IMG/VR virus record: IMGVR_UViG_3300037851_000103
Location: 20,104 to 84,103 of that record
Origin: a virus
Lineage: Duplodnaviria > Caudoviricetes
DNA: 64,000 nucleotides
Direction: 5' to 3' (one strand)
Shown here: positions 1-64,000 of the stretch, in pieces
Position numbering within the stretch: the stretch's first letter is position 1
Layout: each line of letters begins with the position of its first letter
Position numbers and translations under genes: made by a program
Notes under the pieces: generated by a model
Database searches by the model: none
What the model saw: the letters and a program-made list of their open reading frames with translations, nothing else
Told to the model about the DNA's origin: nothing

Positions 1-2
1 GG

Positions 3-1745
3 TGGACTTCCTTATTAATTAAAAGTTTGTCAAATCCTTTTTATTGGGTACTTGGCATACCTATGCTTATATTTACCTTTGGTACAATTTTAAATGCAAT
101 AACAACCTCTTCTATTTTTATTGATTGGATAGTTAAAGTATTATTTACGTCTTTTAATATAGGAAAAACCATTGGTGGATTTTTATGGGATACCGTTGAT
201 TCTATTTTTACTTGGATAAAAAATTATATATTCTTTTATACAGATTTTAATGATATGTTTAACAATACCTTTAAATCAATTGAAGGATTATTTGTATATA
301 TGTTAGGAAAAGATAATGTTGATATATTTAAAAATTGGTATAATACTGGAAAAGAATGGGTAATCTGGATTAAAAATACTTCAATTAAAGTTCTTAATTA
401 TATTACTCCATTTTTTACTATGATTGGGGGATTTTTAAAAGAAATTCAAACAGAAGGATTTTTAGTTTGGATAGTTAATCAATTTGAAAAATTCAATTTT
501 GGTTATGGAGAACCATTTAAACAACAATTTCTTAGTTGGATTAAAGAAAAAATAGGGGCAAAATATACCGCACCATATATTTTAACTAAAAAAGAATTGA
601 AAAAAGTATCAAAAGATTTATCACAAGATTTATTAATTCAATATTATCTTAATTATGAAAATTTAAATATTCCTCCTGATTTAATATTACAAAAAATTTC
701 TAAAGAAAATATCCCAGAATTGCGAGAATTATTTAAAGATTCTTTATCAGAATATTCAATATCACAATTATTAGATAATTTACCTCAACAAATTGAATTG
801 TTTAAACGTGGACAATTACCTATAGCTTCGGCACAACAAATTCAACAACGTATGCAATATCGTCAAAATTTACAAATAATTCAAAAACATATGAAATCAT
901 TAAAAATGTCTGATACTACCTTTAAAGATTTAACACAAAATCTTAAAATATTAACAGAAAATTCTAAAAATATCAAAAATCAACATACCAATCAAATATT
1001 GACTATAGATACTATTAACGATCAAATTGTTTCAAAAATAAATAACATAAATGAAAAACATAATGCTTTATCAAAAATTACTGATACTTTAAAAAATGAA
1101 TTAGAAGAAATGAATCCAAAACAATTAGCAGAAAGTTTAAGAGATTGGTCTGTTTTAGGGGTTCAACCGTGGAAACTGACTGAAGATGTTTTTGCAACTG
1201 GATTAGCTACCGGAATTAATATTTTAACCCCCACTCAAAGACAACATCATGAACGATATGATGCAAAAATGACAAAATTATTATATGAGGCAGATACATC
1301 AACCCAAGAAATGTCTATAAATAAAGCATTTTCTTCAAATCCTTATACAAAATATTTTTTTAATGATTTTGTAAAATCTTTATTTAATAATGCTTATAAT
1401 AATACTGCTTTTAAAATAAATCCATTAAATATGCCATATTCAAATGAATATTTACAATCTAAATCTGAAAATAAAACTTCAGATATTGAGATTCCTAAAA
1501 CATTTAACATTACAAAACATGAAAATGGCGGAATTTTAGGTACTGGTGTGATGAATCTTGATAATCAAACATTAGAATATGTAAAAAATCAAACAAAAGA
1601 TATTGATATAGATTTTGATAAAATAACTAATAATAACACCAAAAAAATAATTTATAAAAAAATAAGCCAACCAACCCCAATATCAGGGGAAACTTATGAA
1701 CTATACACCATGAAACAATTGGCAAAATCCATCATAGAAATATAA
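3..1745 (+). CDS. Tape measure protein, C-terminal part (5'-truncated by window edge)
   Basis: Frame is open from position 3 (WTSLLIKSLSNPF...). Trp/Phe-periodic amphipathic helices (W..I...F) are followed by coiled coil. Lies immediately upstream of gp48/gp53/gp27-like genes. Confidence 0.6.
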   Translation, partial: WTSLLIKSLSNPFYWVLGIPMLIFTFGTILNAITTSSIFIDWIVKVLFTSFNIGKTIGGFLWDTVDSIFTWIKNYIFFYTDFNDMFNNTFKSIEGLFVYMLGKDNVDIFKNWYNTGKEWVIWIKNTSIKVLNYITPFFTMIGGFLKEIQTEGFLVWIVNQFEKFNFGYGEPFKQQFLSWIKEKIGAKYTAPYILTKKELKKVSKDLSQDLLIQYYLNYENLNIPPDLILQKISKENIPELRELFKDSLSEYSISQLLDNLPQQIELFKRGQLPIASAQQIQQRMQYRQNLQIIQKHMKSLKMSDTTFKDLTQNLKILTENSKNIKNQHTNQILTIDTINDQIVSKINNINEKHNALSKITDTLKNELEEMNPKQLAESLRDWSVLGVQPWKLTEDVFATGLATGINILTPTQRQHHERYDAKMTKLLYEADTSTQEMSINKAFSSNPYTKYFFNDFVKSLFNNAYNNTAFKINPLNMPYSNEYLQSKSENKTSDIEIPKTFNITKHENGGILGTGVMNLDNQTLEYVKNQTKDIDIDFDKITNNNTKKIIYKKISQPTPISGETYELYTMKQLAKSIIEI

Positions 1746-1767
1746 ATTATTATAAAGAGGCAAAACT

Positions 1768-3912
1768 ATGGATGACAGACCACCCCCACAAAAAACCCCC
1801 TATGGCACAATTACTAATGAAACATTAACTGATATTTATGATGGTAAAAATACGTCTCCTAATACTCCAATTACCAATATTAATACTGGTGAGGACATAA
1901 ATTATAATAATCTTGAATTAAGTGCTGTTGATTCAAAACAATATGTATATACTCGTCCATCAACTGATACATCTAATGAACCAGTAACATTTGAAGAAGC
2001 AAAAACTATTAAATTTAAAAAAGATAAAGCTGAAGAAACCTATGCTTTAGAACAAAAAAAATTAGAAAATATTTATTATAGAAAATCAATAGAATATAAT
2101 AATAATCCAGAATCAATTAAAAACGATCCGGCAATAATTGCACAAAATGAAAAAGTAAACGAATCTAAAGAAAAGTTGGCAGATATTAATCAGACTATTA
2201 CAAATGCTAGTACTGCTCCTGATGGTGAAGTTAATTTGTTAAAAGCCGGGTTAACTGCTCAAGATATAGATAATGCTAAAAAACAAGAATCTTTAAATGT
2301 TGCCGGAAATGTAACTACTAAATCTGATTTAGGAAATTTAGCAAAAACAGCAAATTCAGAAAATGTTGGAAAACGCCAAACTGGTTTTGAAAATGTTAAT
2401 AATTCGGCCCCATTTTATTTTCAAATGCCAACATTAAAATCTATTACAGACTTTAGAATGAAAAATGGATATAGTCCATACGGGGCAAAAGGATCTGGAG
2501 AAATCGCAAGAGACGCAGTTCATTTTTCTATGTTTGATTTGAATCCGCCAGCACCAAGAGCAAATATAAACTCAAATAATATAATAACTAATGAAGTAAG
2601 AGATCAAGGTACAAATTTAATAGGAACTTTTACTATTTATCCAAATAATCAGGATTGGCTTTCTTTATCACATACTCATAAATGGGGTAATGATATGTTA
2701 TCATCTATTGTAAATACAGCCAATACTGCTCTGGGGCTTGTTGATAATCTTCAATCATTAATTTCATTGGCTGGAAACATTACAGAAGGAGCAACATTAA
2801 ATCAAGAACAAGCAGCCTCACAAAGAATCTCAAGAAAAATTGATATGATTGATACTTATCAGTCAAGTGAAAAATTGACAGTTAATATACCATTTATATT
2901 GTTTACCAAAGATAATTTTTTGGAAGATGTATATAAACCTTTATTACTTCTTACTGCAATGACATATCCAAAACGATTAATTTCTGGTGATTTATTTTCG
3001 GACATTGAAAAATTATTAACTCAAGCTGACGATGCTTCAAAAAATTTAAATGAAGAAAACCTATTTAAATCAGCATTGACCACCGCAACTGGCGCTACTA
3101 GAGAATTCGTAAAAAATAATAAAAATGCGGCAAATGATTTTGAAAAAAATGCCGGAAAATTGGGAGGTTATGGATTATTTAGATATAATGTATCAAAACG
3201 ACCAGAATATATGACAATGAGACACGCTTCGGGATTAATATATTTTCCGTTAGCATACATAGATAGTATTAAATACACCTTTAAAGGCCCATGGTATAAT
3301 TATAATGGACAACCATTTAGCAATGCCTCAACAACTGGTCAAATAGAAAAAGTATTATTGAATGGTTTAGACAATATTAATGCAACTTCTGGCGGGGGGG
3401 CGTTTGATAGATTTGGAAGAAATATAAAAAATACCTTTACCCAACTTGGACAAAATTTCCAAAATGCTGGATTGGCAGTTAGAAATGAAGGTCAACTTGC
3501 CGCTAGAAATATAGTTGGAAATAAAATCCCCCAACCTCAAGTAGGCCCAATAGGAACCTCATTCCATTCAACCCCAACCAACCCCAACATTATTCCCGGC
3601 GATCCAGATTATAAAATGATGGTAGCGTATCCATCCCAAGCTGAAGTTTCGATTACCGTTAGAAACGCAGCCCCTTTATTTAGGGATGATTTTATGCAAT
3701 TGTTTTTTGGTGCCTCAAATGAACAAGATTTAGTAAATGTTACTGTCCAGCAAACAGGACAAGGCAATTTAATAACTCCATCTGGTGAAACAATTCGGCG
3801 TCCAGTAGGTATGAATGCTGGAGACTTGCCTAGACCAACTAAGGGCATTTCGACCCAAAAAAATACTGCTGTTAATGCTAAAACTGCAACTAAATCATCA
3901 ACAGGACAATAA
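1768..3912 (+). CDS. Baseplate/tail-tube initiator, T4 gp48-like (enlarged, 714 aa)
   Basis: Motifs DTYQSSEKLTVNIPFILF, YFPLAYIDSIKYTFKGPW and YPSQAEVSITVR resemble gp48/tube-fold proteins. Synteny between TMP and gp53. SD AGAGG upstream. Confidence 0.55.
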   Translation: MDDRPPPQKTPYGTITNETLTDIYDGKNTSPNTPITNINTGEDINYNNLELSAVDSKQYVYTRPSTDTSNEPVTFEEAKTIKFKKDKAEETYALEQKKLENIYYRKSIEYNNNPESIKNDPAIIAQNEKVNESKEKLADINQTITNASTAPDGEVNLLKAGLTAQDIDNAKKQESLNVAGNVTTKSDLGNLAKTANSENVGKRQTGFENVNNSAPFYFQMPTLKSITDFRMKNGYSPYGAKGSGEIARDAVHFSMFDLNPPAPRANINSNNIITNEVRDQGTNLIGTFTIYPNNQDWLSLSHTHKWGNDMLSSIVNTANTALGLVDNLQSLISLAGNITEGATLNQEQAASQRISRKIDMIDTYQSSEKLTVNIPFILFTKDNFLEDVYKPLLLLTAMTYPKRLISGDLFSDIEKLLTQADDASKNLNEENLFKSALTTATGATREFVKNNKNAANDFEKNAGKLGGYGLFRYNVSKRPEYMTMRHASGLIYFPLAYIDSIKYTFKGPWYNYNGQPFSNASTTGQIEKVLLNGLDNINATSGGGAFDRFGRNIKNTFTQLGQNFQNAGLAVRNEGQLAARNIVGNKIPQPQVGPIGTSFHSTPTNPNIIPGDPDYKMMVAYPSQAEVSITVRNAAPLFRDDFMQLFFGASNEQDLVNVTVQQTGQGNLITPSGETIRRPVGMNAGDLPRPTKGISTQKNTAVNAKTATKSSTGQ

Positions 3913-3914
3913 AT

Positions 3915-4319
3915 ATGCCATATAATAATATTCCGCCCACAAGTTTCATGAATTTATTTAAAGAGATTGTATATGATAAAATACAATCTCCAAAACCAAT
4001 GTTAGACATTTGGGATGCAATTCAAATTGGAGGATTTAATAAAAATCAATTGAGATATTTTCAAATGCATAAAGTATCTGTTGGCGAAACTTGGGTTTCT
4101 CTATCAAAATATTATTATAATGATGAAAGATTATGGTGGGTAATTCCATTATTCAATGATGTATTTGATCCATTTATTATTTTTGATGATGAAATAAAAT
4201 CTTCTGAAATAGAAATGTTACAGGTTTTACGAAATGAATACATTAATGAATTATTATTATTAGCAAGACAACAGAAAATAAATAACAATCCGAATAAAAT
4301 AGATAAATTTGAAGGATAA
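3915..4319 (+). CDS. gp53: Baseplate wedge subunit, T4 gp53-like (LysM-type)
   Basis: HKVSVGETWVSLSKYYYNDERLWWVIPLFNDVFDPF is the typical gp53/LysM signature. Confidence 0.85.
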   Translation: MPYNNIPPTSFMNLFKEIVYDKIQSPKPMLDIWDAIQIGGFNKNQLRYFQMHKVSVGETWVSLSKYYYNDERLWWVIPLFNDVFDPFIIFDDEIKSSEIEMLQVLRNEYINELLLLARQQKINNNPNKIDKFEG

Positions 4320-4322
4320 ACT

Positions 4323-5861
4323 ATGGTTGACGGAATCCAACAATTAGATGAAATTTCTATAAGTTGTTATTTAAACAGAGGGCCAAATTTTAAATATTTA
4401 AAAAATGATGAATTGTTAAACGCTAAAAATTATTTAGGAAACCCAATATCAATAGAAATTCATTCATCAATTAATGGATTTTACAGGTATGGAAGTATTA
4501 CTTTTCATGATACTATAGGATTTAGAGAAACCCTACCATTAACCGGAAATGATATATTAACGGTATTTTATAAAAATAAGCATAATGTGAATGATTCATT
4601 AACGGGAAGATTAATTCATTTTAATATTTTTGATATGGAAGAAATCCAACTTAGACCAGCATCATCAAAAGAAGAACGGCATACATTAAAAGCAATAAAA
4701 ATGCATATTATTGAAGCACCATTTTATCTATTTTTAAATACATCAAAAATTAAAAAAATATATGGAACATCATCAGGAACAGGAAATGATAAATTATTAT
4801 CAATTTCTGATATTGTCGAAGAAATTTTTAGAGGAATATTTAATTCTAATTCTGAATTGATGGAATATTTTAATTTTTATTTTCAAACAACTAAAAAAAT
4901 TAGTGGACAATTTTGTAATCCTAATTGGAATCATCAAAAATTCATAAAATATTTATTAGATTATGCTTCTGATAAGAATAATAGAGGTAATTTTAAATTA
5001 TTTACTACCTCTGATATTCAATCCGGAAAGATTAATATTGTTTTGAGAAATCCCACCCATATGTATTCATTACCATTTAAAGGTAAAATTTATGAATATT
5101 TTTTAAGTGATGAATCGACTTTAAATAATACAGATATATCAAATCCTTTAAATCAAATTGCGAATCAAAAATTAAATACTATTTATTATTATAAATTTTT
5201 AAATTATGATTTAAGTGCTATTACATCAGGATTTGGTGGTGGTACTATATATAATTATAATTATTTAAATGGAAATTATTCTGAAATTTGTAATACTTAT
5301 ACAAATATAAATACAAAATTGCCAACCACCAGTAATTATTTAATATGGAAGGATGAAATATCAAATTGGAATAATCAGGTATATTATGATGGTTCAATGA
5401 GTGAGTTTTTATCTACAGATTATTTAAAAAATAAGATATTGGATAATCATCATCAATTAAGATGTATAATTTTGACCCTTATAAATGAAAATATAGAAAT
5501 TGGTGATGTTATTTTAATAACATTTATGTCAGGAATGGTATCATTTACTAAAGGTGATTCTCATTTAATTGATGAACAAATGTCAGGATATTGGATAGTT
5601 GAAGAAATCAATGATATAGTCCATCAGGGTAAAGGTTATAGAAAATATATTTTAATGAAGGATTCATATTTCAATGTATATACGCCAAATGATTTAGATG
5701 CTTCTAAGATATTACCTGTAAATAAATCTATTGCTAGTCATGATATAATTTATGATGAAAATGGTGTAAAAAGATTTAAAACCACATATTCAGATAATTA
5801 TAAAATATATAGTGAAGATGATAAATTTTCTGATAATTCTAATGGAGGATTAGTATTATGA
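4323..5861 (+). CDS. Baseplate hub protein, gp27-like
   Basis: N-terminal GSITFHDTIGFRETLPLTGNDILTVFY and C-terminal DEQMSGYWIVEEINDIV match hub-protein patterns of T4-like phages. Follows gp53. Confidence 0.7.
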   Translation: MVDGIQQLDEISISCYLNRGPNFKYLKNDELLNAKNYLGNPISIEIHSSINGFYRYGSITFHDTIGFRETLPLTGNDILTVFYKNKHNVNDSLTGRLIHFNIFDMEEIQLRPASSKEERHTLKAIKMHIIEAPFYLFLNTSKIKKIYGTSSGTGNDKLLSISDIVEEIFRGIFNSNSELMEYFNFYFQTTKKISGQFCNPNWNHQKFIKYLLDYASDKNNRGNFKLFTTSDIQSGKINIVLRNPTHMYSLPFKGKIYEYFLSDESTLNNTDISNPLNQIANQKLNTIYYYKFLNYDLSAITSGFGGGTIYNYNYLNGNYSEICNTYTNINTKLPTTSNYLIWKDEISNWNNQVYYDGSMSEFLSTDYLKNKILDNHHQLRCIILTLINENIEIGDVILITFMSGMVSFTKGDSHLIDEQMSGYWIVEEINDIVHQGKGYRKYILMKDSYFNVYTPNDLDASKILPVNKSIASHDIIYDENGVKRFKTTYSDNYKIYSEDDKFSDNSNGGLVL

Positions 5862-5980
5862 ATGATGAAATTACAATATATAATTATTCTGTTTGTGAAA
5901 TTGAAATTATTATAGAGGAAAATAATTTAATAACATTGGCAATGATTTCTGATGATGATAATGAGATTTTATATAAATAA
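5858..5980 (+). CDS. Small acidic protein (40 aa; not in ORF track)
   Basis: ATGA overlap with the hub gene stop, GGAGG SD upstream, translation MNDEITIYNYSVCEIEIIIEENNLITLAMISDDDNEILYK*. Confidence 0.5.
   Translation: MNDEITIYNYSVCEIEIIIEENNLITLAMISDDDNEILYK
5972..5979 (+). promoter_or_regulatory. T4-type late promoter box TATAAATA
   Basis: Exact TATAAATA 17 nt upstream of ATG 5996, followed by an AAGGA SD. Confidence 0.55.
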
Positions 5981-5995
5981 TAAAAAGGACCACAA

Positions 5996-6343
5996 ATGGA
6001 AACTGATAAAGTATATAGAAGAGGTAATGCGATAACATTTGTTATTAAACATAAGCCATTTATTGATTTAAGTATACCTCCTAGTGCCAATGATTATAGA
6101 CCAGCATCGTGTGTCAATATTTCTATTTATGATGAAACATTAAACGAGACATTATTAAATTGTCAAACTATGACTGCGGTTCCAAATAGACCAGGATGGT
6201 ATTTTTATAGGTATCAAACCACAACATCCCATCAACCGGGGTTATATACTGCTATTATTACAGTTATTACAACTATTGATAATACTGATTATACAACCAG
6301 ACAAGTCCAAGAATTTCGATTGGTGGATGATAATATTTTATGA
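5996..6343 (+). CDS. Putative virion beta-sandwich (Ig-like) protein
   Basis: 115 aa, beta-rich (GWYFYRYQT..QPGLYTAIITV), located within the structural module. Confidence 0.4.
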   Translation: METDKVYRRGNAITFVIKHKPFIDLSIPPSANDYRPASCVNISIYDETLNETLLNCQTMTAVPNRPGWYFYRYQTTTSHQPGLYTAIITVITTIDNTDYTTRQVQEFRLVDDNIL

Positions 6344-7065
6344 GTAGTTCTGAACCAAATACCATTTTAGAAATTAATGAAAGTCATACTGACAATTTTA
6401 TATTAGTCATTCCACATCTTCCCACAACTGTATTTTTAAGTAGTTCATTTCAATCATATACAAAACCCAATTATTTTACCTCAACTGTATCAACTTCTAG
6501 CGGGGAATGTGGTGATGGTCCTGAATTTCAAGGAAATACAACAGGGACCAGTGGAACATCAGGTTCTTGTAATGAAAGTACTGACACTACAAGATCAAAA
6601 ATAATAAGAGAAACCAATATTGATTTGCAAAATTTTATGTTGTATTTAACTGATGTAACTTTACCTGATGTTAGCATTGATAAAGTGACTATTGACACCC
6701 CATTTGCCACATTATCAAGACCTAGAAAAATTAAATTTGGCGATCTTTCTATATCTATGAAAATTTCGGAAAATTTAATAAACTATAATGCAATTTTATA
6801 TTGGTTATATGCGTTACATAATCCTGAAGAATTTAATAAATTAAGTGGCAGAGGAATGATTAAATATTTCTTTCAAGAAGTTTATGTAATAATTAAAAAT
6901 AACCACAGAGAAAAAGTAAGTGAATATAAGTTTATTGATGCCTTTCCATATACACTATCCTCATTGCCATTAACCTATAAAGATGCTGAAAATTTAAAAT
7001 GCGATGTATTGTGGGGTCATTCAGGTATGGTTCCATCAGATAATTTCGTATTAAAATATGTATAA
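6340..7065 (+). CDS. Tail tube terminator/completion protein, T4 gp3-like
   Basis: VTLPDVSIDKVTIDTPF..SRPRKIKFGDLSISMKISENLINYNAILYWL and YKFIDAFPYTLSSL are gp3/gp19-family patterns. Carries a Ser/Thr/Gly-rich insertion. Confidence 0.7.
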   Translation: MSSSEPNTILEINESHTDNFILVIPHLPTTVFLSSSFQSYTKPNYFTSTVSTSSGECGDGPEFQGNTTGTSGTSGSCNESTDTTRSKIIRETNIDLQNFMLYLTDVTLPDVSIDKVTIDTPFATLSRPRKIKFGDLSISMKISENLINYNAILYWLYALHNPEEFNKLSGRGMIKYFFQEVYVIIKNNHREKVSEYKFIDAFPYTLSSLPLTYKDAENLKCDVLWGHSGMVPSDNFVLKYV

Positions 7066-7085
7066 TTATTTAAAAAGGATAAATT

Positions 7086-7505
7086 ATGAGTTGTAATAGA
7101 CCATTAAAAGAATTAGAATTGCAACCATGCAGATTCATGATAAAACAAATGGGTCCACGACCTGTTATTAAAAAAATACAATCAAACAGAATTACGGAAC
7201 CAAGTGAAACCCCTGGAAAAATAAGAGTTCGTAAAACTATTCAAAAAACCGATGAAAATGGTCAATTATTATATGAAATTAAAAAAGTTGAAATTAAGAA
7301 AGGGTGCAAATGCAAAGGTAATCAACAAACTGTTATTGAAGAAAGAAAAGTTCCTATTACTGTCGATATTTGGGTAGAAGAAGACGCTCCGGTTGAACCT
7401 GTCGCAGAAATAGTCGAAACTACGATGGAAAAATATGCAATATGTAAAATGTTTGGACAAGTTCCTTTCTCATATTGCCAGAAATGTTCAACATATCAAA
7501 AATAA
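7086..7505 (+). CDS. Hypothetical Cys-containing protein
   Basis: 139 aa ORF with AAGGA SD; Cys motifs GCKCKG and C-terminal ICK...YCQKC. Confidence 0.6.
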   Translation: MSCNRPLKELELQPCRFMIKQMGPRPVIKKIQSNRITEPSETPGKIRVRKTIQKTDENGQLLYEIKKVEIKKGCKCKGNQQTVIEERKVPITVDIWVEEDAPVEPVAEIVETTMEKYAICKMFGQVPFSYCQKCSTYQK

Positions 7506-7509
7506 TAAT

Positions 7510-7517
7510 TATAAATA
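7510..7517 (+). promoter_or_regulatory. T4-type late promoter box TATAAATA
   Basis: Exact box in the 37-nt gap before ORF 7543, inside the inverted repeat 7503-7524. Confidence 0.55.
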
Positions 7518-7542
7518 ATTATTAACCATTTGAGGGTTTCAC

Positions 7543-7971
7543 ATGTTTAAATGGTTTATGCAATTATTTAAAAATGATTTAACAGATGATCAAAAATTAT
7601 TTAAAAAAATAAAATTGAAAATACAAGGTAGTCGATATGATCCTATTTATTTTACAAGCGAAAATAATCAAGAAATTATTTCTGTAGAAATTAAAAAATT
7701 TATAGATACATATCAAAAAATGTTCAATATGTTATCAAATAATGAAAAGAATGATTGTTTAGAAATTGCACATAATAGAACCCTTCATTTATTAGATCAT
7801 ATTAAATTTCAAAAGATAAAACAATATAAAAAGTTAGAAAAGAATTTTTCGGAGGATTTTTTAAAATTTTGGAATGATTATGCAGAGTGCTGTAAAAATA
7901 TATCAAGTTTAGATGAAAATATTAAATTAAATATAGCATCGTTGACCCTTAAGACTATTATAATGTCATGA
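7543..7971 (+). CDS. Hypothetical protein
   Basis: 142 aa ORF, GAGG SD, ATGA overlap with the next gene. Confidence 0.65.
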   Translation: MFKWFMQLFKNDLTDDQKLFKKIKLKIQGSRYDPIYFTSENNQEIISVEIKKFIDTYQKMFNMLSNNEKNDCLEIAHNRTLHLLDHIKFQKIKQYKKLEKNFSEDFLKFWNDYAECCKNISSLDENIKLNIASLTLKTIIMS

Positions 7972-8555
7972 ATAAAAATGAAATTAGAGAACAAATTTTT
8001 AAAAGGTTGTCAAAAAGAAAATTAAATTCAACTATTATTGAAGGTATTATTAGTGAACATATTGAAAATGAATTATTTGTATTAGAAAATGATTTGACTA
8101 TTGAAGATTTACCAACAAAATCGGAAATGAAATGGTGGTTTCAAGATGCCCCGCATAAAAATATATTAAATGATGGTGTATTAATGGAAGTGCAAATAGA
8201 TGAGATATGTTTAACTGATAAATTAGCCACCAAAATATTTAAATATTATTATAAATGGAAATGGGAACCTAATAAAGAATTACCAAAAGAAATTATAGAA
8301 TTAATGAAATTATCTAATGATACCAAACGTAAAAAAGAGTCTCAAAGACGGTTATTAGAGAATTTACTAATAGGAATTATAAGATTTAAACATTTAGAAA
8401 GACGGCCATATTTTTATCCTGCTGAAATAATAGAATTGACTGATATAGTTATAAAGCGATTAAAAATAATAAATAAAATTAATGATGGTTTTTTTGAGAA
8501 AGAAGATATAATTAATATAGAACCATTTTATTTATTTTCTGTAGAAGGGAATTAA
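7968..8555 (+). CDS. Hypothetical protein
   Basis: 195 aa ORF translationally coupled on both sides (ATGA and TAATG overlaps). Confidence 0.65.
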   Translation: MNKNEIREQIFKRLSKRKLNSTIIEGIISEHIENELFVLENDLTIEDLPTKSEMKWWFQDAPHKNILNDGVLMEVQIDEICLTDKLATKIFKYYYKWKWEPNKELPKEIIELMKLSNDTKRKKESQRRLLENLLIGIIRFKHLERRPYFYPAEIIELTDIVIKRLKIINKINDGFFEKEDIINIEPFYLFSVEGN

Positions 8556-10243
8556 TGAAAGTTGAAGATTTCCATAAAATGTCTTTCCAAACCTTTGGTA
8601 TATACAGAGGCTTAATTGAAGACAACGTTGATCCCCTAGATGTTGGTCGGGTAAGGGTCAGAATATTTACCATTCATAGTTTTGATGGAGTAGAAACGCC
8701 CGTTGATCAATTACCATGGGCTGAGCCAGCAATTGGATTGGCTTGGTCAGGCGGGACCAATATTTATAATAATGATTATGGAAATGATAAAACAAAGGCA
8801 ATTAAAGGTGGCCGATATAACGTTGGAGACACTTCTATTGAAGAATATTCTAAAACTAGTTTGGATAATATTAGAAATGCTGAATTTTCTGAAAAAAGAG
8901 AAGACAAAATAACGAATGCCTGTGGTACGGGTGGAGACTTTGTAGTTCCAAAACGAGGCAATTGGGTATTTTTATTTTTTGAGGGGGGCAATCATAATAG
9001 GCCAATTTATTTTGCAATGGCACCTATGGCAAAAGACTGGAATGCTACTAAAAATTGGCGAAATATAGAACTACAAAAGAAAATTGAACAAATTGAGGAC
9101 TTTAAAAAAGATTTTAAACCAAGGGATCAAATAAAACCCAAAGAAAAATCGTGGGCCGACAAAGCGATTGTTAATTCATTAGTAGGACAACCAGATTTAA
9201 AAGTATTTCCGCCGGATGATGGCCAGAAAACAGATACTAACAGAGATATTCAATGCGTAACAAGTGCAAATGGCACTACTATTATTATTGATAATCAAAG
9301 CGGAAAGGAACAAATTTTTGTTATTCACAAAAATTGTCTTGATTATACTGATAAATATGGAAATAAAAAAATATATGTAGGAAAACAACGAGGAAAAAAC
9401 GGAGATTCAAGCAGCAAAGACAAAATTGGCCCTACAAATTATGATATTGATGAATCATGTCATTTAGAAATTGGTGTTGAAGGAAACCATGATTTACATA
9501 TTTTAGGAAATTATAATATCTATACTAAAGGACGGACCCATATACAGTGTGATGATACAATTCAAATTGATTCTGCTAAAAGCATTGGAATTGCTATTAA
9601 AGAAGGTGATATTGATTTAATCGTAGAAAAAGGAAATGTGAATGCTGATATTGCTGGAAATCTTGATGCTGATATTGGCGAAAATTTAAATGCTCACGTT
9701 TTAAAAAATGCAAATATATTAATAGAAGGAAATTTAAAAACTACAGTTAATAAACAAATTGATTTAATATCAAAACAAAATATTAATATGACATGTGTAG
9801 ATTTTAATTTAAATAGTTCAGGAATAATTAAAATTAATGCTTCTGAAATAAATACAACTTCCAATATTTTAAAAATTTCTAAAGATGTAAATATAACAGG
9901 ATCCGTAATCATTGGAAATACATTAGACGTTAGAAGTGAAACCTCTGTTGGTAGTAATTTATGGGTAACTAATAATCTAAGTTGCGGAGGATCTTTAAAA
10001 AATAAAGGGTCGGTAGATTTGGGGTCGCCAGTAATGTTACATGGAGTACAGGTTGTTGGGGGTATGGGTAGCGGAAATGGAAAGCCCCCTGCGACCCCAC
10101 AGTCTCCAACATCAGCACCGAAAGCAACTGAAGCGACCAAAGAAAATAGTTCTCTAAAGATAGATAAGGATTATTCATCATTAGAAAATAATGATTCTTA
10201 TCCTTTTGATCCTCAAGAAAATAATCCAGGGTCATCTAAATAA
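8555..10243 (+). CDS. gp5: Baseplate central spike, gp5/VgrG-like (no lysozyme domain)
   Basis: OB-fold signature YRGLIEDNVDPLDVGRVRVRI...LPWAEP and VPKRGNWVFLFFEGG..NRPIY; C-terminal 8-residue beta-helix repeats (IEGN, IAGN, IGEN). Confidence 0.88.
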   Translation: MKVEDFHKMSFQTFGIYRGLIEDNVDPLDVGRVRVRIFTIHSFDGVETPVDQLPWAEPAIGLAWSGGTNIYNNDYGNDKTKAIKGGRYNVGDTSIEEYSKTSLDNIRNAEFSEKREDKITNACGTGGDFVVPKRGNWVFLFFEGGNHNRPIYFAMAPMAKDWNATKNWRNIELQKKIEQIEDFKKDFKPRDQIKPKEKSWADKAIVNSLVGQPDLKVFPPDDGQKTDTNRDIQCVTSANGTTIIIDNQSGKEQIFVIHKNCLDYTDKYGNKKIYVGKQRGKNGDSSSKDKIGPTNYDIDESCHLEIGVEGNHDLHILGNYNIYTKGRTHIQCDDTIQIDSAKSIGIAIKEGDIDLIVEKGNVNADIAGNLDADIGENLNAHVLKNANILIEGNLKTTVNKQIDLISKQNINMTCVDFNLNSSGIIKINASEINTTSNILKISKDVNITGSVIIGNTLDVRSETSVGSNLWVTNNLSCGGSLKNKGSVDLGSPVMLHGVQVVGGMGSGNGKPPATPQSPTSAPKATEATKENSSLKIDKDYSSLENNDSYPFDPQENNPGSSK

Positions 10244-10279
10244 TTATATATTTTAAAATTATAATTTTAAAATATATAA
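10244..10279. repeat. Perfect 36-bp A/T-only palindrome
   Basis: TTATATATTTTAAAATTA|TAATTTTAAAATATATAA; every base pairs about the centre 10261/10262. Confidence 0.9.
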
Positions 10280-10282
10280 ATA
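10275..10282 (+). promoter_or_regulatory. T4-type late promoter box TATAAATA
   Basis: Exact box 6 nt before the gp25 ATG. Confidence 0.55.
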
Positions 10283-10288
10283 AAAGAT

Positions 10289-10672
10289 ATGGCAGAATTA
10301 GAATTTTTCAATGATCTTCCATTAGATATTACAGTATCATCGCAAGGTGATATATCTAAAGTTATTAATGCAGATTCTATTAAACAAAGTTTAAGAATGC
10401 TTATTGATACAGCTAAGGGCACAAGAATATTTTTGCCTTATTATGGTTGCCGTATAAAAGCATTTTTATTTGAACCATTTGACGAAACGACTGCTAAAAG
10501 AATAGGCGAAGAATTACAACATACTATTAAAAATTACGAACGTCGAATAACATTATTAAATGTTAATGTTCAAATGAATTTTGATACAACGAGTTATGAA
10601 ATTAATGTTATTTATAAAATATCCTCTACGAATAAGATTGATTCATTAAATGTTTCTCTTGAGAGGTTATAA
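10289..10672 (+). CDS. gp25: Baseplate wedge subunit gp25
   Basis: GDISKVINADSIKQSLRMLIDTAKGTRIFLPYYGCRIKAFLFEPFD...IKNYERRI is the GPW/gp25 family pattern. Confidence 0.9.
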   Translation: MAELEFFNDLPLDITVSSQGDISKVINADSIKQSLRMLIDTAKGTRIFLPYYGCRIKAFLFEPFDETTAKRIGEELQHTIKNYERRITLLNVNVQMNFDTTSYEINVIYKISSTNKIDSLNVSLERL

Positions 10673-10674
10673 AA

Positions 10675-13600
10675 ATGATTAATAAAGATATTATTAATTA
10701 TGCAGCAACAGATTTTGATGCGATAAAATCTGAATTAATAAATTTTATTAGAGAAACGAAAACATTTAAAGATGTTGATGTTGAAGCATCTAACATCAAT
10801 ACCCTAATTGGTTTATATGCATGGTTGGGTGCTAATTTTGGTTATTATATAAATGCTGTAGCCAATGAACCATTTTTATCAACCGCCAAACGCTATAAAA
10901 ATTTAAATAGAATTGCTAAATTACTAAATTATAATCCCAGAGGTTACATTTCATCAACGGTTGATGTTATTGGGTCATTAACACCTGAATATTGTTATGG
11001 GAAAAAAGATGTTTATATAGAAATCCCTGCATATTCAATTTTCCCATCAACAAAACCTACTCCAAGTGGCAATAATTTTACATTCACCAATCCCACTAGT
11101 TATGTGTATATGGTTCAAGGATTTGGAATTAGGACCGTTCAACAAGATGATTTTACTTATAATGGATTTAAACTTCCTTATACTGCTCCAAGTTCATTCT
11201 GGACAGTAGATAATGAAATAACTTTTGATTATTCAAAAATAATGTTAAATCTTTCTGAAACTTTGCCATTATCAGTATTAGATAGATTAGATCCTTCAAA
11301 ATTGAAATCATTTGATACTGAAAATGTTCCTTTATTTAATCCGTCAAATCCTACTTCTATAGGACAACCATTTACAAGAAATATTGAAATGAAATTATCA
11401 ACATTAAGATTTAGACCAAATATTACTTATCACATATTATTTTATTATGATACTGAGCAATCAAAACCATATTTAGAAATTTTACAAGATGGTGATTTAA
11501 CTGAAGATAAATTAGATACTATTATTTCCTCAATACGATTAGTGGCAGATAATGATAATAATACATATTATACTTTAAAAGAAGTTCAAAATAATGCAAC
11601 CGGCAAATTTTATTTGGGTGTATTAGGAATGAATAATTTAGATAGTATTAATTTTGCATTTGATAAATTGGAATCAACTGATTACGGGATTAAACAAATA
11701 CACATAGATATTAATAAAGATGGGACAAAATTGCCATTTCAAGTATTAATAAATGGACAAATCTACCAATTTAAATCGGGTCGTTTAAGTTCCCAAATAT
11801 TTGATTTGAATTCATGGGATATAAATATTCCTTATTATAATGTTAATTTAACTATCAATAGTCCTGAAGATGCTGATTATAATTATGATGCAAAATTAAA
11901 TGTTACTTCCAAAGAAGTATTATATAATGAAGTTACTATTGCTAGAATTTATCCATCATATACTGATCCTGAAACTGGTATTGAAACATTAAAACGAAAT
12001 ATTGGACAACGATTTGGTAATTTTCAAGCTATTCCAGTAACTACAATTCAATCGTCAGAACAAAAATCTGGATTTGTAAAATTTGAAGATGGTATAAATA
12101 AAATATTTATTGATTTTGATCAATCATTTACAGCCCCAACTAGCGGGACTTCAGAATATATAGTTTCATTAACTCCTGATGAAAATGTTCAAGTTTGGTA
12201 TTCTGATAAAAATGAAGATGGGTTTTCTATTAATATTGAATCAAATACTGGTTTTGATGGAAAAGTCAATTGGATTGCCACAAAAATAAATGATGAAGAA
12301 ACTAGAGAAATAGAAATTACATTTAATGAATCAATACCACAAATTGATGGTGAAGATGCAGATTATACCATATTTTTAACACCCTCTGATAATATTAGAT
12401 GTTGGTATGAAAATAAAACATCTGATGGTTTCAAAATAAAAACCGAGAAAGCATTTACGGGAACTATTTCATATTCTACTTTCGTCTTCTCTGATAATCA
12501 GGAAGTAGTTGATGAAGAAAATTCAGCAACCCAAAGAAAAGGTACTGTATCATTTTTTGGAAATATTGTTACAAAAGATATAACATTTGATGGGGAATTT
12601 CCCAATAATGAATACGGGTTGCATATGATACCAAATAAAAATGTTAATGTTTGGTACACCAATAAAACTACAACCGGATTTACTATTAATATTGAAGAAA
12701 CTGACGAAACCGTAAGTGTGGATTGGTATGCAGATTATTCATCAGTCTATAAATTCCAAAAACATGGAATGGTTAATTTTTCTGGACAATTAACAAGTGC
12801 TGGTACTCTACCTGGATTAAAATTTGAAAATATTCCAGAAACATTTATTGTCGAGAATTTAAAACAAGGAAATGTTTCATTTTCATACATTAATTCAAAC
12901 GGTATAATAGTAAATGCTAATAATAATTTGAGAATACAATTTTCTGCTGATAGAAAATCCATTAATGAAATAAAATTTCAAATTCAAGAAGAAACTGTCT
13001 CTTATAAAGATATCAGAATTTTTATAAAAAATTCAAGTGGAAATTGGGAAGAATGGCTAAATGCTTCTGATATTTCACTTGGCGTTAATATTGATATTGA
13101 TGAAAAAGTATTTTTTGTGCGTGTCGAAGATACTAAATTGACCGAAGTTAGTTTCGGTGATGGCATAACATATGGAAGTGACCCATATGGAAAAGAAATA
13201 ATAATTTTTGGTTTAAAAACTGTTGGGCAAGATGGTAATATTCCACCAAATACTTTAGAAAAAAGTTTTATTTTATCAAGACAAATTTTAGGCGATGATA
13301 CTATTTCTATTCCATTTGAAGAACAATTTATCCAATTAATTGGACTGAAGACTGATACATATTTCAATGATGCAAACAATTCATTGCCAACTGTTGTTTA
13401 TGATAGCGAAGGCACCCAAATAACAGAGGATATTTTTCAAGTTAAACAACCCAATTCTGCTATCGGTGGGTCATTTCCTGAAAATACCGAAGAATTAAGA
13501 TATAATGCATTATCTTCCAATTTAAGACAAGATAGAATTGTATCAATAGAAGATTATGCATCATTTATGGTATCTGCTTTCAATGATATAATATTAAGAG

Positions 13601-14280
13601 CCATCGCTTTATCATATAAAGATATTAAAGATTCACAATTAATTGATAATTTTGATAATATGGACTATTTTTTCAATACTATTTTTTTAATAGTATTACC
13701 AAAATATGGAAATACTATTACAAAAAAACAAAGAGATATGTTTATTGATGCATTAAATAAGCAATATAAAGCAATGGCTACCGTTAATCATGAAGTTATA
13801 TCAGCTAAATTAATACCTATTGATATTAGAATACGATTCAAACCCGTTAAACCGGGATTGTCATTATCAATACAAACTTCTATACAAAAAGTAATAAGAG
13901 ATTATTTTGATAGAAATAATCATGAAATGGGTGAAACATTACATCATTCAGATTTAATGAATCAAATTCAAACAAACATTTCAGGAATTGATTATATTGA
14001 AATGGCTTGGAATAAAGATGCACAAGATCAATTAAAATCTGGCGATTATGATATTGATGCTGTTACATCTGCAACAGAAACGGTTGCAGAAGTTAAACGG
14101 AAAAAAATATTAGAATTATTAGCTAAAGACGCTTCTTTAATTAATATTGTTGAACCATTACTTGATGTTAAAAATTCTACCACCAATAAAAGAGAATGGT
14201 TATTTAGTCAAAATATTATAATGGATAAATACGAATTTCCAATAGAAGGAGATATAATTATAGAATTAGATAATAATTAA
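10675..14280 (+). CDS. gp6: Baseplate wedge subunit gp6-like with three inserted beta-sandwich modules
   Basis: N-terminal YAATDFDAIKSELINF...SNINTLI...YYINAVANEPFLSTAK; C-terminal VSFGDGITYG, AIGGSFPENTEELR and QDRIVSIEDY. Confidence 0.9.
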   Translation: MINKDIINYAATDFDAIKSELINFIRETKTFKDVDVEASNINTLIGLYAWLGANFGYYINAVANEPFLSTAKRYKNLNRIAKLLNYNPRGYISSTVDVIGSLTPEYCYGKKDVYIEIPAYSIFPSTKPTPSGNNFTFTNPTSYVYMVQGFGIRTVQQDDFTYNGFKLPYTAPSSFWTVDNEITFDYSKIMLNLSETLPLSVLDRLDPSKLKSFDTENVPLFNPSNPTSIGQPFTRNIEMKLSTLRFRPNITYHILFYYDTEQSKPYLEILQDGDLTEDKLDTIISSIRLVADNDNNTYYTLKEVQNNATGKFYLGVLGMNNLDSINFAFDKLESTDYGIKQIHIDINKDGTKLPFQVLINGQIYQFKSGRLSSQIFDLNSWDINIPYYNVNLTINSPEDADYNYDAKLNVTSKEVLYNEVTIARIYPSYTDPETGIETLKRNIGQRFGNFQAIPVTTIQSSEQKSGFVKFEDGINKIFIDFDQSFTAPTSGTSEYIVSLTPDENVQVWYSDKNEDGFSINIESNTGFDGKVNWIATKINDEETREIEITFNESIPQIDGEDADYTIFLTPSDNIRCWYENKTSDGFKIKTEKAFTGTISYSTFVFSDNQEVVDEENSATQRKGTVSFFGNIVTKDITFDGEFPNNEYGLHMIPNKNVNVWYTNKTTTGFTINIEETDETVSVDWYADYSSVYKFQKHGMVNFSGQLTSAGTLPGLKFENIPETFIVENLKQGNVSFSYINSNGIIVNANNNLRIQFSADRKSINEIKFQIQEETVSYKDIRIFIKNSSGNWEEWLNASDISLGVNIDIDEKVFFVRVEDTKLTEVSFGDGITYGSDPYGKEIIIFGLKTVGQDGNIPPNTLEKSFILSRQILGDDTISIPFEEQFIQLIGLKTDTYFNDANNSLPTVVYDSEGTQITEDIFQVKQPNSAIGGSFPENTEELRYNALSSNLRQDRIVSIEDYASFMVSAFNDIILRAIALSYKDIKDSQLIDNFDNMDYFFNTIFLIVLPKYGNTITKKQRDMFIDALNKQYKAMATVNHEVISAKLIPIDIRIRFKPVKPGLSLSIQTSIQKVIRDYFDRNNHEMGETLHHSDLMNQIQTNISGIDYIEMAWNKDAQDQLKSGDYDIDAVTSATETVAEVKRKKILELLAKDASLINIVEPLLDVKNSTTNKREWLFSQNIIMDKYEFPIEGDIIIELDNN

Positions 14281-14296
14281 AAATATCTATAAAACT

Positions 14297-14304
14297 TATA
14301 AATA
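14297..14304 (+). promoter_or_regulatory. T4-type late promoter box TATAAATA
   Basis: Exact box in the 43-nt gap before ORF 14324, followed by an AAGGA SD; overlaps the 8-bp inverted repeat 14283-14309. Confidence 0.55.
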
Positions 14305-14323
14305 GATATACAAGGAACTAATA

Positions 14324-17300
14324 ATGGCGAATTATTTTAGTGCCAATTTTAATTATGACCCTTCTATAATTTTTGCCCCTCAAAATGTTAATTTTGAAGA
14401 TGCTTCAACTGTTGGGTATATTAAAAATGATTCATTGACTGTATTAGTAGATGAATCTGACAATACTTTAACTGATTTAACTATTGATTATGATACAACG
14501 TATGCAAATAAAATAGAAAAATATGAATGGATTTTTGGAGACGGGACCGTTTCTAATGATCAAAATCCTAAAAAATATTTCCAATTTTCCGGTGAATATC
14601 AAGTAACGTTAAATATTTATTCAGAAAAAATATTTGATATTAACACAGCAAGATTCTATAGAATAAAAAATTCAAAACCTATTATCTTAGTTATTAACTT
14701 AATGACTGTATCATGGTTAAAGAGTCACATGACTCCACCGCATATCAATGCCTTAGAAACCAATAATGGGTTTAAAGACCTTATATTATCAACATCTAAA
14801 ATGTTTGATAATATGTATAAACAAATTACTGATATTTCAAATCTTTATGATATTGAAAATACTCCTTCCCAATTTTTAAAATATTTTAGTGAAACTTTAA
14901 ATCATAAAGAATTTTATTCTAAAAAAATTGGTTATAATTGCCAAAATGCAACGGAAAATTATGAATCATTTTTAAATTATGATATTTTCAAAAAGATTGA
15001 AAATAATATTGCTACAGAAGATGAACTTAAAAAATTTAGAACTTTTTTAATTGATACGATTGATTTATTTAAAGAAAAAGGTTCAAAACAATCTATTGAA
15101 GATTTTTTTAAATTATATGATTTTATTATAACTGTAAAAGATTTATGGACTAAAAATTTTGAACAAACCCCTATTGCTCCGATAGAAGATTATTTTATAT
15201 TAGATCCAACTTTAGAAAATACGAATAATAAATTTAAGTTTAAAGGTATTACTGTCTTAGGTTGGAATAATAATCTTGCTCAATTTAATAATAATTTTAA
15301 TGCATTAATGATAGATAATTATCATTATATTACTAAACATTCATATCCTGCTGATGTTAATGATGATTTATCTACCAATTGTTTAAAAACATTTGAAATA
15401 AATAATTACCCTCCGTATATTTACGATGTTCAAAGAGACGATGGAAGATCATTAATTTCAGATACTAAAAAATCTTGTGAAGGATTGGAAATTAATTGTA
15501 CAACCCCATTAGAGATATCTTGTCGAATTGATGGTTTTGCTATTAATAAAAATTCTAATTATTATGAATCCAATTCATATAATGGTTCTTTATGTAAAAT
15601 ATGGTTAGCCCCTCAAAATTATGTTAGCAATTTATTAAATACTATTGGAAACATTCCAAAGAATGATGAAGAACGAAATGAAATTATAAGTGATACGTCA
15701 GACGATTATTTGTGGGCAGATTGGAAATCTGGAGCAACAGTTCCCCCCGAAATGGTTGGGGTGTCATCTAATGCTATTAGAGTTCCAAAATTTAATGATA
15801 TTTTGCCAGCCTTAAATTATAATTCAACCCCATCAAATACCAACTTATTACATATTGATACCATTAATTTTTCAACCTCGACTGATTTATTTATGGTTAT
15901 GAGAGGTTTTATTAAAATAGATACTCAAGGATATTATAATTTTATTTTAGATATTGGGAATACAAATTCTACTCTTTCTACTCAGCATGTTGGATTATTT
16001 AGTTTATCTAATACTAAATACTCTACTTTGGAAGACATTGAAAATTTAAATACCGTTGATAATTTAGTATTTAATCGTATTGATGGAGATACCTCTGAAG
16101 ATGTTCAAGATGGAGAAAATACCGTTTCATTAACTATTAAAAATTCAGAATATGGTATTATTGAAATAAGACAAACTGATACAGTTAAAAATAGTGAATG
16201 GAAATATCTATATCCTGGTTATTATCCATTTGAATTAAAAACAACTTATAGTTCGTCAAATATTAAAAAATTAAAGTTATCATGGGAAATGTGGAGAGAA
16301 GAATATAATTCTCTTACAACAAAATATCATTTTGTCAATAAAATTATAACTCAACCGATTCCTTCAAACAATTTATGGACCATTAAATCAATTGAAGATT
16401 CTATTGAAAACACTCAAGGGAAGGGATTAATCACTATCCCTTCAGAAGTTTTAGAAATTGGCGAATCATTTAATATATCTTATGTTCAACCAACAACAAC
16501 AATAAATTATTCGGGAATTTTAGCAACCCAAAATAAGTATAAAGACGTTGAATTTAATATTAGAGTTTCTGTTAATAATCCAAAAATAGCTAATGAAATA
16601 TATTCAGATCTTCCTCATAATTCTTTCCAAGTATTATTTAGAGGGGTTAATTTAGGAAAAGATTTATATGCTGATATTGATTCTTATTATGCGCTAATAT
16701 ATAATGGTTTAACCAGTGAATTTAGTTTGGCGTATGTATCGTTTGATAAATCTGCTAATATAGAATTTTATCAATATTTAAATCTCAATGCAGATAATAC
16801 AAATTTGGACGAAATTGTTTTAACTAAACCATTATTAGATCAATATAATAATACATTATTATTAGAACCAAATAATATTTATGATATTAAGTTAAGCGTT
16901 TCAAATAATTTAGTTTCTTGTTATTTTAGATTAAATTCAAATTATACGATGATTATGAATAATGTATCAAATTCAAATACTACTACATTGGGGCAATTTG
17001 AAGATACAAACCCATATACAACAATTTTTGAAAATATTACATTATTACAAAATACTGAACAAACGCAAATATTTGATAATTTAGGAAAAGAATTAGATAT
17101 TTATAATAAATATGTCCCCATTACAGATGCCGGGTATTATGGGTTTGCAACACAAAAATCTCTCATAAATATTCACAAATTTAAAATTGATATATTAGAT
17201 AAAATTGATGAAAATCTTTCCGAAAATGAAGATAAATGGCAAACAATTAAACCAAAATATCTTGATTCTAGAAATAATAAATTATTAAAATTTAATTCTT

Positions 17301-20300
17301 ATGAAAATAATTCAATTAATACGCAACAAAATACTGTATTTGTATATCAAGTAACAGATTCATATAATAACAATGATTCTGTTTTATTATCCTCTGATTT
17401 GCAACAAGTAACAGAAAATTCTATAAATAAAGTGTTTGCTAATGATATTTCCGCAAATAATTATGGAACTCGTTTTAATGTTTTACTGAATTATGATTTT
17501 ATAACAAATAATTTTAAATCAACTGAAGAAATTCTAGATCAATTAATTATTCCATTTGGAAAATTTTATAATCCTTTCATAAATTGGAATGCAATAAAAA
17601 CAGACTATTCATCTGCTGCTCACGGTGGATATTATCCAATTCTTACTGAGACTACTGCTGTTTATCCTCATACGGTAGCTATAAGCGGAAGTAATATTGA
17701 ATATGTTTCCACATTAACAAGATCATCTGATAGAAAATCTCTAACCTTAAATACTAAATTAAATACTATTTTAAATATATATTCAAATAGCCAATTTAAT
17801 GGAGTTTGGGAAGAAATTTGCCCAAATTCTGTTTCTGAAAAATGGGATATTTATGGGATTGGTGAAATAGACAATGAAGTTCTTGCTCCTATTTATCGAA
17901 ATAAAAATAATGCAAATACTGATGATGCAGAAATTATAGGCGCACGTTTAATTAATAATGAAATTGTTAAACAATTGATATGTAGGTATTGTGAAAATGC
18001 TATAATATGGGCTTTAGTTGATATACAATTACCCAATAATGCTATTAAAAATAATCCAACATATTTTAATACCGTTTCAAATGAAACTATAAGATATTTT
18101 GTTCCTATTGGAAAATTATCATATGAAAATCTTATTTATTTATTGCCTATTGAAATTTTAAAAAATAATTTAGGAAAAATAAATATAGTTGGACTTTATG
18201 CCAATCATAGTTATGAAGGATTTACCTTTGTTGATAATGATGATAATATTCAAATAAATATTGATGTATTCAATTATTGGGAAACTAAATATAATAATAA
18301 AATAACTTGTAAATATTATTTAGATGTTACTACAAGTTTTATAGGAAAATTTGCTGCAAATAATATAATACCAATACAAAATCATACCCCGCAAAGTTGT
18401 GAACCTGGAACATATTTAGAACCAATTGAAACTACACAATGCAATATATTGCCAAACGCATTTTATATGCCAGATGCTATATCAGAAATACTTAAAGAAA
18501 TTGAATCTACTTATACAGATAGATCATCTTCAGAACAATATATAAAATTTGAACAAGATTATAACTGGTGGAATCCTAATGGAGTATGGATTAAACAATA
18601 TGTAGAATCTAAATATGATTCTACAAAAATAATTTCTGGATTAAATCAAAATAATAACGATGGTATAACTTTATCCTTATTAAATAATCAAAAATTATTA
18701 TCTGCAAATTATTTAGTAAATATTGATTGGTGTGTTACTAACGTTGGATGGGATTATGATTATGCTATTGGTTCCAGAAATGACTATAATGTCGGTTCAT
18801 TTTCACCATCATCAACCTATGAATTGATTGGGTTTGAATTATCTGATACACGGTTTTTAGTAAATAAAGAACAATTAATTTCTATTAACAATAATATTAA
18901 TGCGACTATTCCATTATCTACTGTTTCAACGAGTGGACAATCATTGATACAATTTGGAAAATATGTAAATGAAGAATCCAATGATTCGCAATATACTTTA
19001 AATTTATACGGATTGTTTAATTGGTATAATAGTCATGCTAATAATGATTATTTAACAATTGAAGACAACAGAGTTGGTTGGCATCTTGATGATTGGAATG
19101 ATCAAGGAAAACAATGTATCAAAATTAATAATATTTATGCCCCAATTCCCATTTCAAATTATCAAATAAATAAATATTGGTCATATTATCAAACATCTAT
19201 ACCTCCTTTCTCTGCAATTACTAAAATATCATTTAATAATTATATTAATTCTATATCTTGTAATGATAATGAAATAATTAATTATAATTCCATTATAACT
19301 TTAGGTAGTTCAGATGAAAATATTAGTTTCTATTCTGTTCCTCCAATTGTTCAGTATTATCCAAAATGGAAAAAACTCATTGATTATGTATTATTAGATA
19401 ATTATATTATTCCAACTGATTATTTCTATATTTCAAATATAGATACTGATTATTATATAAAATTTAATAATCAACAATTTAATTTTGAAATTTTTAATAA
19501 TTCAAAAATTTATATTGAATTTTATAATGATGTTATTTTTAATAATTTAGAAAAACAATTATTTGTGGATAATTTTGATAATTCTCGTCAAATAAATTGG
19601 GTGCATTTTAATGCTAATACAGATAATCATTTTGAAATAATTAATAGAGAACCAGAATTATCATTACAATTAACTTCAACTGTTGCTCCATATTCAATTA
19701 TAAATTATAAAAATGCAAAAGCATTTAAATTAGAAAATAAGAGTGAAGAAATAAATAATGATAAATATTCTGGAACCAATAATAATGATAAAATTGTTGG
19801 AGTTGATAATAATGATGGTTATAACAATATTATATCATTATCAACTATAGAATCTAATAATTATGAATATTATTGTGATATTATATTTGATAAAGAGTTA
19901 ATAGATAATGGTTATGAGAAAAAATTTGAAATTATTTTAAAAGCAGAAAATAATTATAATTATGATTCCAAAAAATATGAATTAACAGATTTTTATTTTG
20001 TTGGTATTGGTTCATTTGATTTTGATATTGGATTTGGGATGAGAAGTGTTCAAAATAATGAAATAAAAGAAACATATTTAGCATCTTGGGGGGAATATAA
20101 TACCAAAGGTGTTAAAGTTGATACATGGTATACTTTAAAAGTCAAAATTACTCCCAATGAAATAAAAGTATTTTTTAATGAAAAATTTGAAAATCCACGA
20201 TTAATTTTAAATTATAACACTAATAAAAAGTTTGAAAAATTAACAGATAGATATCTTAAAGGACAATATGAAACCCTTCAAGCTATTTTGATTGGGTTAG

Positions 20301-21301
20301 AAGAATTACAAATTACTTATCCAACCACATTAGGAAATAAATTAAGTCAACAATATACATTTGATAATTTTAAAGAAGAATTTGCTTCAACATTACCTAT
20401 AAACGGCAATTATGTTGGATTTAGAACATATAATCCAAATACTTATATTTCAAACGTTAACTATCTAATATTTAAACCAAAAGTGTATAAATTTGCAACA
20501 ACCACTGATAATATTTCATTAAATCAATTATTAGTAGAGATAAAAAACAATTTTACCTTATCTAATGATCCAAGCATTAAAAAATATGATGTATCAACTG
20601 ATTTCGTAGAATATATTCAAATTGATGATACCCTTTATTATAGAATTGAAGATAATCCGCCTCAAAAATATATTAATGATATTGAAACTTTTAAAATTAT
20701 AGAAGATAAAGTTTTGATAACTGAAAAAATCAATCCTACTGATGGAGGACTTGGCGTTAATTTGTGGACGAATGGTGAACATACTATAATATGGTCATTA
20801 GAAAAAGGAACGGATCCGTATAATATTGTTAGAATGTCTGATTTTTTTGATATTATAGATGGTTTAATAAAAGTTGAATTAGTAAGAGGTAATTCAACAT
20901 ATACTTGTGAAAGAGATATTGATGATAATCTAGTAGGTTATTTTATCCCAATTAAGGTTGGCGATCAAATAACATTTACCATTGATTTTAGTGATTTGTC
21001 ATTAATGTATTTGACTATAGATGACTTGATGAATAAATTGACATTATATGAATTAAATAAATTGCCAATTGATCCATTAAATCCTTATACAACATTTTCA
21101 TTAGACGGAAGTGTTGTTAGATATAATAAGAAAATTAGATGCTTTACCACAAGAATGAATACTGAAATTGGAATATTCATAAAAGATAAAACCTTTTATT
21201 ATGATAATGTTTCTAATTTTGAAGAATATACTGATAAAAAAATCCGTGAAATTTATATAAATGATAATAAGCTCAATGTAATTTTTGAGGATATTACATG
21301 A
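14324..21301 (+). CDS. Large baseplate wedge protein, gp7/P2 gpI-like, with PKD, PA14-like and ConA/LamG-like domains (2325 aa)
   Basis: PKD motif YEWIFGDGTVSNDQNPKKYF..GEYQVTL; gp7-like DLFKEKGSKQSIEDFFKL; PA14-like MRGFIKIDTQGYYNF...YPGYYPFEL...LKLSWE; ConA-like TWYTLKVKI..NEIKVFFN...GNYVGF. Follows gp6. Confidence 0.6.
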   Translation: MANYFSANFNYDPSIIFAPQNVNFEDASTVGYIKNDSLTVLVDESDNTLTDLTIDYDTTYANKIEKYEWIFGDGTVSNDQNPKKYFQFSGEYQVTLNIYSEKIFDINTARFYRIKNSKPIILVINLMTVSWLKSHMTPPHINALETNNGFKDLILSTSKMFDNMYKQITDISNLYDIENTPSQFLKYFSETLNHKEFYSKKIGYNCQNATENYESFLNYDIFKKIENNIATEDELKKFRTFLIDTIDLFKEKGSKQSIEDFFKLYDFIITVKDLWTKNFEQTPIAPIEDYFILDPTLENTNNKFKFKGITVLGWNNNLAQFNNNFNALMIDNYHYITKHSYPADVNDDLSTNCLKTFEINNYPPYIYDVQRDDGRSLISDTKKSCEGLEINCTTPLEISCRIDGFAINKNSNYYESNSYNGSLCKIWLAPQNYVSNLLNTIGNIPKNDEERNEIISDTSDDYLWADWKSGATVPPEMVGVSSNAIRVPKFNDILPALNYNSTPSNTNLLHIDTINFSTSTDLFMVMRGFIKIDTQGYYNFILDIGNTNSTLSTQHVGLFSLSNTKYSTLEDIENLNTVDNLVFNRIDGDTSEDVQDGENTVSLTIKNSEYGIIEIRQTDTVKNSEWKYLYPGYYPFELKTTYSSSNIKKLKLSWEMWREEYNSLTTKYHFVNKIITQPIPSNNLWTIKSIEDSIENTQGKGLITIPSEVLEIGESFNISYVQPTTTINYSGILATQNKYKDVEFNIRVSVNNPKIANEIYSDLPHNSFQVLFRGVNLGKDLYADIDSYYALIYNGLTSEFSLAYVSFDKSANIEFYQYLNLNADNTNLDEIVLTKPLLDQYNNTLLLEPNNIYDIKLSVSNNLVSCYFRLNSNYTMIMNNVSNSNTTTLGQFEDTNPYTTIFENITLLQNTEQTQIFDNLGKELDIYNKYVPITDAGYYGFATQKSLINIHKFKIDILDKIDENLSENEDKWQTIKPKYLDSRNNKLLKFNSYENNSINTQQNTVFVYQVTDSYNNNDSVLLSSDLQQVTENSINKVFANDISANNYGTRFNVLLNYDFITNNFKSTEEILDQLIIPFGKFYNPFINWNAIKTDYSSAAHGGYYPILTETTAVYPHTVAISGSNIEYVSTLTRSSDRKSLTLNTKLNTILNIYSNSQFNGVWEEICPNSVSEKWDIYGIGEIDNEVLAPIYRNKNNANTDDAEIIGARLINNEIVKQLICRYCENAIIWALVDIQLPNNAIKNNPTYFNTVSNETIRYFVPIGKLSYENLIYLLPIEILKNNLGKINIVGLYANHSYEGFTFVDNDDNIQINIDVFNYWETKYNNKITCKYYLDVTTSFIGKFAANNIIPIQNHTPQSCEPGTYLEPIETTQCNILPNAFYMPDAISEILKEIESTYTDRSSSEQYIKFEQDYNWWNPNGVWIKQYVESKYDSTKIISGLNQNNNDGITLSLLNNQKLLSANYLVNIDWCVTNVGWDYDYAIGSRNDYNVGSFSPSSTYELIGFELSDTRFLVNKEQLISINNNINATIPLSTVSTSGQSLIQFGKYVNEESNDSQYTLNLYGLFNWYNSHANNDYLTIEDNRVGWHLDDWNDQGKQCIKINNIYAPIPISNYQINKYWSYYQTSIPPFSAITKISFNNYINSISCNDNEIINYNSIITLGSSDENISFYSVPPIVQYYPKWKKLIDYVLLDNYIIPTDYFYISNIDTDYYIKFNNQQFNFEIFNNSKIYIEFYNDVIFNNLEKQLFVDNFDNSRQINWVHFNANTDNHFEIINREPELSLQLTSTVAPYSIINYKNAKAFKLENKSEEINNDKYSGTNNNDKIVGVDNNDGYNNIISLSTIESNNYEYYCDIIFDKELIDNGYEKKFEIILKAENNYNYDSKKYELTDFYFVGIGSFDFDIGFGMRSVQNNEIKETYLASWGEYNTKGVKVDTWYTLKVKITPNEIKVFFNEKFENPRLILNYNTNKKFEKLTDRYLKGQYETLQAILIGLEELQITYPTTLGNKLSQQYTFDNFKEEFASTLPINGNYVGFRTYNPNTYISNVNYLIFKPKVYKFATTTDNISLNQLLVEIKNNFTLSNDPSIKKYDVSTDFVEYIQIDDTLYYRIEDNPPQKYINDIETFKIIEDKVLITEKINPTDGGLGVNLWTNGEHTIIWSLEKGTDPYNIVRMSDFFDIIDGLIKVELVRGNSTYTCERDIDDNLVGYFIPIKVGDQITFTIDFSDLSLMYLTIDDLMNKLTLYELNKLPIDPLNPYTTFSLDGSVVRYNKKIRCFTTRMNTEIGIFIKDKTFYYDNVSNFEEYTDKKIREIYINDNKLNVIFEDIT

Positions 21302-24300
21302 CAAACAGCAATATAACTTTTAATCTCTCAAGAGGTAATGCCTCTAACGATATGCTCGGTATTGGAATTGATTATAATGTTTTTGGAAAATCATTAGGTG
21401 GAATGTTTTTTGATGAAGAGATATTATTAAATAAAGAAATTTATAAACATAAATTATTAGATGGCAATCAAGAAATTTTTGATCCTATTGTTCCAACTGA
21501 TGTAATTAAATCGCAAATTAATTATAGCGCAATCTTTATAACTAATAGAAGTTTTGAAACCTCTATTAGTCTTGATAATATTTCTATAAGTGATGTTATT
21601 CCAGATTCATTAACAAGTTTTATTCCTGAAGTGACTGGAGCGTTCCCAATTTCTGATATTGATATTGCTATTGAAGGTATGTATACTATTAATGAAGTAA
21701 AAAGAAATATTCCAAATGATTTTGGAAAACCCGCAAATCCATCAATTGTCTTAGATGATGAATTTGATTCAACCCAAAAATTAAATCAATTGGTTTTTAA
21801 AAAAATATTATCTGGCACTGATTTGCCATCTGAAATTCCCCCTAATTGTGTTCTCAAATTATGGCTTAAACGAGAAATTGTTATCACTAAGATGGATATG
21901 CCGGAAGATGAATTAGAAGAGTCTGTTAATTTATCTGTAACTGAATCAAATCAAAATATAACAAATTTAAACTTTTCTTATGCAAAATTAAAAGGCAGAA
22001 TCCCATTATCAAATTGGTATGATTATACTATTACAAAGGGAACAACTACTTCTATTCAATTAAAAGAATTATTACCAAAAGAGGTTCCTGTCCAAAATTA
22101 TAATATAATCAACACCTTTGTTGTTAATAAAAAAATAGTTCTATTTTATTATGTTGATATTGGTACAACTCAAAATTATTTCTTACTAACCATTAAAACA
22201 CATGATGATGTTAACTATAATAAATATGTTCAAGTTCAATTATTCCCAAATCCGTTCATACCAGATAATGTCAATCTTTATAGTAGAACATTAATTGATA
22301 TTAGAAAATCCTTCTATAATTTTAATGAATTTTATTTGTTTTGGAATGAAAATTTAACTAAAAAAGAAATATGCAACCTACAATTTTTTGGTTATTATGA
22401 AAAATATACAAGATCAAGCGTAGATCCGTTAGATATTACGGTTTGGACTTCGGATGAAATATTTAATTATACTAATCATGGATTTGATAATAGAAAAATA
22501 GAAACCTATACTTTAAAAGATTTTAAAGTTATTAGAGATAATATTTTAATAAATAATTTAGAACAATTTGATGATTTGTTTATACTATTTACACAAAATA
22601 CAAAAAATCTTGGATTGATTTCATCTATCGAAAATATTAATCTTAATAAAAATGAATTATTGTATGTCTTTGAAAAAGATATTAAAAATTCTAAAAATAA
22701 TAATTATAATTCTTACCCAGGAATTAATTCACAAGTATTCTCGCAAAGATTATATCCAACATCATTACCAACTATTGATCAAATAACAGTATTAAATTAT
22801 ACAAAAAATAAAGATTGTAATATCATTATTAATAATTCATCTACTATTTCTACGACAATTAAAGAACCAAGAAAAATAAAATATTTAGTAGATGGCACAA
22901 GATATGTTGATTTAAATTCTTTTAATATGAATAGTATTGACGTTAATAAAAATTTTATAACTTATGATTTTCCATCTAATAAAGAAATACATTCTGGATA
23001 TTCATTAACTGCTGGTATTTGTATTAAAAATGATGAAAATATTTATGACTCATTAACAAATGTTTATTTAACAAATTATTCATTAACAAATATAAAAAAT
23101 GATATTATTTATCAAAAACCATTATTTCACCAAAATATAGTAGAAGTATCTAATATAAATTCATTATCAATACCTGTTGAATGGGTAAATAGAACTTATA
23201 AAAATGAATGGAAAACAATTTTAAATACGTTAACTATTATTTCCAAAAATAATAACAATCCTGTATATACGTTGCAATATAATTTTGCTTGTAACGTTTG
23301 GAGATCTATTGTGGTGGATGTAAATGGGGAAGTTCAATATATTTATCATGATGACTATATTAATACGACTAATACTATTAGCACTACAGGATCAGGTACA
23401 TCAGGGGTTCCTATTTATTGTAAATCATTACCAGAAATAGACATAGAAGAATTAAATTGGATTATCGAACCAGATGTTTTCCAACCAGTAACCATTAAAA
23501 TTGAACATAAACAAGTATACTCAAATCAATTTCAATTGAATAAATATTTTGTTAACATCCAGGTCTATTTTAAAGGAAATTCAACTCCATTAGTTGATGT
23601 TTCTACATATACCAATAATCTGTCAAATGTAAGCTATATCGCTTTTAATCATGATTCTCATTTTAATATGAAAATGAATTATTTAGATTTGTTTGAAAAT
23701 AATATTGACGATGGGTTCTTATTTAGAATAACAAATCTTCATTTGGCTATCTTACATAAATTAACGGTTGATATAGGAAAAGAATTAACTGTTGATCCCC
23801 AATTATTCCAAAACCAATCATTATTTAAATATTATAGAATTATTAAATTATCAAATCTTAATATTATTAATAATTTAAATAATGATATGACTATTCCTAT
23901 TATATTATATGGAAATGGATATAAACAAATTAATGATAATTATAATTCTTTTTTAAGTATAGAAAATCCTTTTGATTTTTCAAAAATTAGGATAAATGAT
24001 ACTTCAATAAGAATATACACAGATAATAATAGCACCATTCCAGTAAAATTTAAAATAAGTAAATATGAATATGATAATGATTATTGTGTATTATGGGTAA
24101 GATTGCAAGATATTAGTAAAAATAATTATAAAATATATTTATTTTATGATAAATCGTCAATTGATTATAAAGACGAGATATATGAACAATATAGTTATTT
24201 AAAAAATAATATTTATTCTCAATCAGCATTAGGTGGCTGGCATATGGATGAATTGATAAAAGATAGTCGTTTATCATATTCAACGGGTCGAATTTTTAAT

Positions 24301-25374
24301 GCTGGGGAACCTATAATATATGAGAAATCAGTAAATAATGAGTTACGGTTGACAAAACTTGATAAAGAATATATGTTTGGTATAGCCAAAATATATAAAT
24401 CCCATAAATTTAATTTGACGATAGAAGACAAAAATATTGATGATGAAATGTTAGATGATGAAGAAACTAAAAAAGAGTTTGAAACATTTATTCGTGATTC
24501 TGTGACAATATTTAAGCCAAGTTATACTGAATTGGTCAACATCAAATCCTCTGATATAGCAGTATTGGAAGCAGGAGAAAATTCTATGGGTCTTTCAAAT
24601 AATAGAAGAGTAACCGGGTTGATAGCTATGACACCGAATACAAATGTGAATACTTATTATAACAGAGAAGATTTAAGCCAATTCACAATGTTGACATCAT
24701 TTAATGGATTTAGTCAAAACATTGATTGGGTTGTTGCGAAAACTATAGATAGTAGTGTTATTAAAACTGGTGTAATAAAAATAAATGGAAAAGTAAAAAG
24801 TGAAACTATAAGATTTGAAACCCCATTTAAAGATTCTGATTATTTTGTATTTTTCTCAAATCCTAAAAATCAAAAGATTTATTGGAATAGTATGTGTCCT
24901 GATAGATTTACAATTTCTGCTAGTTATTATTTAGAAAAAGAAATATCATGGATGGCATTTCATAGAGATTGTTTTGGTGGTATATATACTCCTGATAGTA
25001 TATTTGTTGGTAAGCGTACATTATCTGGAAAAGTGTTTATTGATTCGGATGACAATGAATATACTGAATGGCCAGGAAATGAATTGACTGATATTTCATT
25101 TCCATCCCCCACAGAAGATAATTTGACATATTGGTATAATAATGAATTGATAATTAAACCTGATTATGGGGTAGAAGGGGATCCTGGTATTATGAATATT
25201 GATATTAATGATCCTGGTTATGCTTTAATATTATCTTCAAATCAAAATATAAATATTTATTGGACTAATAAAATGAATAACAAATTTAATATAAAAACAA
25301 GTAGTCCTAGTGATTGTATTGTTCATTATTTATGTATAAAAAATGGCGTTGAATGGTGGAAAGAAATCATTTAA
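21298..25374 (+). CDS. Large virion/baseplate-fibre protein with DUF2341-like domain and C-terminal lectin-like modules
   Basis: FDFSKIRIND.SIRIY...KFKI..YEY....VLWVRLQ......IYLFY is DUF2341-like; also IFKPSYT motif and two C-terminal beta-sandwich modules. Confidence 0.55.
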   Translation: MTNSNITFNLSRGNASNDMLGIGIDYNVFGKSLGGMFFDEEILLNKEIYKHKLLDGNQEIFDPIVPTDVIKSQINYSAIFITNRSFETSISLDNISISDVIPDSLTSFIPEVTGAFPISDIDIAIEGMYTINEVKRNIPNDFGKPANPSIVLDDEFDSTQKLNQLVFKKILSGTDLPSEIPPNCVLKLWLKREIVITKMDMPEDELEESVNLSVTESNQNITNLNFSYAKLKGRIPLSNWYDYTITKGTTTSIQLKELLPKEVPVQNYNIINTFVVNKKIVLFYYVDIGTTQNYFLLTIKTHDDVNYNKYVQVQLFPNPFIPDNVNLYSRTLIDIRKSFYNFNEFYLFWNENLTKKEICNLQFFGYYEKYTRSSVDPLDITVWTSDEIFNYTNHGFDNRKIETYTLKDFKVIRDNILINNLEQFDDLFILFTQNTKNLGLISSIENINLNKNELLYVFEKDIKNSKNNNYNSYPGINSQVFSQRLYPTSLPTIDQITVLNYTKNKDCNIIINNSSTISTTIKEPRKIKYLVDGTRYVDLNSFNMNSIDVNKNFITYDFPSNKEIHSGYSLTAGICIKNDENIYDSLTNVYLTNYSLTNIKNDIIYQKPLFHQNIVEVSNINSLSIPVEWVNRTYKNEWKTILNTLTIISKNNNNPVYTLQYNFACNVWRSIVVDVNGEVQYIYHDDYINTTNTISTTGSGTSGVPIYCKSLPEIDIEELNWIIEPDVFQPVTIKIEHKQVYSNQFQLNKYFVNIQVYFKGNSTPLVDVSTYTNNLSNVSYIAFNHDSHFNMKMNYLDLFENNIDDGFLFRITNLHLAILHKLTVDIGKELTVDPQLFQNQSLFKYYRIIKLSNLNIINNLNNDMTIPIILYGNGYKQINDNYNSFLSIENPFDFSKIRINDTSIRIYTDNNSTIPVKFKISKYEYDNDYCVLWVRLQDISKNNYKIYLFYDKSSIDYKDEIYEQYSYLKNNIYSQSALGGWHMDELIKDSRLSYSTGRIFNAGEPIIYEKSVNNELRLTKLDKEYMFGIAKIYKSHKFNLTIEDKNIDDEMLDDEETKKEFETFIRDSVTIFKPSYTELVNIKSSDIAVLEAGENSMGLSNNRRVTGLIAMTPNTNVNTYYNREDLSQFTMLTSFNGFSQNIDWVVAKTIDSSVIKTGVIKINGKVKSETIRFETPFKDSDYFVFFSNPKNQKIYWNSMCPDRFTISASYYLEKEISWMAFHRDCFGGIYTPDSIFVGKRTLSGKVFIDSDDNEYTEWPGNELTDISFPSPTEDNLTYWYNNELIIKPDYGVEGDPGIMNIDINDPGYALILSSNQNINIYWTNKMNNKFNIKTSSPSDCIVHYLCIKNGVEWWKEII

Positions 25375-25385
25375 AGGAATAAAAA

Positions 25386-27059
25386 ATGTCAAATGAATTT
25401 ATAGAAGATATTTCCTTGCCAAACGCCAGTTCAAATGTAACTGACGAAAATATTAATATTCCTTTGCAAGAATTGCAAAACAATATTAAATTTATTATGA
25501 ATATACTAACAAATACCTCAATGAGTTCTAATAATTTTTTATCATTTTTATATGGCAATTTATTAGATTATGATGTTACAGGAAAAAAAATATTTTATAA
25601 TGGTGGCAACTTTGATTGTTTTGAAAAGAAACAAATATTTTTATCTGTTAATGATGGCACGATTACTAATGATGTTGATATACAATCAACGGGGGCCTCA
25701 AATCTATTGGTGTATAAAGGTGGGGTATCATATGTAGATTCTGGTGGGGTCGAACATGGTAAATATCTGCAACGGGAATTTTATATTCCTGAAATTCTTC
25801 GTGGGTCTGAATTAATTTTTGCCATTAAAGGAACAGGGGTTAATTTAGTTAATATTGGCGATGATGTTCCATATGATTATACAATACCATACTGCAATTC
25901 CTCAACCATTCCAAACATAAGTGCGGTTGGCGATCCTCCAATAATAACATTGGGAACCTCTGGAACGTCAGGTACTAGTGGAACCTCTGGAACGTCAGGC
26001 ACTAATATCATTGATTTATCAACCGGATGTTATGGAAAATATGAAGATGTTGGGATTGAAATAATAGGAGCAACTGAAACTATTGAAGAAATCATTAAAT
26101 TAGGACCATGGCCACATCATGCATTATATGCAAATTCTGAATGGGAACCCGCTTATAGAACATCTATAATAAAATTCAAAGTTGGAAGAAATACGTCATC
26201 CATAAAACTGAGAATTAGAAGAACAACAGATACGGGAGCATTGGCAATATCACAAATGTTTATAGGAGGTTTGCCGTCAACATATTCAGATTATGAATTT
26301 ACAAATTTAGATATAAATGAATTTTATAATTTTATTGACGGTATAACAAAATGGAATGTTTCTACCGTTTTAGGACACCATGTTTCAAATACTAATAATA
26401 TATATTTGCCAAATTTATTAACCAAAGAACAATGGTTTCATATTTCTCAATTTAATAAAACCATTGAAGAATTTGATTGGGATCAAGAAAATGGCCCAAG
26501 ACCAACCTCGTTAATGCTTCCTGAAAGTCCTGCTGCATTAACACCCCAAACCCATGGATTAGAATTTGATCCGTTATTTGACAGATTTTGCTATTTTGAT
26601 ATGAGAATTGATGGGCCAAATCCAGGGAAATGTTATTTAGGGATTTCATATTTTATCAATAAGAATGAATATTCAGACGATGAAATATGCCCAGATGATC
26701 TATGCGGAAATATAAAATTTACAGTTATGGTTGCCGTTGTTAATACTTTAGATTATGGAAACCCAACTGAATCTCAATACGAAAAATTTACTTATATCGT
26801 TCCTATATCATCAACTATTCAAGATGGCAGATTGGCATATTTTGAGATTTATGGGGATTTTTATAAAAATCTAAATGCTTCACGGGGAGCAATAGCGTAT
26901 TTTATAATTGGTAGAGAAGGCAATGACACTGTAAATGATACATTTAAAGGAAACTTTATTTTAGTTGGTTGCAAAACCGGCATAGCTGTTCCTCCAGATG
27001 ACATACCAAATACAGGGACATATACCCAATTATTCGTAGGAGATAATAGCAATTGTTAA
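25386..27059 (+). CDS. Putative tail fibre/virion protein with (GTS)n repeat
   Basis: N-terminal NINIPLQELQNNIKF (fibre-like); GTSGTSGTSGTSGTSGT at 25953-26003; AAGGA SD. Confidence 0.5.
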   Translation: MSNEFIEDISLPNASSNVTDENINIPLQELQNNIKFIMNILTNTSMSSNNFLSFLYGNLLDYDVTGKKIFYNGGNFDCFEKKQIFLSVNDGTITNDVDIQSTGASNLLVYKGGVSYVDSGGVEHGKYLQREFYIPEILRGSELIFAIKGTGVNLVNIGDDVPYDYTIPYCNSSTIPNISAVGDPPIITLGTSGTSGTSGTSGTSGTNIIDLSTGCYGKYEDVGIEIIGATETIEEIIKLGPWPHHALYANSEWEPAYRTSIIKFKVGRNTSSIKLRIRRTTDTGALAISQMFIGGLPSTYSDYEFTNLDINEFYNFIDGITKWNVSTVLGHHVSNTNNIYLPNLLTKEQWFHISQFNKTIEEFDWDQENGPRPTSLMLPESPAALTPQTHGLEFDPLFDRFCYFDMRIDGPNPGKCYLGISYFINKNEYSDDEICPDDLCGNIKFTVMVAVVNTLDYGNPTESQYEKFTYIVPISSTIQDGRLAYFEIYGDFYKNLNASRGAIAYFIIGREGNDTVNDTFKGNFILVGCKTGIAVPPDDIPNTGTYTQLFVGDNSNC

Positions 27060-27079
27060 TTCAAAAATATTAAAAAAAT

Positions 27080-27087
27080 TATAAATA
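27080..27087 (+). promoter_or_regulatory. T4-type late promoter box TATAAATA
   Basis: Exact box in the intergenic gap before ORF 27123. Confidence 0.55.
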
Positions 27088-27122
27088 TATTAAAATGATT
27101 GAGTCATTAAAGGAAATCGTTA

Positions 27123-30100
27123 ATGTCTATAAATGACGAACCAATTAATTTTGGAGAATTTTTTAAGGCTTATACAGGTATAAAATTTACCATTAATAAA
27201 GAAGATAATTGTTCAATATTTATACCCAATTATACTAATATAAATTATACATCAACTGTTACTTCTAATATTACGGGAACGTCATTAACATTTTCTGATC
27301 AATGGGCATCGCAATCATTTGTATCAAATGGATCATTAAACAAAATTGATACTGTGCTATTAAAACAATTATGGGATTATCCATCATCAAATATTTTGTG
27401 GGATGATTATAAAAAACAATTATCATTTGTAGATGTAGATGTTGAAGAAATAACATTATATGATTTTGTAAAAAATCTTGATAACTTTATGGTATTTCAT
27501 AAATTATCAAGATTTGGTGATGTTTGGTGGGCAAAAAAAGTTCAAACGGACGGGTCACAGAATACCAATTCATTAAATACTAATGTGACTATATCAACAA
27601 TGATTTCATTATCTGGGGGAGATAAATTTTCATTTTGGTCGCCTGATAAATGGTTAAATGATGAGTATAAAAAATACAGTGCCAACCCAACTGCATATTC
27701 TGGGTTTTTAACTTCCGAAGATTTTATAAACGGTGGGTGGTTTAATATACCTGATATGGTGGTATCAACCCAGCCATTTGAAAAATTAAAAATGGCAGAT
27801 ATTTTATTACACTTGAATTTATCATATGAACCTATTTATTTTGGCCATTATTATAATATAGATAATAAAACTGCTATTCGAATTAAAGATTCAACTACAT
27901 CTACTGTATTAGACACAACACAAACGAAATCAAATCAAAATAATGGAACCTATTCGGACACCTTAATTGCTCATTGGGTTGGTGGATTGGTAAGCACTAC
28001 TAATGTAAATCAATTTGGGGAATTGGGGACTTATAATGAAAACCCCTGTGAACAAAAACAAAAACAAATAAATTATACAGCAGAAGAAACAAATCCGTTA
28101 GAAATATCCCACAAAATTGACTCACAACTTTCTTTAAATCCTGATTATGATATATCACAACGGGATTTTTTGGGAACCATTGATCCTATAAATTGGATAA
28201 GTTCTGAAGAAACATTTAATGCTCATAATATTGGTGTGTTAAATGAACCTAGAGCATTCGGAAGAGGAAGCGGAACCTCTCAAAATGGAATGATTGTAGG
28301 GGGGATTAAAACTGATAATAATTCAGAAAGCATTATTACATCAGTATTATCATCATCCGAAATTTGGAAAAATAATGGATTCTTAAAGAATGTTTTGATT
28401 ACCACAAATTCTCCCAGATGTTATCATATTCAAGGTGGGACTGGTTCATCATCCTGTGCCATTATCGGTGGGTATTCAAAATTTAATACAACAGACTCCA
28501 ATGAATTTAGTGAATACAGCAAAGATGGAATTCTTAATAATGTAGAAATATTTGAAAAGAATGAAAATGATCCAGAATTATCATCCTTTAAAATATTCAA
28601 TGATATTCAGTTATCAGTAACCAGAGGCGATGGGGCAGGATTTGTCAATATTCAAACTCAAAATAAAAAAGATAAGTTTGAAATTTCATCAGTCGTTAAA
28701 AATTATACATTAAATGGCAATGACGAACAAGCTATAAATGACTTTGTTCTTGACAATTCAGAAAAAAATTCAACAACTGATAATGCAGTACGTTATTCAT
28801 CGTCAACGGTAACTGGATTTATATATTGTGGAAATACAACAGGAAAATCTTATTTGATAAATACCGCAAATACGGGTGATATAACATCAATTTTTGAAAA
28901 AATAAACATAACAACTGTAAATGCAAGTACTAATTTATTAGATGATCCTATACAATATAATAGTGATTATTATTCAGATGCATTTTTAAATGTTGTTAAT
29001 GATGTAATTACTATTGATGGAGCAACAGAATATTCAGAAGAAATTATATTAGAAAAATGTGGAAAATATAGAATAGAATATATTAATGGCGGGTTTTATT
29101 TAAATTCAGATTTAAATGTTAATAATACTTGTCTTTCTATTATTGACGATATGTTTCAAATAAAAATAGTAAATTCTCCCAATACTAAATTGGTATTAGA
29201 CAAAACTGGTATATACCAATTTACAATAAAAGATAGTTCGTTTGCGAGTAACACATTGCAAACTGAAGTCATCAATGATAATATACAAGTTGACTCCGCT
29301 TCAACTATTACCGCAACAGCCGGGGCAACAGTTACGTTGCCATATATTGGAAAATATTTGGTCGAAGTTATAAATGATACTTCTTCGATAGAGTTTTTCC
29401 AATATCCATCAAATGAAACTAGAAATGAATTTGAAATGAGATCGAATGTTCAATTTTCTTATGATTTCTACGCAAATAATTGTGGAACATATAGAATACA
29501 ATATAGTGACCATGCATTTACTGTATGGGTAGATGATCCAGATCCAGAGGCTAGTGATTATTTGATATATTTCGGGACGTTAAAAATTAAAGTTATGAGT
29601 GTAGATGAAACTCAAACTTTTTCAGAAGAAATTATTTGGCCAAGTTATTTTAATTCAGATGATGATTTTTATGATTATATTGAGGCTAACGATTCTGCTG
29701 GGTATGTTGGAAAATATCATGAATTTTGTGTAGAAGATCAAAATGTTCCGCAAAAAATTAAAGTAATAGGGTGGGATCCATATAACAATTGTGAAGTTTC
29801 TTTAACCCATAGTGATGATTATGGGATTGATTTTTATATGTTTTATATGGGTAGTCAAAATAATTGTTCAAATTGTTCACAGTCATCAGTTACGTTACAA
29901 AAAAGTATCAATGATGCTGAAAAAGAATTATTCAGCAGTCAAATATATTTTTATAATGAATTTAAAAACTCTGATTTAAATTTAAAATATATAAATCAAG
30001 TGACAACATCAACCGCCGGGGTATCAGGAATAACCGGATCGGAAATTATATCAAGCATCCCAGCAACCGGGAAAATTTACACAAAATTAACATATTTATA

Positions 30101-33100
30101 TACTAATATTAATACTATTGATGAAACAAATGTTAATACATCAGGATCATCTGGCGCATTTGATACATTGGGACTAAATGTATATTTTAATGATATTTAT
30201 AAAAATAAAATATTTACAGGTCAACTGCATTCTATTTCTGGATCTGATATATTTTGTAATGCAATTCCTGGGTCAGAAGTTACGATATTGGGCAGTAATG
30301 CCTTACAAGGTTCTGTTGTTTTACAAGTATGTTATTTAGGATGTACCCCTGATTGTTCATCAAGCTCAAATGTTATTGGGGGATTCTATAACAGTGCGAT
30401 GAAAGTCTTTCTTAATGGAAATGAAAATACTGATATTGCATTAGATAAAACTTTTAATTCCTTATATGAGTTAGAATATTATTTGAATAGCAATCCTTCC
30501 CAATCTAAATATGATTTTTGTGTTAATGTTCAAAACTCAAAATTACAATTTCAAAATAAATTTTTCACTCCTAATTATAGTATTAATAAACAAAATATTA
30601 GATTATTATATCTTGGAACTACGGATGAATGTGATTGTTTAAAAAATTCACCAGTAGATGAAAATTTATCTATTTCTATTAATTATAATACAGTTAATAA
30701 TGAATTAGAATATCCAGTCCGTTGTCATGGGTTGGCCTATGTTGGCGATGATAATTCTGGACTATCAACTGGAGGTAGATGTGAATATAATAATATAAAT
30801 GATGTAACATCATTAGTCACGAATAAATATTTGTATCCACAAAACAAACCTCACTATGAAATAAATGTTAATTTTGATTCAGTTAGGGAAGAATTAGAAA
30901 AAAATAGAATATTAGATTTAGTATACGAATTAAAAGATGGAACTTGGATTAGAAGACAAAACCTTTTAGAATCCGTATATTGGCATTGTGGGGTCGGTGA
31001 TGCAACTAGATCATTATTTTGGGGTGGTATTCACGACACCACCACATTCTCAGAAATAGATGTATTTAATATATATTCTGATATTGATGGTGTTTATATA
31101 AGCGATTTCTTGTGCAATGATGATAAAAAACTATATGATGTTAATATTTCATCTAAAGAAGGTAAAGATTATACAACTACTATTAATACTACTGGTGATA
31201 TGATCGTAACTCCTTCTATCTCGGCATGTTGGGATACTCCTAATTGGAAAACTAATTTAAATTATTCTGATTTATTTGATGACCCACGATATGTAAATAA
31301 TCAAGAAACTTTAGACTATTCAACTCATAATAATTATCCAGAATTTGAAATTATTTCGATCTTGCCATCAAGTCCTACTCCAATCTCTCCCCAAAATAAT
31401 TCAACAATTATATCTATAAATACGGATATCAAAAACAATATTTTAATATCCAAAACGTTCGATCAGGCATCATTTAGAATATTTGCAAATGTTAATAATA
31501 ATACAACTAATGGAACTATAAAAATTAATACTGCTAATATTATAATTGGACAAGAAAATGTTGATATTTTCCCAACCAATATTGTTATTAATTCTATTAT
31601 TAATCAAGAATTAATTTTAACTGATATAGAAGTATTAAAAAATAATCAAACTAAAATTTATTATACTTTTAAATATTCATTTATATATAATACTACAGAA
31701 TTTTATGAATTAGAAGGATATGGGATTTTATTATTTAATACTTTAACAGATATATATAATTCAAGTAAAGTGATACAATCTTTAGAAAGTATTTCTCATA
31801 ATTTTATAGTTACTAAATGTTCAATATCATCAACGGTTCCAATAACTATTCATTCAGATAATTCTAAATTGACATTTGAATTGATTGAAGATGAGGGAAT
31901 ATCTATTGGTGTTGAAACCCTTAATCAATCATGGACTTCATCATTAAAAGAATGCGGTAAAAATATATCAAAATTTATTGATCTTAATGGGTTGACGCCT
32001 ATGTGCAGTATTTATCCAAGATGGGGAACTCCAATTTGGACCCATGAATTATATAATAGTACATATGGGTATCTTGGCCTAAACTTTAAATTTAATTATA
32101 AAAACCAAACAGTTGATAATGATACATCTATTATAAATTATGAAACTACTTCAGTTAACGTTACCGCCAATACATTAGGGTCCATATTAAATCAAAGAAT
32201 TTTAATATCTGGACAATCATTTAAACAAAATCATATAATTACAAACATGTCATCTACCGTCGATTTAACGGGATCATTAAATAATGATATTTGCGAATTT
32301 ACATATCCTGAAAATTCTTTAATTATAACATTTACTGAAAATATAACTTCTAATTGGAATCAAAGATTTTATACAGAATGTGCATCTTCAATAACACAAG
32401 AATACCAAAGTGATAAGAGATATAATGCTCCTGATTATTGGATTCCTTCTAATAGTGTAGGGTCGTGTTTAAATGGTGGAACAAGAAATTCAACTCAAAC
32501 CATATCAGAAAAAATAGCATGGAAACGATATATGGATGGTACTGGTTTGGGCGGGGATGTTCCTGATTATGAAACTATCTATGATGTTAAATTAAATAAA
32601 TTAAAAGATTCTATAAATTGGAATTATCTTAAAACATGGTATATTGGACAGCAATGTTTTGGAACAGCAACTTCAGCAATTATTGCCGGGGGTCATAAAA
32701 TAGATACCAATACAGCCTTAAAAGGTATTAATAATGGTTATCACGCTAATGATACAACTAAAAGAACCTTTATTTGGGACACAAATACAATACCGGAAGA
32801 AGATTCATATAATAGCATATACTTAGGACGAAGATTATTCAATTATTATTGGAATGGACAAAGTATTGATTCAAATTCAAATAATTCCTCGTTATCATCA
32901 TTAAATGTTATTATATTTAATGGCGAATCTAATATTATTGTTGAACGACAAGGAACCATATTATTTGACGGAACACAAAAATTAGTCTCAGTAAAATTTG
33001 ATACCCCTTTGCCAGATGATGTGACAACTTATGCAATATCATTAACCCCAAGTGATAATATTAAAATGTGGTGGTCTGATAAGTCTAATACAGGATTTAA

Positions 33101-33224
33101 TATTAATTGTGAAATTGACAATTTTAAAGGATATGTAGATTATTATATATCATCTATTGTTAAAGCAACAGAAAATGATATTAATAATTTCGATCCTTTA
33201 GAAGGCTATAATTTTGATAAATAA
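27123..33224 (+). CDS. Large virion protein with dispersed Kelch-like blades and a C-terminal lectin-like module (2033 aa)
   Basis: Blade motifs LNEPRAFGRGSGT..NGMIVGG, NSPRCYH..GGT.SSCAIIGG, VRCHGLAYVGD.NSGLSTGG, VYWHCGVGDATRSLFWGG and QQCFGTATSAIIAGG. Confidence 0.55.
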   Translation: MSINDEPINFGEFFKAYTGIKFTINKEDNCSIFIPNYTNINYTSTVTSNITGTSLTFSDQWASQSFVSNGSLNKIDTVLLKQLWDYPSSNILWDDYKKQLSFVDVDVEEITLYDFVKNLDNFMVFHKLSRFGDVWWAKKVQTDGSQNTNSLNTNVTISTMISLSGGDKFSFWSPDKWLNDEYKKYSANPTAYSGFLTSEDFINGGWFNIPDMVVSTQPFEKLKMADILLHLNLSYEPIYFGHYYNIDNKTAIRIKDSTTSTVLDTTQTKSNQNNGTYSDTLIAHWVGGLVSTTNVNQFGELGTYNENPCEQKQKQINYTAEETNPLEISHKIDSQLSLNPDYDISQRDFLGTIDPINWISSEETFNAHNIGVLNEPRAFGRGSGTSQNGMIVGGIKTDNNSESIITSVLSSSEIWKNNGFLKNVLITTNSPRCYHIQGGTGSSSCAIIGGYSKFNTTDSNEFSEYSKDGILNNVEIFEKNENDPELSSFKIFNDIQLSVTRGDGAGFVNIQTQNKKDKFEISSVVKNYTLNGNDEQAINDFVLDNSEKNSTTDNAVRYSSSTVTGFIYCGNTTGKSYLINTANTGDITSIFEKINITTVNASTNLLDDPIQYNSDYYSDAFLNVVNDVITIDGATEYSEEIILEKCGKYRIEYINGGFYLNSDLNVNNTCLSIIDDMFQIKIVNSPNTKLVLDKTGIYQFTIKDSSFASNTLQTEVINDNIQVDSASTITATAGATVTLPYIGKYLVEVINDTSSIEFFQYPSNETRNEFEMRSNVQFSYDFYANNCGTYRIQYSDHAFTVWVDDPDPEASDYLIYFGTLKIKVMSVDETQTFSEEIIWPSYFNSDDDFYDYIEANDSAGYVGKYHEFCVEDQNVPQKIKVIGWDPYNNCEVSLTHSDDYGIDFYMFYMGSQNNCSNCSQSSVTLQKSINDAEKELFSSQIYFYNEFKNSDLNLKYINQVTTSTAGVSGITGSEIISSIPATGKIYTKLTYLYTNINTIDETNVNTSGSSGAFDTLGLNVYFNDIYKNKIFTGQLHSISGSDIFCNAIPGSEVTILGSNALQGSVVLQVCYLGCTPDCSSSSNVIGGFYNSAMKVFLNGNENTDIALDKTFNSLYELEYYLNSNPSQSKYDFCVNVQNSKLQFQNKFFTPNYSINKQNIRLLYLGTTDECDCLKNSPVDENLSISINYNTVNNELEYPVRCHGLAYVGDDNSGLSTGGRCEYNNINDVTSLVTNKYLYPQNKPHYEINVNFDSVREELEKNRILDLVYELKDGTWIRRQNLLESVYWHCGVGDATRSLFWGGIHDTTTFSEIDVFNIYSDIDGVYISDFLCNDDKKLYDVNISSKEGKDYTTTINTTGDMIVTPSISACWDTPNWKTNLNYSDLFDDPRYVNNQETLDYSTHNNYPEFEIISILPSSPTPISPQNNSTIISINTDIKNNILISKTFDQASFRIFANVNNNTTNGTIKINTANIIIGQENVDIFPTNIVINSIINQELILTDIEVLKNNQTKIYYTFKYSFIYNTTEFYELEGYGILLFNTLTDIYNSSKVIQSLESISHNFIVTKCSISSTVPITIHSDNSKLTFELIEDEGISIGVETLNQSWTSSLKECGKNISKFIDLNGLTPMCSIYPRWGTPIWTHELYNSTYGYLGLNFKFNYKNQTVDNDTSIINYETTSVNVTANTLGSILNQRILISGQSFKQNHIITNMSSTVDLTGSLNNDICEFTYPENSLIITFTENITSNWNQRFYTECASSITQEYQSDKRYNAPDYWIPSNSVGSCLNGGTRNSTQTISEKIAWKRYMDGTGLGGDVPDYETIYDVKLNKLKDSINWNYLKTWYIGQQCFGTATSAIIAGGHKIDTNTALKGINNGYHANDTTKRTFIWDTNTIPEEDSYNSIYLGRRLFNYYWNGQSIDSNSNNSSLSSLNVIIFNGESNIIVERQGTILFDGTQKLVSVKFDTPLPDDVTTYAISLTPSDNIKMWWSDKSNTGFNINCEIDNFKGYVDYYISSIVKATENDINNFDPLEGYNFDK

Positions 33225-33239
33225 TTAAAAAGGAAAAAT

Positions 33240-34520
33240 ATGGCAAATAGACCGGAACCGTTTTTAACATCTGGAATTAGTTTGGGAATCCCAACTAATA
33301 ATCCCTTAACTATTGAAAATATTGATAATGCTATATTTTTAGATAGTAATGGGGAAATGCATTTTAAAGATTCTTGGGTTCCAACACAAACTGATATTTT
33401 CGGAAATATTTTACAAACATTAAAATTAAAAGATTTGTGGACAAAAAATAATGGTGTATATTCTCAAGATGGAAAATTATATTTTAAAGATTCTACCGTG
33501 GATCGTCCTTATAGTTTACAAGAAATGGTACAATCATATAAAGATATAACCAGTAAACTTATTAATGGTGGTATCTATTGGTTAGGCAGAACATCTATAT
33601 CCAATGATGAATGTGAAAATATCATGATTAATATAAATGGCGATAAAAATTTGACTATTAATGATGATGGGGCAAGAATATTTTTAAAAGACACCAATGA
33701 TCAATATAATCAATTTGCCACCGGAACTAAAGTTTTTTCTATTGATAATTATTTAAATAATTTAACAATAACAGATGGGGGAAATAAATTTACCACCGTT
33801 GATGGCCAATTAAGGTGGCATGATGTTCCAAATCATCACATTTTATTACCTCCTATAGATATGAACAAAGCTCTTGCTTTATTTTCAAAACTTTGTATAA
33901 GACTTATTAAAAATGATACTCCTATTTTATTTAGACTTTATGATGAAACAGCAAATGTTGTTTTAGATCAAATATCAATTAGTAATAATTCAGAAAATCC
34001 AATGGAACAACAACCAACGTTAACACATTATGGCCAATTACCAACTTATTTAGAACAATTACAACAATTAAAATGTCAATGCCAAAATAATATTACTGAT
34101 GAAGAACCGCCTCATATTATTAAAATACAATTCTATACTAATTTTGAATTTAATGATTCGAATGATGATTTGACATATTATTCATATTTAGAAAGAAGAG
34201 TTATTGGGATTCCAAATTCATTAAATGTGACTCCTATAAATAATTCCAGTATTGATTGTATTATTTGGGATACTAATAAAAATGATACAATAGGAAGAAA
34301 AACCGGAAGTGCGGTTTTTAATAATCAAGATTTAATTAATATAACATTTGATAATAATTTTACGTCATCTGAATATTCTATTAATTTATCATGTAATAAA
34401 AATATAAATGTATTTTGGAATAATAAAAAATCATCTGGATTTTCTATAAAATCAGAAAAGAAATTCACAGGAACCGTGGATTGGATTGCAACAAAATTGA
34501 AAAATGAAGGTGCCGCATGA
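33240..34520 (+). CDS. Putative tail fibre/virion protein with C-terminal lectin-like module
   Basis: C-terminal KTGSAVF...ITFDNNF..SEYSINL..NKNINVFW..KKSSGFSI...FTGTVDWIAT is shared with gp6 and ORF 27123. Confidence 0.5.
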   Translation: MANRPEPFLTSGISLGIPTNNPLTIENIDNAIFLDSNGEMHFKDSWVPTQTDIFGNILQTLKLKDLWTKNNGVYSQDGKLYFKDSTVDRPYSLQEMVQSYKDITSKLINGGIYWLGRTSISNDECENIMININGDKNLTINDDGARIFLKDTNDQYNQFATGTKVFSIDNYLNNLTITDGGNKFTTVDGQLRWHDVPNHHILLPPIDMNKALALFSKLCIRLIKNDTPILFRLYDETANVVLDQISISNNSENPMEQQPTLTHYGQLPTYLEQLQQLKCQCQNNITDEEPPHIIKIQFYTNFEFNDSNDDLTYYSYLERRVIGIPNSLNVTPINNSSIDCIIWDTNKNDTIGRKTGSAVFNNQDLINITFDNNFTSSEYSINLSCNKNINVFWNNKKSSGFSIKSEKKFTGTVDWIATKLKNEGAA

Positions 34521-36100
34521 CAATAGAATCCTTCCAAACTACCGCATTACAAATAGGAAAAATTGTTAGGGCACTAACATCTGACGCCACAGGAAACTTA
34601 ATATTTAGAGACAACCTCAATCCTGATGGGGAAACTCTTTCAAGATTAATTAGTGGTTTGATTTCATCAAATATATCATTTGATTCATCTTCAAATTTTT
34701 ATGCTGGTATAACAAATGTTCAAAACGCTTTAGATTTTTTAAATCAATTTGCTTATTTAAAATATACGGCCCGGTTTATTTATGTTGATCCTACTATTCC
34801 AGCAGAATATGTGGTATCAGGTGATTTATATAATAATATGAACGATGCTATTACTTACGCAAAAACGTTAATAGCAAATGGTTACAATACGATTAATATA
34901 TTAGCAATGGGAAGTCATAAACAAAATTCATTGGATACCAATTCAGATAATGGGGTATTTACTTTTGATGGAACTGAAGAAATAATATTAGATGTAAATG
35001 GATTAAATATAATTGGTATTGGGAATCCAATTTTTAGAGTAAATAATTGTAATGGTACAAATATTGTTAGAAAAAATATTTTTAATATTAAAAATAACTC
35101 AATTAATAAATCTTCAATAGTATTCCAAGATATATCATTCCAATTTGTTAATTCTACTTATACATCATTTATAAAAATAGAAAATGCATCACAATCAATA
35201 AATGTTAAAGAACGTCATGGAGTTAAAATTATTAACTCTACGATTTCGTTTACTATTGGTTCACAAGATTATAATAGATTGGTTGATTTTGATAATGATA
35301 GTTCAATAACTCCAACTGATGTGGAAATTGATGGAATATCTATGGGGTCTATTAATAATGTTATACCGTCAGCAAATCCAATTCAGTTACTTCATATAAA
35401 TCATAATTCACAATCTGTAGTTATTGTTAATAATTTAAATACCGCACATTGTCAACAACCGAATGCAGAAGAAAATGAATTAACTACTAATATTACGTCT
35501 CTTGAATATATTAATTGTAAAAAAGGAAAATGTATAATCAATAATTGTGTTTTAGATGAAAAATCCTATTGGATAGGAAACTTAGCATCAAATGTAACAA
35601 CTAAGTTATTAAATGCTGATTCTTCAGATTCTAGAATTTCTATTTTTAATATTGGTATTGTCAGATCTGATTATAATACAAATTATGAAGATAATACTGG
35701 AATTACATTATTAAAAGATTGGATTGTTCAAACAAATAATGCTGTTGTTAATTCCGTTGGTGGGACTGATGAAATTTATGATATCACAGTTCAATCAATT
35801 CCCACATCAGGAACAGGAACGTCTGGGTCTTCTGGAACATCCGGTACATCCGGCACACCGGAATTATTTTATAATGTTAAACCAGTTAAATCATTTTGGA
35901 ATAAAGATAATATTATTTTTGGACTTGGACATAGAAATGAATTAAGAATTGGAAGTCCTTCAAATGATGATATTAATAATTATTTAAGTAAATATGATAT
36001 AACCAATTATGGAATACCATTTTGGTATAATTCAACCTTAAAGAAATTCCAATTTTTTGATGGAACTTCTGTTCATACAATTGTTTCTGCAACAACTTAA
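34517..36100 (+). CDS. Putative tailspike-like right-handed beta-helix protein
   Basis: IYVDPT...YNNMNDAITYA...INILAMG followed by Asn/Ile-rich beta-helix-like sequence; TSGTGTSGSSGTSGTSGT near the C-terminus. Confidence 0.45.
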   Translation: MTIESFQTTALQIGKIVRALTSDATGNLIFRDNLNPDGETLSRLISGLISSNISFDSSSNFYAGITNVQNALDFLNQFAYLKYTARFIYVDPTIPAEYVVSGDLYNNMNDAITYAKTLIANGYNTINILAMGSHKQNSLDTNSDNGVFTFDGTEEIILDVNGLNIIGIGNPIFRVNNCNGTNIVRKNIFNIKNNSINKSSIVFQDISFQFVNSTYTSFIKIENASQSINVKERHGVKIINSTISFTIGSQDYNRLVDFDNDSSITPTDVEIDGISMGSINNVIPSANPIQLLHINHNSQSVVIVNNLNTAHCQQPNAEENELTTNITSLEYINCKKGKCIINNCVLDEKSYWIGNLASNVTTKLLNADSSDSRISIFNIGIVRSDYNTNYEDNTGITLLKDWIVQTNNAVVNSVGGTDEIYDITVQSIPTSGTGTSGSSGTSGTSGTPELFYNVKPVKSFWNKDNIIFGLGHRNELRIGSPSNDDINNYLSKYDITNYGIPFWYNSTLKKFQFFDGTSVHTIVSATT

Positions 36101-36768
36101 TTATTTGGCATTATTTTTAATAATTTTTGTAATTCTTGTATTTGATTATCTAATATTATTATATCTTCTGGTTTAGCATCTTTCTTTTTTAGATTTAATC
36201 TATAAATAAGAACATTAACATAATTTGCTACATAATTATTGGTATTTATTTCATTTCGATTTGCCAAAGAATCTGATATTTTTTTCCATTCTGTTATTTC
36301 TTCAATTCTGTATTTAATTTGTTTTTGTAATTTAATAAATTTATATTGTAGTTTTGAGAGATTTATTTTAGTTTCTCTTAAATCAAATTCTTTAATTGTT
36401 TTTTTATCTGAATCCGTTTCCGCTTGATATGAAGTTTGTATTTTTATTAATGTCAATTCTAATTTTTCTATATTTAATTGTAATAATTCTAAATCATATA
36501 TATCATTCAATAGTTGATCTGCATGAACTTCCGCTTCGATTTTGCATTGCCAATATTTAGACTCTGGTGTAGGAAAAGAAGAATCTGATAAAACCCCAAA
36601 TAGTTTAACTGGTAATGGTCTATACATAGGTACTTTATAATAATTATCCAAAATAAAATTTTTATTATTTTCAAGATTTTCCATGTCTTGTTTGGTCAAA
36701 ATACTTTTAGAAGATAATGATTCTAAAATACTACAATTTTTAAATGGTGTTAATTCAGTTTGATTCAT
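36097..36768 (-). CDS. Conserved phage hypothetical coiled-coil protein
   Basis: 223 aa; VLSDSSFPTPESKYWQC motif followed by coiled coil. Convergent TTAA stop overlap with ORF 34517. Confidence 0.6.
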   Translation of the reverse strand: MNQTELTPFKNCSILESLSSKSILTKQDMENLENNKNFILDNYYKVPMYRPLPVKLFGVLSDSSFPTPESKYWQCKIEAEVHADQLLNDIYDLELLQLNIEKLELTLIKIQTSYQAETDSDKKTIKEFDLRETKINLSKLQYKFIKLQKQIKYRIEEITEWKKISDSLANRNEINTNNYVANYVNVLIYRLNLKKKDAKPEDIIILDNQIQELQKLLKIMPNN

Positions 36769-36771
36769 ATT

Positions 36772-37362
36772 TCAATTTCCTATTATCTGATCCACAATAT
36801 TTAATTTTTTGCAAGTATCAGCATCTAGCCAAACGTCGCGTGCGGGTAATAATTCTTTTTCAATTCTTTTTTTAGTTAATCCCGTACATTCTTGATAATG
36901 ATTTAATAATCTATTATATATTCTATCTAATTCTCTCGTATGATTTTGTAATTCCGTGTGACTTCCGCCTATTTCTGTCGAGAATCTATGTGACATAAAT
37001 TGGGTTTTTTTAGTGCAACATCTATAGCCTTTTTCGCCAGCCATAAAAATAATTAATCCTCCTGAACATGCTTGTCCGTAAGCATGACAGTGAACAGGAG
37101 TTTCGATTTCAGAAATAACATCGCATATCATTTGTGAAGCATATAAATCGCCACCTGGACTGTTGATAATTAATTTTATCGGTTTTGGATTTTGTAAGGT
37201 TTTATTTAAATCGTCTATATTATATAACTGTTCAACTATTTCTCTGGAACTATCTATTTTTATTTCCCCTAAAATAAATAACCTAAAAGAACTCCAAATA
37301 TTATAATCATCTATATTATTATCCGGGGAAACTGTGCCTAATTGTATTTCTTGTGCGGTCAT
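36772..37362 (-). CDS. clpP: ATP-dependent Clp protease proteolytic subunit
   Basis: IINSPGGDL, GQACSGG (Ser), FMSHR (His) and RDVWL (Asp): the catalytic triad is present. Confidence 0.9.
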   Translation of the reverse strand: MTAQEIQLGTVSPDNNIDDYNIWSSFRLFILGEIKIDSSREIVEQLYNIDDLNKTLQNPKPIKLIINSPGGDLYASQMICDVISEIETPVHCHAYGQACSGGLIIFMAGEKGYRCCTKKTQFMSHRFSTEIGGSHTELQNHTRELDRIYNRLLNHYQECTGLTKKRIEKELLPARDVWLDADTCKKLNIVDQIIGN

Positions 37363-37377
37363 TTTTATTCCTTATGT

Positions 37378-37596
37378 TTAAATTTTTCCGACGTTATCAG
37401 GAATTTCATTTGGGTTAAAATATGATAAATTAGTATAATTATTTCCCTTTATTCTAGTAAATGAACCAGAACCAATAACACTTGTTTCACCACAATCACA
37501 AGTAGCCCATTCAGTATTTGAATGCGGAATAACTATATCTTTACATGCATTGCATTGTAATTTAATCTTTAATACTGTATTAGTCCAATGATCCAT
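37378..37596 (-). CDS. Small Zn-finger protein
   Basis: CNACKD...TCDCG four-Cys motif. Confidence 0.7.
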   Translation of the reverse strand: MDHWTNTVLKIKLQCNACKDIVIPHSNTEWATCDCGETSVIGSGSFTRIKGNNYTNLSYFNPNEIPDNVGKI

Positions 37597-37598
37597 AT

Positions 37599-38162
37599 TT
37601 AAATCCTTTCATACAATGAAATTATTTTATCACATACTGAAGAAAAATCAATTTTTGGGTGTAAATGAATTTGCTCATGCAAACATTCATCTGGTAATCT
37701 ATAAGCAGATTCATATTTATTAGTATATTGTATGCCTTGTCTACACAATTCAAAAACATAATCACATGATTTAGCTTCATTGACGAATCTTACATCTGGA
37801 ATAATTACAATGTTATAATGATTTTGTTTTTTCTTACATTTTTGTATCCAAAATTCATCGTGTATTAGTTTGCGAAAACAATCAGTTCCTACTTTATTTA
37901 ATAAATCTCTGGGAGAATACCCAATTAAACAAGGCAAGGGAGCGGTTAATTCCGTCCATTTTGTTTCTTTATATTGTCTATCTTGTAACGTCCTTATTGG
38001 AATTCCAGTAATATGCCAAACTAATTCATATAATTCATCACTAAAAGATGCTTTATTTATACATATCCCACTATAATTAAAATTCATCATTTTAATTATA
38101 GCATTTGCCGTTGTATCTTTTCCAACATTTTCTGGGCCAGCAAGACCTATAAAAAGAGTCAT
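37599..38162 (-). CDS. Deoxynucleoside monophosphate kinase (T4 gp1-like)
   Basis: IGLAGPENVGKDT P-loop, SFSDELY, PRDLLNKVGTD..R...DEFWI, IPDVRFVNE. Confidence 0.85.
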   Translation of the reverse strand: MTLFIGLAGPENVGKDTTANAIIKMMNFNYSGICINKASFSDELYELVWHITGIPIRTLQDRQYKETKWTELTAPLPCLIGYSPRDLLNKVGTDCFRKLIHDEFWIQKCKKKQNHYNIVIIPDVRFVNEAKSCDYVFELCRQGIQYTNKYESAYRLPDECLHEQIHLHPKIDFSSVCDKIISLYERI

Positions 38163-38338
38163 TTTTTAGTTTCCTGAAAAAATCCATCACCTAAATGAAT
38201 ATATGATGGTGTGGTGGATGATTCTAACATTATAACAACTTCCCCATTTTGGTCAATACATTTCGGACAGTGAATATTTCCGGTATTATGTTTAACATCA
38301 ATAATAGTTTTGCATTTTGGACATTTTAATTCTTTCAT
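38159..38338 (-). CDS. Zn-ribbon protein, FmdB-like (59 aa; not in ORF track)
   Basis: MKELKCPKCKTIIDVKHNTGNIHCPKCIDQNGEVVIMLESSTTPSYIHLGDGFFQETKK*; AAGGA SD; ATGA overlap with the dNMP kinase start. Confidence 0.8.
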   Translation of the reverse strand: MKELKCPKCKTIIDVKHNTGNIHCPKCIDQNGEVVIMLESSTTPSYIHLGDGFFQETKK

Positions 38339-38371
38339 AAAAGTTTCCTTTTTATAGTATAATTTAATTAA

Positions 38372-38399
38372 TATTTATAACTAAAATATATTATAAATA
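38372..38399. promoter_or_regulatory. Back-to-back divergent late boxes (TATAAATA on - at 38372-38379 and on + at 38392-38399)
   Basis: Exact matches on both strands in the divergent intergenic region. Confidence 0.6.
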
Positions 38400-38432
38400 C
38401 ATTTAAACGATTTTCAACTTAAGGAATATTAC

Positions 38433-40355
38433 ATGACTGTTAGATATAGAGATAAAACAGTTGGGCATATACATAATGATCCTATTTATATTACCCAAGC
38501 TGATGCTAGTTCTGAATTAAAAATCGGTCAAGTTGTGTATCTAGATGCCTGTGGGAAATTCTTGCCTGCGATGGCTATTGTTGGAAAAAGCAATGTTGTT
38601 GGAGTCGTTTGGTCTATTGAATCCCCGCATTCTTTTTATTTAAAACAAACTCCTGGTCCTTTAATGTATCGTTTTCCATTAACAAAAGAATATTTTGCGA
38701 TGATTGGGGATAAAGTAATAGAAAATCAACCAAGTTCTGAAAAAATTCCTGGTGATATTGGGGCAAACTTATATCTAAGCGCAACTGAAGCAGGAAGTAT
38801 TACAAATGTTCCTGCTATTTCAGGTGGCGATATTAGCTGTACTAATACTTTAGTTGGCACAAAAATGCCATATGGGTGGCTTTTTGATCCTAAAGTTTCT
38901 TGTAAAGATGCATTGGGTGTATATTGCAATACTATATTGTTAGGTTATATATCAGGAATGACATTTTCTACTATTGCATTTGATTGCAATGAATGTGATT
39001 TAACGATCAAAGGTACGATTTGTGCATCATTTGATTATTATTACTGCGCCCAATCCTATGCATTAAATGATGCTTTGCCATATGGTGAATGTGGTGATTT
39101 AACGTTTGCCTTATCTGGAAATGGATTAACTATTTCTGGTACATCTGAAAATACTGCTTATATGATCTATATAAGAGATTCCAATAATGTAAGTTATACA
39201 TTTACATTAATGTGCGATCCTGATTTTATTGTGATTCCTGGTCCTGCTGGCCCCGCTGGTCCTCCTGGTGTTACTGGTCCTGCTGGCCCCGCTGGTCCTG
39301 CTGGTGCAACTGGTCCTGTTGGTCCCGCTGGCCCTCCTGGCCCTCCTGGGGCAAATGGCGCAATTGGCCCTTCTGGTCCTAAAGGGGATAAGGGAGATAA
39401 AGGAACAAATGGAACAAATGGCGTATGTCTAGAATGTGTTGACGTGTTAAATTATGGTTGTGGATTATCATTAACTGAAACTGATGATGGCGCATTATTA
39501 TATAATTCTGGATTGGTTGATATTGAACATCCAGAAACCTGTACTGCCGAATTTAGTGTTGTTGGTGGGTTATCGACTACTATTACTGATGATGGTTGCA
39601 AAAATTTGGCATATGCTAATAAAGGCATTAATTTTAATGTTCCTACCTCATTTGTAGGAGGGGCTACCTTATTAATAAAAACAACTTCTGCAACTTGTCC
39701 AAATATTGAATTATATGGTGGCAGATTATTTGGCACTACTTGTACTGGTGGTATTAATGAAGATGGCTGTGCGGGAGATAAATATCAAGCTAAAATTAAA
39801 GGTGAAATTGGTATTGACGTAATACAAACAGCTAACCCAACGAATCCTAGTGTAACAATATCTACTGTGTTAGATTGTGCATATATTGAAATTCCAACTC
39901 CAAAAATAAATAAACAACCTGCTGGGGTCGCCATTAGTCCTGGTCAAGAATTAGTTAGCGCAATAGATAACGGTGGAAATTGTGATTATAATTCTACAAT
40001 AAAAACGTTTCCTGGGCTTGGATTAAATCCATTAGACGAAACATTAAAATTTGGGGTATCAACAGTTGGCACTAATCTTATGTTTGATAATGGAAAAATT
40101 AATTTAACGACTAAAAAATTTCCAAATATTTCAGATGGTAATGGTACTCCAGTTTCAACTCCAGATAAGTATATAACAAAAGTTACTATTAATCAAACTG
40201 ATGCTACTAATTATAAACTTGATTATGAATACACGGATTCAGTTTTAAAAGATCCTGTTATAGCTGGGGAAGGATGTGCGATTATTGGTGTTACTAAAGG
40301 TGCTGAACAAAATTATATATTTACCAGAGGCAATGTATGTTGTACATATACTTGA
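38433..40355 (+). CDS. Collagen-like Cys-rich fibre protein (possible head fibre)
   Basis: 20 Gly-X-Y triplets at 39240-39419; N-terminal GQVVYLD..G....AMA....VVGVV...LYLS...AGSIT..P (capsid-cement/DUF2190-like pattern); about 23 Cys. Confidence 0.7.
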
Positions 40356-40369
40356 AAGAGGAATGAATA

Positions 40370-43300
40370 ATGCCTTGTGAATGCTCTGTTGCAACTATTT
40401 TAGGTTATTTAAATGCAACTTTGGATAATTTTAATACAATTAAAGATTCTATAATAACAAATTGTCCAACCTGGGCAACGGATTATGATTCTGGAACTGC
40501 GCTATGGAATGCAAAACAATTTGATCTTGGTACGGGGCAACCATCACCATGCACTTTTCAAAAATATGGGCCAAACTGTATTCTTACTGATCATACCAAT
40601 ACCTTTACTTTTTATGAAGCAGCTACTTATAATCCAACAGACCAAATAGATTTAAATTGTGATGATGGTACATGCTCTCATTTACCAGATGCTTTACTTG
40701 TTATAACAGAAGCAATAGAAGCAGTAAATCAATCTATTTGTGAAATATCAGAAGGGGCATTGATAAAACCTGATACTATCAATAGAATTAGAACGGCAAT
40801 TGGAAACGTTGCTGATAATTGTATTGTTAGTACAGCATCATCCCCTGAATGTTATGATAATGGTCAATCTGTTGAAGAATTAGAAAGCCCCGAAGAATGT
40901 TGGACTAAAACAACTTGTTATGACTTATCAATAAAATTTACAACATCTAAAGGGACTAATCCTAATGATTGTGATTGTGATGCGGGTGATTGTGAAGGAG
41001 TATTAGAAGATTGTTCAACGAGAGTAAACAGTGGTGATTATTTTTCCATCAAACATTTTTCGGAATTGGTTTCTGAATCTGGAAAATTAACGGGGAAACA
41101 ATATTGCTGGTGTTGTAATACCGGATCTTCTAGCTCATCTTCAATGTCATCTTCATCTTCAAATTCTTCAAGTTCGTCTAATTCCTCGTCTTCTTCATCA
41201 AAATCATCTTCTAGTTCATCATCTTCAAGATCATCATCCTCAAGTTCATCATCAAAATCATCTAGTTCATCCTCTTCAAGTGGTCCAAGTTCATCATCCT
41301 CAAGTTCTTCTAAATCATCTTCTAGTTCATCATCCTCAAGTTCTTCTAAATCATCTTCTAGTTCATCTTCTTCTGCTGTATCATCTTCTAGTTCCTCTTC
41401 TAGTTCATCATTATCATCGTCATCAAAATCTTCAAGCTCTAGTGCAACTAATTGTTGTATTTATAATGGGCCATATACCGATGTTGTATTATCAACTTTG
41501 GGAGCGGGACCATTTTATTGCGGAACCTCACATGAATTAGACTCTGGATATACAAGTTGTAATACTATTCCCTATCAAGATTATTGGGCGTTAGATATTT
41601 ATAGTGGGTTAATTTCTTCGCATCCATTTTCAATTGATACCGAAAATCCTTCTTGTATTGGGCTATTTAAAGCTGTTGAAATATTTTTTAAACGAGAAGA
41701 TGGTTTGGAAGAAACCATATCCATAACAGAACTAGATTCAAATAATGAGTATGGTTTTATTATGGGACAGTGCCCTAATGGCGATATTCCAACCCCGTCT
41801 GCCTTTATTTACAATAATCCATTATATGCTAAAAAATTAGAAATTACAAGACTTAGATTTTATGTATATGATGGGGTTTCATTTCAACCAGTATGTCAGT
41901 CTTATCAAGACTGTTCGATAATAATAGAATCTACTGAAAACGTATGCAATTCAGAGTATGAAATAGGAATAGAGACTGCTATTTATTGTGATATTTCTGA
42001 TATTCCTGCTTGTTTTAATATATCTTCGTCATCATCATCAAATTCATCGTTATCCTCTAATTCATCTTCGTCATCTTCTAAATCATCTTCTTCTTCCCAT
42101 TCATCATTATCATCTTCTAAATCTTCTAAATCATCATCTTCTTCTAGTAATCATGTAAGTTCTAAATCTCCTACTATGACAATTAAAATTCCAGATAGTA
42201 ATTTGTGTGGAATATGTCCGTCTAATTTATCGTTGACTTTAACTATTTATTATTTAGTCGATAACATATATGTTCCGTGGACTGGAAATATTGAAAGTAA
42301 AGATTGTTTAGGAGTTTATTATTGGGTTGTGCATGAATTAGAAGATTGTACTACCTATAAAATAATATTGGACGGGTCAGTTTCAACAACCCAAGGATGC
42401 GGTGATATCACGTTCCATGGCGAACGGTATGTTCAAGTATTATGTGATTGCCCCACAATGTCATCTTCAAAATCATCAAGTTCTTCAAAATCATCAAGTT
42501 CTTCTAAATCATCATCAAGTTCTTCTAAATCATCTAGATCATCATCTTCATCATCCTCAAGCTCTTCTAAATCATCCTCTAAATCATCATCATCCTCTAA
42601 ATCATCTTCAACCTCATCTAGTTCATCATCAATTTCATCGTCAAAATCATCATCTTCTAGCTCATCTTCAAAATCTTCTAGTTCTTCACGATCATCATCT
42701 AAATCCTCTGCATCATCAAGATCATCTTCAAAATCATCAAGATCATCATCTTCAAAATCTTCAAGTTCTAGCGCAAATTCTTATAATTATTCAACTCCTG
42801 GGGTCTATACATTGGAAGTTCCGTCAGGGGTTTCTAATTTAATAGTTATTACAGTTGGTGGTGGTGGTGGCGGTAACGGATCCTCATATTCCGGTGGTTC
42901 TGGTTACGGTATTGTCGGGAGTGGTGCCGGTGCGGGTGAAATAAATAACTCGTCAACTATTTCAGTAACGCCAAGTCAAGTATTATATATTTATGTTGGG
43001 GCCGGAGGTCTTGGAGGGTGTGCAACCCATAAAGTAACATGTACTCCCCCTGATCCTGGGTTTAAAGAAAAAGGTTATGCGGGTGAAGATACCTATGTTA
43101 GATTGAATGATAGCCCATTTACTGAATTTTGTAGATCTGCTGGCGGAAATGCTGGTTCTTCGCAAACGGTAGGGGGGGTTGGTGGGACTGGAAATGGGGG
43201 GACTGCTGGGGCTAATGGGGGAAATGGATATAATCCATTATCAAGTGGTACTTGGTCGGGGCCATTAGGCGGAACAAATGCCCAATATTCTTCATATGGT

Positions 43301-43393
43301 AAAGGTGGGGATGGGTCATCAATAACAACGGGGACATATGAAGAGGATGGTGAGGATGGAACCGGAGGATATGTAAGTATTCAATTATTTTAA
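40370..43393 (+). CDS. Poly-Ser/Cys-rich virion fibre-like protein with C-terminal glycine-rich domain
   Basis: Three Ser(Lys)-rich tracts separate Cys-rich blocks (about 40 Cys). The C-terminal YSTPGVYTLEVPSGV...VGGGGGG...VYVGAGG...GTGGYVSIQ pattern is typical of phage fibre Gly-rich domains. Confidence 0.7.
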   Translation: MPCECSVATILGYLNATLDNFNTIKDSIITNCPTWATDYDSGTALWNAKQFDLGTGQPSPCTFQKYGPNCILTDHTNTFTFYEAATYNPTDQIDLNCDDGTCSHLPDALLVITEAIEAVNQSICEISEGALIKPDTINRIRTAIGNVADNCIVSTASSPECYDNGQSVEELESPEECWTKTTCYDLSIKFTTSKGTNPNDCDCDAGDCEGVLEDCSTRVNSGDYFSIKHFSELVSESGKLTGKQYCWCCNTGSSSSSSMSSSSSNSSSSSNSSSSSSKSSSSSSSSRSSSSSSSSKSSSSSSSSGPSSSSSSSSKSSSSSSSSSSSKSSSSSSSSAVSSSSSSSSSSLSSSSKSSSSSATNCCIYNGPYTDVVLSTLGAGPFYCGTSHELDSGYTSCNTIPYQDYWALDIYSGLISSHPFSIDTENPSCIGLFKAVEIFFKREDGLEETISITELDSNNEYGFIMGQCPNGDIPTPSAFIYNNPLYAKKLEITRLRFYVYDGVSFQPVCQSYQDCSIIIESTENVCNSEYEIGIETAIYCDISDIPACFNISSSSSSNSSLSSNSSSSSSKSSSSSHSSLSSSKSSKSSSSSSNHVSSKSPTMTIKIPDSNLCGICPSNLSLTLTIYYLVDNIYVPWTGNIESKDCLGVYYWVVHELEDCTTYKIILDGSVSTTQGCGDITFHGERYVQVLCDCPTMSSSKSSSSSKSSSSSKSSSSSSKSSRSSSSSSSSSSKSSSKSSSSSKSSSTSSSSSSISSSKSSSSSSSSKSSSSSRSSSKSSASSRSSSKSSRSSSSKSSSSSANSYNYSTPGVYTLEVPSGVSNLIVITVGGGGGGNGSSYSGGSGYGIVGSGAGAGEINNSSTISVTPSQVLYIYVGAGGLGGCATHKVTCTPPDPGFKEKGYAGEDTYVRLNDSPFTEFCRSAGGNAGSSQTVGGVGGTGNGGTAGANGGNGYNPLSSGTWSGPLGGTNAQYSSYGKGGDGSSITTGTYEEDGEDGTGGYVSIQLF
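41288..41359 (+). repeat. Perfect 36-bp tandem duplication encoding S8-K-S3
   Basis: AGTTCATCATCCTCAAGTTCTTCTAAATCATCTTCT occurs twice in tandem. Confidence 0.9.
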
Positions 43394-43407
43394 TTTTTTT
43401 CATAATT

Positions 43408-43416
43408 TGCTATAAT
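43408..43416 (+). promoter_or_regulatory. Extended -10 promoter (TGcTATAAT), probably giving a leaderless mRNA
   Basis: 6 nt between TATAAT and ATG 43423; no SD. Confidence 0.55.
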
Positions 43417-43422
43417 TTAATT

Positions 43423-44379
43423 ATGAGAAAAGTAATTTTGAAAAATCATCAAAGTCCTGGTGATTTAGTAATGTTGTCTGCTTTGGTAAGAGATATTCAA
43501 AAATGTTGCCCTGGACAATATCAAGTTGATTTAGATGTAACATGTAAAGAAATTTTTGAAAATAATCCATATATTACTAAATTAAATCCAAAAGATCCAG
43601 ATATTATAAAAATAAATGCAGATTATAATTTAATTCATGATAGCAATAGACGCCCATTTCATTTTATTCATGGATTTATTCAAGATTTTAATGAAAAAAT
43701 GGATGAAAAGATATATCCAACTGAATTTAAGGGTGATATTCATTTATCTGGTGATGAAAAAGTATGGTATTCACAAGTTTACGAATTAATTGGAAAAGAT
43801 GTTCCCTATTGGATTGTTGTATCTGGTGGGAAACATGATTATACTGCTAAATGGTGGAATCATAATAAATTGCAACAAGTAATTAATTATTTTAAAGATA
43901 AAATAACATTTGTTCAAGTAGGAGAAAAAGAACATCATCATCCTATATTAGAAAATTCTATTAATTTAATAGGAAAAACCGATTTGAGACAATTAATACG
44001 GTTGATTTATCATTCGTATGGAATTGTTTGTCCAGTTACATCATTAATGCATTTTTCCGCCGCCATAGAAAATAAATTTGATAAAGATAGGATTAGACCC
44101 TGTGTGGTTATTGCTGGTGGTCGTGAAGGATCACATTGGGAGCAATATCCTGGGCATGCTTTTTTAGATACAATTGGAAGATTAAAATGTTGTAAAAATG
44201 GAGGATGTTGGAAATCAAAAATTGGAAATTTAGATAAATCTAATCATATAAAAGGACAGAGTTATTGTGAAAATCCCGTAGTTTCAAAAGGTAATATTAT
44301 TATTCCTAAATGTTTAGATATGATTACCGAATTTGATGTAATTCATGCTATAAATAATTTTTTGGAATATGACAAATGA
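43423..44379 (+). CDS. GT9-family ADP-heptose-dependent heptosyltransferase with C-terminal Cys cluster
   Basis: SPGDLVMLSALVRDI, FENNPYI, NLIGKTDLRQLIRLI...VTSLMHFSAA; C-terminal CCKNGGCW...YC...KCLDMIT. Confidence 0.8.
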   Translation: MRKVILKNHQSPGDLVMLSALVRDIQKCCPGQYQVDLDVTCKEIFENNPYITKLNPKDPDIIKINADYNLIHDSNRRPFHFIHGFIQDFNEKMDEKIYPTEFKGDIHLSGDEKVWYSQVYELIGKDVPYWIVVSGGKHDYTAKWWNHNKLQQVINYFKDKITFVQVGEKEHHHPILENSINLIGKTDLRQLIRLIYHSYGIVCPVTSLMHFSAAIENKFDKDRIRPCVVIAGGREGSHWEQYPGHAFLDTIGRLKCCKNGGCWKSKIGNLDKSNHIKGQSYCENPVVSKGNIIIPKCLDMITEFDVIHAINNFLEYDK

Positions 44380-45413
44380 AAATTGGAATCTTTTCTAAAT
44401 TTCAAATGGCTGGGGGGTCTGAATTTAGAAGTATTGAATTATGTAATGGTATTAACAATTTTTCTTCCCATGATTGTATATTATTAGTTGATTCTTCTAA
44501 ATTAAAACCAGAATTATTAAATAATATTAATCATAAAGATAAAATTATATATAATTGTTTTGATAATAAGGAAGAAATATATAATTGTGATTGTTTAATA
44601 ATAATTAATACAGACAGTAAAGAATTTTCAAAAATATCATATTGGAAGAATAAAAAGATTGATATATCAAGGCTTAAGAAAATGGTTTTTATTTATAATT
44701 TTATTATAAGTCCTTCTGAGAATTTACATGAATTTGAAAAATATAATGTTGATATTAGGATATGCGCCGGGAATCAAAGATTTTTAAATGAATTAACAAA
44801 TAAAGACAAATTAAAAAAAGTTAAACATTTACCAAGAATTGTATTAGAATCTCCCATTAATAAAGATACTATATATCAATTTAAAACACCGTCAGATAAA
44901 ATTCGTATAGGAAAACATTCAAAACCATTTGGTGATAAATGGAATGATGAGCATTATGATTTAATAAAAATGATTAATGATAAATATGAAGATAGAATTA
45001 TTTGGGATTTTATGGGGACTAATAAAGAATTTAACGAATCATTAAAATCATTTAAAAATGTTATATTGAGAGAACAATTTACATTACCTGTAAGTGTTTA
45101 TTTAATGAATCTTGATATATTTTTGTTTTATCCAAAGTGGAATAGGCAGGAATGTTGGGCGCGGTCTGTGGCAGAGGGATTATTATCAGGTTGTCCTGTA
45201 TTAGCAACAGATGTTGATGGTGGAAATAGAATGCAGATAGTTGATGGTAGTAATGGATATTTATGTAAGAATTTAGATATGTTTTATGAAAAATTAGAAT
45301 TTTTGATAAATAATAAACATATGATTGACAAATTAGGAAAGAATGCTAAATTATATGGAGAATATTTTACTACCGAATATATAATAGATAAACTTATGAG
45401 GTTTATAAAATGA
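44376..45413 (+). CDS. Glycosyltransferase family 4 (GT-B)
   Basis: GGSEFR N-terminus; ECWARSVAEGLLSGCPVLATDVDGG (E-x7-E) and IVDGSNGYL. Confidence 0.85.
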   Translation: MKIGIFSKFQMAGGSEFRSIELCNGINNFSSHDCILLVDSSKLKPELLNNINHKDKIIYNCFDNKEEIYNCDCLIIINTDSKEFSKISYWKNKKIDISRLKKMVFIYNFIISPSENLHEFEKYNVDIRICAGNQRFLNELTNKDKLKKVKHLPRIVLESPINKDTIYQFKTPSDKIRIGKHSKPFGDKWNDEHYDLIKMINDKYEDRIIWDFMGTNKEFNESLKSFKNVILREQFTLPVSVYLMNLDIFLFYPKWNRQECWARSVAEGLLSGCPVLATDVDGGNRMQIVDGSNGYLCKNLDMFYEKLEFLINNKHMIDKLGKNAKLYGEYFTTEYIIDKLMRFIK

Positions 45414-46216
45414 AATTGTGGGATGAATATAAATGGAATATATGGGATCCTATAAAGGAACCATTACCTGGAGAAATTAAAGATTATAAAAAAATAACAA
45501 TTTGTACTACTTGTATGAATAGAACTTATGATTTGAAAAGCACTTATATAAAGAATTTAGAAATATGTAAAAAATATCCAAATATTGATTGTGTATTATT
45601 AAATTATAACTCCAAAGATGATTTAGATGATTTTGTCCAAAATGAATTACAATCATATATTGATTCTGGATTATTAAATTATTATAAAACTACGGAACCC
45701 GAATTCTATGAAATGGGGCATTCGAGAAATATTGCATTTAAATTAGGTAACGGTGATATTGTTAATAATATAGATGCTGATAATTATTTACAAGATTATT
45801 ACATTAAAATTATTAATTTATTAGCACAAAATAATAATGATAATACGATATTTGTAAAAGGCAAAAGAATGATGCATGGGGTTTTAGGTATTTATAAATC
45901 TAAATTTTTAGAACTTGGTGGATATGATGAAGATTTATCTGGTTATGGTTACGATGATCATGATTTAGTAAATAGATTTATGGCATTAGGTGGTAAAATG
46001 ATGTGGTGGTGTAATTTATTACCTATTAATAGAATTAAAACAAAAAGAGAAGAAAAGTCTAAAAATATGAAAATAAAAGATTGGAAAATATCAGAAGATA
46101 AAAATAAAGAAATTTCTTTAACAAAATTAAAAAATAAAGAATTTATTGCCAATAAAAATAAATCATGGGGTGTAGCAACATTATTAAAAAATTTCAAGGA
46201 AACTATTCATGTATAA
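45410..46216 (+). CDS. Glycosyltransferase family 2 (GT-A)
   Basis: ITICTTCMNR, SRNIAFKLGNGDIVNNIDAD (DxD), GGYDEDLSGYGYDDHDL. Confidence 0.85.
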   Translation: MKLWDEYKWNIWDPIKEPLPGEIKDYKKITICTTCMNRTYDLKSTYIKNLEICKKYPNIDCVLLNYNSKDDLDDFVQNELQSYIDSGLLNYYKTTEPEFYEMGHSRNIAFKLGNGDIVNNIDADNYLQDYYIKIINLLAQNNNDNTIFVKGKRMMHGVLGIYKSKFLELGGYDEDLSGYGYDDHDLVNRFMALGGKMMWWCNLLPINRIKTKREEKSKNMKIKDWKISEDKNKEISLTKLKNKEFIANKNKSWGVATLLKNFKETIHV

Positions 46217-47015
46217 TGTAATTGTAGCCAATTATAATAAAGATAAATCTAATTCAGTTAAAAAATATTCTTTGAAAACTTTAGAATTAGATTTAAAAGC
46301 TCAAATAGATAATAGTTTACAATTGGGATGGGATGTTACTAATTTTTTGGTTTTAACAAATTTTGATTTTGAATATTTAAATATTAAATCTACTCAAATT
46401 AATTTAAACAAAAATTGTTTAACGGGTAGTAAATTATTTGCCATGAGAGAAATATTTAAATTAAACATGGTGGACGATAATATTTGGATACACGATTTGG
46501 ATGCATGGCAAAATGATGTGTTTGAATTTCCTGATATTGAATATTGTGGGTTGTGTGAGTATAGCAAACCTAAATTTAATGGGGGTAGTATGTTTTATAC
46601 CCCAAAAGCAAAAAATATAATTTTTGCGTTATGTGAATATTTAGAAAAAAATAATCAAGCCAGAGAAGAACCAACTTTAGATAAAATATTAAGAAATGAA
46701 TTTAAAAAAGAAACCGTTATTTTAAATAGTTCTTATAATGTAGGGTGTTCTGGATTTAAAAAACGATATGATAAAGCCATAAAACCTATAAAAGTTATTC
46801 ATGGCCATTTAGGAAATAATAGATTGTCATGGGATACTCATGTAAGAGGTAGAAATGGTCCTGAATATGTTTCTTGTTCAGACAGATTAAAGAAATTAAT
46901 TATAAATTATTATGATGACAAAATTAAAACTTTTAAATATGAAGACGATATTGGGCCATATGAAAAACGAATAAAAGAAGTTGATAGAATCTTAGCAAAA
47001 AGGATGAGGCTATGA
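46209..47015 (+). CDS. Putative nucleotide-diphospho-sugar transferase (GT-A-like)
   Basis: IWIHDLDAWQ (DxD), FNGGSMFY, EEPTL, YNVG, VIHGH. Confidence 0.6.
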   Translation: MYNVIVANYNKDKSNSVKKYSLKTLELDLKAQIDNSLQLGWDVTNFLVLTNFDFEYLNIKSTQINLNKNCLTGSKLFAMREIFKLNMVDDNIWIHDLDAWQNDVFEFPDIEYCGLCEYSKPKFNGGSMFYTPKAKNIIFALCEYLEKNNQAREEPTLDKILRNEFKKETVILNSSYNVGCSGFKKRYDKAIKPIKVIHGHLGNNRLSWDTHVRGRNGPEYVSCSDRLKKLIINYYDDKIKTFKYEDDIGPYEKRIKEVDRILAKRMRL

Positions 47016-47692
47016 AATTAAAAAATATTGAATTGGTGGATGAATTTAAAAAAATAATTGATGAAAAATTAATTAATGAAGATTTTTTAACTAATTTTAT
47101 ATTTTATAAGGTTGGGTTATCATTAAATGTCAAAGCATTAAAAATTAATGATAAGAAAATCACTGAATGTTGGAATGGGTTGTGTTGTAGTCAATATCCA
47201 AATGAATTAGCTAAATTTTTAATTTGGATATATAACAATAAATTAACTATTAATTCATATTGTGAAGTGGGAATTAATAGAGGCGGTACATTTTTTGTAA
47301 TTGATAGCTTTTTGCGAGCATGCAATCCAAATTATAATTATGGATTAGCAATTGATGTTATGGATAAAGTTGTAAGAAAACATAATTTTATGGATTATCA
47401 AAATAAATATAAAAATTGTTATTTTATACAAATGGATTCTAAAAAATTTGAAACTACTAGAAATTTTGATTTAGTATTTATAGACGGCGATCATTCTTAT
47501 GCTGGTGTAAAAGGGGATTATGAAATATTTAAACCAATTAGTAAATATACTGCTTTTCATGATATTAAATGGTTAGGGTGTGACGTTCCTAAATTCTGGG
47601 GAGAATTGACAGGTGATAAAAAAGAATTTTTAAATACTGATTTTAAAAGATTCCCAATTACTATTGGTATTGGACTTATTAAAAATGCATAA
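47012..47692 (+). CDS. Class I SAM-dependent methyltransferase (Methyltransf_24-like)
   Basis: YCEVGINRGGT, FDLVFIDGDHSY.GVK.DY, AFHDI. Confidence 0.85.
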   Translation: MKLKNIELVDEFKKIIDEKLINEDFLTNFIFYKVGLSLNVKALKINDKKITECWNGLCCSQYPNELAKFLIWIYNNKLTINSYCEVGINRGGTFFVIDSFLRACNPNYNYGLAIDVMDKVVRKHNFMDYQNKYKNCYFIQMDSKKFETTRNFDLVFIDGDHSYAGVKGDYEIFKPISKYTAFHDIKWLGCDVPKFWGELTGDKKEFLNTDFKRFPITIGIGLIKNA

Positions 47693-48383
47693 AATATATT
47701 CTCCAAGAGAAACACATCTTGGGGGGACATTAAATGATTTAAATTATTATATTCATTTAGCTAAACAAGAAAATATTACTGTTAATCTATCTAATCATTA
47801 TATTAAAGGAAAATCAAAAAAATATCCATGGGCACAAAAAGAATTGTTAGAATTATTAATTGATAAAAATTTAATTAATATTACAGAAAACGATCCAACT
47901 GAACCATATAAAAAATGGAATGATTGTTTTATAGAATTGCCGTTTTGCAAATCAAAATATTCTTGGAAAAACAATTCTAAAATTATTGCGTATCAATTTG
48001 ATGGGAAAACCCATAAATGTAAGAATTTTCCTTCTACAAATATAGAAAATCTTATTTTAGATCATATTAAATTTTATGGATATGAACCAATACGATTAGG
48101 AAATCATTTAACATTAAATGCTTGTTCTCAAATATTGAGCAATTGTTTATGTTTAGTTTGTATAGATAGTGGTTTTGGGTGGTTAGCTAAGACTATTGGG
48201 ACACCTATATTTTTTACTAAGAATTGTTTTCCTGAAAAAATATTTCATGAATATCATGATAATTCCCATTTTCATTTAAGTGATAATTATATTGATCTTA
48301 TAAATAATTTACGATCTTTATTCTATTATGGATTTGATTATTATAAAAATAATTGCTTTAATAAACAATGGATAGATGATTAA
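47685..48383 (+). CDS. Putative GT9/GT-B-like glycosyltransferase
   Basis: HLGG N-terminus, AYQFDG, LNACSQILSNCLCLVCIDSGFGWLA (DSG motif). Start set at MHKIY, which overlaps the upstream stop. Confidence 0.55.
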   Translation: MHKIYSPRETHLGGTLNDLNYYIHLAKQENITVNLSNHYIKGKSKKYPWAQKELLELLIDKNLINITENDPTEPYKKWNDCFIELPFCKSKYSWKNNSKIIAYQFDGKTHKCKNFPSTNIENLILDHIKFYGYEPIRLGNHLTLNACSQILSNCLCLVCIDSGFGWLAKTIGTPIFFTKNCFPEKIFHEYHDNSHFHLSDNYIDLINNLRSLFYYGFDYYKNNCFNKQWIDD

Positions 48384-49290
48384 AGAGAAACTTATGATAA
48401 ACGTTGACTATGAATATGAAATTGGACGAATAAAAAACAACAATTTTATTGAATATGGAAAAATCTGTTTTAATAAAGATGGTTCTATTACTAAAAAATT
48501 TGGAAATAAATGGTTTTCTGATAATCATTTTGTAACATGGAAATTGAGAAATTTTCAGTTGTACATTTTAGACAATGATAAAAACATTACGTTTATTATT
48601 GATATAAATTACGGATATATTTTATTAGGAAAATATTTAAATTTAAATCAAAAAATTTATTTAATAATAAATAATTCATTTCTTGAAAAATATAATATTT
48701 TTTATAAAAAAATTATTCGTGAAATTATATTTAATAATTCATATGGATTATTATCTGGAATGAATTTTTATCCTGATTATATAATAGATATTGGAGCAAA
48801 TATTGGTATTTTTACTTTGTTGGCCTCTTATATATTTCCAAATTCAACTATTATAGCGATTGAACCAGAATTGAATAATTTTGTTCAACTAAAAAACCAT
48901 TGTGTTTCATGGAATATTAAATGTGAAAATAAGTTATTATATAATAAAGATAACGAATTATTAAATTTAAATTTAAACAGAGGTCAAAATTTAGGTGGCC
49001 ACAAATTATCTACCAACATTGGACCCATACAAACAATTACATGGAGGACGTTACTTAATAAATATAATATCACAGAAAAATCATCAATATTATTAAAATT
49101 TGACTGTGAAGGGTGTGAACAATATTTTATAGAACTATTATCTGAGTATTCTAATATAAAATATATATGCGGGGAAATTCATTATAATTTTAATGATAAC
49201 ATTAAAAAATCAACCAATGCATTCTCTAAATATTTTGATATCAGTAAATTTAAAAAAGAAAAAACATTTAATTTTATTTGGACTGATTAA
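48376..49290 (+). CDS. FkbM-family methyltransferase with N-terminal extension
   Basis: IIDIGANIGIFT, IAIEPELNNF, LLKFDCEGCE. Confidence 0.85.
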   Translation: MIKEKLMINVDYEYEIGRIKNNNFIEYGKICFNKDGSITKKFGNKWFSDNHFVTWKLRNFQLYILDNDKNITFIIDINYGYILLGKYLNLNQKIYLIINNSFLEKYNIFYKKIIREIIFNNSYGLLSGMNFYPDYIIDIGANIGIFTLLASYIFPNSTIIAIEPELNNFVQLKNHCVSWNIKCENKLLYNKDNELLNLNLNRGQNLGGHKLSTNIGPIQTITWRTLLNKYNITEKSSILLKFDCEGCEQYFIELLSEYSNIKYICGEIHYNFNDNIKKSTNAFSKYFDISKFKKEKTFNFIWTD

Positions 49291-49293
49291 TAA

Positions 49294-50136
49294 ATGTTAT
49301 ATAATAAAAAAAATGGATTTCCTAATGTAAGAATATATCCGAAAACTAATGGAGTAATTCATCCCTATCTGGCACCAAAAAAACTTGCTTTATGCTATTC
49401 TGGCATTCCAAGAGATTGTTTTAAAACATATTATAATCATATCATGTATTTTACTAAATGGTTCGAAAATTATGATATTGATATTTTCTTTCATTTTTGG
49501 TATAAAGATAGCAATGAAAACAGTAGTGACCCAGCAATGAGTTTTAAAGGTGTTCACTATTCAAAATTTTATAATTGGAATAATTTAGGAAGCAAACAAG
49601 AAATATTAGATTTATATCGCCCCAAATTATATAATTTTGAACAACCTATTTGTTTTGATACCAAGTTAATCAAAACTAGACGTATTTTAACTAATAATGT
49701 TTATTCGATGTTTAATAGTATTTTGAAATGTAATGAATTAAAAACCCAATATGAAAATAAATATAATTTTATATATGATACTGTTATTAGAATAAGAACT
49801 GATTTAATTTGCCTGGATACGAATATACAATATCCAATTAATAATGAATTATATACATTCAAAAAATATAGTAAATTTAAAACCCATGATACTTTTGCTA
49901 TTGGCGATTCAAAAAATATGAATATTTATTCAGAAATGTTTAATAATTTAGAATATATACAAACTAAATATAAATGCAATTCTATCCCTGAGACTTTATT
50001 ATATTTTTGGTTGGCTGAAAATAAAGTGAAAAATAATCAAATATTAAGATACTTTCCTTTGTATAGAATGTATATTGACCCGATTAAATCAATATTTAGA
50101 AAGCCATATTCTGTAAATGAATTGGGAGTATTATAA
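49294..50136 (+). CDS. Putative glycosyltransferase-like protein of viral glycan clusters
   Basis: LALCYSG.PR, IDIFFHFW, YDTVIRIRTDL, DTFAIG...M.IYS, PETLL. Confidence 0.5.
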   Translation: MLYNKKNGFPNVRIYPKTNGVIHPYLAPKKLALCYSGIPRDCFKTYYNHIMYFTKWFENYDIDIFFHFWYKDSNENSSDPAMSFKGVHYSKFYNWNNLGSKQEILDLYRPKLYNFEQPICFDTKLIKTRRILTNNVYSMFNSILKCNELKTQYENKYNFIYDTVIRIRTDLICLDTNIQYPINNELYTFKKYSKFKTHDTFAIGDSKNMNIYSEMFNNLEYIQTKYKCNSIPETLLYFWLAENKVKNNQILRYFPLYRMYIDPIKSIFRKPYSVNELGVL

Positions 50137-50148
50137 ATTATTATAAAC

Positions 50149-50157
50149 TGATATAAT
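50149..50157 (+). promoter_or_regulatory. Extended -10 promoter (TGaTATAAT), probably giving a leaderless mRNA
   Basis: 6 nt between TATAAT and ATG 50164; no SD. Confidence 0.55.
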
Positions 50158-50163
50158 ATTATA

Positions 50164-51072
50164 ATGATTTATATAACAGGTGGCTCTGGATTTATTGGAA
50201 CCAATCTTATAAAATATTTCAATAATTTAAATATTTTTGATATTATTGTTATTGATTATAAAGAACCAGAACAATCTTTAAAAATAAAAAATTATATAAC
50301 CCCTAGTATATTTTTAACACTTCTACCAACCATTAAAAATGAAGAAATAATTCATTTAGGGGCAATAACAGATACATTATGTAATGACTCAAATTTATTA
50401 ACTAAGGAAAATATTAATTATTCTACAGAAATAATAGACTATTGTAGTCGAAATAATAATAAGTGTATTTATGCGAGTAGTGCGTCCGTATATGGGAATG
50501 GTAATAATTTTCAGGATGGTTCCTTTATAGGTGAGTTAAGACAATTACATCCCATAAATTTATACGCACAATCAAAATTACAAGTCGATGCATTCGCCTC
50601 CTATTTTTTTGATAATTCCTCTCTATTTGGGCTGAGATTTTTTAATGTATTTGGGCCATATGATTATAAAAAAGGAAATATGTCAAATTTTATTTGTAAG
50701 AATTTTAATAAATTTAAAAATAAAGAACCTATTAAATTGTTTAAAATGAATACCATACCTCAACGAGATTTTATTTATGTAACTGATGTGTGCTATATAA
50801 TTTATGAATTTTTGAATAAATCATTAAAACCTAGTATTTATAATGTGGGAACTGGTATTTCTAATACTTGGGAAGATTTTTGTAAATATATGTATATAGC
50901 TAATGGGCATGAATTTTCAAATGAATTAATACAATATATAGAACCAACCTTTTCGTTAAATGGGTATCAATATTTTACAAAAGCTGATATAAGTAAATTA
51001 AGAATGCAAATCCAATATATTCCAACCACATTAAAAAAGGCATGTTATAATTATGTTCAATCTGGATTATAA
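50164..51072 (+). CDS. hldD: ADP-L-glycero-D-manno-heptose 6-epimerase
   Basis: ITGGSGFIGTN, HLGAITDT, YASSASVYG, PINLYAQSK (YxxxK), GLRFFNVFGP...KGNM, RDFIYVTDV, YQYFTKADISKLR. Confidence 0.9.
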   Translation: MIYITGGSGFIGTNLIKYFNNLNIFDIIVIDYKEPEQSLKIKNYITPSIFLTLLPTIKNEEIIHLGAITDTLCNDSNLLTKENINYSTEIIDYCSRNNNKCIYASSASVYGNGNNFQDGSFIGELRQLHPINLYAQSKLQVDAFASYFFDNSSLFGLRFFNVFGPYDYKKGNMSNFICKNFNKFKNKEPIKLFKMNTIPQRDFIYVTDVCYIIYEFLNKSLKPSIYNVGTGISNTWEDFCKYMYIANGHEFSNELIQYIEPTFSLNGYQYFTKADISKLRMQIQYIPTTLKKACYNYVQSGL

Positions 51073-52408
51073 GAAACCAAATATATTAGTTATTGGGGAT
51101 TTTTTACAAGATATTTATAATTATGGAATCATAACGAGGATTAATCCTGAATCTCCCTGCCCATTAATCAATAATAAAGAAGTAACTTATTCATTAGGTG
51201 GTGCGGGAAATGTTGTTAATAATTTAATATCATTAAATGCTAATGTGTTTGCTATTGGTATTATTGGATACGATGATGCGGGACGCTTTATTGAAAAACA
51301 ATTACACTCCTTATTAACTATGTCTAATTGCTTTCTATTTAAAATTAAAAATAAAACAACTCCTGTTAAAACAAGATTTTATGCTGATAATGTTCAATTA
51401 TTACGAGTTGATAAAGAACATAATTGTGAATTATCAATAGAAAATAAAAATGATATTTGTATGAATTTAAAAACCATTTTAAAAAATACTAAAATTGATT
51501 CAGTAATAGTTTCAGATTATAATAAAGGTATTACAGATGATGGATTGTGTCAAGAATATATAAAAATATGCAAAGACCAGAATATTCCTATATATATTGA
51601 TCCGAAAAAAGATTTTAAATATTATAAAAATTGTACATTTATTAAACCAAATTTATCAGAGGTTGAGAAATTTGCCCATTTTAATTTTTATGATTATAAA
51701 ACTATGTTACAATATATTATAGGAACATATCAAATTGAAACTGCAATGATAACATTAGGTAATCAAGGGTTGGTATATTTAGAACGAGGAAAAGAATTTA
51801 AACATTTTCAATCTGAAATAGCAGAAGTAAAAGATGTATGTGGGGCTGGGGATACCGTGTTATCTACATTTGTATATTTAAAATCAATTGGATTAGACTC
51901 TTATAAAGCAGCAGAATTGGCTAATATAGCAGGGGGTATATCCTGTTTGCATATTGGAACATATTCAGTTAAATTGAACGATCTTATTCAAAAAACAAAA
52001 ATAATATCAGATAAAATATTAAAAAATATTCTTCCAAATAATAAAAAAATCGTATTTTGCAATGGTTGTTTTGATCCTATTCACCCAGGTCATATTGAAT
52101 TATTTAAATATGCTAAAGCACAAGGGGATATTTTGATAGTTGCTACCAATTGTGATGCATATATTAAAAGAAAAGGGAATAATCGACCGAATTTTTTATT
52201 AAATGATCGGTTGAATATGTTAGCAAGTATACAATATATTGATTATGTAACATGGTTTGATGAAGATACCCCAGAAAATTTATTAAAAATAATTAATCCT
52301 AATATTTATGTTGTTGGGAATGATCATGCAAATGACCATACTAAAATTATAAAAGATGTTAGAATTTTTAATAGATATGGCAATTATAGTTCATCAAAAA
52401 TTAATTAG
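51053..52408 (+). CDS. hldE: Bifunctional heptose-7-phosphate kinase / heptose-1-phosphate adenylyltransferase
   Basis: PfkB domain (VIGDFLQD..YG...RINPESPCP, GGAGNV, DVCGAGDT) plus cytidylyltransferase-like domain (NGCFDPIHPGH, RP.....R..ML, FDEDTP). Confidence 0.92.
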   Translation: MFNLDYKKPNILVIGDFLQDIYNYGIITRINPESPCPLINNKEVTYSLGGAGNVVNNLISLNANVFAIGIIGYDDAGRFIEKQLHSLLTMSNCFLFKIKNKTTPVKTRFYADNVQLLRVDKEHNCELSIENKNDICMNLKTILKNTKIDSVIVSDYNKGITDDGLCQEYIKICKDQNIPIYIDPKKDFKYYKNCTFIKPNLSEVEKFAHFNFYDYKTMLQYIIGTYQIETAMITLGNQGLVYLERGKEFKHFQSEIAEVKDVCGAGDTVLSTFVYLKSIGLDSYKAAELANIAGGISCLHIGTYSVKLNDLIQKTKIISDKILKNILPNNKKIVFCNGCFDPIHPGHIELFKYAKAQGDILIVATNCDAYIKRKGNNRPNFLLNDRLNMLASIQYIDYVTWFDEDTPENLLKIINPNIYVVGNDHANDHTKIIKDVRIFNRYGNYSSSKIN

Positions 52409-52917
52409 CCACAGCATTTTTTAAATTTTTTACCAGAACCACATGGGCATTTTTCATTGCGACCAATAAATAAATTATTAGGTGCTTTGTTAATATGGGT
52501 TGGTGCTGTTAATAATTGATCTAATGATAATTTTTGTGAATTATTTATAAATTTAGGAGCATAATTTATATTTTGTTGTATTGGTTGTGAAACGGGGGTT
52601 TTATATGGGGTGCCGTCATTTATTCTTAATTTACCATTATCATTAACAATAATTCCCAATTGTAACAATTGCTTTGTTGCTTCAATTTCTTCTTGTTCTT
52701 CAATTGGTGATTTATCTGATTGTTTATCTTGAAATTGATACCATTTATAATCTTTTTCTGGAACTGGAGTCGTATCATCAAAATCTGCATTGCATGTTAA
52801 ATCATCAAAAGTAAAGCACCATTCATTTTTTGCTAAAAAATCATTTGATACTTGGCCATGATTTTGAAGAGTTTGTTTATTCGCGGGTTGATTCACCGTA
52901 TGCTCCTTCGGCGTCAT
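52405..52917 (-). CDS. SEC-C motif protein
   Basis: C-terminal [20 protein letters not shown]. Confidence 0.85.
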
Positions 52918-53248
52918 TTAATGTTTTATATATATTTGATGGGGTTGGAAGTGTATCTTCTTCTGAGTTCATATTAATTTTTCGTGAAACCGTAATTGGT
53001 AACGGTGGATTAAAATCTTGTTCAGGAGTTTGTTCAGCTTCCGGTTCTGAATTGTTTTTAAATGTTAATAATTTATAAATGCTTACGAGAATCATCCATG
53101 ATAACAAGGAATGATTTTTAATAATTTCTAAATCATGAGGCAGCAGAGTTAATAAATAAATTAATAGCGAAAGTAAAAATATCTCTCCCATTATTGAAAC
53201 CATATCCCACCAATATATTTTAATTAATTCGTTAATTATTTTTTTCAT
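52877..53248 (-). CDS. Hypothetical membrane protein
   Basis: Two hydrophobic segments in the N-terminal half; ATGA overlap with the upstream gene. Confidence 0.55.
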   Translation of the reverse strand: MKKIINELIKIYWWDMVSIMGEIFLLSLLIYLLTLLPHDLEIIKNHSLLSWMILVSIYKLLTFKNNSEPEAEQTPEQDFNPPLPITVSRKINMNSEEDTLPTPSNIYKTLNDAEGAYGESTRE

Positions 53249-53691
53249 ATTTTATCCTCTTTAAATAACTTTGTTAATTCCGGTGAAATCTGACGCAATC
53301 CTGTTCCTCCAATTTTTTTATGAATATTTTTCCAATGATAATCGTGTTTCATGTCCCATGCCAAAAAAAATTGCAATAAATGTGAAATTTCGTGACTAAT
53401 TATTTCATATTGGAAATATTTTTGTTTTGAAAAAATTATTGGGCATAATGATATTTCCATTTTTTTAAGTGATTTATATTTAATTTCAGTATCAACAAAT
53501 GCCCAAATATTATCATATTCATATAACGAATGATCATATTTTATTTCGACTGGAATTTCTAATAAATTTTCATAAAGAGTAAAATATTTTTCATTTCCGC
53601 AATTATTTTTAAATTTTTCCATTGCAATTGTTATAAGAGGGATGACAATATTATTATAATCATTATAATCTGTATTGATAATCAATATCAT
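53245..53691 (-). CDS. SprT-like metalloprotease
   Basis: ISHEISHL (HExxH) followed by KHDYHWK...IGG. Confidence 0.7.
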   Translation of the reverse strand: MILIINTDYNDYNNIVIPLITIAMEKFKNNCGNEKYFTLYENLLEIPVEIKYDHSLYEYDNIWAFVDTEIKYKSLKKMEISLCPIIFSKQKYFQYEIISHEISHLLQFFLAWDMKHDYHWKNIHKKIGGTGLRQISPELTKLFKEDKI

Positions 53692-55112
53692 AAAACCTCT
53701 GGAGCAATTGAAAAGTTATCCCCGCATATTTTGTCTGCTAAGGAATCTAATAAACTATTATACAAGGTTGTGTCTAATTGTGCAAGGGCTGAATTTGCTT
53801 GCGAAATAATAGCATTAAGTGCTTGTGTTGGATTTAAGTCCTTGATAAGATTTTGGAGATTTTGAATTGATCCTGTATAAATTGATATAATATTTTGCAC
53901 GTCATCGAATTTTTTTAATTTGATTGCATTTAAAATTTTGGATTGAATATCTTGAATTAATAATTCTGGGGAGTTGCTAAGATTATTAATCGAATTGAAT
54001 ATATCATTGTTTAATGATGCGGTTGGGAGGTTTATTGATTGTATAACGTTTGTCATATTTAATAACAACTGTAATCCTGCAAAATTGAGGGAATTAGTTA
54101 ATTTGGCCATTTCTGCGCTCAATAAGGCAATAGCTTGAGTTGGGTCCAAGGTTTGCAATGATGTTAATATATCATTAAATTTTTGATTTTGAATCATACC
54201 AATAATGTCTTCAACTAAATCTTGTGCGCCATTGTTAATAGCATCTGTTAAATAACTATTTAACGCTTCAAGTTTTGCTACTGGATCAGTAATCTGCGAT
54301 ACTGCCGTCATTATTATATCGCGTTTTGCTTGTCTAATAGATTCGATAACGGTTCTCAATTGATCAAATAATCCAGATTGACACAATTGGGATGCTATTG
54401 AAATTAACTCGTCTAATCGTTCTAAGGGGTCTAATTTATTTAATTCTGTTAGGAGTTTTGAAAAACATTTTTGTGCGACTTCAGATAGAATTTGTGATTT
54501 TAATTTTGGGACAATCACTGGATTAAATTCAAAGGATGGGACTAATTGGGATAAGGATATAGTTGTTAAATCTTGAAGGCCAGAAATAATGGAATTGATA
54601 ACAGGGGCGTTTATAGTTGGCAATGATATGTTTGTGCCCAATTTATCTAAATTTGCATCATTTAATTTATTAATAACATTAGTCGCACAATTTTTTATAA
54701 TATTATTAAATTCTGTTAAAGGAGTTAAATTAGTAGGTACTTTTGGCAACAATTTATTTAACGAGGTATTATCCCCAAATGTTAATGTTTGTTTCGTGAA
54801 TCCAGATAATTTGTTTTTAATATCAATTTCGGACAATCCTTTAATATTATCTGTTATTTTATTTAAATTTGTATCTAACTTATTAAATGACAATGATTTA
54901 TTTAAAGTTGATTGAATGGTATTAATATCAGATTTTATTTGATTATCAACTGATGATAATGCATCTTTTAATTCGTCCGGTATAATTTCTAATGAATTAC
55001 TTTTCTGCCCAAAAACAGGAAGATCAACTTTTTTAATATCAGTTTTGCATTCGCAATTACAAACAGGTGTTGCGACAGGAAGCGAAATTTTTGGTTTTTT
55101 ATTTTTTGCCAT
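53688..55112 (-). CDS. Hypothetical alpha-helical repeat protein
   Basis: Start set at MAKNKK; recurring L(D/N)P helical motifs; N-terminal CNCEC. Confidence 0.65.
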   Translation of the reverse strand: MAKNKKPKISLPVATPVCNCECKTDIKKVDLPVFGQKSNSLEIIPDELKDALSSVDNQIKSDINTIQSTLNKSLSFNKLDTNLNKITDNIKGLSEIDIKNKLSGFTKQTLTFGDNTSLNKLLPKVPTNLTPLTEFNNIIKNCATNVINKLNDANLDKLGTNISLPTINAPVINSIISGLQDLTTISLSQLVPSFEFNPVIVPKLKSQILSEVAQKCFSKLLTELNKLDPLERLDELISIASQLCQSGLFDQLRTVIESIRQAKRDIIMTAVSQITDPVAKLEALNSYLTDAINNGAQDLVEDIIGMIQNQKFNDILTSLQTLDPTQAIALLSAEMAKLTNSLNFAGLQLLLNMTNVIQSINLPTASLNNDIFNSINNLSNSPELLIQDIQSKILNAIKLKKFDDVQNIISIYTGSIQNLQNLIKDLNPTQALNAIISQANSALAQLDTTLYNSLLDSLADKICGDNFSIAPEVL

Positions 55113-55141
55113 AATATAGTAATTATATCTTTTTTTCAAAA

Positions 55142-55176
55142 AAACTCCCCATAATTATTTAAATTATGGGGAGTTT
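55142..55176 (-). terminator. Rho-independent terminator
   Basis: 15-bp perfect stem (AAACTCCCCATAATT / AATTATGGGGAGTTT), 5-nt loop, T-run on the - strand, directly after the stop of ORF 55181. Confidence 0.8.
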
Positions 55177-55180
55177 AAAA

Positions 55181-55732
55181 TCATTCTTCATTAATAATTT
55201 TTAATAATTTTTCTTCTTTAGCGTCAATATGTTTATTAAGTGTAATGGATTCTTCTATTTCATCTTCTTCAGTTACAACGGTTTCTTTATGTTCGGCTGC
55301 AAATAATAGCTTATTTTTCTGTTTTTCGTCTTCATAAATAGCCAATTCCCTATCTATTTCATAACCAGATTTGGGTTTTGCGCTATACATTGAATCGAAT
55401 TTTTTATTGAGCGATATAATAGCATCATTTGATGGACCTGGATATCTGTCAACAGACGAATATTTTGTTGGGTTTTTCAAATCTGTTTTTTCAACTTTTG
55501 AATAGTGAATAGTTGTCCAGTAACAATCCCATGGATTTGGTCCAACATACATTTTTATATCATAATATCCAATATCATGGCATGCACATCCGATGACTCC
55601 AATTTGTGAAGGGTTGTTTTTTAATTTAACAACATCACCGTTATTCAAGAAATTGCACTTTCCTGAATACCAGTCATCTATATACGATGAAAATTTTTGT
55701 TGTTCGTATTTAGATTTTTTTGGTCTTGCCAT
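55181..55732 (-). CDS. Hypothetical protein
   Basis: 183 aa, AGGAG SD; GDVVKLKN...IGVIG resembles a small beta-barrel. Confidence 0.65.
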   Translation of the reverse strand: MARPKKSKYEQQKFSSYIDDWYSGKCNFLNNGDVVKLKNNPSQIGVIGCACHDIGYYDIKMYVGPNPWDCYWTTIHYSKVEKTDLKNPTKYSSVDRYPGPSNDAIISLNKKFDSMYSAKPKSGYEIDRELAIYEDEKQKNKLLFAAEHKETVVTEEDEIEESITLNKHIDAKEEKLLKIINEE

Positions 55733-55763
55733 AAAACTCTCCTAAGAAAGGGGGTTGATGTTT

Positions 55764-56654
55764 TTAAAGGTGATATTTATTTAAAATTGTTTTTATTTCA
55801 TGGATGGCTAATGATTCTTTTTCTTTATTAACCACCATAGAATCAACATTTTCATAAACCATTGAAAGACAAGACAATAATAATTGTTTAATTTTTTGTT
55901 CATCTGGATATGGAGGTAAGGTTGAATTTATATATAATTGTTCAAGGGCTTTTTCTTTATGAGTAAAATAATCAAAAATTTGTTCAATTTTCCATTCACC
56001 ACGTCTTATTTCTTTTAATTGTTCAATATTTTTAATTAAATCAATATCGTGTTCGATTAATATTTGTTCAACTTCATTCATAAGCCTTACTACATGGTAC
56101 GCAAATTTAACATCATATCCATATTTTTCGACTAATTCTTTTCGTGATCCTTCAGGGTTTTTTGATTTTATTTTGTGTAATTGGCTATATCCATATCCTT
56201 TGAAACGGTGCCAAGCCCCTTTATGTAAGAATATTTTTCTATTTTCTTTAACAATTTCACCGATTTTAGAAGTGTATATTACACATTTTCGATCTGTGAA
56301 TAATGAATCTATCATATTAGGGTTGCATTCCATACATAAATTAAAATAATCTACAATATTATAAATGTTAAAATCATATTGTTTTTTAGTAACATTATCA
56401 AAAATATGATGTTTTTGCCAGCAATTAAATCGTGGACCCTTTTTCCCAAATCCTTCAATTTCACCATTTAAATGGGGAAATATATATTCTTTAGGAGGAA
56501 TACAGAATCCATAAATATCATTGTCTGAATCATCATTATTTACCCCATATGCATAACTTCCCATGATTGTTAAATAATGAATACTATTTTCTAAGAAAAT
56601 AGGATATTCGTTTTTATTTATGGCTTTTCGTTCGATTAGTTGATTGAATAGCAT
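55764..56654 (-). CDS. Predicted nucleotidyltransferase (PF10127/RlaP-like)
   Basis: GSYAYG.NNDDSDNDIYG, CNPNMIDSLF, FKGYGYSQ, YDVKFAYHVVRL. Start set at MLFNQ. Confidence 0.85.
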   Translation of the reverse strand: MLFNQLIERKAINKNEYPIFLENSIHYLTIMGSYAYGVNNDDSDNDIYGFCIPPKEYIFPHLNGEIEGFGKKGPRFNCWQKHHIFDNVTKKQYDFNIYNIVDYFNLCMECNPNMIDSLFTDRKCVIYTSKIGEIVKENRKIFLHKGAWHRFKGYGYSQLHKIKSKNPEGSRKELVEKYGYDVKFAYHVVRLMNEVEQILIEHDIDLIKNIEQLKEIRRGEWKIEQIFDYFTHKEKALEQLYINSTLPPYPDEQKIKQLLLSCLSMVYENVDSMVVNKEKESLAIHEIKTILNKYHL

Positions 56655-57208
56655 AATTCTTCCTTGTGGTTGAATATATAAGAAAGACCAAGATTTTCTA
56701 ATCCGATGGTCCAATGTTGTTTTTCATATTTTGAAGCATTTAAAATGTATGCCGCAAATGTTTCTTGAATAGTAGGAACTTTTGGTTTGATTTTAGGAAA
56801 CATATTGCATTCTTCTGGTAACAAGTGATTTTTTTTAATTTGACATTTTTTGCATGATGCAACAAGATTTGTCCAAATTGTTTGCCCTTTTAATTTTTTA
56901 GGAATAATATGATCCCGTGTACCGGAACTGTTTGTTAATAATGTGCCACAATATTGACAAATATAAGAATCTCTAATTAAAATAGCTTTTTTATTAGGTA
57001 CAATACTGCGTAATTGCTTTCTATCCAGATTATATTTTAACGCGACAATGCATGGCCAAGAATATTCTTGTGAAACAGAATGTAATTTCTTATCTGGGTA
57101 CTCCCATAATAATTGAGCTTTTTCTTCATATAATAAGCAAAAGGCTTTGAACCATGAAACTATTCCAGCGGGTTCATATCCCCTTGTTAATAATATCGTT
57201 CTAGCCAT
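56636..57208 (-). CDS. HNH endonuclease (McrA-like)
   Basis: RDSYICQYCG...TRDHIIP...WTNLVASCKKCQIKK. Confidence 0.85.
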   Translation of the reverse strand: MARTILLTRGYEPAGIVSWFKAFCLLYEEKAQLLWEYPDKKLHSVSQEYSWPCIVALKYNLDRKQLRSIVPNKKAILIRDSYICQYCGTLLTNSSGTRDHIIPKKLKGQTIWTNLVASCKKCQIKKNHLLPEECNMFPKIKPKVPTIQETFAAYILNASKYEKQHWTIGLENLGLSYIFNHKEELCYSIN

Positions 57209-57313
57209 ATCTAGCCCTTTTCCGTAAAGTTAATCTTATTCTATATCAGTTTTTTCAAAGTCAAGAAGAAAATTTTTATAAAATTGATATAATATAATTC
57301 AGGAGAACATTTT

Positions 57314-57706
57314 ATGATAGTTTCAAATTTTCAACTTGTCAATTCTATTGAGACTTTAAATTATTTAATGACTCAAAAAATTGATATCACAGCATCATTT
57401 CAGTTGTTATTGATTACTGAAAAAATTAATGACCGATTAAAAGTTTTTGAACAATGTAAGAAAATTATATTTGATAAATATATTGTCAAAGATGAAAAAG
57501 GACAAGTTGTTAATGCCAAAGATGAACAAGGTAATGTATTGAAAGATAAAGTATTATTTAATAATTCTGAAGAATTTCAAAAAGAATACAATGAACTATT
57601 AGCGGTTGAAGTAGAAATTGAAATCCCTAAAATTGATAAAAAACATTTATCAAATGTTGTTATTGAACCTATTCGACTGAACACGATCCTTTGGCTTATT
57701 GTTTGA
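57314..57706 (+). CDS. DUF1617-like phage protein
   Basis: Pattern ...KY..KDE.G...FQKEYNELLAVEVEIEIPKI...IEP..L..I; AGGAG SD and TGaTATAAT upstream. Confidence 0.6.
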   Translation: MIVSNFQLVNSIETLNYLMTQKIDITASFQLLLITEKINDRLKVFEQCKKIIFDKYIVKDEKGQVVNAKDEQGNVLKDKVLFNNSEEFQKEYNELLAVEVEIEIPKIDKKHLSNVVIEPIRLNTILWLIV

Positions 57707-57732
57707 TATTATAAAATAATTAAAATAATGAT

Positions 57733-57773
57733 ATAACCTCATAATTATAAAATAGTTATGAGGTTATTTTTTT
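57733..57773 (+). terminator. Rho-independent terminator
   Basis: 12-bp stem ATAACCTCATAA / TTATGAGGTTAT followed by a T-tract. Confidence 0.8.
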
Positions 57774-57791
57774 ATTTGTTTGAAATAATAA

Positions 57792-57799
57792 TATAAATA
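57792..57799 (+). promoter_or_regulatory. T4-type late promoter box TATAAATA
   Basis: Exact box just downstream of the terminator and 18 nt before ATG 57818, followed by an AAGGTGG SD. Confidence 0.55.
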
Positions 57800-57817
57800 A
57801 AGGTGGAAAACTAAATT

Positions 57818-58387
57818 ATGCAATATGACACTACTGGTAAAGATAGTAATTCTAATACACAAATAATTGTATTAGATCATCTATTAGAGTTAATGAAAAC
57901 TCAGCCGGATACTATTGTTGATATTATTAAAAGTCGAAATTTGCAAATAAAAATGCTTAAAGCCGAAATACAACACCGTAATGTTGTATATAAAGAAATG
58001 GAACAACGATCAGACAATTTAGTAATTGAAAAAAATATTTTAAAACAAGATAATGAAAAATTATTACAAGACATTGAAAAATTATCCCAATACAATTTAA
58101 AATTAAAAAATTATATTAAAGTTATCTTAGAAGACATAAAAGAACTTAATGAATCTAATACAAAACTAAATAATGCTATTAAAATGCCGTGGTGGGAAAG
58201 AATATATAATTATTCAGAATCTTTGCCCATAACAATAAAATCTATTATTCAATTTATTTTTCATCCTCAATTAATTAAATATTTTGGGTATTTAGTTATT
58301 ATTATCATTATTTTAGCTTCATTTATTGGTTGGTCGCCTATTATTTCTACCGTCACTTTAATAATTCAAGCAATTTTTGGGGGATGA
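57818..58387 (+). CDS. Coiled-coil protein with C-terminal membrane anchor
   Basis: Heptad-rich central region; hydrophobic C-terminus YFGYLVIIIIILASFIGWSPIISTVTLIIQAIFGG. Confidence 0.7.
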   Translation: MQYDTTGKDSNSNTQIIVLDHLLELMKTQPDTIVDIIKSRNLQIKMLKAEIQHRNVVYKEMEQRSDNLVIEKNILKQDNEKLLQDIEKLSQYNLKLKNYIKVILEDIKELNESNTKLNNAIKMPWWERIYNYSESLPITIKSIIQFIFHPQLIKYFGYLVIIIIILASFIGWSPIISTVTLIIQAIFGG

Positions 58388-58875
58388 ATATGAAAGGGAA
58401 TGAACCAAAAATAAATATTTTATTAGCTGATGATAAAAGAGAAATTTGTGAGAGTTTAGATTTAAATTTACAATATCAATTGAAAATGTATAATTTAAAA
58501 ACTTATTGTATTCAAACCGTTTTTACTTCACACGCTTGTCAACATGGAAAACAAACTGTTGCTAATGGATTTCTTCCTAATATTTGTATTTTTGATTTGA
58601 TTTTTAATGGTGATACTGGATTAGATTTATATAATTATATTAAACAACAAACCCCATCTAATTATCCACTTTATCTTTGCATATATACGGGAACAGAAAA
58701 ATTGTACCAAAAACGGCAAGAAGCAGAAATATTAGCATCAACTGAACATGGAAATGTTAAAATTGTTCAAAAACCTAATATTAATGAAATTTTATCGTGG
58801 TTCCATTATATACTTTCTAAAAAATATCATTTAGATAAAAAAATAGAAAATGATGATTTGTTCATGACTTTATGA
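58384..58875 (+). CDS. Single-domain response regulator (CheY-like receiver)
   Basis: ILLADD acidic pocket, PNICIFD phospho-acceptor, GLDL, IYTG switch Thr and QKP Lys are all present. Start set at the ATGA overlap. Confidence 0.85.
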   Translation: MNMKGNEPKINILLADDKREICESLDLNLQYQLKMYNLKTYCIQTVFTSHACQHGKQTVANGFLPNICIFDLIFNGDTGLDLYNYIKQQTPSNYPLYLCIYTGTEKLYQKRQEAEILASTEHGNVKIVQKPNINEILSWFHYILSKKYHLDKKIENDDLFMTL

Positions 58876-58885
58876 AAGATGAAAC

Positions 58886-60037
58886 ATGGAAACAAAAAAA
58901 TCTATTTATTTTCCTTGTACTACTTTAAATAGTTTAATCGAAAGTAATTGTAAACAATGTAAAAATTTTAAAAATGAATCGTGTCCTTTTTTAAAAATAG
59001 AAGATACTCCTTTAATTAAAGTATATAATGAACATATTAAAACCATTGCACATGAATTGCGGTCGCCATTAGCAATTATTACGTCATCAACTATTAATCA
59101 AATGAACTATTTAAAAGATTTATTCTATTCTGCTAATTTAGATGATGATACTAATTTAGATTATATTAAAAAAATTAAAGAACAAATTTTATTAATTCAT
59201 GATCAAGTTAATAATATTGACTTATTTATTTCTTCTATTACAGAACATGAACAATATAATCAATCTTGTGAAATTATGGCCATTAATATTAAAGATTATT
59301 TAAAAGATATTATTAAAATATCTAAATCTATTTCACGTTCTATGTTAGTATTTGGAGAAGATGCTTTGTCTTTTGGGGATGTGTTAGGTAATGATTTTGA
59401 TAATGTATATGCCTTAGTAAATCCTCAAGAATTAAATAGAATTATTTTTAATATTATAAGTAATGCGGCTGATGCGGTTTCTAATTTTTGGCATAAAAAA
59501 ATTCAACAAAATTCTACTTATATTCCTAAATTAAAAATTAGATGTTTGAAATCAAAAGATCCATTTCAAACTTTAAATTTTAAAAATGATGTTATTGGTC
59601 CATTTGGACATGAAAAAAATAATTGCGAATTTTTTATAATTATTGAGGATAATGGTCCTGGTATTGAACAATCTATAATTAAACAATTATTTAAAACAAC
59701 TATAACAACGAAAGAAAATAATCATTATGGGTTTGGATTGAAAATTTGCGAAGAATTGGCTAAAAAAAATCGTCTATCGCTATATGTCAAATCTACCCCT
59801 AATATTGGTACTAAATTTATTATAGGATTTCATGATATATTCATATCAAATAAAATAACTGAAAAAGATATAGCATATAATTCTATTAATAATATTGATT
59901 ATGAATTATTATATTTCTCTAAAGATTCTGAAGATTTATATTGTGAATTGGTTAATAGTGAAAATGAAAAAGAAGAAACTGCGAATAAACCAATTACTGA
60001 TAGAATAAAAGTATTTACAAAGAAAAATAGAAAATAA
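58886..60037 (+). CDS. Soluble sensor histidine kinase
   Basis: H-box AHELRSPL, N-box IFNIISNAADA, G1 EDNGPGI, F-box LFKTTITTK, G2 HYGFGLKIC. No transmembrane segment; 4-Cys N-terminus. Confidence 0.9.
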   Translation: METKKSIYFPCTTLNSLIESNCKQCKNFKNESCPFLKIEDTPLIKVYNEHIKTIAHELRSPLAIITSSTINQMNYLKDLFYSANLDDDTNLDYIKKIKEQILLIHDQVNNIDLFISSITEHEQYNQSCEIMAINIKDYLKDIIKISKSISRSMLVFGEDALSFGDVLGNDFDNVYALVNPQELNRIIFNIISNAADAVSNFWHKKIQQNSTYIPKLKIRCLKSKDPFQTLNFKNDVIGPFGHEKNNCEFFIIIEDNGPGIEQSIIKQLFKTTITTKENNHYGFGLKICEELAKKNRLSLYVKSTPNIGTKFIIGFHDIFISNKITEKDIAYNSINNIDYELLYFSKDSEDLYCELVNSENEKEETANKPITDRIKVFTKKNRK

Positions 60038-60298
60038 TTATTTTAAACTTATTCGGACTGTTAAATATGATGTGCAAATATTAAATTTTGCAAGATCCCA
60101 TGGATTTGGTGCGCCTTCCTCATCCATAGCAATTTTTCGTAATTTATCGCCAAATGCCGAAGTTTCATCTTGAGTTTCGAATGAAAATTTCTCAGATTTA
60201 TTAGGACATGTTAATAAATATTCTTCTAATGATTTTATACTAGGTTCTTTTTTCTTTTTTGATTTGGTTTTGGGTTTTTCATCTACAACGGTGATCAT
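60038..60298 (-). CDS. Hypothetical protein
   Basis: 86 aa, GAGG SD; abuts the kinase stop with no gap. Confidence 0.6.
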   Translation of the reverse strand: MITVVDEKPKTKSKKKKEPSIKSLEEYLLTCPNKSEKFSFETQDETSAFGDKLRKIAMDEEGAPNPWDLAKFNICTSYLTVRISLK

Positions 60299-60308
60299 AA
60301 AAACCTCA

Positions 60309-62225
60309 TTAATTATTTATAAGTTCTAAAAATTGTTTTTCTGTTATTTTTGTTATTCCCAATTGATCTGCTTTTTTATTTTTTGATGACCCACTATTCG
60401 GTTCATCTGTTACTAAATAATTTAAATTTTTATTGACCCCAGATACTATTCCGCCATGTTTTTTGACCATTTTTTCTAAATCCCCTCTTTCATGAGACAT
60501 TTTACCCGTAAAGCAAAATGATTTCCCAGCAATTGAAGAATGTTCAATTATTTTATCAGGATTCCAATTATTAATTATAACTCTGGTTTTCATTTCATCA
60601 ATAAGAGGTTCGATCTTTAAAATATTATTTTTTAAAGTACTTGCTAAATTGTTGCAAAACCCCCCTATATTTGATGTGTATTGCGTATTTTTAACATATT
60701 CAATAAATGAATCCAAAGACGTTTCTTTATTAATATGCGATAAAATCGTTTCCAATCGTTTTTCACCAATTCCAGAAAGATTTAAACCATTTAAAAACTT
60801 AAGTAATGTTGTATTAGAAGTTTGCAATAATGCCTTTCTTAAATTTTTAAACATGGTCATTCCAAAACCCTCAATATCCAATAATCGTTCATCACCATTA
60901 ATACACACATCATAAAAAGATGGCAAATCTTTGGCTATGCCAGAATCTATAATAGATATAACAGTAGCTTCAGCAATACCTTTAATTTCATGGGATTCTA
61001 ACCAAGATAAAATAGTTCTAATTCGTTTAGATTTACTATTAGGATTGGTACTAACTAAATATACCAATTCTTTTCCTTCAATGTTTTGTTCTCTAACTAT
61101 TGGAAACCCTTCTTCATCATGGGTTGGGGGTGTAATTTCTTCCCCATCATTTGAATATTCAACTCGTTCAATAGCAGGAATAACATCATTACGACGACTT
61201 ATAACTACGGTATCCCCAATTTTTATACCTAACGTTTTAATATAATCAATGTTATTTAATGTTGCTCTGGATACCGTTATACCACCAATTAATACGGGTT
61301 CTAATAGCCCAATAGGACTAATACGACCTCCGGTATCATTCCACACCACATCTTTTAATATAGTAATCGCAGTCTCATTTGGAAATTTATATGCTATTGA
61401 TAATTCTGGATAATCCCATTTATCATCTTCTAATACATTTTGTTTAATTACTAAACCATCTATATCATAATCTAATAACTTCCTCTTATTTTTTATATAA
61501 TCATCCATAATCCTCTGAATATCATTATTTGTTTGACATACATATGATGGAACAGGATCAAATCCTAATGATATTATAAAATTTATCATATCTTCATGGG
61601 TTTTTAAATTAACATCTTTCCAATTAATAACATTATATATTTTAACATTAAGATATGAACAACCTTTTCCGTCAAATCTTTTTGCGGTTCCTGCTGCACT
61701 ATTTCGACAATTTTTTCCTCCAACAAATTCTAAGTTTGATTTATATAATAAAATTTCACCTCGTAATTTTAATTTATTTTTATAAGAAATTGTTTTTTGT
61801 ACCCCACCCATTTTTATACTATTTTTAAATAAATCTTCACCTGTTTCTCCATCCCCCCGTGTAATGGCATGTTTTAAATTTCCATCTTCATAAATCAATT
61901 TAATAGAAATTCCATCTAATTTTTCTTCAACAATAGTAGGGGGTTTGATTTTTTTATTAAAGAAATCATTTAACTCTTTTTCAGTATTGATCTTATTGAG
62001 ACTTCCCATAAAATACGGGGCATGAGACATTTTTTCCCATTTAGTTGTTTGATCTTCAATATTTCCAATTTTCTTTAATCGTTTATTAGTAGGATCAATT
62101 TTTGCTAAACGAGATTTATAAGAATCATATTGTTCATCTGTTAATGTTGATTGACCAAAAGTATGATAATCAACATCTGCTTGATCTATAATGTTTTCTA
62201 AATATTTTATTTCACTGGCAGCCAT
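60309..62225 (-). CDS. ligA: NAD-dependent DNA ligase
   Basis: EEKLDGIS (KxDG), AITRGDG..GED, YDIDGLVIK, VSRATLNN, C-terminal BRCT (FCFTGKM..ER...VSGVNKNLNYLV...SSKNKKA..LGI). Confidence 0.95.
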   Translation of the reverse strand: MAASEIKYLENIIDQADVDYHTFGQSTLTDEQYDSYKSRLAKIDPTNKRLKKIGNIEDQTTKWEKMSHAPYFMGSLNKINTEKELNDFFNKKIKPPTIVEEKLDGISIKLIYEDGNLKHAITRGDGETGEDLFKNSIKMGGVQKTISYKNKLKLRGEILLYKSNLEFVGGKNCRNSAAGTAKRFDGKGCSYLNVKIYNVINWKDVNLKTHEDMINFIISLGFDPVPSYVCQTNNDIQRIMDDYIKNKRKLLDYDIDGLVIKQNVLEDDKWDYPELSIAYKFPNETAITILKDVVWNDTGGRISPIGLLEPVLIGGITVSRATLNNIDYIKTLGIKIGDTVVISRRNDVIPAIERVEYSNDGEEITPPTHDEEGFPIVREQNIEGKELVYLVSTNPNSKSKRIRTILSWLESHEIKGIAEATVISIIDSGIAKDLPSFYDVCINGDERLLDIEGFGMTMFKNLRKALLQTSNTTLLKFLNGLNLSGIGEKRLETILSHINKETSLDSFIEYVKNTQYTSNIGGFCNNLASTLKNNILKIEPLIDEMKTRVIINNWNPDKIIEHSSIAGKSFCFTGKMSHERGDLEKMVKKHGGIVSGVNKNLNYLVTDEPNSGSSKNKKADQLGITKITEKQFLELINN

Positions 62226-63120
62226 AGAAATCCTTTCTGAGTTTTAATAATGCTAGTTCTTTGGCTTTTGCTTCTAAGTGTATATGACAATTATAACCGT
62301 CTAAATATTTAGGTAAAGGATTTTTATAATAATCTGAATGGTAAGGAATTAATTTAATATCATTTGCTGATTCACTATAATGTATTTGCATACTACGATT
62401 ATTCCAAGTATTATAGGCTAATAGAAAATCTTCAAATGAATCATCAATATGTTTAGACCCCATTTCATTACTAAATAACCAATGATGTAAATCTAATGTA
62501 ATTGGAATGTTAGGAAAATATTTAATCAATTTTTTAATAGACCATCCAGATTCTTTATCATCATTTTCAATAACAATTCGATTGCGTAAAGATTGTGATA
62601 ATGATTGAAAAGAATTTAAAAATCGTTGAGAAGTTTCTGTGAAATCATTATAAGTTCCTCCAACATGAATATTGATAGGAATATCATTGTCATTGCCCAT
62701 AATATCAATAATTTCGTTTTCTCTTTCCAATGCATAAATACCCAATTGTCTGACATTTAATAATGGTGATCCAAGACATACAAATTGACCAGGATGGAAT
62801 GATATATTCAATTTATTGGTTGTAATATAATTGCCAATCTGCTTAAGGGTATTTATAATTTCATTATAATCTGGTAAATCTTTTAAATTATAATTTAATT
62901 GTTGATCGCCATATCTTGGAATTGGTTCTGAACCAATTCTAAATGTATTAATATTATTTTTTGTATTCCATTCTAAAATTGATAAAATATCTTTAACATT
63001 TTGCAATGCTAATTGTGAAACTTTAATAATATTAAAATTTCTTCTGATACATGTACGAGAAGAATAAATATTATTATTTCTGAGAGTGTTGTTGATACAA
63101 CAATAACCTAGGTTAAGCAT
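62212..63120 (-). CDS. uvsE: UV DNA damage endonuclease (UvsE/UVDE)
   Basis: LGYCCIN, FRIGSE, SFHPGQF, NIHVGG, IENDDK, LDLHH, HYSES, HSDY, LEAKAKELAL. Confidence 0.93.
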   Translation of the reverse strand: MLNLGYCCINNTLRNNNIYSSRTCIRRNFNIIKVSQLALQNVKDILSILEWNTKNNINTFRIGSEPIPRYGDQQLNYNLKDLPDYNEIINTLKQIGNYITTNKLNISFHPGQFVCLGSPLLNVRQLGIYALERENEIIDIMGNDNDIPINIHVGGTYNDFTETSQRFLNSFQSLSQSLRNRIVIENDDKESGWSIKKLIKYFPNIPITLDLHHWLFSNEMGSKHIDDSFEDFLLAYNTWNNRSMQIHYSESANDIKLIPYHSDYYKNPLPKYLDGYNCHIHLEAKAKELALLKLRKDFYGCQ

Positions 63121-63126
63121 GCTTAT

Positions 63127-63187
63127 AGAATACCTACAATCTCAGAACAGTCAAGCCTATTGACATAAATAAATTTTCCCATACACT
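63127..63187. promoter_or_regulatory. Divergent sigma70-type promoters, both apparently leaderless
   Basis: + strand TTGACA (63160-63165)-16 nt-TACACT (63182-63187) with ATG 63194 7 nt on. - strand TTGACT (63154-63149)-16 nt-TATTCT (63132-63127) with ATG 63120 7 nt on. Confidence 0.55.
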
Positions 63188-63193
63188 GTAGGC

Positions 63194-63448
63194 ATGAACC
63201 AATTAGAATTATCAAATCAACATTTAAAATATCTACATGATCGTTTAGATCATGTAGATGATAAAATAAACATTAATCAGCAAATTCGACTAGAAATTAA
63301 ACAATTATTATTAGATATAACGGAAATCGCTTTTGAACCAGAACAACAAAAACATACGTTTTATTTGCAAGACTTATTAAGAAAAATTAAAATTCATTCA
63401 AAAAATTTAGAAGAATTCATAAAAGAAAAAGATCAACAACCATATTAA
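63194..63448 (+). CDS. Hypothetical coiled-coil protein
   Basis: 84 aa ORF behind a sigma70-type promoter. Confidence 0.65.
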   Translation: MNQLELSNQHLKYLHDRLDHVDDKININQQIRLEIKQLLLDITEIAFEPEQQKHTFYLQDLLRKIKIHSKNLEEFIKEKDQQPY

Positions 63449-63456
63449 GGAAATAT

Positions 63457-63889
63457 ATGAAAATTAAACAAGATTTTATAACTAATTCTTCATCATCGTC
63501 ATTTATGATAATTTTTGATCATAAACCAAGTACTGTTCAAGAGTTAGAATTGATGGGATGTTCTAGAACCATAAGCGAGTCGTTATTTAAAGAAATTAAT
63601 AATAATCCAAAATTATCAAAAAAAGATATTAAACAATTTTTTGAATCATATCCTTTTCAATTTTATAATCAACCAATTTCGGCAATAAATTTAAAAAAAA
63701 TCAAAATTTGAATACCCACAAGGAAACTATGAAATTAAATATGATACAAAATCCTTTAACCGTTGCGTTGATAATGATGACAAACTATATATTAAAACCG
63801 TTAATAAAATCTATAAAGAATTTATAAAGGCTTATAAGGATTCGTATATTATTAGAATTGAAATTGGTGATCATGGGGATAGGCCATAG
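63457..63889 (+). pseudogene. Frameshifted phage 'TNSSSSSF'-motif protein
   Basis: MKIKQDFITNSSSSSF start. The ORF stops at 63711, but the +1 frame is open from the A8 run (63693-63700) to 63889 with natural-looking sequence (KKSKFEYPQGNYEIKY...YIIRIEIGDHGDRP*). Confidence 0.5.
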
Positions 63890-63959
63890 CAGTATGAAAT
63901 GTTATAAAATGTGAAAAAAAGTTTTAAAATTTACACAATCAGTTGTATAAATAAAATAT

Positions 63960-64000
63960 ATGAAACAAATATATAATATCACCCAGGCGGCAAAATTATT
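63960..64000 (+). mobile_element. Start of a MerR/HTH protein, possibly IS607-family TnpA (truncated by window end)
   Basis: MKQIYNITQAAKL.. resembles the IS607 resolvase N-terminal HTH; 10-bp-phased A/T repeats lie upstream at 63897-63936. Only 13 codons are visible. Confidence 0.35.

Follow-up and report, generated by a model that had tools for sequence, protein, structure and literature searches.

The window analysed here is a 64,000-nt stretch of an 84-kb phage fragment that carries 119 ORFs and is about 38% complete (the size of the full genome, ~220 kb, is an estimate). From 38433 to 52408, twelve genes follow one another on the same strand, each overlapping the next or separated from it by a short gap, and a search for a terminator-like site over 40370-52408 found none. 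The poly-Ser gene (40370-43393) is the last of a tail tube/baseplate/fibre module. As had been predicted, it is fibre-like, has three poly-Ser tracts and is followed 29 nt downstream by a GT9 glycosyltransferase ORF (43423-44379); the ORFs and their spacing are confirmed. The GT9 heads an operon in the order GT9, GT4, GT2, GT-A-like, MT24, 239-aa ORF, FkbM, DUF7796-like, HldD and HldE, located in the late structural module and not among the early genes. The original prediction was right about the GT9, GT4, GT2, two methyltransferases and HldD/HldE, but not about the gene order. The features are:

38433..40355, +, collagen-like tail-fibre protein, 640 aa (PF01391 Collagen, 37 bits; 20 PHROG tail-fibre families)
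40370..43393, +, poly-Ser, Cys-rich fibre-like protein, 1007 aa, 283 Ser and 40 Cys (translation); proposed glycosylation substrate
41126..41449, +, Ser tract 1, aa 253-360, 108 aa, 85% Ser
42023..42154, +, Ser tract 2, aa 552-595, 44 aa, 77% Ser
42461..42778, +, Ser tract 3, aa 698-803, 106 aa, 80% Ser
42794..43369, +, C-terminal glycine-rich domain, aa 809-1000 (PF21722 Gly_rich_2, 26.9 bits, cut-off 24.3)
43423..44379, +, lead glycosyltransferase, GT9 GT-B fold, 318 aa (PF01075, 27.1 bits, cut-off 22); proposed Ser-tract O-glycosyltransferase
44376..45413, +, GT4 glycosyltransferase, 345 aa (PF00534, PF13692)
45410..46216, +, GT2 glycosyltransferase, 268 aa (PF10111, PF02709, PF00535)
46209..47015, +, GT-A fold, GT8-like or nucleotide-diphospho-sugar transferase-like, 268 aa (Atlas structure neighbours)
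47012..47692, +, class I SAM methyltransferase, Methyltransf_24, 226 aa (PF13578, 30.4 bits)
47664..48383, +, 239-aa protein with a weak GT9 C-terminal-domain match (PF01075, E 0.02 and 0.001)
48376..49290, +, FkbM-family methyltransferase, 304 aa (TIGR01444, 53.2 bits, cut-off 37.7)
49294..50136, +, phage-specific DUF7796/phrog_13607 protein, 280 aa (phrog_13607, E 4.5e-19)
50164..51072, +, HldD-like ADP-glyceromanno-heptose 6-epimerase, 302 aa (TIGR02197, 221.7 bits, cut-off 274.6)
51053..52408, +, HldE-like bifunctional heptose-7-P kinase/heptose-1-P adenylyltransferase, 451 aa (NF008454, 296.8 bits)

The N-terminal ~125 aa of the collagen-like protein form a domain that recurs in a Ser-rich protein (1261 aa) encoded by a soil jumbo phage of 379 kb (L002:4299-8084; E 3e-27, with 44% identity across 126 aa). 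The 1007-aa protein is the product of the sole Ser-rich ORF among the 119 of the record, and from its gene position alone we infer that it is a virion component. It has no match in PHROG, nor any homologue to mark it as a virion protein. A homologue search with its glycine-rich C-terminal domain found none, and single-sequence structure prediction gave that domain a pLDDT of 33. The first Ser tract is interrupted by K, N or R about every 8 residues. Since the Ser codons of the gene are mixed (TCT/TCA/AGT/TCC/TCG/AGC) and its DNA repeats are degenerate (63-87% match), the tracts are not the product of simple slippage or chance.

The GT4 belongs to a conserved GT9-GT4-GT2-GT8-like block, its homologues adjoining GT9 in 14 viral loci; homologues of the GT2 and of the GT8-like protein co-occur with GT9 in 13 and 12 viral loci, respectively. 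The last protein (46209-47015) has no Pfam match, and its earlier description as GT-A-like stands, as GT-A/GT8-like, on Atlas structure only (TM 0.64; neighbours GT8 and Nucleotid_trans, TM 0.61-0.67). Two other assignments need correction. The supposed second GT9-like gene (47664-48383), which has homologues in loci L007 and L038, shows a weak Pfam match, and hhalign against the alignment of the main GT9 family (A1) gave no match (probability 0.4). The gene at 49294-50136, taken for another glycosyltransferase-like gene, gave no glycosyltransferase evidence and matches phrog_13607/DUF7796; nearly all of its Atlas neighbours are viral proteins without names. Profile and PDB matches do place HldD-like and HldE-like genes at the end of the cluster as proposed, both below the NCBIfam equivalog cut-offs. 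The best PDB match of the HldD-like protein is 1EQ2 (2e-34), in an alignment that spans residues 1-281 and includes the Y-x3-K motif. The NF008454 match of the HldE-like protein covers both domains (residues 5-429; cut-off 521), and its PDB matches are HldA 4E84 (9e-27) and HldC 5X9Q (5.5e-19). Neither gmhA nor gmhB was found in the 84-kb record (~38% complete).

The lead enzyme is predicted with high confidence to adopt the GT9 fold (AF2 model, pLDDT 89.6). It belongs to a 'CCxxGGCWKS' subfamily with four invariant Cys (family alignment A1) and an invariant N-terminal domain, including Asp14. This subfamily numbers more than 3000 proteins with ~50% identity across phyla. It occurs both in phage contigs and in bacteria, where at least 536 genomes carry it, and is absent from all 50,697 GenBank phages searched. 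The best structural matches are an uncharacterised Veillonella GT9 (3TOV, VIA Z 23.7), WaaF (20.9) and WaaC (19.7), which share with the phage enzyme the GT9 donor-site motif 'G-x-T-x-L...LMH-x-AAA'; an additional Cys-rich insertion sets the phage subfamily apart from them. TibC (4RAP) follows at Z 19.5 (rmsd 3.0, 263 residues aligned). The structural comparison thus upholds the GT9 fold, whereas its scores do not discriminate between TibC and WaaC/WaaF.

TibC and AAH, the BAHT enzymes, are GT9 enzymes able to O-heptosylate Ser in the cytoplasm (eLife 2014, PMC4358343). Like them, the phage enzyme has a GT9-type GT-B catalytic domain with an invariant Asp in the N-terminal base position; it is predicted to be soluble and cytoplasmic, and is encoded beside a protein with many candidate acceptor Ser. 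As a statement of family membership, however, "TibC/AAH-like" is not supported: the enzyme is not a BAHT by sequence, it lacks the N-terminal beta-barrel (its model begins at TibC residue 96) and the fold scores are non-discriminating. The four invariant Cys of its C-lobe insertion only roughly match the position of the TibC iron finger (Cys339/342/358/370). BAHT acceptors are Ser on an autotransporter beta-helix, whereas the neighbours of the phage GT9 are low-complexity poly-Ser tracts in fibre-like proteins. Also unlike BAHT, the phage enzyme is proposed to work with extension and methylation enzymes.

These structures bear on a different reading, in which GT9 and its companion transferases, supplied by HldD/HldE, alter the LPS core or another surface glycan of the host, the poly-Ser gene being a mere neighbouring fibre gene. 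Such remodelling could give superinfection exclusion or prevent progeny from adhering to debris. HldD/HldE are LPS-core precursor enzymes, WaaF and WaaC are among the close structures, and the fold does not favour a protein over a lipid/LPS acceptor (WaaF Z 20.9, TibC 19.5). A profile search of PDB sequences gave WaaF as the only match, a weak one, and did not retrieve TibC. With the WaaF equivalog model, however, the enzyme scores 17.8 bits (cut-off 134.6), and where WaaC/WaaF have LPS-core genes as genomic partners, its subfamily has methyltransferases and Ser-tract proteins. The place of the operon in the late structural module also speaks against remodelling of the envelope, which we consider unlikely. 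It further leaves unexplained the neighbourhood of GT9 elsewhere.

That neighbourhood was compared over 164 related loci (60 GT9 clusters after dereplication), with gene distance from GT9 in the same loci as an internal control. Ser-rich genes make up 19 of the 324 genes within 3 positions of GT9 and 6 of the 579 that lie 5 or more positions away (odds ratio 5.9, p=5e-5), a steep drop in frequency with distance. At the threshold used, 17 of the 60 clusters have such a gene within 3 genes. After masking of the Ser tracts, the Ser-rich neighbours belong to 17 unrelated protein families, and they are found not only in phages but also on mobile islands and in a tail-like particle cluster. It is this enrichment over unrelated families that envelope remodelling fails to account for. 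Nor does it explain why, in a tail-like particle cluster, the module lies beside the Ser-tract fibre-like protein of that cluster. In its favour, roughly every second related locus lacks a Ser-rich gene inside 10 kb. In two large clades (L035-L069) no locus has such a gene inside 10 kb of GT9.

Locus L001 has a GT9 67% identical to ours, with a poly-Ser protein 31 nt upstream, and then GT4/GT2/GT8-like homologues. Many loci have GT9 and a Ser-rich gene without a homologue of the GT4 (44376-45413) or GT2 (45410-46216), and GT9 is the common denominator. HldE lies within 10 kb of GT9 in only 7/164 loci. In cultured Paraburkholderia phymatum, the module sits inside a tail-like particle (eCIS) cluster: two Baseplate_J genes, a DUF6519/beta-helix protein with Ser tracts, GT9, a GT9-methyltransferase fusion and an eCIS_core protein. 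On a mobile island of Caballeronia telluris the order is MT24 protein, GT9, Ser-rich protein. Since the lead GT9 stands beside proteins with Ser runs in many unrelated phages and bacteria, it probably glycosylates those runs. That the enzyme is ~50% identical across phyla while its neighbours are unrelated would fit recognition of a simple shared feature.

Poly-Ser linkers without known glycosylation exist, and the Ser tracts might be plain flexible linkers, found near GT9 only as accessory genes gather at fibre modules. The target would then be another part of the particle, such as the capsid, tail or collagen-like fibre, or the cluster would produce a free or lipid-linked polysaccharide. A collagen-like fibre gene does lie directly upstream of the poly-Ser gene, and glycosylation of the mycobacteriophage capsid and tail tube is known, as cited in PMC12619734. 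Ser-rich genes also lie 20-35 kb off GT9 in some genomes. On the other hand, genomes with no Ser-rich gene next to GT9 can still carry such ORFs, which is in line with glycosylation of Ser tracts: G002, which is complete, has a long one ~20 kb away, and G001, 95% complete, has three or four elsewhere. The linker reading sits poorly with the steep fall of Ser-rich frequency with distance in the same loci, and the adjacency holds in bacterial non-fibre contexts (trypsin-like protease, metalloprotease-like protein, mobile island). A target other than the Ser tracts is in our judgement rather improbable.

Phage glycosyltransferases are also known for DNA hypermodification, as outlined in bioRxiv 10.1101/2023.12.21.572611, and here the transferases would add sugars to modified bases of the phage DNA. 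A dNMP-kinase-like gene lies nearby (37599-38162), but no hydroxymethylase, TET-like or base-modifying enzyme was seen among the genes scanned in 34517-55732, in agreement with the original prediction. This reading also leaves unexplained the link to Ser-rich proteins and the occurrence of the module in bacteria, on mobile islands and in tail-like particle clusters, and we think DNA a very improbable target.

Overall, we lean, if only slightly, towards a phage-encoded cytoplasmic protein O-glycosylation system whose substrate is the poly-Ser tracts of the upstream fibre-like protein. What is shown is the gene content, the GT9 fold of the lead enzyme and the recurrent linkage of the GT9 subfamily with Ser-tract proteins and the same accessory domains; the suggestion that the tracts are glycosylated comes entirely from gene neighbourhood. 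The earlier view of the Ser-tract protein as likely substrate of the GT9-led cluster gains from the 17 unrelated families that GT9 adjoins. The HldE-like and HldD-like enzymes would increase the ADP-heptose pool, with GmhA and GmhB supplied by the host or by the missing ~60% of the genome. The soluble GT9-fold enzyme would read bare Ser runs, not a folded domain, and put the first sugar onto Ser hydroxyls, with invariant Asp14 as the base. Heptose is a plausible first sugar, a choice that derives only from the GT9 fold and the HldD/HldE of the operon. The glycan may then be lengthened by the GT4, GT2 and GT8-like enzymes, possibly also by the 239-aa GT9-like protein, and O-methylated by the two methyltransferases. 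Modified in this way, the tracts would act as mucin-like spacers, stiff and resistant to proteases, that separate the Cys-rich globular domains of a fibre associated with the tail.

Gram-positive Ser-rich repeat glycoproteins and SD-repeat adhesins (GspB/Fap1 with GtfA/GtfB; SdgA/SdgB) follow the same logic: a Ser-rich low-complexity tract, adjacent dedicated cytoplasmic glycosyltransferases and stepwise extension. The initiating enzyme differs, being GT9 in the phage operon and the GT4 enzymes GtfA/B in the GspB/Fap1 system. Unlike the latter, the phage operon has no accessory Sec system, and its carrier is a phage or tail-like particle. The GT4 of the operon matches SdgA in the generic C-terminal half only (33 bits, NCBIfam cut-off 800).

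Glycosylation of mycobacteriophage virions has been shown by experiment (Freeman et al., 2023, as cited in PMC12619734 and PMC12801897). As those papers present it, glycosyltransferases encoded by the phage modify structural proteins of the same phage, as is proposed here, with different enzyme families and different hosts. The glycans are described as lying on the capsid and tail-tube subunits, in their C-terminal extensions, whereas a dedicated poly-Ser fibre-like protein is proposed here.

Elsewhere, GT9 is fused to Methyltransf_24 (L089, L103, L162), FkbM, a second GT9 domain, GT4, Mannosyl_trans3 or Erv1/ALR, and in one fusion (L014) FkbM sits between two GT9 domains. This set of fusion domains overlaps the domain set of the 43423-52408 operon.

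The record is linear, 84,103 bp long and about 38% complete (CheckV), which puts the full genome at about 220 kb; its GC content is about 27%, and the window is its final 64 kb. The first 36 kb of the window form a contractile-tail module. This structural module is broken by three minus-strand genes before the plus-strand genes resume:

6340-7065, tail tube gene (phrog_45)
8555-10243, baseplate hub
10675-14280, baseplate wedge
14324-33224, plus strand, giant ORFs of 2325, 1358 and 2033 aa, downstream of the baseplate wedge
36097-38162, minus strand, three genes: a 223-aa protein, a ClpP-like protease (PF00574, 1.9e-34) and a dNMP-kinase-like protein (PF21448)
38433-40355, plus strand, collagen-like fibre, where plus-strand genes resume
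40370-43393, plus strand, poly-Ser protein, 1007 aa

The giant ORFs have no PHROG or family match and are presumably baseplate or fibre components. The dNMP-kinase-like gene could be a hint of modified nucleotides.

The poly-Ser protein carries three Ser tracts (aa 253-360, 552-595 and 698-803; 77-85% Ser), in which K, R or N is interposed about every eight residues. Between the tracts lie Cys-rich globular segments, and Cys residues total 40. The original prediction of a Ser-rich gene with three long tracts, placed 29 nt before a GT9 glycosyltransferase, is confirmed. All six Ser codons are used in the tracts and the repeats under them are degenerate at the DNA level (63-87% match), so what is maintained is the amino-acid sequence of the tracts. 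No other ORF of the 84-kb record is Ser-rich. It is the position of the gene that suggests a virion fibre; the protein has no PHROG match, and its C-terminal Gly_rich_2 match is barely above the Pfam threshold. A homologue search with this Gly-rich domain was empty, and no relative of the C-terminal domain was found in 50,697 GenBank phage records. Its single-sequence AlphaFold model is unusable (pLDDT 33), leaving a "fibre head" without fold support.

On the plus strand, the collagen-like fibre and the poly-Ser protein are followed by ten genes, which overlap or lie no more than 29 nt apart:

43423-44379, plus strand, GT9, the lead enzyme (PF01075, 27.1 bits)
44376-45413, plus strand, GT4
45410-46216, plus strand, GT2
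46209-47015, plus strand, GT-A/GT8-like (Atlas structure only)
47012-47692, plus strand, Methyltransf_24
47664-48383, plus strand, 239-aa ORF (weak GT9 match only)
48376-49290, plus strand, FkbM methyltransferase
49294-50136, plus strand, phage-specific DUF7796 protein
50164-51072, plus strand, HldD-like
51053-52408, plus strand, HldE-like

A scan of the operon DNA gave no terminator-like sites up to 52408. The promoter scan (104 sites vs. 128 expected) is uninformative in such AT-rich DNA. Two of the gene assignments made earlier change on closer reading: the DUF7796 gene had been called another GT-like gene, and the supposed second GT9-like gene (the 239-aa ORF) keeps its weak GT9 match but finds no match to the main GT9 family in profile comparison.

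As to the claim that the phage has its own hldD and hldE, both products match heptose-specific enzymes from end to end, but both score below the NCBIfam equivalog cut-offs. In the HldE-like protein the kinase and adenylyltransferase domains are both present end to end, and the best PDB matches are the heptose-specific HldA (4E84) and HldC (5X9Q); its scores with NF008454, TIGR02198 and TIGR02199 are 296.8, 271.7 and 114.6 bits, against cut-offs of 521, 345 and 181.5. The HldD-like protein reaches 221.7 bits with TIGR02197 (cut-off 274.6), its top PDB matches are all ADP-heptose 6-epimerases (1EQ2, 2e-34), and the catalytic SDR Y-x3-K is aligned. Neither GmhA nor GmhB was found in the 84-kb fragment (about 38% of the genome). 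In the nearest relative, locus L001, a SIS-domain gene that may be GmhA comes after the epimerase (L001:11758-13162); HldE occupies this position in the window's operon, where GmhA is absent.

The PF01075 score of the lead enzyme lies above the gathering threshold of 22. Its AlphaFold model, built on a 35-sequence alignment (pLDDT 89.6, pTM 0.89), indicates a true GT9 fold, of the GT-B type and nearest to GT9 structures. By VIA-align, with which Foldseek agrees, Z is 23.7 for a Veillonella GT9 (3TOV), 20.9 for WaaF, 19.7 for WaaC and 19.5 for TibC, vs. about 10 for other GT-B folds. The proposed fold check of TibC against the LPS core heptosyltransferases WaaC/WaaF thus upholds the GT9 fold but cannot discriminate at such Z values, the fold being silent on lipid vs. 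protein acceptors. Asp14, in an invariant SPGD motif, occupies the place of the catalytic Asp in WaaC and TibC. Four Cys (256, 262, 282 and 297) that do not vary among 35 family members fall within an insertion of the C-lobe; at the level of position, this corresponds roughly to the iron finger of TibC, where four Cys (339/342/358/370) are inserted in the C-lobe (PMC4358343).

[quoted passage not shown] Several features set the enzyme apart from this family. The flattened N-terminal beta-barrel of TibC (residues 1-97, required for activity) is missing: residues 1-318 of the 318-aa enzyme align to TibC 96-391, and the first Rossmann-fold strand begins at residue 2. Against PDB sequences, the profile of the 35-sequence family alignment found WaaF only, marginally (E 0.14) and centered on an "LMHxAAA" donor motif; TibC was absent up to E 10. 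With the LPS heptosyltransferase II model (WaaF, TIGR02195) the enzyme scores 17.8 bits vs. a cut-off of 134.6. Members of the autotransporter family are recognized by detectable sequence homology to TibC/AAH and by an adjacent autotransporter substrate; the lead GT9 has neither, its neighbor being a poly-Ser fibre-like protein. With the barrel absent, TibC missed by the profile and no autotransporter next door, "TibC/AAH-like" is not supported as a statement of family membership.

The GT9 subfamily is tightly conserved and comprises over 3000 proteins that share about 50% identity, with 124 loci in IMG/VR and members in at least 536 species genomes. Its bacterial carriers include Verrucomicrobiota, Planctomycetota, Acidobacteriota, Eremiobacterota, Gemmatimonadota and cultured Paraburkholderia and Caballeronia. 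None of the 50,697 GenBank phage records held a relative, and the phages that carry the subfamily seem to be entirely uncultured lineages. A search of viral contigs with the single GT9 sequence found no relatives, whereas an alignment-based search succeeded. In the nearest relative (GT9 67% identical), the gene for a poly-Ser protein rich in Cys stops 31 nt before the GT9, and the same GT4, GT2 and GT8-like genes lie downstream. A 379-kb soil phage (L002) encodes a protein of 1261 aa and 24% Ser two genes ahead of its GT9; the N-terminal domains of this protein and of the window's collagen-like fibre are 44% identical. This domain of about 125 aa (MTVxxRDKTVxHxHxDP...; window 38433-38810, L002:4299-4700 and L002:8086-8772) is common to the fibre and two proteins of the jumbo phage, the Ser-rich one and another of 228 aa, and is probably a common fibre-attachment module. 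The N-terminal part of the collagen fibre has no relatives in the GenBank phage records.

For the neighborhood analysis, 164 loci were dereplicated to 60 clusters (one locus per 70%-identity GT9 cluster) and a protein counted as Ser-rich when 18 or more of 30 residues were Ser. Gene distance within the same loci served as the control, as ClpP-based phage loci numbered only 2. Within three positions of the GT9, 19/324 genes were Ser-rich, vs. 6/579 of those five or more positions away (60 clusters; Fisher p 5e-5). Such a close neighbor was present in 17 of the 60 clusters, and after masking of the Ser tracts the Ser-rich neighbors proved to be 17 unrelated families. The association is incomplete: in two large clades, Ser-rich genes are absent within 10 kb of the GT9. 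Where an adjacent Ser-rich gene is lacking, one 95%-complete genome carries three or four such ORFs at least about 35 kb from the GT9, and in one complete genome a long Ser-rich ORF lies about 20 kb from it. A TCN-repeat pattern search for distant poly-Ser genes gives ambiguous results, since it also picks up acidic tracts encoded on the opposite strand; a full ORF scan of one 232-kb genome took its place.

Fusion partners of the GT9 in other loci are Methyltransf_24, FkbM, another GT9 domain, GT4, Mannosyl_trans3, Erv1/ALR and zinc ribbons; in 34 of the loci searched, a second GT9-like partner was detected, either fused or as a neighbor. One 1172-aa fusion (L014:7799-11317) joins GT9-like, FkbM, GT9 and Erv1/ALR sulfhydryl oxidase domains and adjoins a Cys-rich poly-Ser protein. 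In some phages disulfide formation and glycosylation may be coupled; the 40 Cys of the window's poly-Ser protein can be set beside this fusion. In Paraburkholderia phymatum EG181B (L148:1-20933, NZ_JBFRCH010000024.1) the module is part of a tail-like particle (eCIS) cluster, in the order two Baseplate_J genes, a Ser-tract DUF6519/beta-helix protein, GT9, a GT9-methyltransferase fusion and an eCIS_core protein. Caballeronia telluris has an integrase/IS91 island with an MT24 protein, GT9 and a convergent Ser-rich protein. Further bacterial neighbors with Ser tracts are a trypsin-like protease and a metalloprotease-like protein.

On balance we favor the view that the GT9 subfamily acts on Ser tracts, the window's operon being an elaborated version with its own genes for extension, methylation and ADP-heptose supply, because this is the simplest account of the neighborhoods, fusions and counterparts. 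The operon may possibly remodel the host surface instead, or glycosylate another target on the particle, but either course leaves the linkage to Ser tracts unexplained. So does DNA modification, which is unlikely because base-modifying enzymes are absent among the genes scanned. The favored view presupposes that the GT9 works in the cytoplasm, as expected of a soluble enzyme that uses a nucleotide sugar and lacks a signal sequence, that heptose is the first sugar, and that the glycosylated product reaches the virion. Heptose priming by the lead GT9 we regard as rather doubtful. It is possible, if short of probable, that a single, highly conserved enzyme of this subfamily recognizes bare poly-Ser as a general "glyco-tag", its usual partners being a second GT9-like domain and a methyltransferase. 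Ser runs of otherwise unrelated proteins would thereby become mucin-like, methylated, possibly heptose-based bottle-brush spacers in jumbo phages, tail-like injection particles and diverse bacteria, and many uncultured phages would bear a self-made glycocalyx on their fibres.

The principle of dedicated O-glycosylation of a Ser-rich protein is known; the enzyme subfamily and the carrier are new. As read here, the window's system would work in the manner of TibC/AAH and similarly to the Gram-positive Ser-rich-repeat glycoprotein systems. The latter (GtfA/B, SdgA/B), however, start with a GT4-type GtfA/SdgB-like enzyme, and the initiating enzyme here differs; the operon's GT4 scores 33.2 bits with the SdgA model vs. 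an 800-bit cut-off, in the C-terminal half only. In the literature, no paper was found to pair this GT9 subfamily with Ser-tract proteins. If true, the proposal would describe a widespread, so far undescribed route of protein O-glycosylation, with a new GT9 subfamily of thousands of members and poly-Ser tracts as a new substrate class. Virion self-glycosylation, known from a few mycobacteriophages, would then extend to large uncultured phages and also to tail-like injection particles. A glycan coat on the fibres would matter for host recognition, resistance to proteases and antibodies, and adherence of phages to mucus or biofilms, and the lead GT9 could find use in simple, tag-directed glycosylation. 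With a copy present in a cultured bacterium, P. phymatum, there is a tractable system in which the hypothesis is testable without a phage isolate.

Past the operon, the minus strand at 52405-53691 encodes a 170-aa protein with a SEC-C metal-binding motif at its end and a weak PL28 ulvan-lyase match; an SprT-like metalloprotease gene lies near it, and both are convergent with the operon end.

What the first reader, a model, noticed from the sequence alone, without database searches (positions are those of the whole stretch)
57733..60037. Phage two-component cassette (membrane coiled-coil protein + stand-alone receiver + soluble kinase) behind a terminator and a late promoter box
Seen: terminator (57733-57773), TATAAATA (57792), then three coupled genes. 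The receiver keeps all catalytic residues (DD, D, T, K) but has no output domain. The kinase keeps H, N, G1, F and G2 boxes but has no transmembrane sensor. Established: complete two-component pairs are uncommon in lytic phages, and TATAAATA is the T4 gp55-sigma late promoter. Inference: a late-stage phosphorelay in which the membrane protein is the sensing or anchoring partner. It might control lysis timing or packaging, or act as a phosphate sink that hijacks host signalling.
Basis: partly seen in the sequence, partly recalled or inferred. Interest (0 to 1): 0.8.

Follow-up and report, generated by a model that had tools for sequence, protein, structure and literature searches.

The report
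Late-expressed phage two-component signalling trio
An uncultured freshwater T4-like jumbo phage and its relatives carry, behind their own late promoter, a working-looking histidine kinase, a small phospho-receiver protein and a phage-only membrane-anchored helical protein; what this viral signalling switch controls is unknown.

Summary
A strong hairpin terminator (57733-57773) and a TATAAATA box (57792) precede three tightly packed + strand genes. A (57818-58387) is a long cytoplasmic helix with a C-terminal membrane anchor. B (58390-58875) is a stand-alone receiver. C (58886-60037) is a HisKA/HATPase_c kinase.

B is very divergent by sequence (Pfam below cut-off). It still folds as a (beta-alpha)5 CheY-like domain and keeps D14/D15, D69, T100 and K128-P129. 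C keeps the H, N, G1 and G2 boxes; its F box is partly changed in this lineage.

The trio recurs in every related contig where it could be seen, all metagenomic. One lineage kept A and B but lost the kinase. All three genes are under purifying selection (dN/dS 0.05-0.20). No relative was found in 185,579 prokaryote genomes or 50,697 deposited phage records.

TATAAATA is a real T4-type late promoter here. It is the commonest 8-mer upstream of gene starts, precedes virion genes, sits before gene A in 6 of 8 loci, and a relative encodes a gp55 homologue.

New here: most kinases of the family have two N-terminal membrane helices, while the window's clade is soluble and has no sensor. B ends in an almost invariant DPFDLL tail. 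The output remains unknown, and no evidence links the cassette to lysis. Earlier notes of this scan describe the same family on other DNA.

The parts
57733..57773 (+). Intrinsic terminator closing the upstream transcription unit (the 130-aa phrog_1401 gene). Stem 57733-57767, then a T-run.
   Evidence: 16 pairs, loop of 3, T-run. (-17.2 kcal/mol, z -5.84). Conserved in L022, with no change in the hairpin and T-run.
57792..57799 (+). TATAAATA, a T4-type (gp55) late promoter box, 19 nt upstream of the start of gene A.
   Evidence: 14 of 44 copies lie within 60 nt upstream of starts against about 1.1 expected; it is the top 8-mer upstream and precedes tail sheath, baseplate and fibre genes; present 23-34 nt upstream of gene A in 6 of 8 loci; gp55 homologue in relative G001.
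57800..57806 (+). Shine-Dalgarno-like AAGGTGG for gene A.
   Evidence: Read directly from the sequence.
57818..58387 (+). Gene A, 189 aa. Phage-specific tail-anchored protein: short helix 13-28, one long helix 30-122 with a conserved segment (R40, N41, H53, E60 invariant; R64 nearly so), short amphipathic helices, then hydrophobic helices at about 150-187.
   Evidence: AF2 model, pLDDT 87. Family of 36 representatives and nothing outside it. Alignment A5. C-terminal membrane segment in 35 of 36. Pfam gives only coiled-coil noise. dN/dS 0.20.
58390..58875 (+). Gene B, 161 aa. Stand-alone CheY-like receiver with D14/D15, D69, T100 and K128-P129, plus a flexible linker and a conserved C-terminal tail (family DPFD[LM]L-COOH; the window has NDDLFMTL).
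   Evidence: Alignments A1 and A4. AF2 pLDDT 89.6, (beta-alpha)5. Foldseek against PDB: 49 of the 50 chains listed are receiver or response-regulator entries. Tails. dN/dS 0.053.
58886..60037 (+). Gene C, 383 aa. Soluble class I histidine kinase core (DHp with H56, then a CA domain) with a non-conserved Cys-rich N-terminal stub and a C-terminal extension carrying a conserved S-x-D-S-x-x-L-Y motif (S345).
   Evidence: Pfam HATPase_c 42.4 bits, above cut-off; HisKA 21.4 bits, below cut-off. Family alignment A3. Best solved relative is HK853 at E 2.3e-13. No membrane segment. dN/dS 0.055.

Best explanation
This is a functional, virus-owned two-component module transcribed late in infection from a T4-type promoter.

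Proposed mechanism:
1. Kinase C, a DHp plus catalytic core with no recognisable sensor in this lineage, autophosphorylates on H56.
2. C passes the phosphoryl group to D69 of the single-domain receiver B.
3. B has no output domain, so phospho-B must act by protein-protein contact. The likely contact surfaces are its unusually conserved alpha2 and alpha4 surfaces and its near-invariant C-terminal tail.
4. The most probable partner or docking site is protein A, a phage-specific dimer-type long helix tethered to the inner face of the membrane. Gene A always accompanies gene B.

Shown: gene anatomy, catalytic residues, fold, conservation, purifying selection, restriction to phages, and the late-promoter context.

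Inferred: phosphotransfer itself, contact between A and B, and any downstream effect. The signal and the controlled process are unknown.
For: - Kinase: invariant H, N, G1 and G2 boxes in 19 family members, and closest solved relative HK853. HATPase_c hits in 19 of 19 members.
- Receiver: all five catalytic positions sit at the ends of beta1, beta3, beta4 and beta5 of a confident (beta-alpha)5 model. In the PDB fold search, 49 of the 50 chains listed are receiver or response-regulator entries, including RR468 and DesR in complex with their kinases.
- The alpha1 segment of B (DDKKEIC.S) and the H-box helix of C are both highly conserved, as expected of a cognate pair.
- Same gene order with gaps of -23 to +14 nt in the eight loci with DNA that hold all three genes (seven distinct contigs), plus three further contexts without DNA.
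- A is present wherever the DNA upstream of B is available, including L011, where the kinase is gone.
- dN/dS against the 90%-identical relative L022: A 0.20, B 0.053, C 0.055.
- No relative in GTDB species genomes or in deposited phage records.
- Late promoter.
Against: - No biochemical or expression data exist, and no RNA run holds the stretch.
- B is below the Pfam cut-off (19.5 against 30.2 bits), and its profile reaches solved receivers only at E = 0.04 by sequence.
- The window's kinase is the longest branch of its family and has changed two nearly invariant F-box/ATP-lid positions.
- Lineage L011 keeps A and B without the kinase on the 7.6-kb contig, so B may not depend strictly on C.
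- No sensor domain is recognisable, so what would be sensed is open.
- Contact between A and B, or between A and C, was not tested here.
Confidence: 0.6

Rival explanations
1. Host-signalling hijack or phosphate sink. The kinase phosphorylates host response regulators, or B drains phosphoryl groups from host kinases or from a defensive two-component system such as Detocs. The phage thereby rewires or silences host signalling.
For: The kinase has no sensor, so it may be constitutively active. L011 keeps the receiver without a phage kinase, which is compatible with B taking phosphate from host kinases or acetyl phosphate.
Against: - Late promoter timing fits poorly with takeover or anti-defence functions, which are usually early.
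- B and C are both far from cellular relatives, which suggests an insulated cognate pair rather than mimicry of host partners.
- The obligate membrane partner A is not explained.
Confidence: 0.12
2. Membrane or lysis timing switch. Protein A is the effector, a holin-, antiholin- or membrane-remodelling-type protein, and phospho-B binding to its cytoplasmic helix gates its action late in infection.
For: A is a tail-anchored membrane protein with conserved residues in its membrane segment (S168, G171, W172), expressed late and coupled to B. Most kinases of the family have two membrane helices joined by a very short loop, the intramembrane-sensing type.
Against: - No endolysin, holin or spanin gene lies next to the cassette in the window or in six related contexts; the neighbours are DNA/RNA repair and ligase genes.
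- A has no similarity to any holin family. The only PHROG hit is 'hol-like chemotaxis' at E = 0.005, which is not significant.
- A lacks the charged C-terminus usual in holins.
Confidence: 0.12
3. Sliding-clamp ligand. B's invariant acidic-hydrophobic C-terminal tail, on a flexible linker, is a gp45 clamp-binding epitope. B would be a phospho-switchable competitor or regulator at the clamp, which in T4-type phages activates late transcription and holds the polymerase.
For: - B ends in DPFD[LM]L-COOH in about 55 of 59 family members, after a variable, low-confidence linker.
- In relative G001 the DNA polymerase ends in EDIEDLFA and the gp55 homologue in KDDDLIFGA.
- The window's own B tail, NDDLFMTL, is closer still to these.
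- In T4, gp43, gp55 and gp33 bind gp45 through short hydrophobic and acidic C-termini on divergent linkers (PMC2988020).
Against: - The motifs are alike in type, not identical: F-D-L-L against D-L-F-A.
- A loose acidic-hydrophobic tail pattern fits 12 of 274 ORFs of G001.
- No binding test was possible.
- The tail could equally dock on A or on C.
Confidence: 0.1
4. B is not a signalling receiver but a cRec-type phosphoesterase, as proposed for jumbo-phage receiver-like domains in RNA-repair and NAD contexts, and the kinase adjacency is incidental.
For: The neighbourhood holds RNA-repair and NAD genes: RlaP and NAD-dependent ligase in the window, and NUDIX, NAD synthase, RNA ligase and Thg1 in relatives. 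cRec domains are common in jumbo phages (PMC7824862 and PMC9503650).
Against: - cRec is defined as never occurring with a histidine kinase. Here the kinase follows B in 11 of 12 contexts.
- B keeps the full D-D-D-T-K set with K-P, not merely two aspartates.
- B is not fused or adjacent to Nudix, 2H or ligase genes.
Confidence: 0.03
5. Decaying remnant of a captured bacterial operon with no present function.
For: The window's kinase has lost the membrane anchor, has a long branch and has F-box changes. One lineage lost the kinase.
Against: - Strong purifying selection on all three genes.
- Catalytic residues are invariant across 19 and 59 family members.
- The promoter is conserved.
- No bacterial counterpart was found.
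Confidence: 0.03

Closest known systems
HK853-RR468 of Thermotoga maritima (PDB 3DGE, 4JAS): a class I HisKA kinase with a single-domain response regulator
   Same: Best solved sequence relative of C (E 2.3e-13, matching both DHp and CA). B's model superposes on RR468 (3dge_C, TM 0.76 by target). Same H, N, G1 and G2 boxes and the same receiver quintet. The receiver has no output domain.
   Different: HK853 is bacterial and has membrane helices and a periplasmic sensor. There is no third membrane coiled-coil partner. B carries an extra linker and a conserved C-terminal tail. B and C are far too divergent to be orthologues (16% identity for B).
Intramembrane-sensing kinases with accessory membrane proteins (LiaFSR, BceRS-AB); named from my own knowledge
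   Same: Eleven of 19 kinases of the family have two N-terminal membrane helices with a minimal loop, and a small membrane protein is encoded in the same operon.
   Different: A has no similarity to LiaF or BceAB. The regulator here has no DNA-binding domain. The window's clade has lost the membrane helices or never had them.
Single-domain receivers that act by protein contact (CheY with FliM/CheZ, Spo0F with Spo0B, DivK); named from my own knowledge
   Same: Stand-alone receiver with a conserved alpha4-beta5-alpha5 region. A helical-bundle or coiled-coil partner is plausible. A has an invariant His (H53) and an Arg-Asn pair on its conserved helix.
   Different: A shows no homology to CheZ, Spo0B or Hpt. 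The profile comparison of A with the kinase family gives probability 0.6%. No terminal regulator for a relay is present in the 84%-complete relative.
cRec domains of jumbo phages (Iyer et al. 2021, PMC7824862; 2022, PMC9503650)
   Same: A divergent receiver-fold protein of a jumbo phage, in a region with RNA-repair and NAD genes.
   Different: cRec is by definition never linked to a histidine kinase, whereas B is. B keeps T100 and K128-P129 as well as the aspartates.
T4 late transcription unit (gp55 sigma, TATAAATA promoter; PMC2988020)
   Same: An identical octamer at the expected distance from starts, in front of virion genes. A gp55 homologue is present in the clade. The tail sheath is 32% identical to T4-like cyanophages.
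   Different: T4 and its cultured relatives carry no such kinase-receiver cassette: tblastn of C against 50,697 phage records found nothing.
Hybrid histidine kinases of phaeoviruses and giant viruses, and scattered phage 'response regulator' annotations (BFVD)
   Same: These are also virus-encoded receiver domains. They are the top BFVD fold matches of B.
   Different: They are fused hybrid kinases of eukaryotic viruses or regulators with output domains, not a separate kinase, stand-alone receiver and membrane partner. The fold matches are weak (E about 1e-4) with 14-17% identity.

Membership tests
Class I (HisKA-type) histidine kinase | H box with phospho-accepting His in a DHp helix (H-E-L-R-x-P-L) | tested here: met
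   H56 E57 R59 P61 L62 are invariant in 19 sequences. The Pfam HisKA match covers residues 49-113 but scores 21.4 bits, below the 26.9 cut-off. The HK853 DHp aligns.
Class I (HisKA-type) histidine kinase | Catalytic ATP-binding domain with N, G1, F and G2 boxes | tested here: met
   HATPase_c scores 42.4 bits, above the 26.4 cut-off. N189/N193, D255-G259 and G282-L285 are invariant. The F box is partial in the window: F269 is kept, and T272/I273 replace the family's G/F.
Class I (HisKA-type) histidine kinase | Autophosphorylation and transfer to a cognate receiver | not testable with these tools
   Needs purified protein and labelled ATP.
Receiver (CheY-like, REC) domain | (beta-alpha)5 fold | tested here: met
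   AF2 pLDDT 89.6 with element order E-H repeated five times. In the Foldseek PDB search, 49 of the 50 chains listed are receiver or response-regulator entries.
Receiver (CheY-like, REC) domain | Acidic pair after beta1, phospho-Asp after beta3, Thr/Ser after beta4, Lys after beta5 | tested here: met
   D14, D69 and K128-P129 are invariant; D15 and T100 are 90% or more conserved in 59 sequences. Their positions match the strand ends of the model.
Receiver (CheY-like, REC) domain | Pfam PF00072 score above the gathering cut-off | tested here: inconclusive
   19.5 bits against a cut-off of 30.2. Forty of 59 family members match at E <= 0.01, best 3.7e-5, and no other family recurs. The cut-off of one model does not define the superfamily.
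cRec (cyclic-phosphate-processing receiver-like domain of phages) | Never associated with a histidine kinase; linked or fused to Nudix, 2H, RNA ligase or sirtuin | tested here: not met
   The kinase gene follows B in 11 of 12 contexts. The definition comes from PMC7824862 and PMC9503650.
T4-type late promoter | TATAAATA at the -10 position, upstream of late (virion) genes | tested here: met
   14 of 44 copies lie within 60 nt upstream of starts against about 1.1 expected. It is the top upstream 8-mer and precedes the sheath, baseplate and fibre genes. It is conserved before gene A in 6 of 8 loci.
T4-type late promoter | gp55-type sigma factor encoded by the phage | tested here: inconclusive
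   Found in the 84%-complete relative G001 (E 6.9e-13, 36% identity). Not found in the window's own record, which is only 38% complete.
T4-type late promoter | Transcripts appear late in infection | not testable with these tools
   There is no cultured host and no RNA run holds the stretch.
Intrinsic (rho-independent) terminator | Stable hairpin followed by a U-run | tested here: met
Holin / lysis regulator (for gene A) | Similarity to a holin family or adjacency to endolysin or spanin genes | tested here: not met
   No Pfam or PHROG holin hit. No lysis gene lies in the neighbourhood.

The most novel reading that the evidence does not exclude
The receiver B is a phosphorylation-controlled ligand of the phage sliding clamp. 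Its near-invariant acidic-hydrophobic C-terminal tail (DPFDLL-COOH; DDLFMTL in this phage), on a flexible linker, is of the same kind as the clamp-binding tails of the clade's DNA polymerase and gp55. Protein A would hold B at the membrane until kinase C, or loss of phosphorylation, releases it. A virus-owned two-component switch would then feed back on clamp-dependent late transcription or on replication in a T4-type phage.
Probability: 0.1. Interest if true: 0.9.

Novelty: new variant of a known kind. Interest (0 to 1): 0.66.

Why it matters
Two-component signalling is treated as a cellular device, and virulent phages are thought to run on fixed transcriptional programmes. Here a whole clade of T4-like jumbo phages maintains its own kinase, its own very divergent receiver and a phage-only membrane partner, under strong selection and behind a late promoter. 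That implies these viruses take a regulated decision late in infection.

I found no paper describing such a cassette.

The system is small and tractable. The kinase in this lineage is soluble, so autophosphorylation, transfer and partner binding can be tested directly with recombinant proteins. The receiver's invariant C-terminal tail gives a concrete handle for finding the target.

Tried and rejected
- blastn of the cassette and tblastn of the kinase against 50,697 phage records found nothing.
- A single-sequence scan of IMG/VR with the kinase found nothing. The profile scan with B found one IMG/VR locus and nine metagenome loci.
- The genome-contig scan with B found no prokaryote relative.
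- For A, Pfam on all 36 members gave only coiled-coil noise. hhalign of A against the kinase family gave no relation. The ESM Atlas gave scores of 0.82 or less and only generic long-helix structural matches.
- The apparent B-C fusion in L013 is an artefact of ambiguous bases, seen as X in the translation.
- The Cys-rich N-terminal stub of the kinase as a metal or redox sensor is rejected as a conserved feature. It is absent or different in P0002-P0006.
- An attempt at a second co-variation case between A column 36 and the B tail, through P0115, failed because the contig is too short and no DNA was available.
- No RNA holder was listed for the stretch.
- I searched G001 for a gp33 homologue by position next to gp32; none was recognised.
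- The weak second Response_reg hit in G001 is a truncated 84-aa ORF next to a TnpB-like gene and is not a terminal regulator.
Full report
**Where the window comes from.** The window is bases 20104-84103 of an 84,103-bp IMG/VR virus record that CheckV rates 38% complete. Its G+C content is about 27%. One freshwater metagenome run holds the stretch in full and may be its source. The record encodes terminase, tail sheath, sheath stabiliser, baseplate hub and fibre proteins. The sheath is 32% identical to that of T4-like cyanomyoviruses. It is therefore a fragment of a large T4-related myovirus.

**Checking the observation.**
- The hairpin at 57733-57767 followed by a T-run is found by the terminator scan. 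It folds at -17.2 kcal/mol, z = -5.84.
- TATAAATA lies at 57792-57799, then AAGGTGG, then the ATG of gene A at 57818.
- Three + strand genes follow, with gaps of 2 and 10 nt.

**Is the promoter box more than chance?** In a 27% G+C genome the octamer is not enriched overall (38 found, 32.9 expected). Its placement is far from random.
- In the 84-kb record, 14 of 44 copies lie within 60 nt upstream of a same-strand start, where about 1.1 are expected.
- It is the commonest of all 8-mers in those upstream regions.
- It precedes the tail sheath, baseplate and giant fibre genes.
- The octamer is kept 23-34 nt before gene A in 6 of 8 loci, although the surrounding DNA is not alignable.
- The 84%-complete relative G001 encodes a gp55 homologue (E 6.9e-13).

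I accept it as a T4-type late promoter. Timing itself is untested.

**The kinase (C, 383 aa).**
- Pfam HATPase_c is above its cut-off and HisKA just below.
- Nineteen relatives at 34-47% identity exist, all metagenomic.
- In their alignment H56-E-x-R-x-P-L, N189/N193, D255-N-G-x-G, F269, T275-K276, G282-x-G-L and G308 are invariant.
- The family profile finds HK853 of Thermotoga as its best solved relative, through both the DHp and catalytic domains (E 2.3e-13).
- Eleven of 19 members carry two N-terminal hydrophobic helices joined by a very short loop.
- The six members nearest the window have none. They form one side of a branch with 100/99 support. The root is unknown, so loss and gain cannot be told apart.
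- The window's protein is the longest branch of the tree. It has T272/I273 where the family has G/F in the F box.
- The Cys-rich N-terminal stub is not shared even by the nearest relatives.
- A C-terminal extension carries a conserved S-x-D-S-x-x-L-Y motif.

**The receiver (B, 161 aa).**
- Sequence evidence alone is weak. Pfam gives 19.5 bits against a cut-off of 30.2, and the family profile reaches solved receivers only at E = 0.04.
- The family is large: 59 clusters at 42-54% identity, none carrying a precomputed Pfam domain.
- D14, D69 and K128-P129 are invariant; D15 and T100 are nearly so.
- AlphaFold2 with this alignment gives pLDDT 89.6 and a clean (beta-alpha)5 order, with those residues at the ends of strands 1, 3, 4 and 5.
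- In the Foldseek PDB search, 49 of the 50 chains listed are receiver or response-regulator entries.
- Beyond the active site, the alpha1 segment (the usual kinase-docking helix), an alpha2 motif (T46-x-H48-A49-x-x-H52-G53) and alpha4 residues (R109, A112, E113, S117) are conserved. This points to fixed protein partners.
- After a variable linker of low confidence, about 55 of 59 members end in DPFD[LM]L-COOH. The window and its near relative L022 end in NDDLFMTL.

**The membrane protein (A, 189 aa).**
- An exhaustive profile search of 1.84 billion representatives finds 36 relatives of 160-226 aa. Beyond them it finds only two short partial sequences of the same C-terminal region and two long proteins at E > 1e-4, which I take to be coiled-coil noise.
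- Pfam, PHROGs, hhalign against the kinase family, and the ESM Atlas give only generic coiled-coil or long-helix matches.
- The model is one long helix (residues 30-122), short amphipathic helices, and hydrophobic helices at the C-terminus. Thirty-five of 36 members have the C-terminal membrane segment.
- With no signal sequence, the large N-terminal part must be cytoplasmic. This is an inference.
- Conservation is concentrated in residues 30-65 (R40, N41, H53 and E60 invariant; R64 nearly invariant) and in the membrane segment (S168, G171, W172). The middle of the helix varies in length.

**Conservation of the trio.**
- The order A-B-C, with gaps of -23 to +14 nt, recurs in the 379-kb, 198-kb, 91-kb and smaller contigs examined. 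The flanks are usually a PD-(D/E)XK gene on one side and an NAD-dependent ligase gene on the other.
- In L011, A and an intact B remain but the kinase is replaced by an unrelated ORF on the other strand.
- Against the 90%-identical relative L022, dN/dS is 0.20 for A, 0.053 for B and 0.055 for C.
- Pattern scans with the B profile found no relative in 185,579 prokaryote species genomes and only one in IMG/VR.
- The kinase has no tblastn match in 50,697 deposited phage records.

**Mechanism.** The best-supported reading is a working phosphotransfer pair. C autophosphorylates on H56 and transfers to D69 of B. B acts by protein contact.

A is B's obligate genomic companion, even where the kinase is lost.

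A is not just a substitute membrane anchor for a soluble kinase, because relatives with membrane-anchored kinases keep it. In the window's clade the kinase has no recognisable input. Control must therefore come from partners or simply from late expression.

**Alternatives.**
- A lysis or membrane-timing role is attractive, but no neighbouring lysis gene supports it.
- A host-signalling hijack or phosphate sink fits the sensor-less kinase and the kinase-less lineage. It fits poorly with late timing and with the divergence from cellular proteins.
- A cRec-type enzyme is excluded by that family's own definition.
- The most novel possibility concerns B's tail. In G001 the polymerase ends in EDIEDLFA and the gp55 homologue in KDDDLIFGA. 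In T4 such acidic-hydrophobic C-termini on divergent linkers are the sliding-clamp epitopes (PMC2988020). B's tail has the same build, but it is not the same motif. A loose version of the pattern fits 12 of 274 ORFs. I give this reading about 10%.

**Relation to what is known.**
- The parts are classical: a class I kinase, a CheY-like receiver and a T4 late promoter.
- The arrangement is new. It is owned by a virulent-type phage clade, and both signalling proteins are far from cellular relatives. The receiver carries a C-terminal linear motif, and the third component is a new membrane protein family.
- Literature searches found no description of phage kinase-receiver cassettes. The two jumbo-phage surveys read describe only the kinase-independent cRec domain.
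- Earlier notes of this scan (e1-5747430 and e1-5747435) describe what appears to be the same family in other genomes, and similar trios in other huge phages. They are unchecked AI notes. I re-derived the shared points independently and could not repeat their predicted docking of B on A.

**Verdict.** This is a new variant of a known kind of system, of real interest, with the output still open.

Noticed in passing
L011:1729-3128 (contig Ga0210395_10008777): One lineage keeps gene A and an intact receiver B but has no kinase. A 110-aa ORF on the opposite strand occupies the kinase's place, before the conserved small gene and the ligase.
   Followed up: partly
window 60038-60298 (- strand), promoter box at 60314-60321: A small conserved gene (86 aa, motif L-L-T-C-P-N-x-S-E) converges on the kinase gene and has its own TATAAATA 16 nt upstream. 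Homologues of 89-102 aa sit in the same place in relatives. It has no Pfam or PHROG match.
   Followed up: partly
window 5972, 7510, 10275, 14297, 27080, 38392, 44349 (+ strand); L005 1175, 5380, 6586, 12431, 16330: A map of TATAAATA boxes 7-46 nt upstream of virion and glycosylation-cluster genes. It can serve as a late-promoter map of this phage.
   Followed up: yes
L024:1330-3417 (G001 DNA polymerase, - strand): The family B DNA polymerase of the 198-kb relative appears to carry an intein-like insertion between its polymerase motifs. The open frame is 1,049 aa, and the Pfam match is split in two.
   Followed up: no
L016:1489-2858 (G001): A truncated 84-aa receiver-like ORF (IVED...FLDHDL; Response_reg E 3e-5, first half of the model only) abuts a 365-aa TnpB-like gene on the other strand. 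It may be a cRec-type gene cut by an IS element.
   Followed up: partly
L005:9513-10598: A homing-endonuclease-like gene (phrog_3339) lies directly upstream of the large terminase gene and overlaps it.
   Followed up: no
window 58886-60037 versus family alignment A3: The window's lineage is the odd one out in all three proteins at once. The kinase has the longest branch and F-box changes. The receiver tail is NDDLFMTL instead of DPFDLL. Protein A has Ile at a column that is Ala in 90% or more of the family (position 36). This may be module-wide co-evolution, but it is a single event and so not testable statistically.
   Followed up: partly
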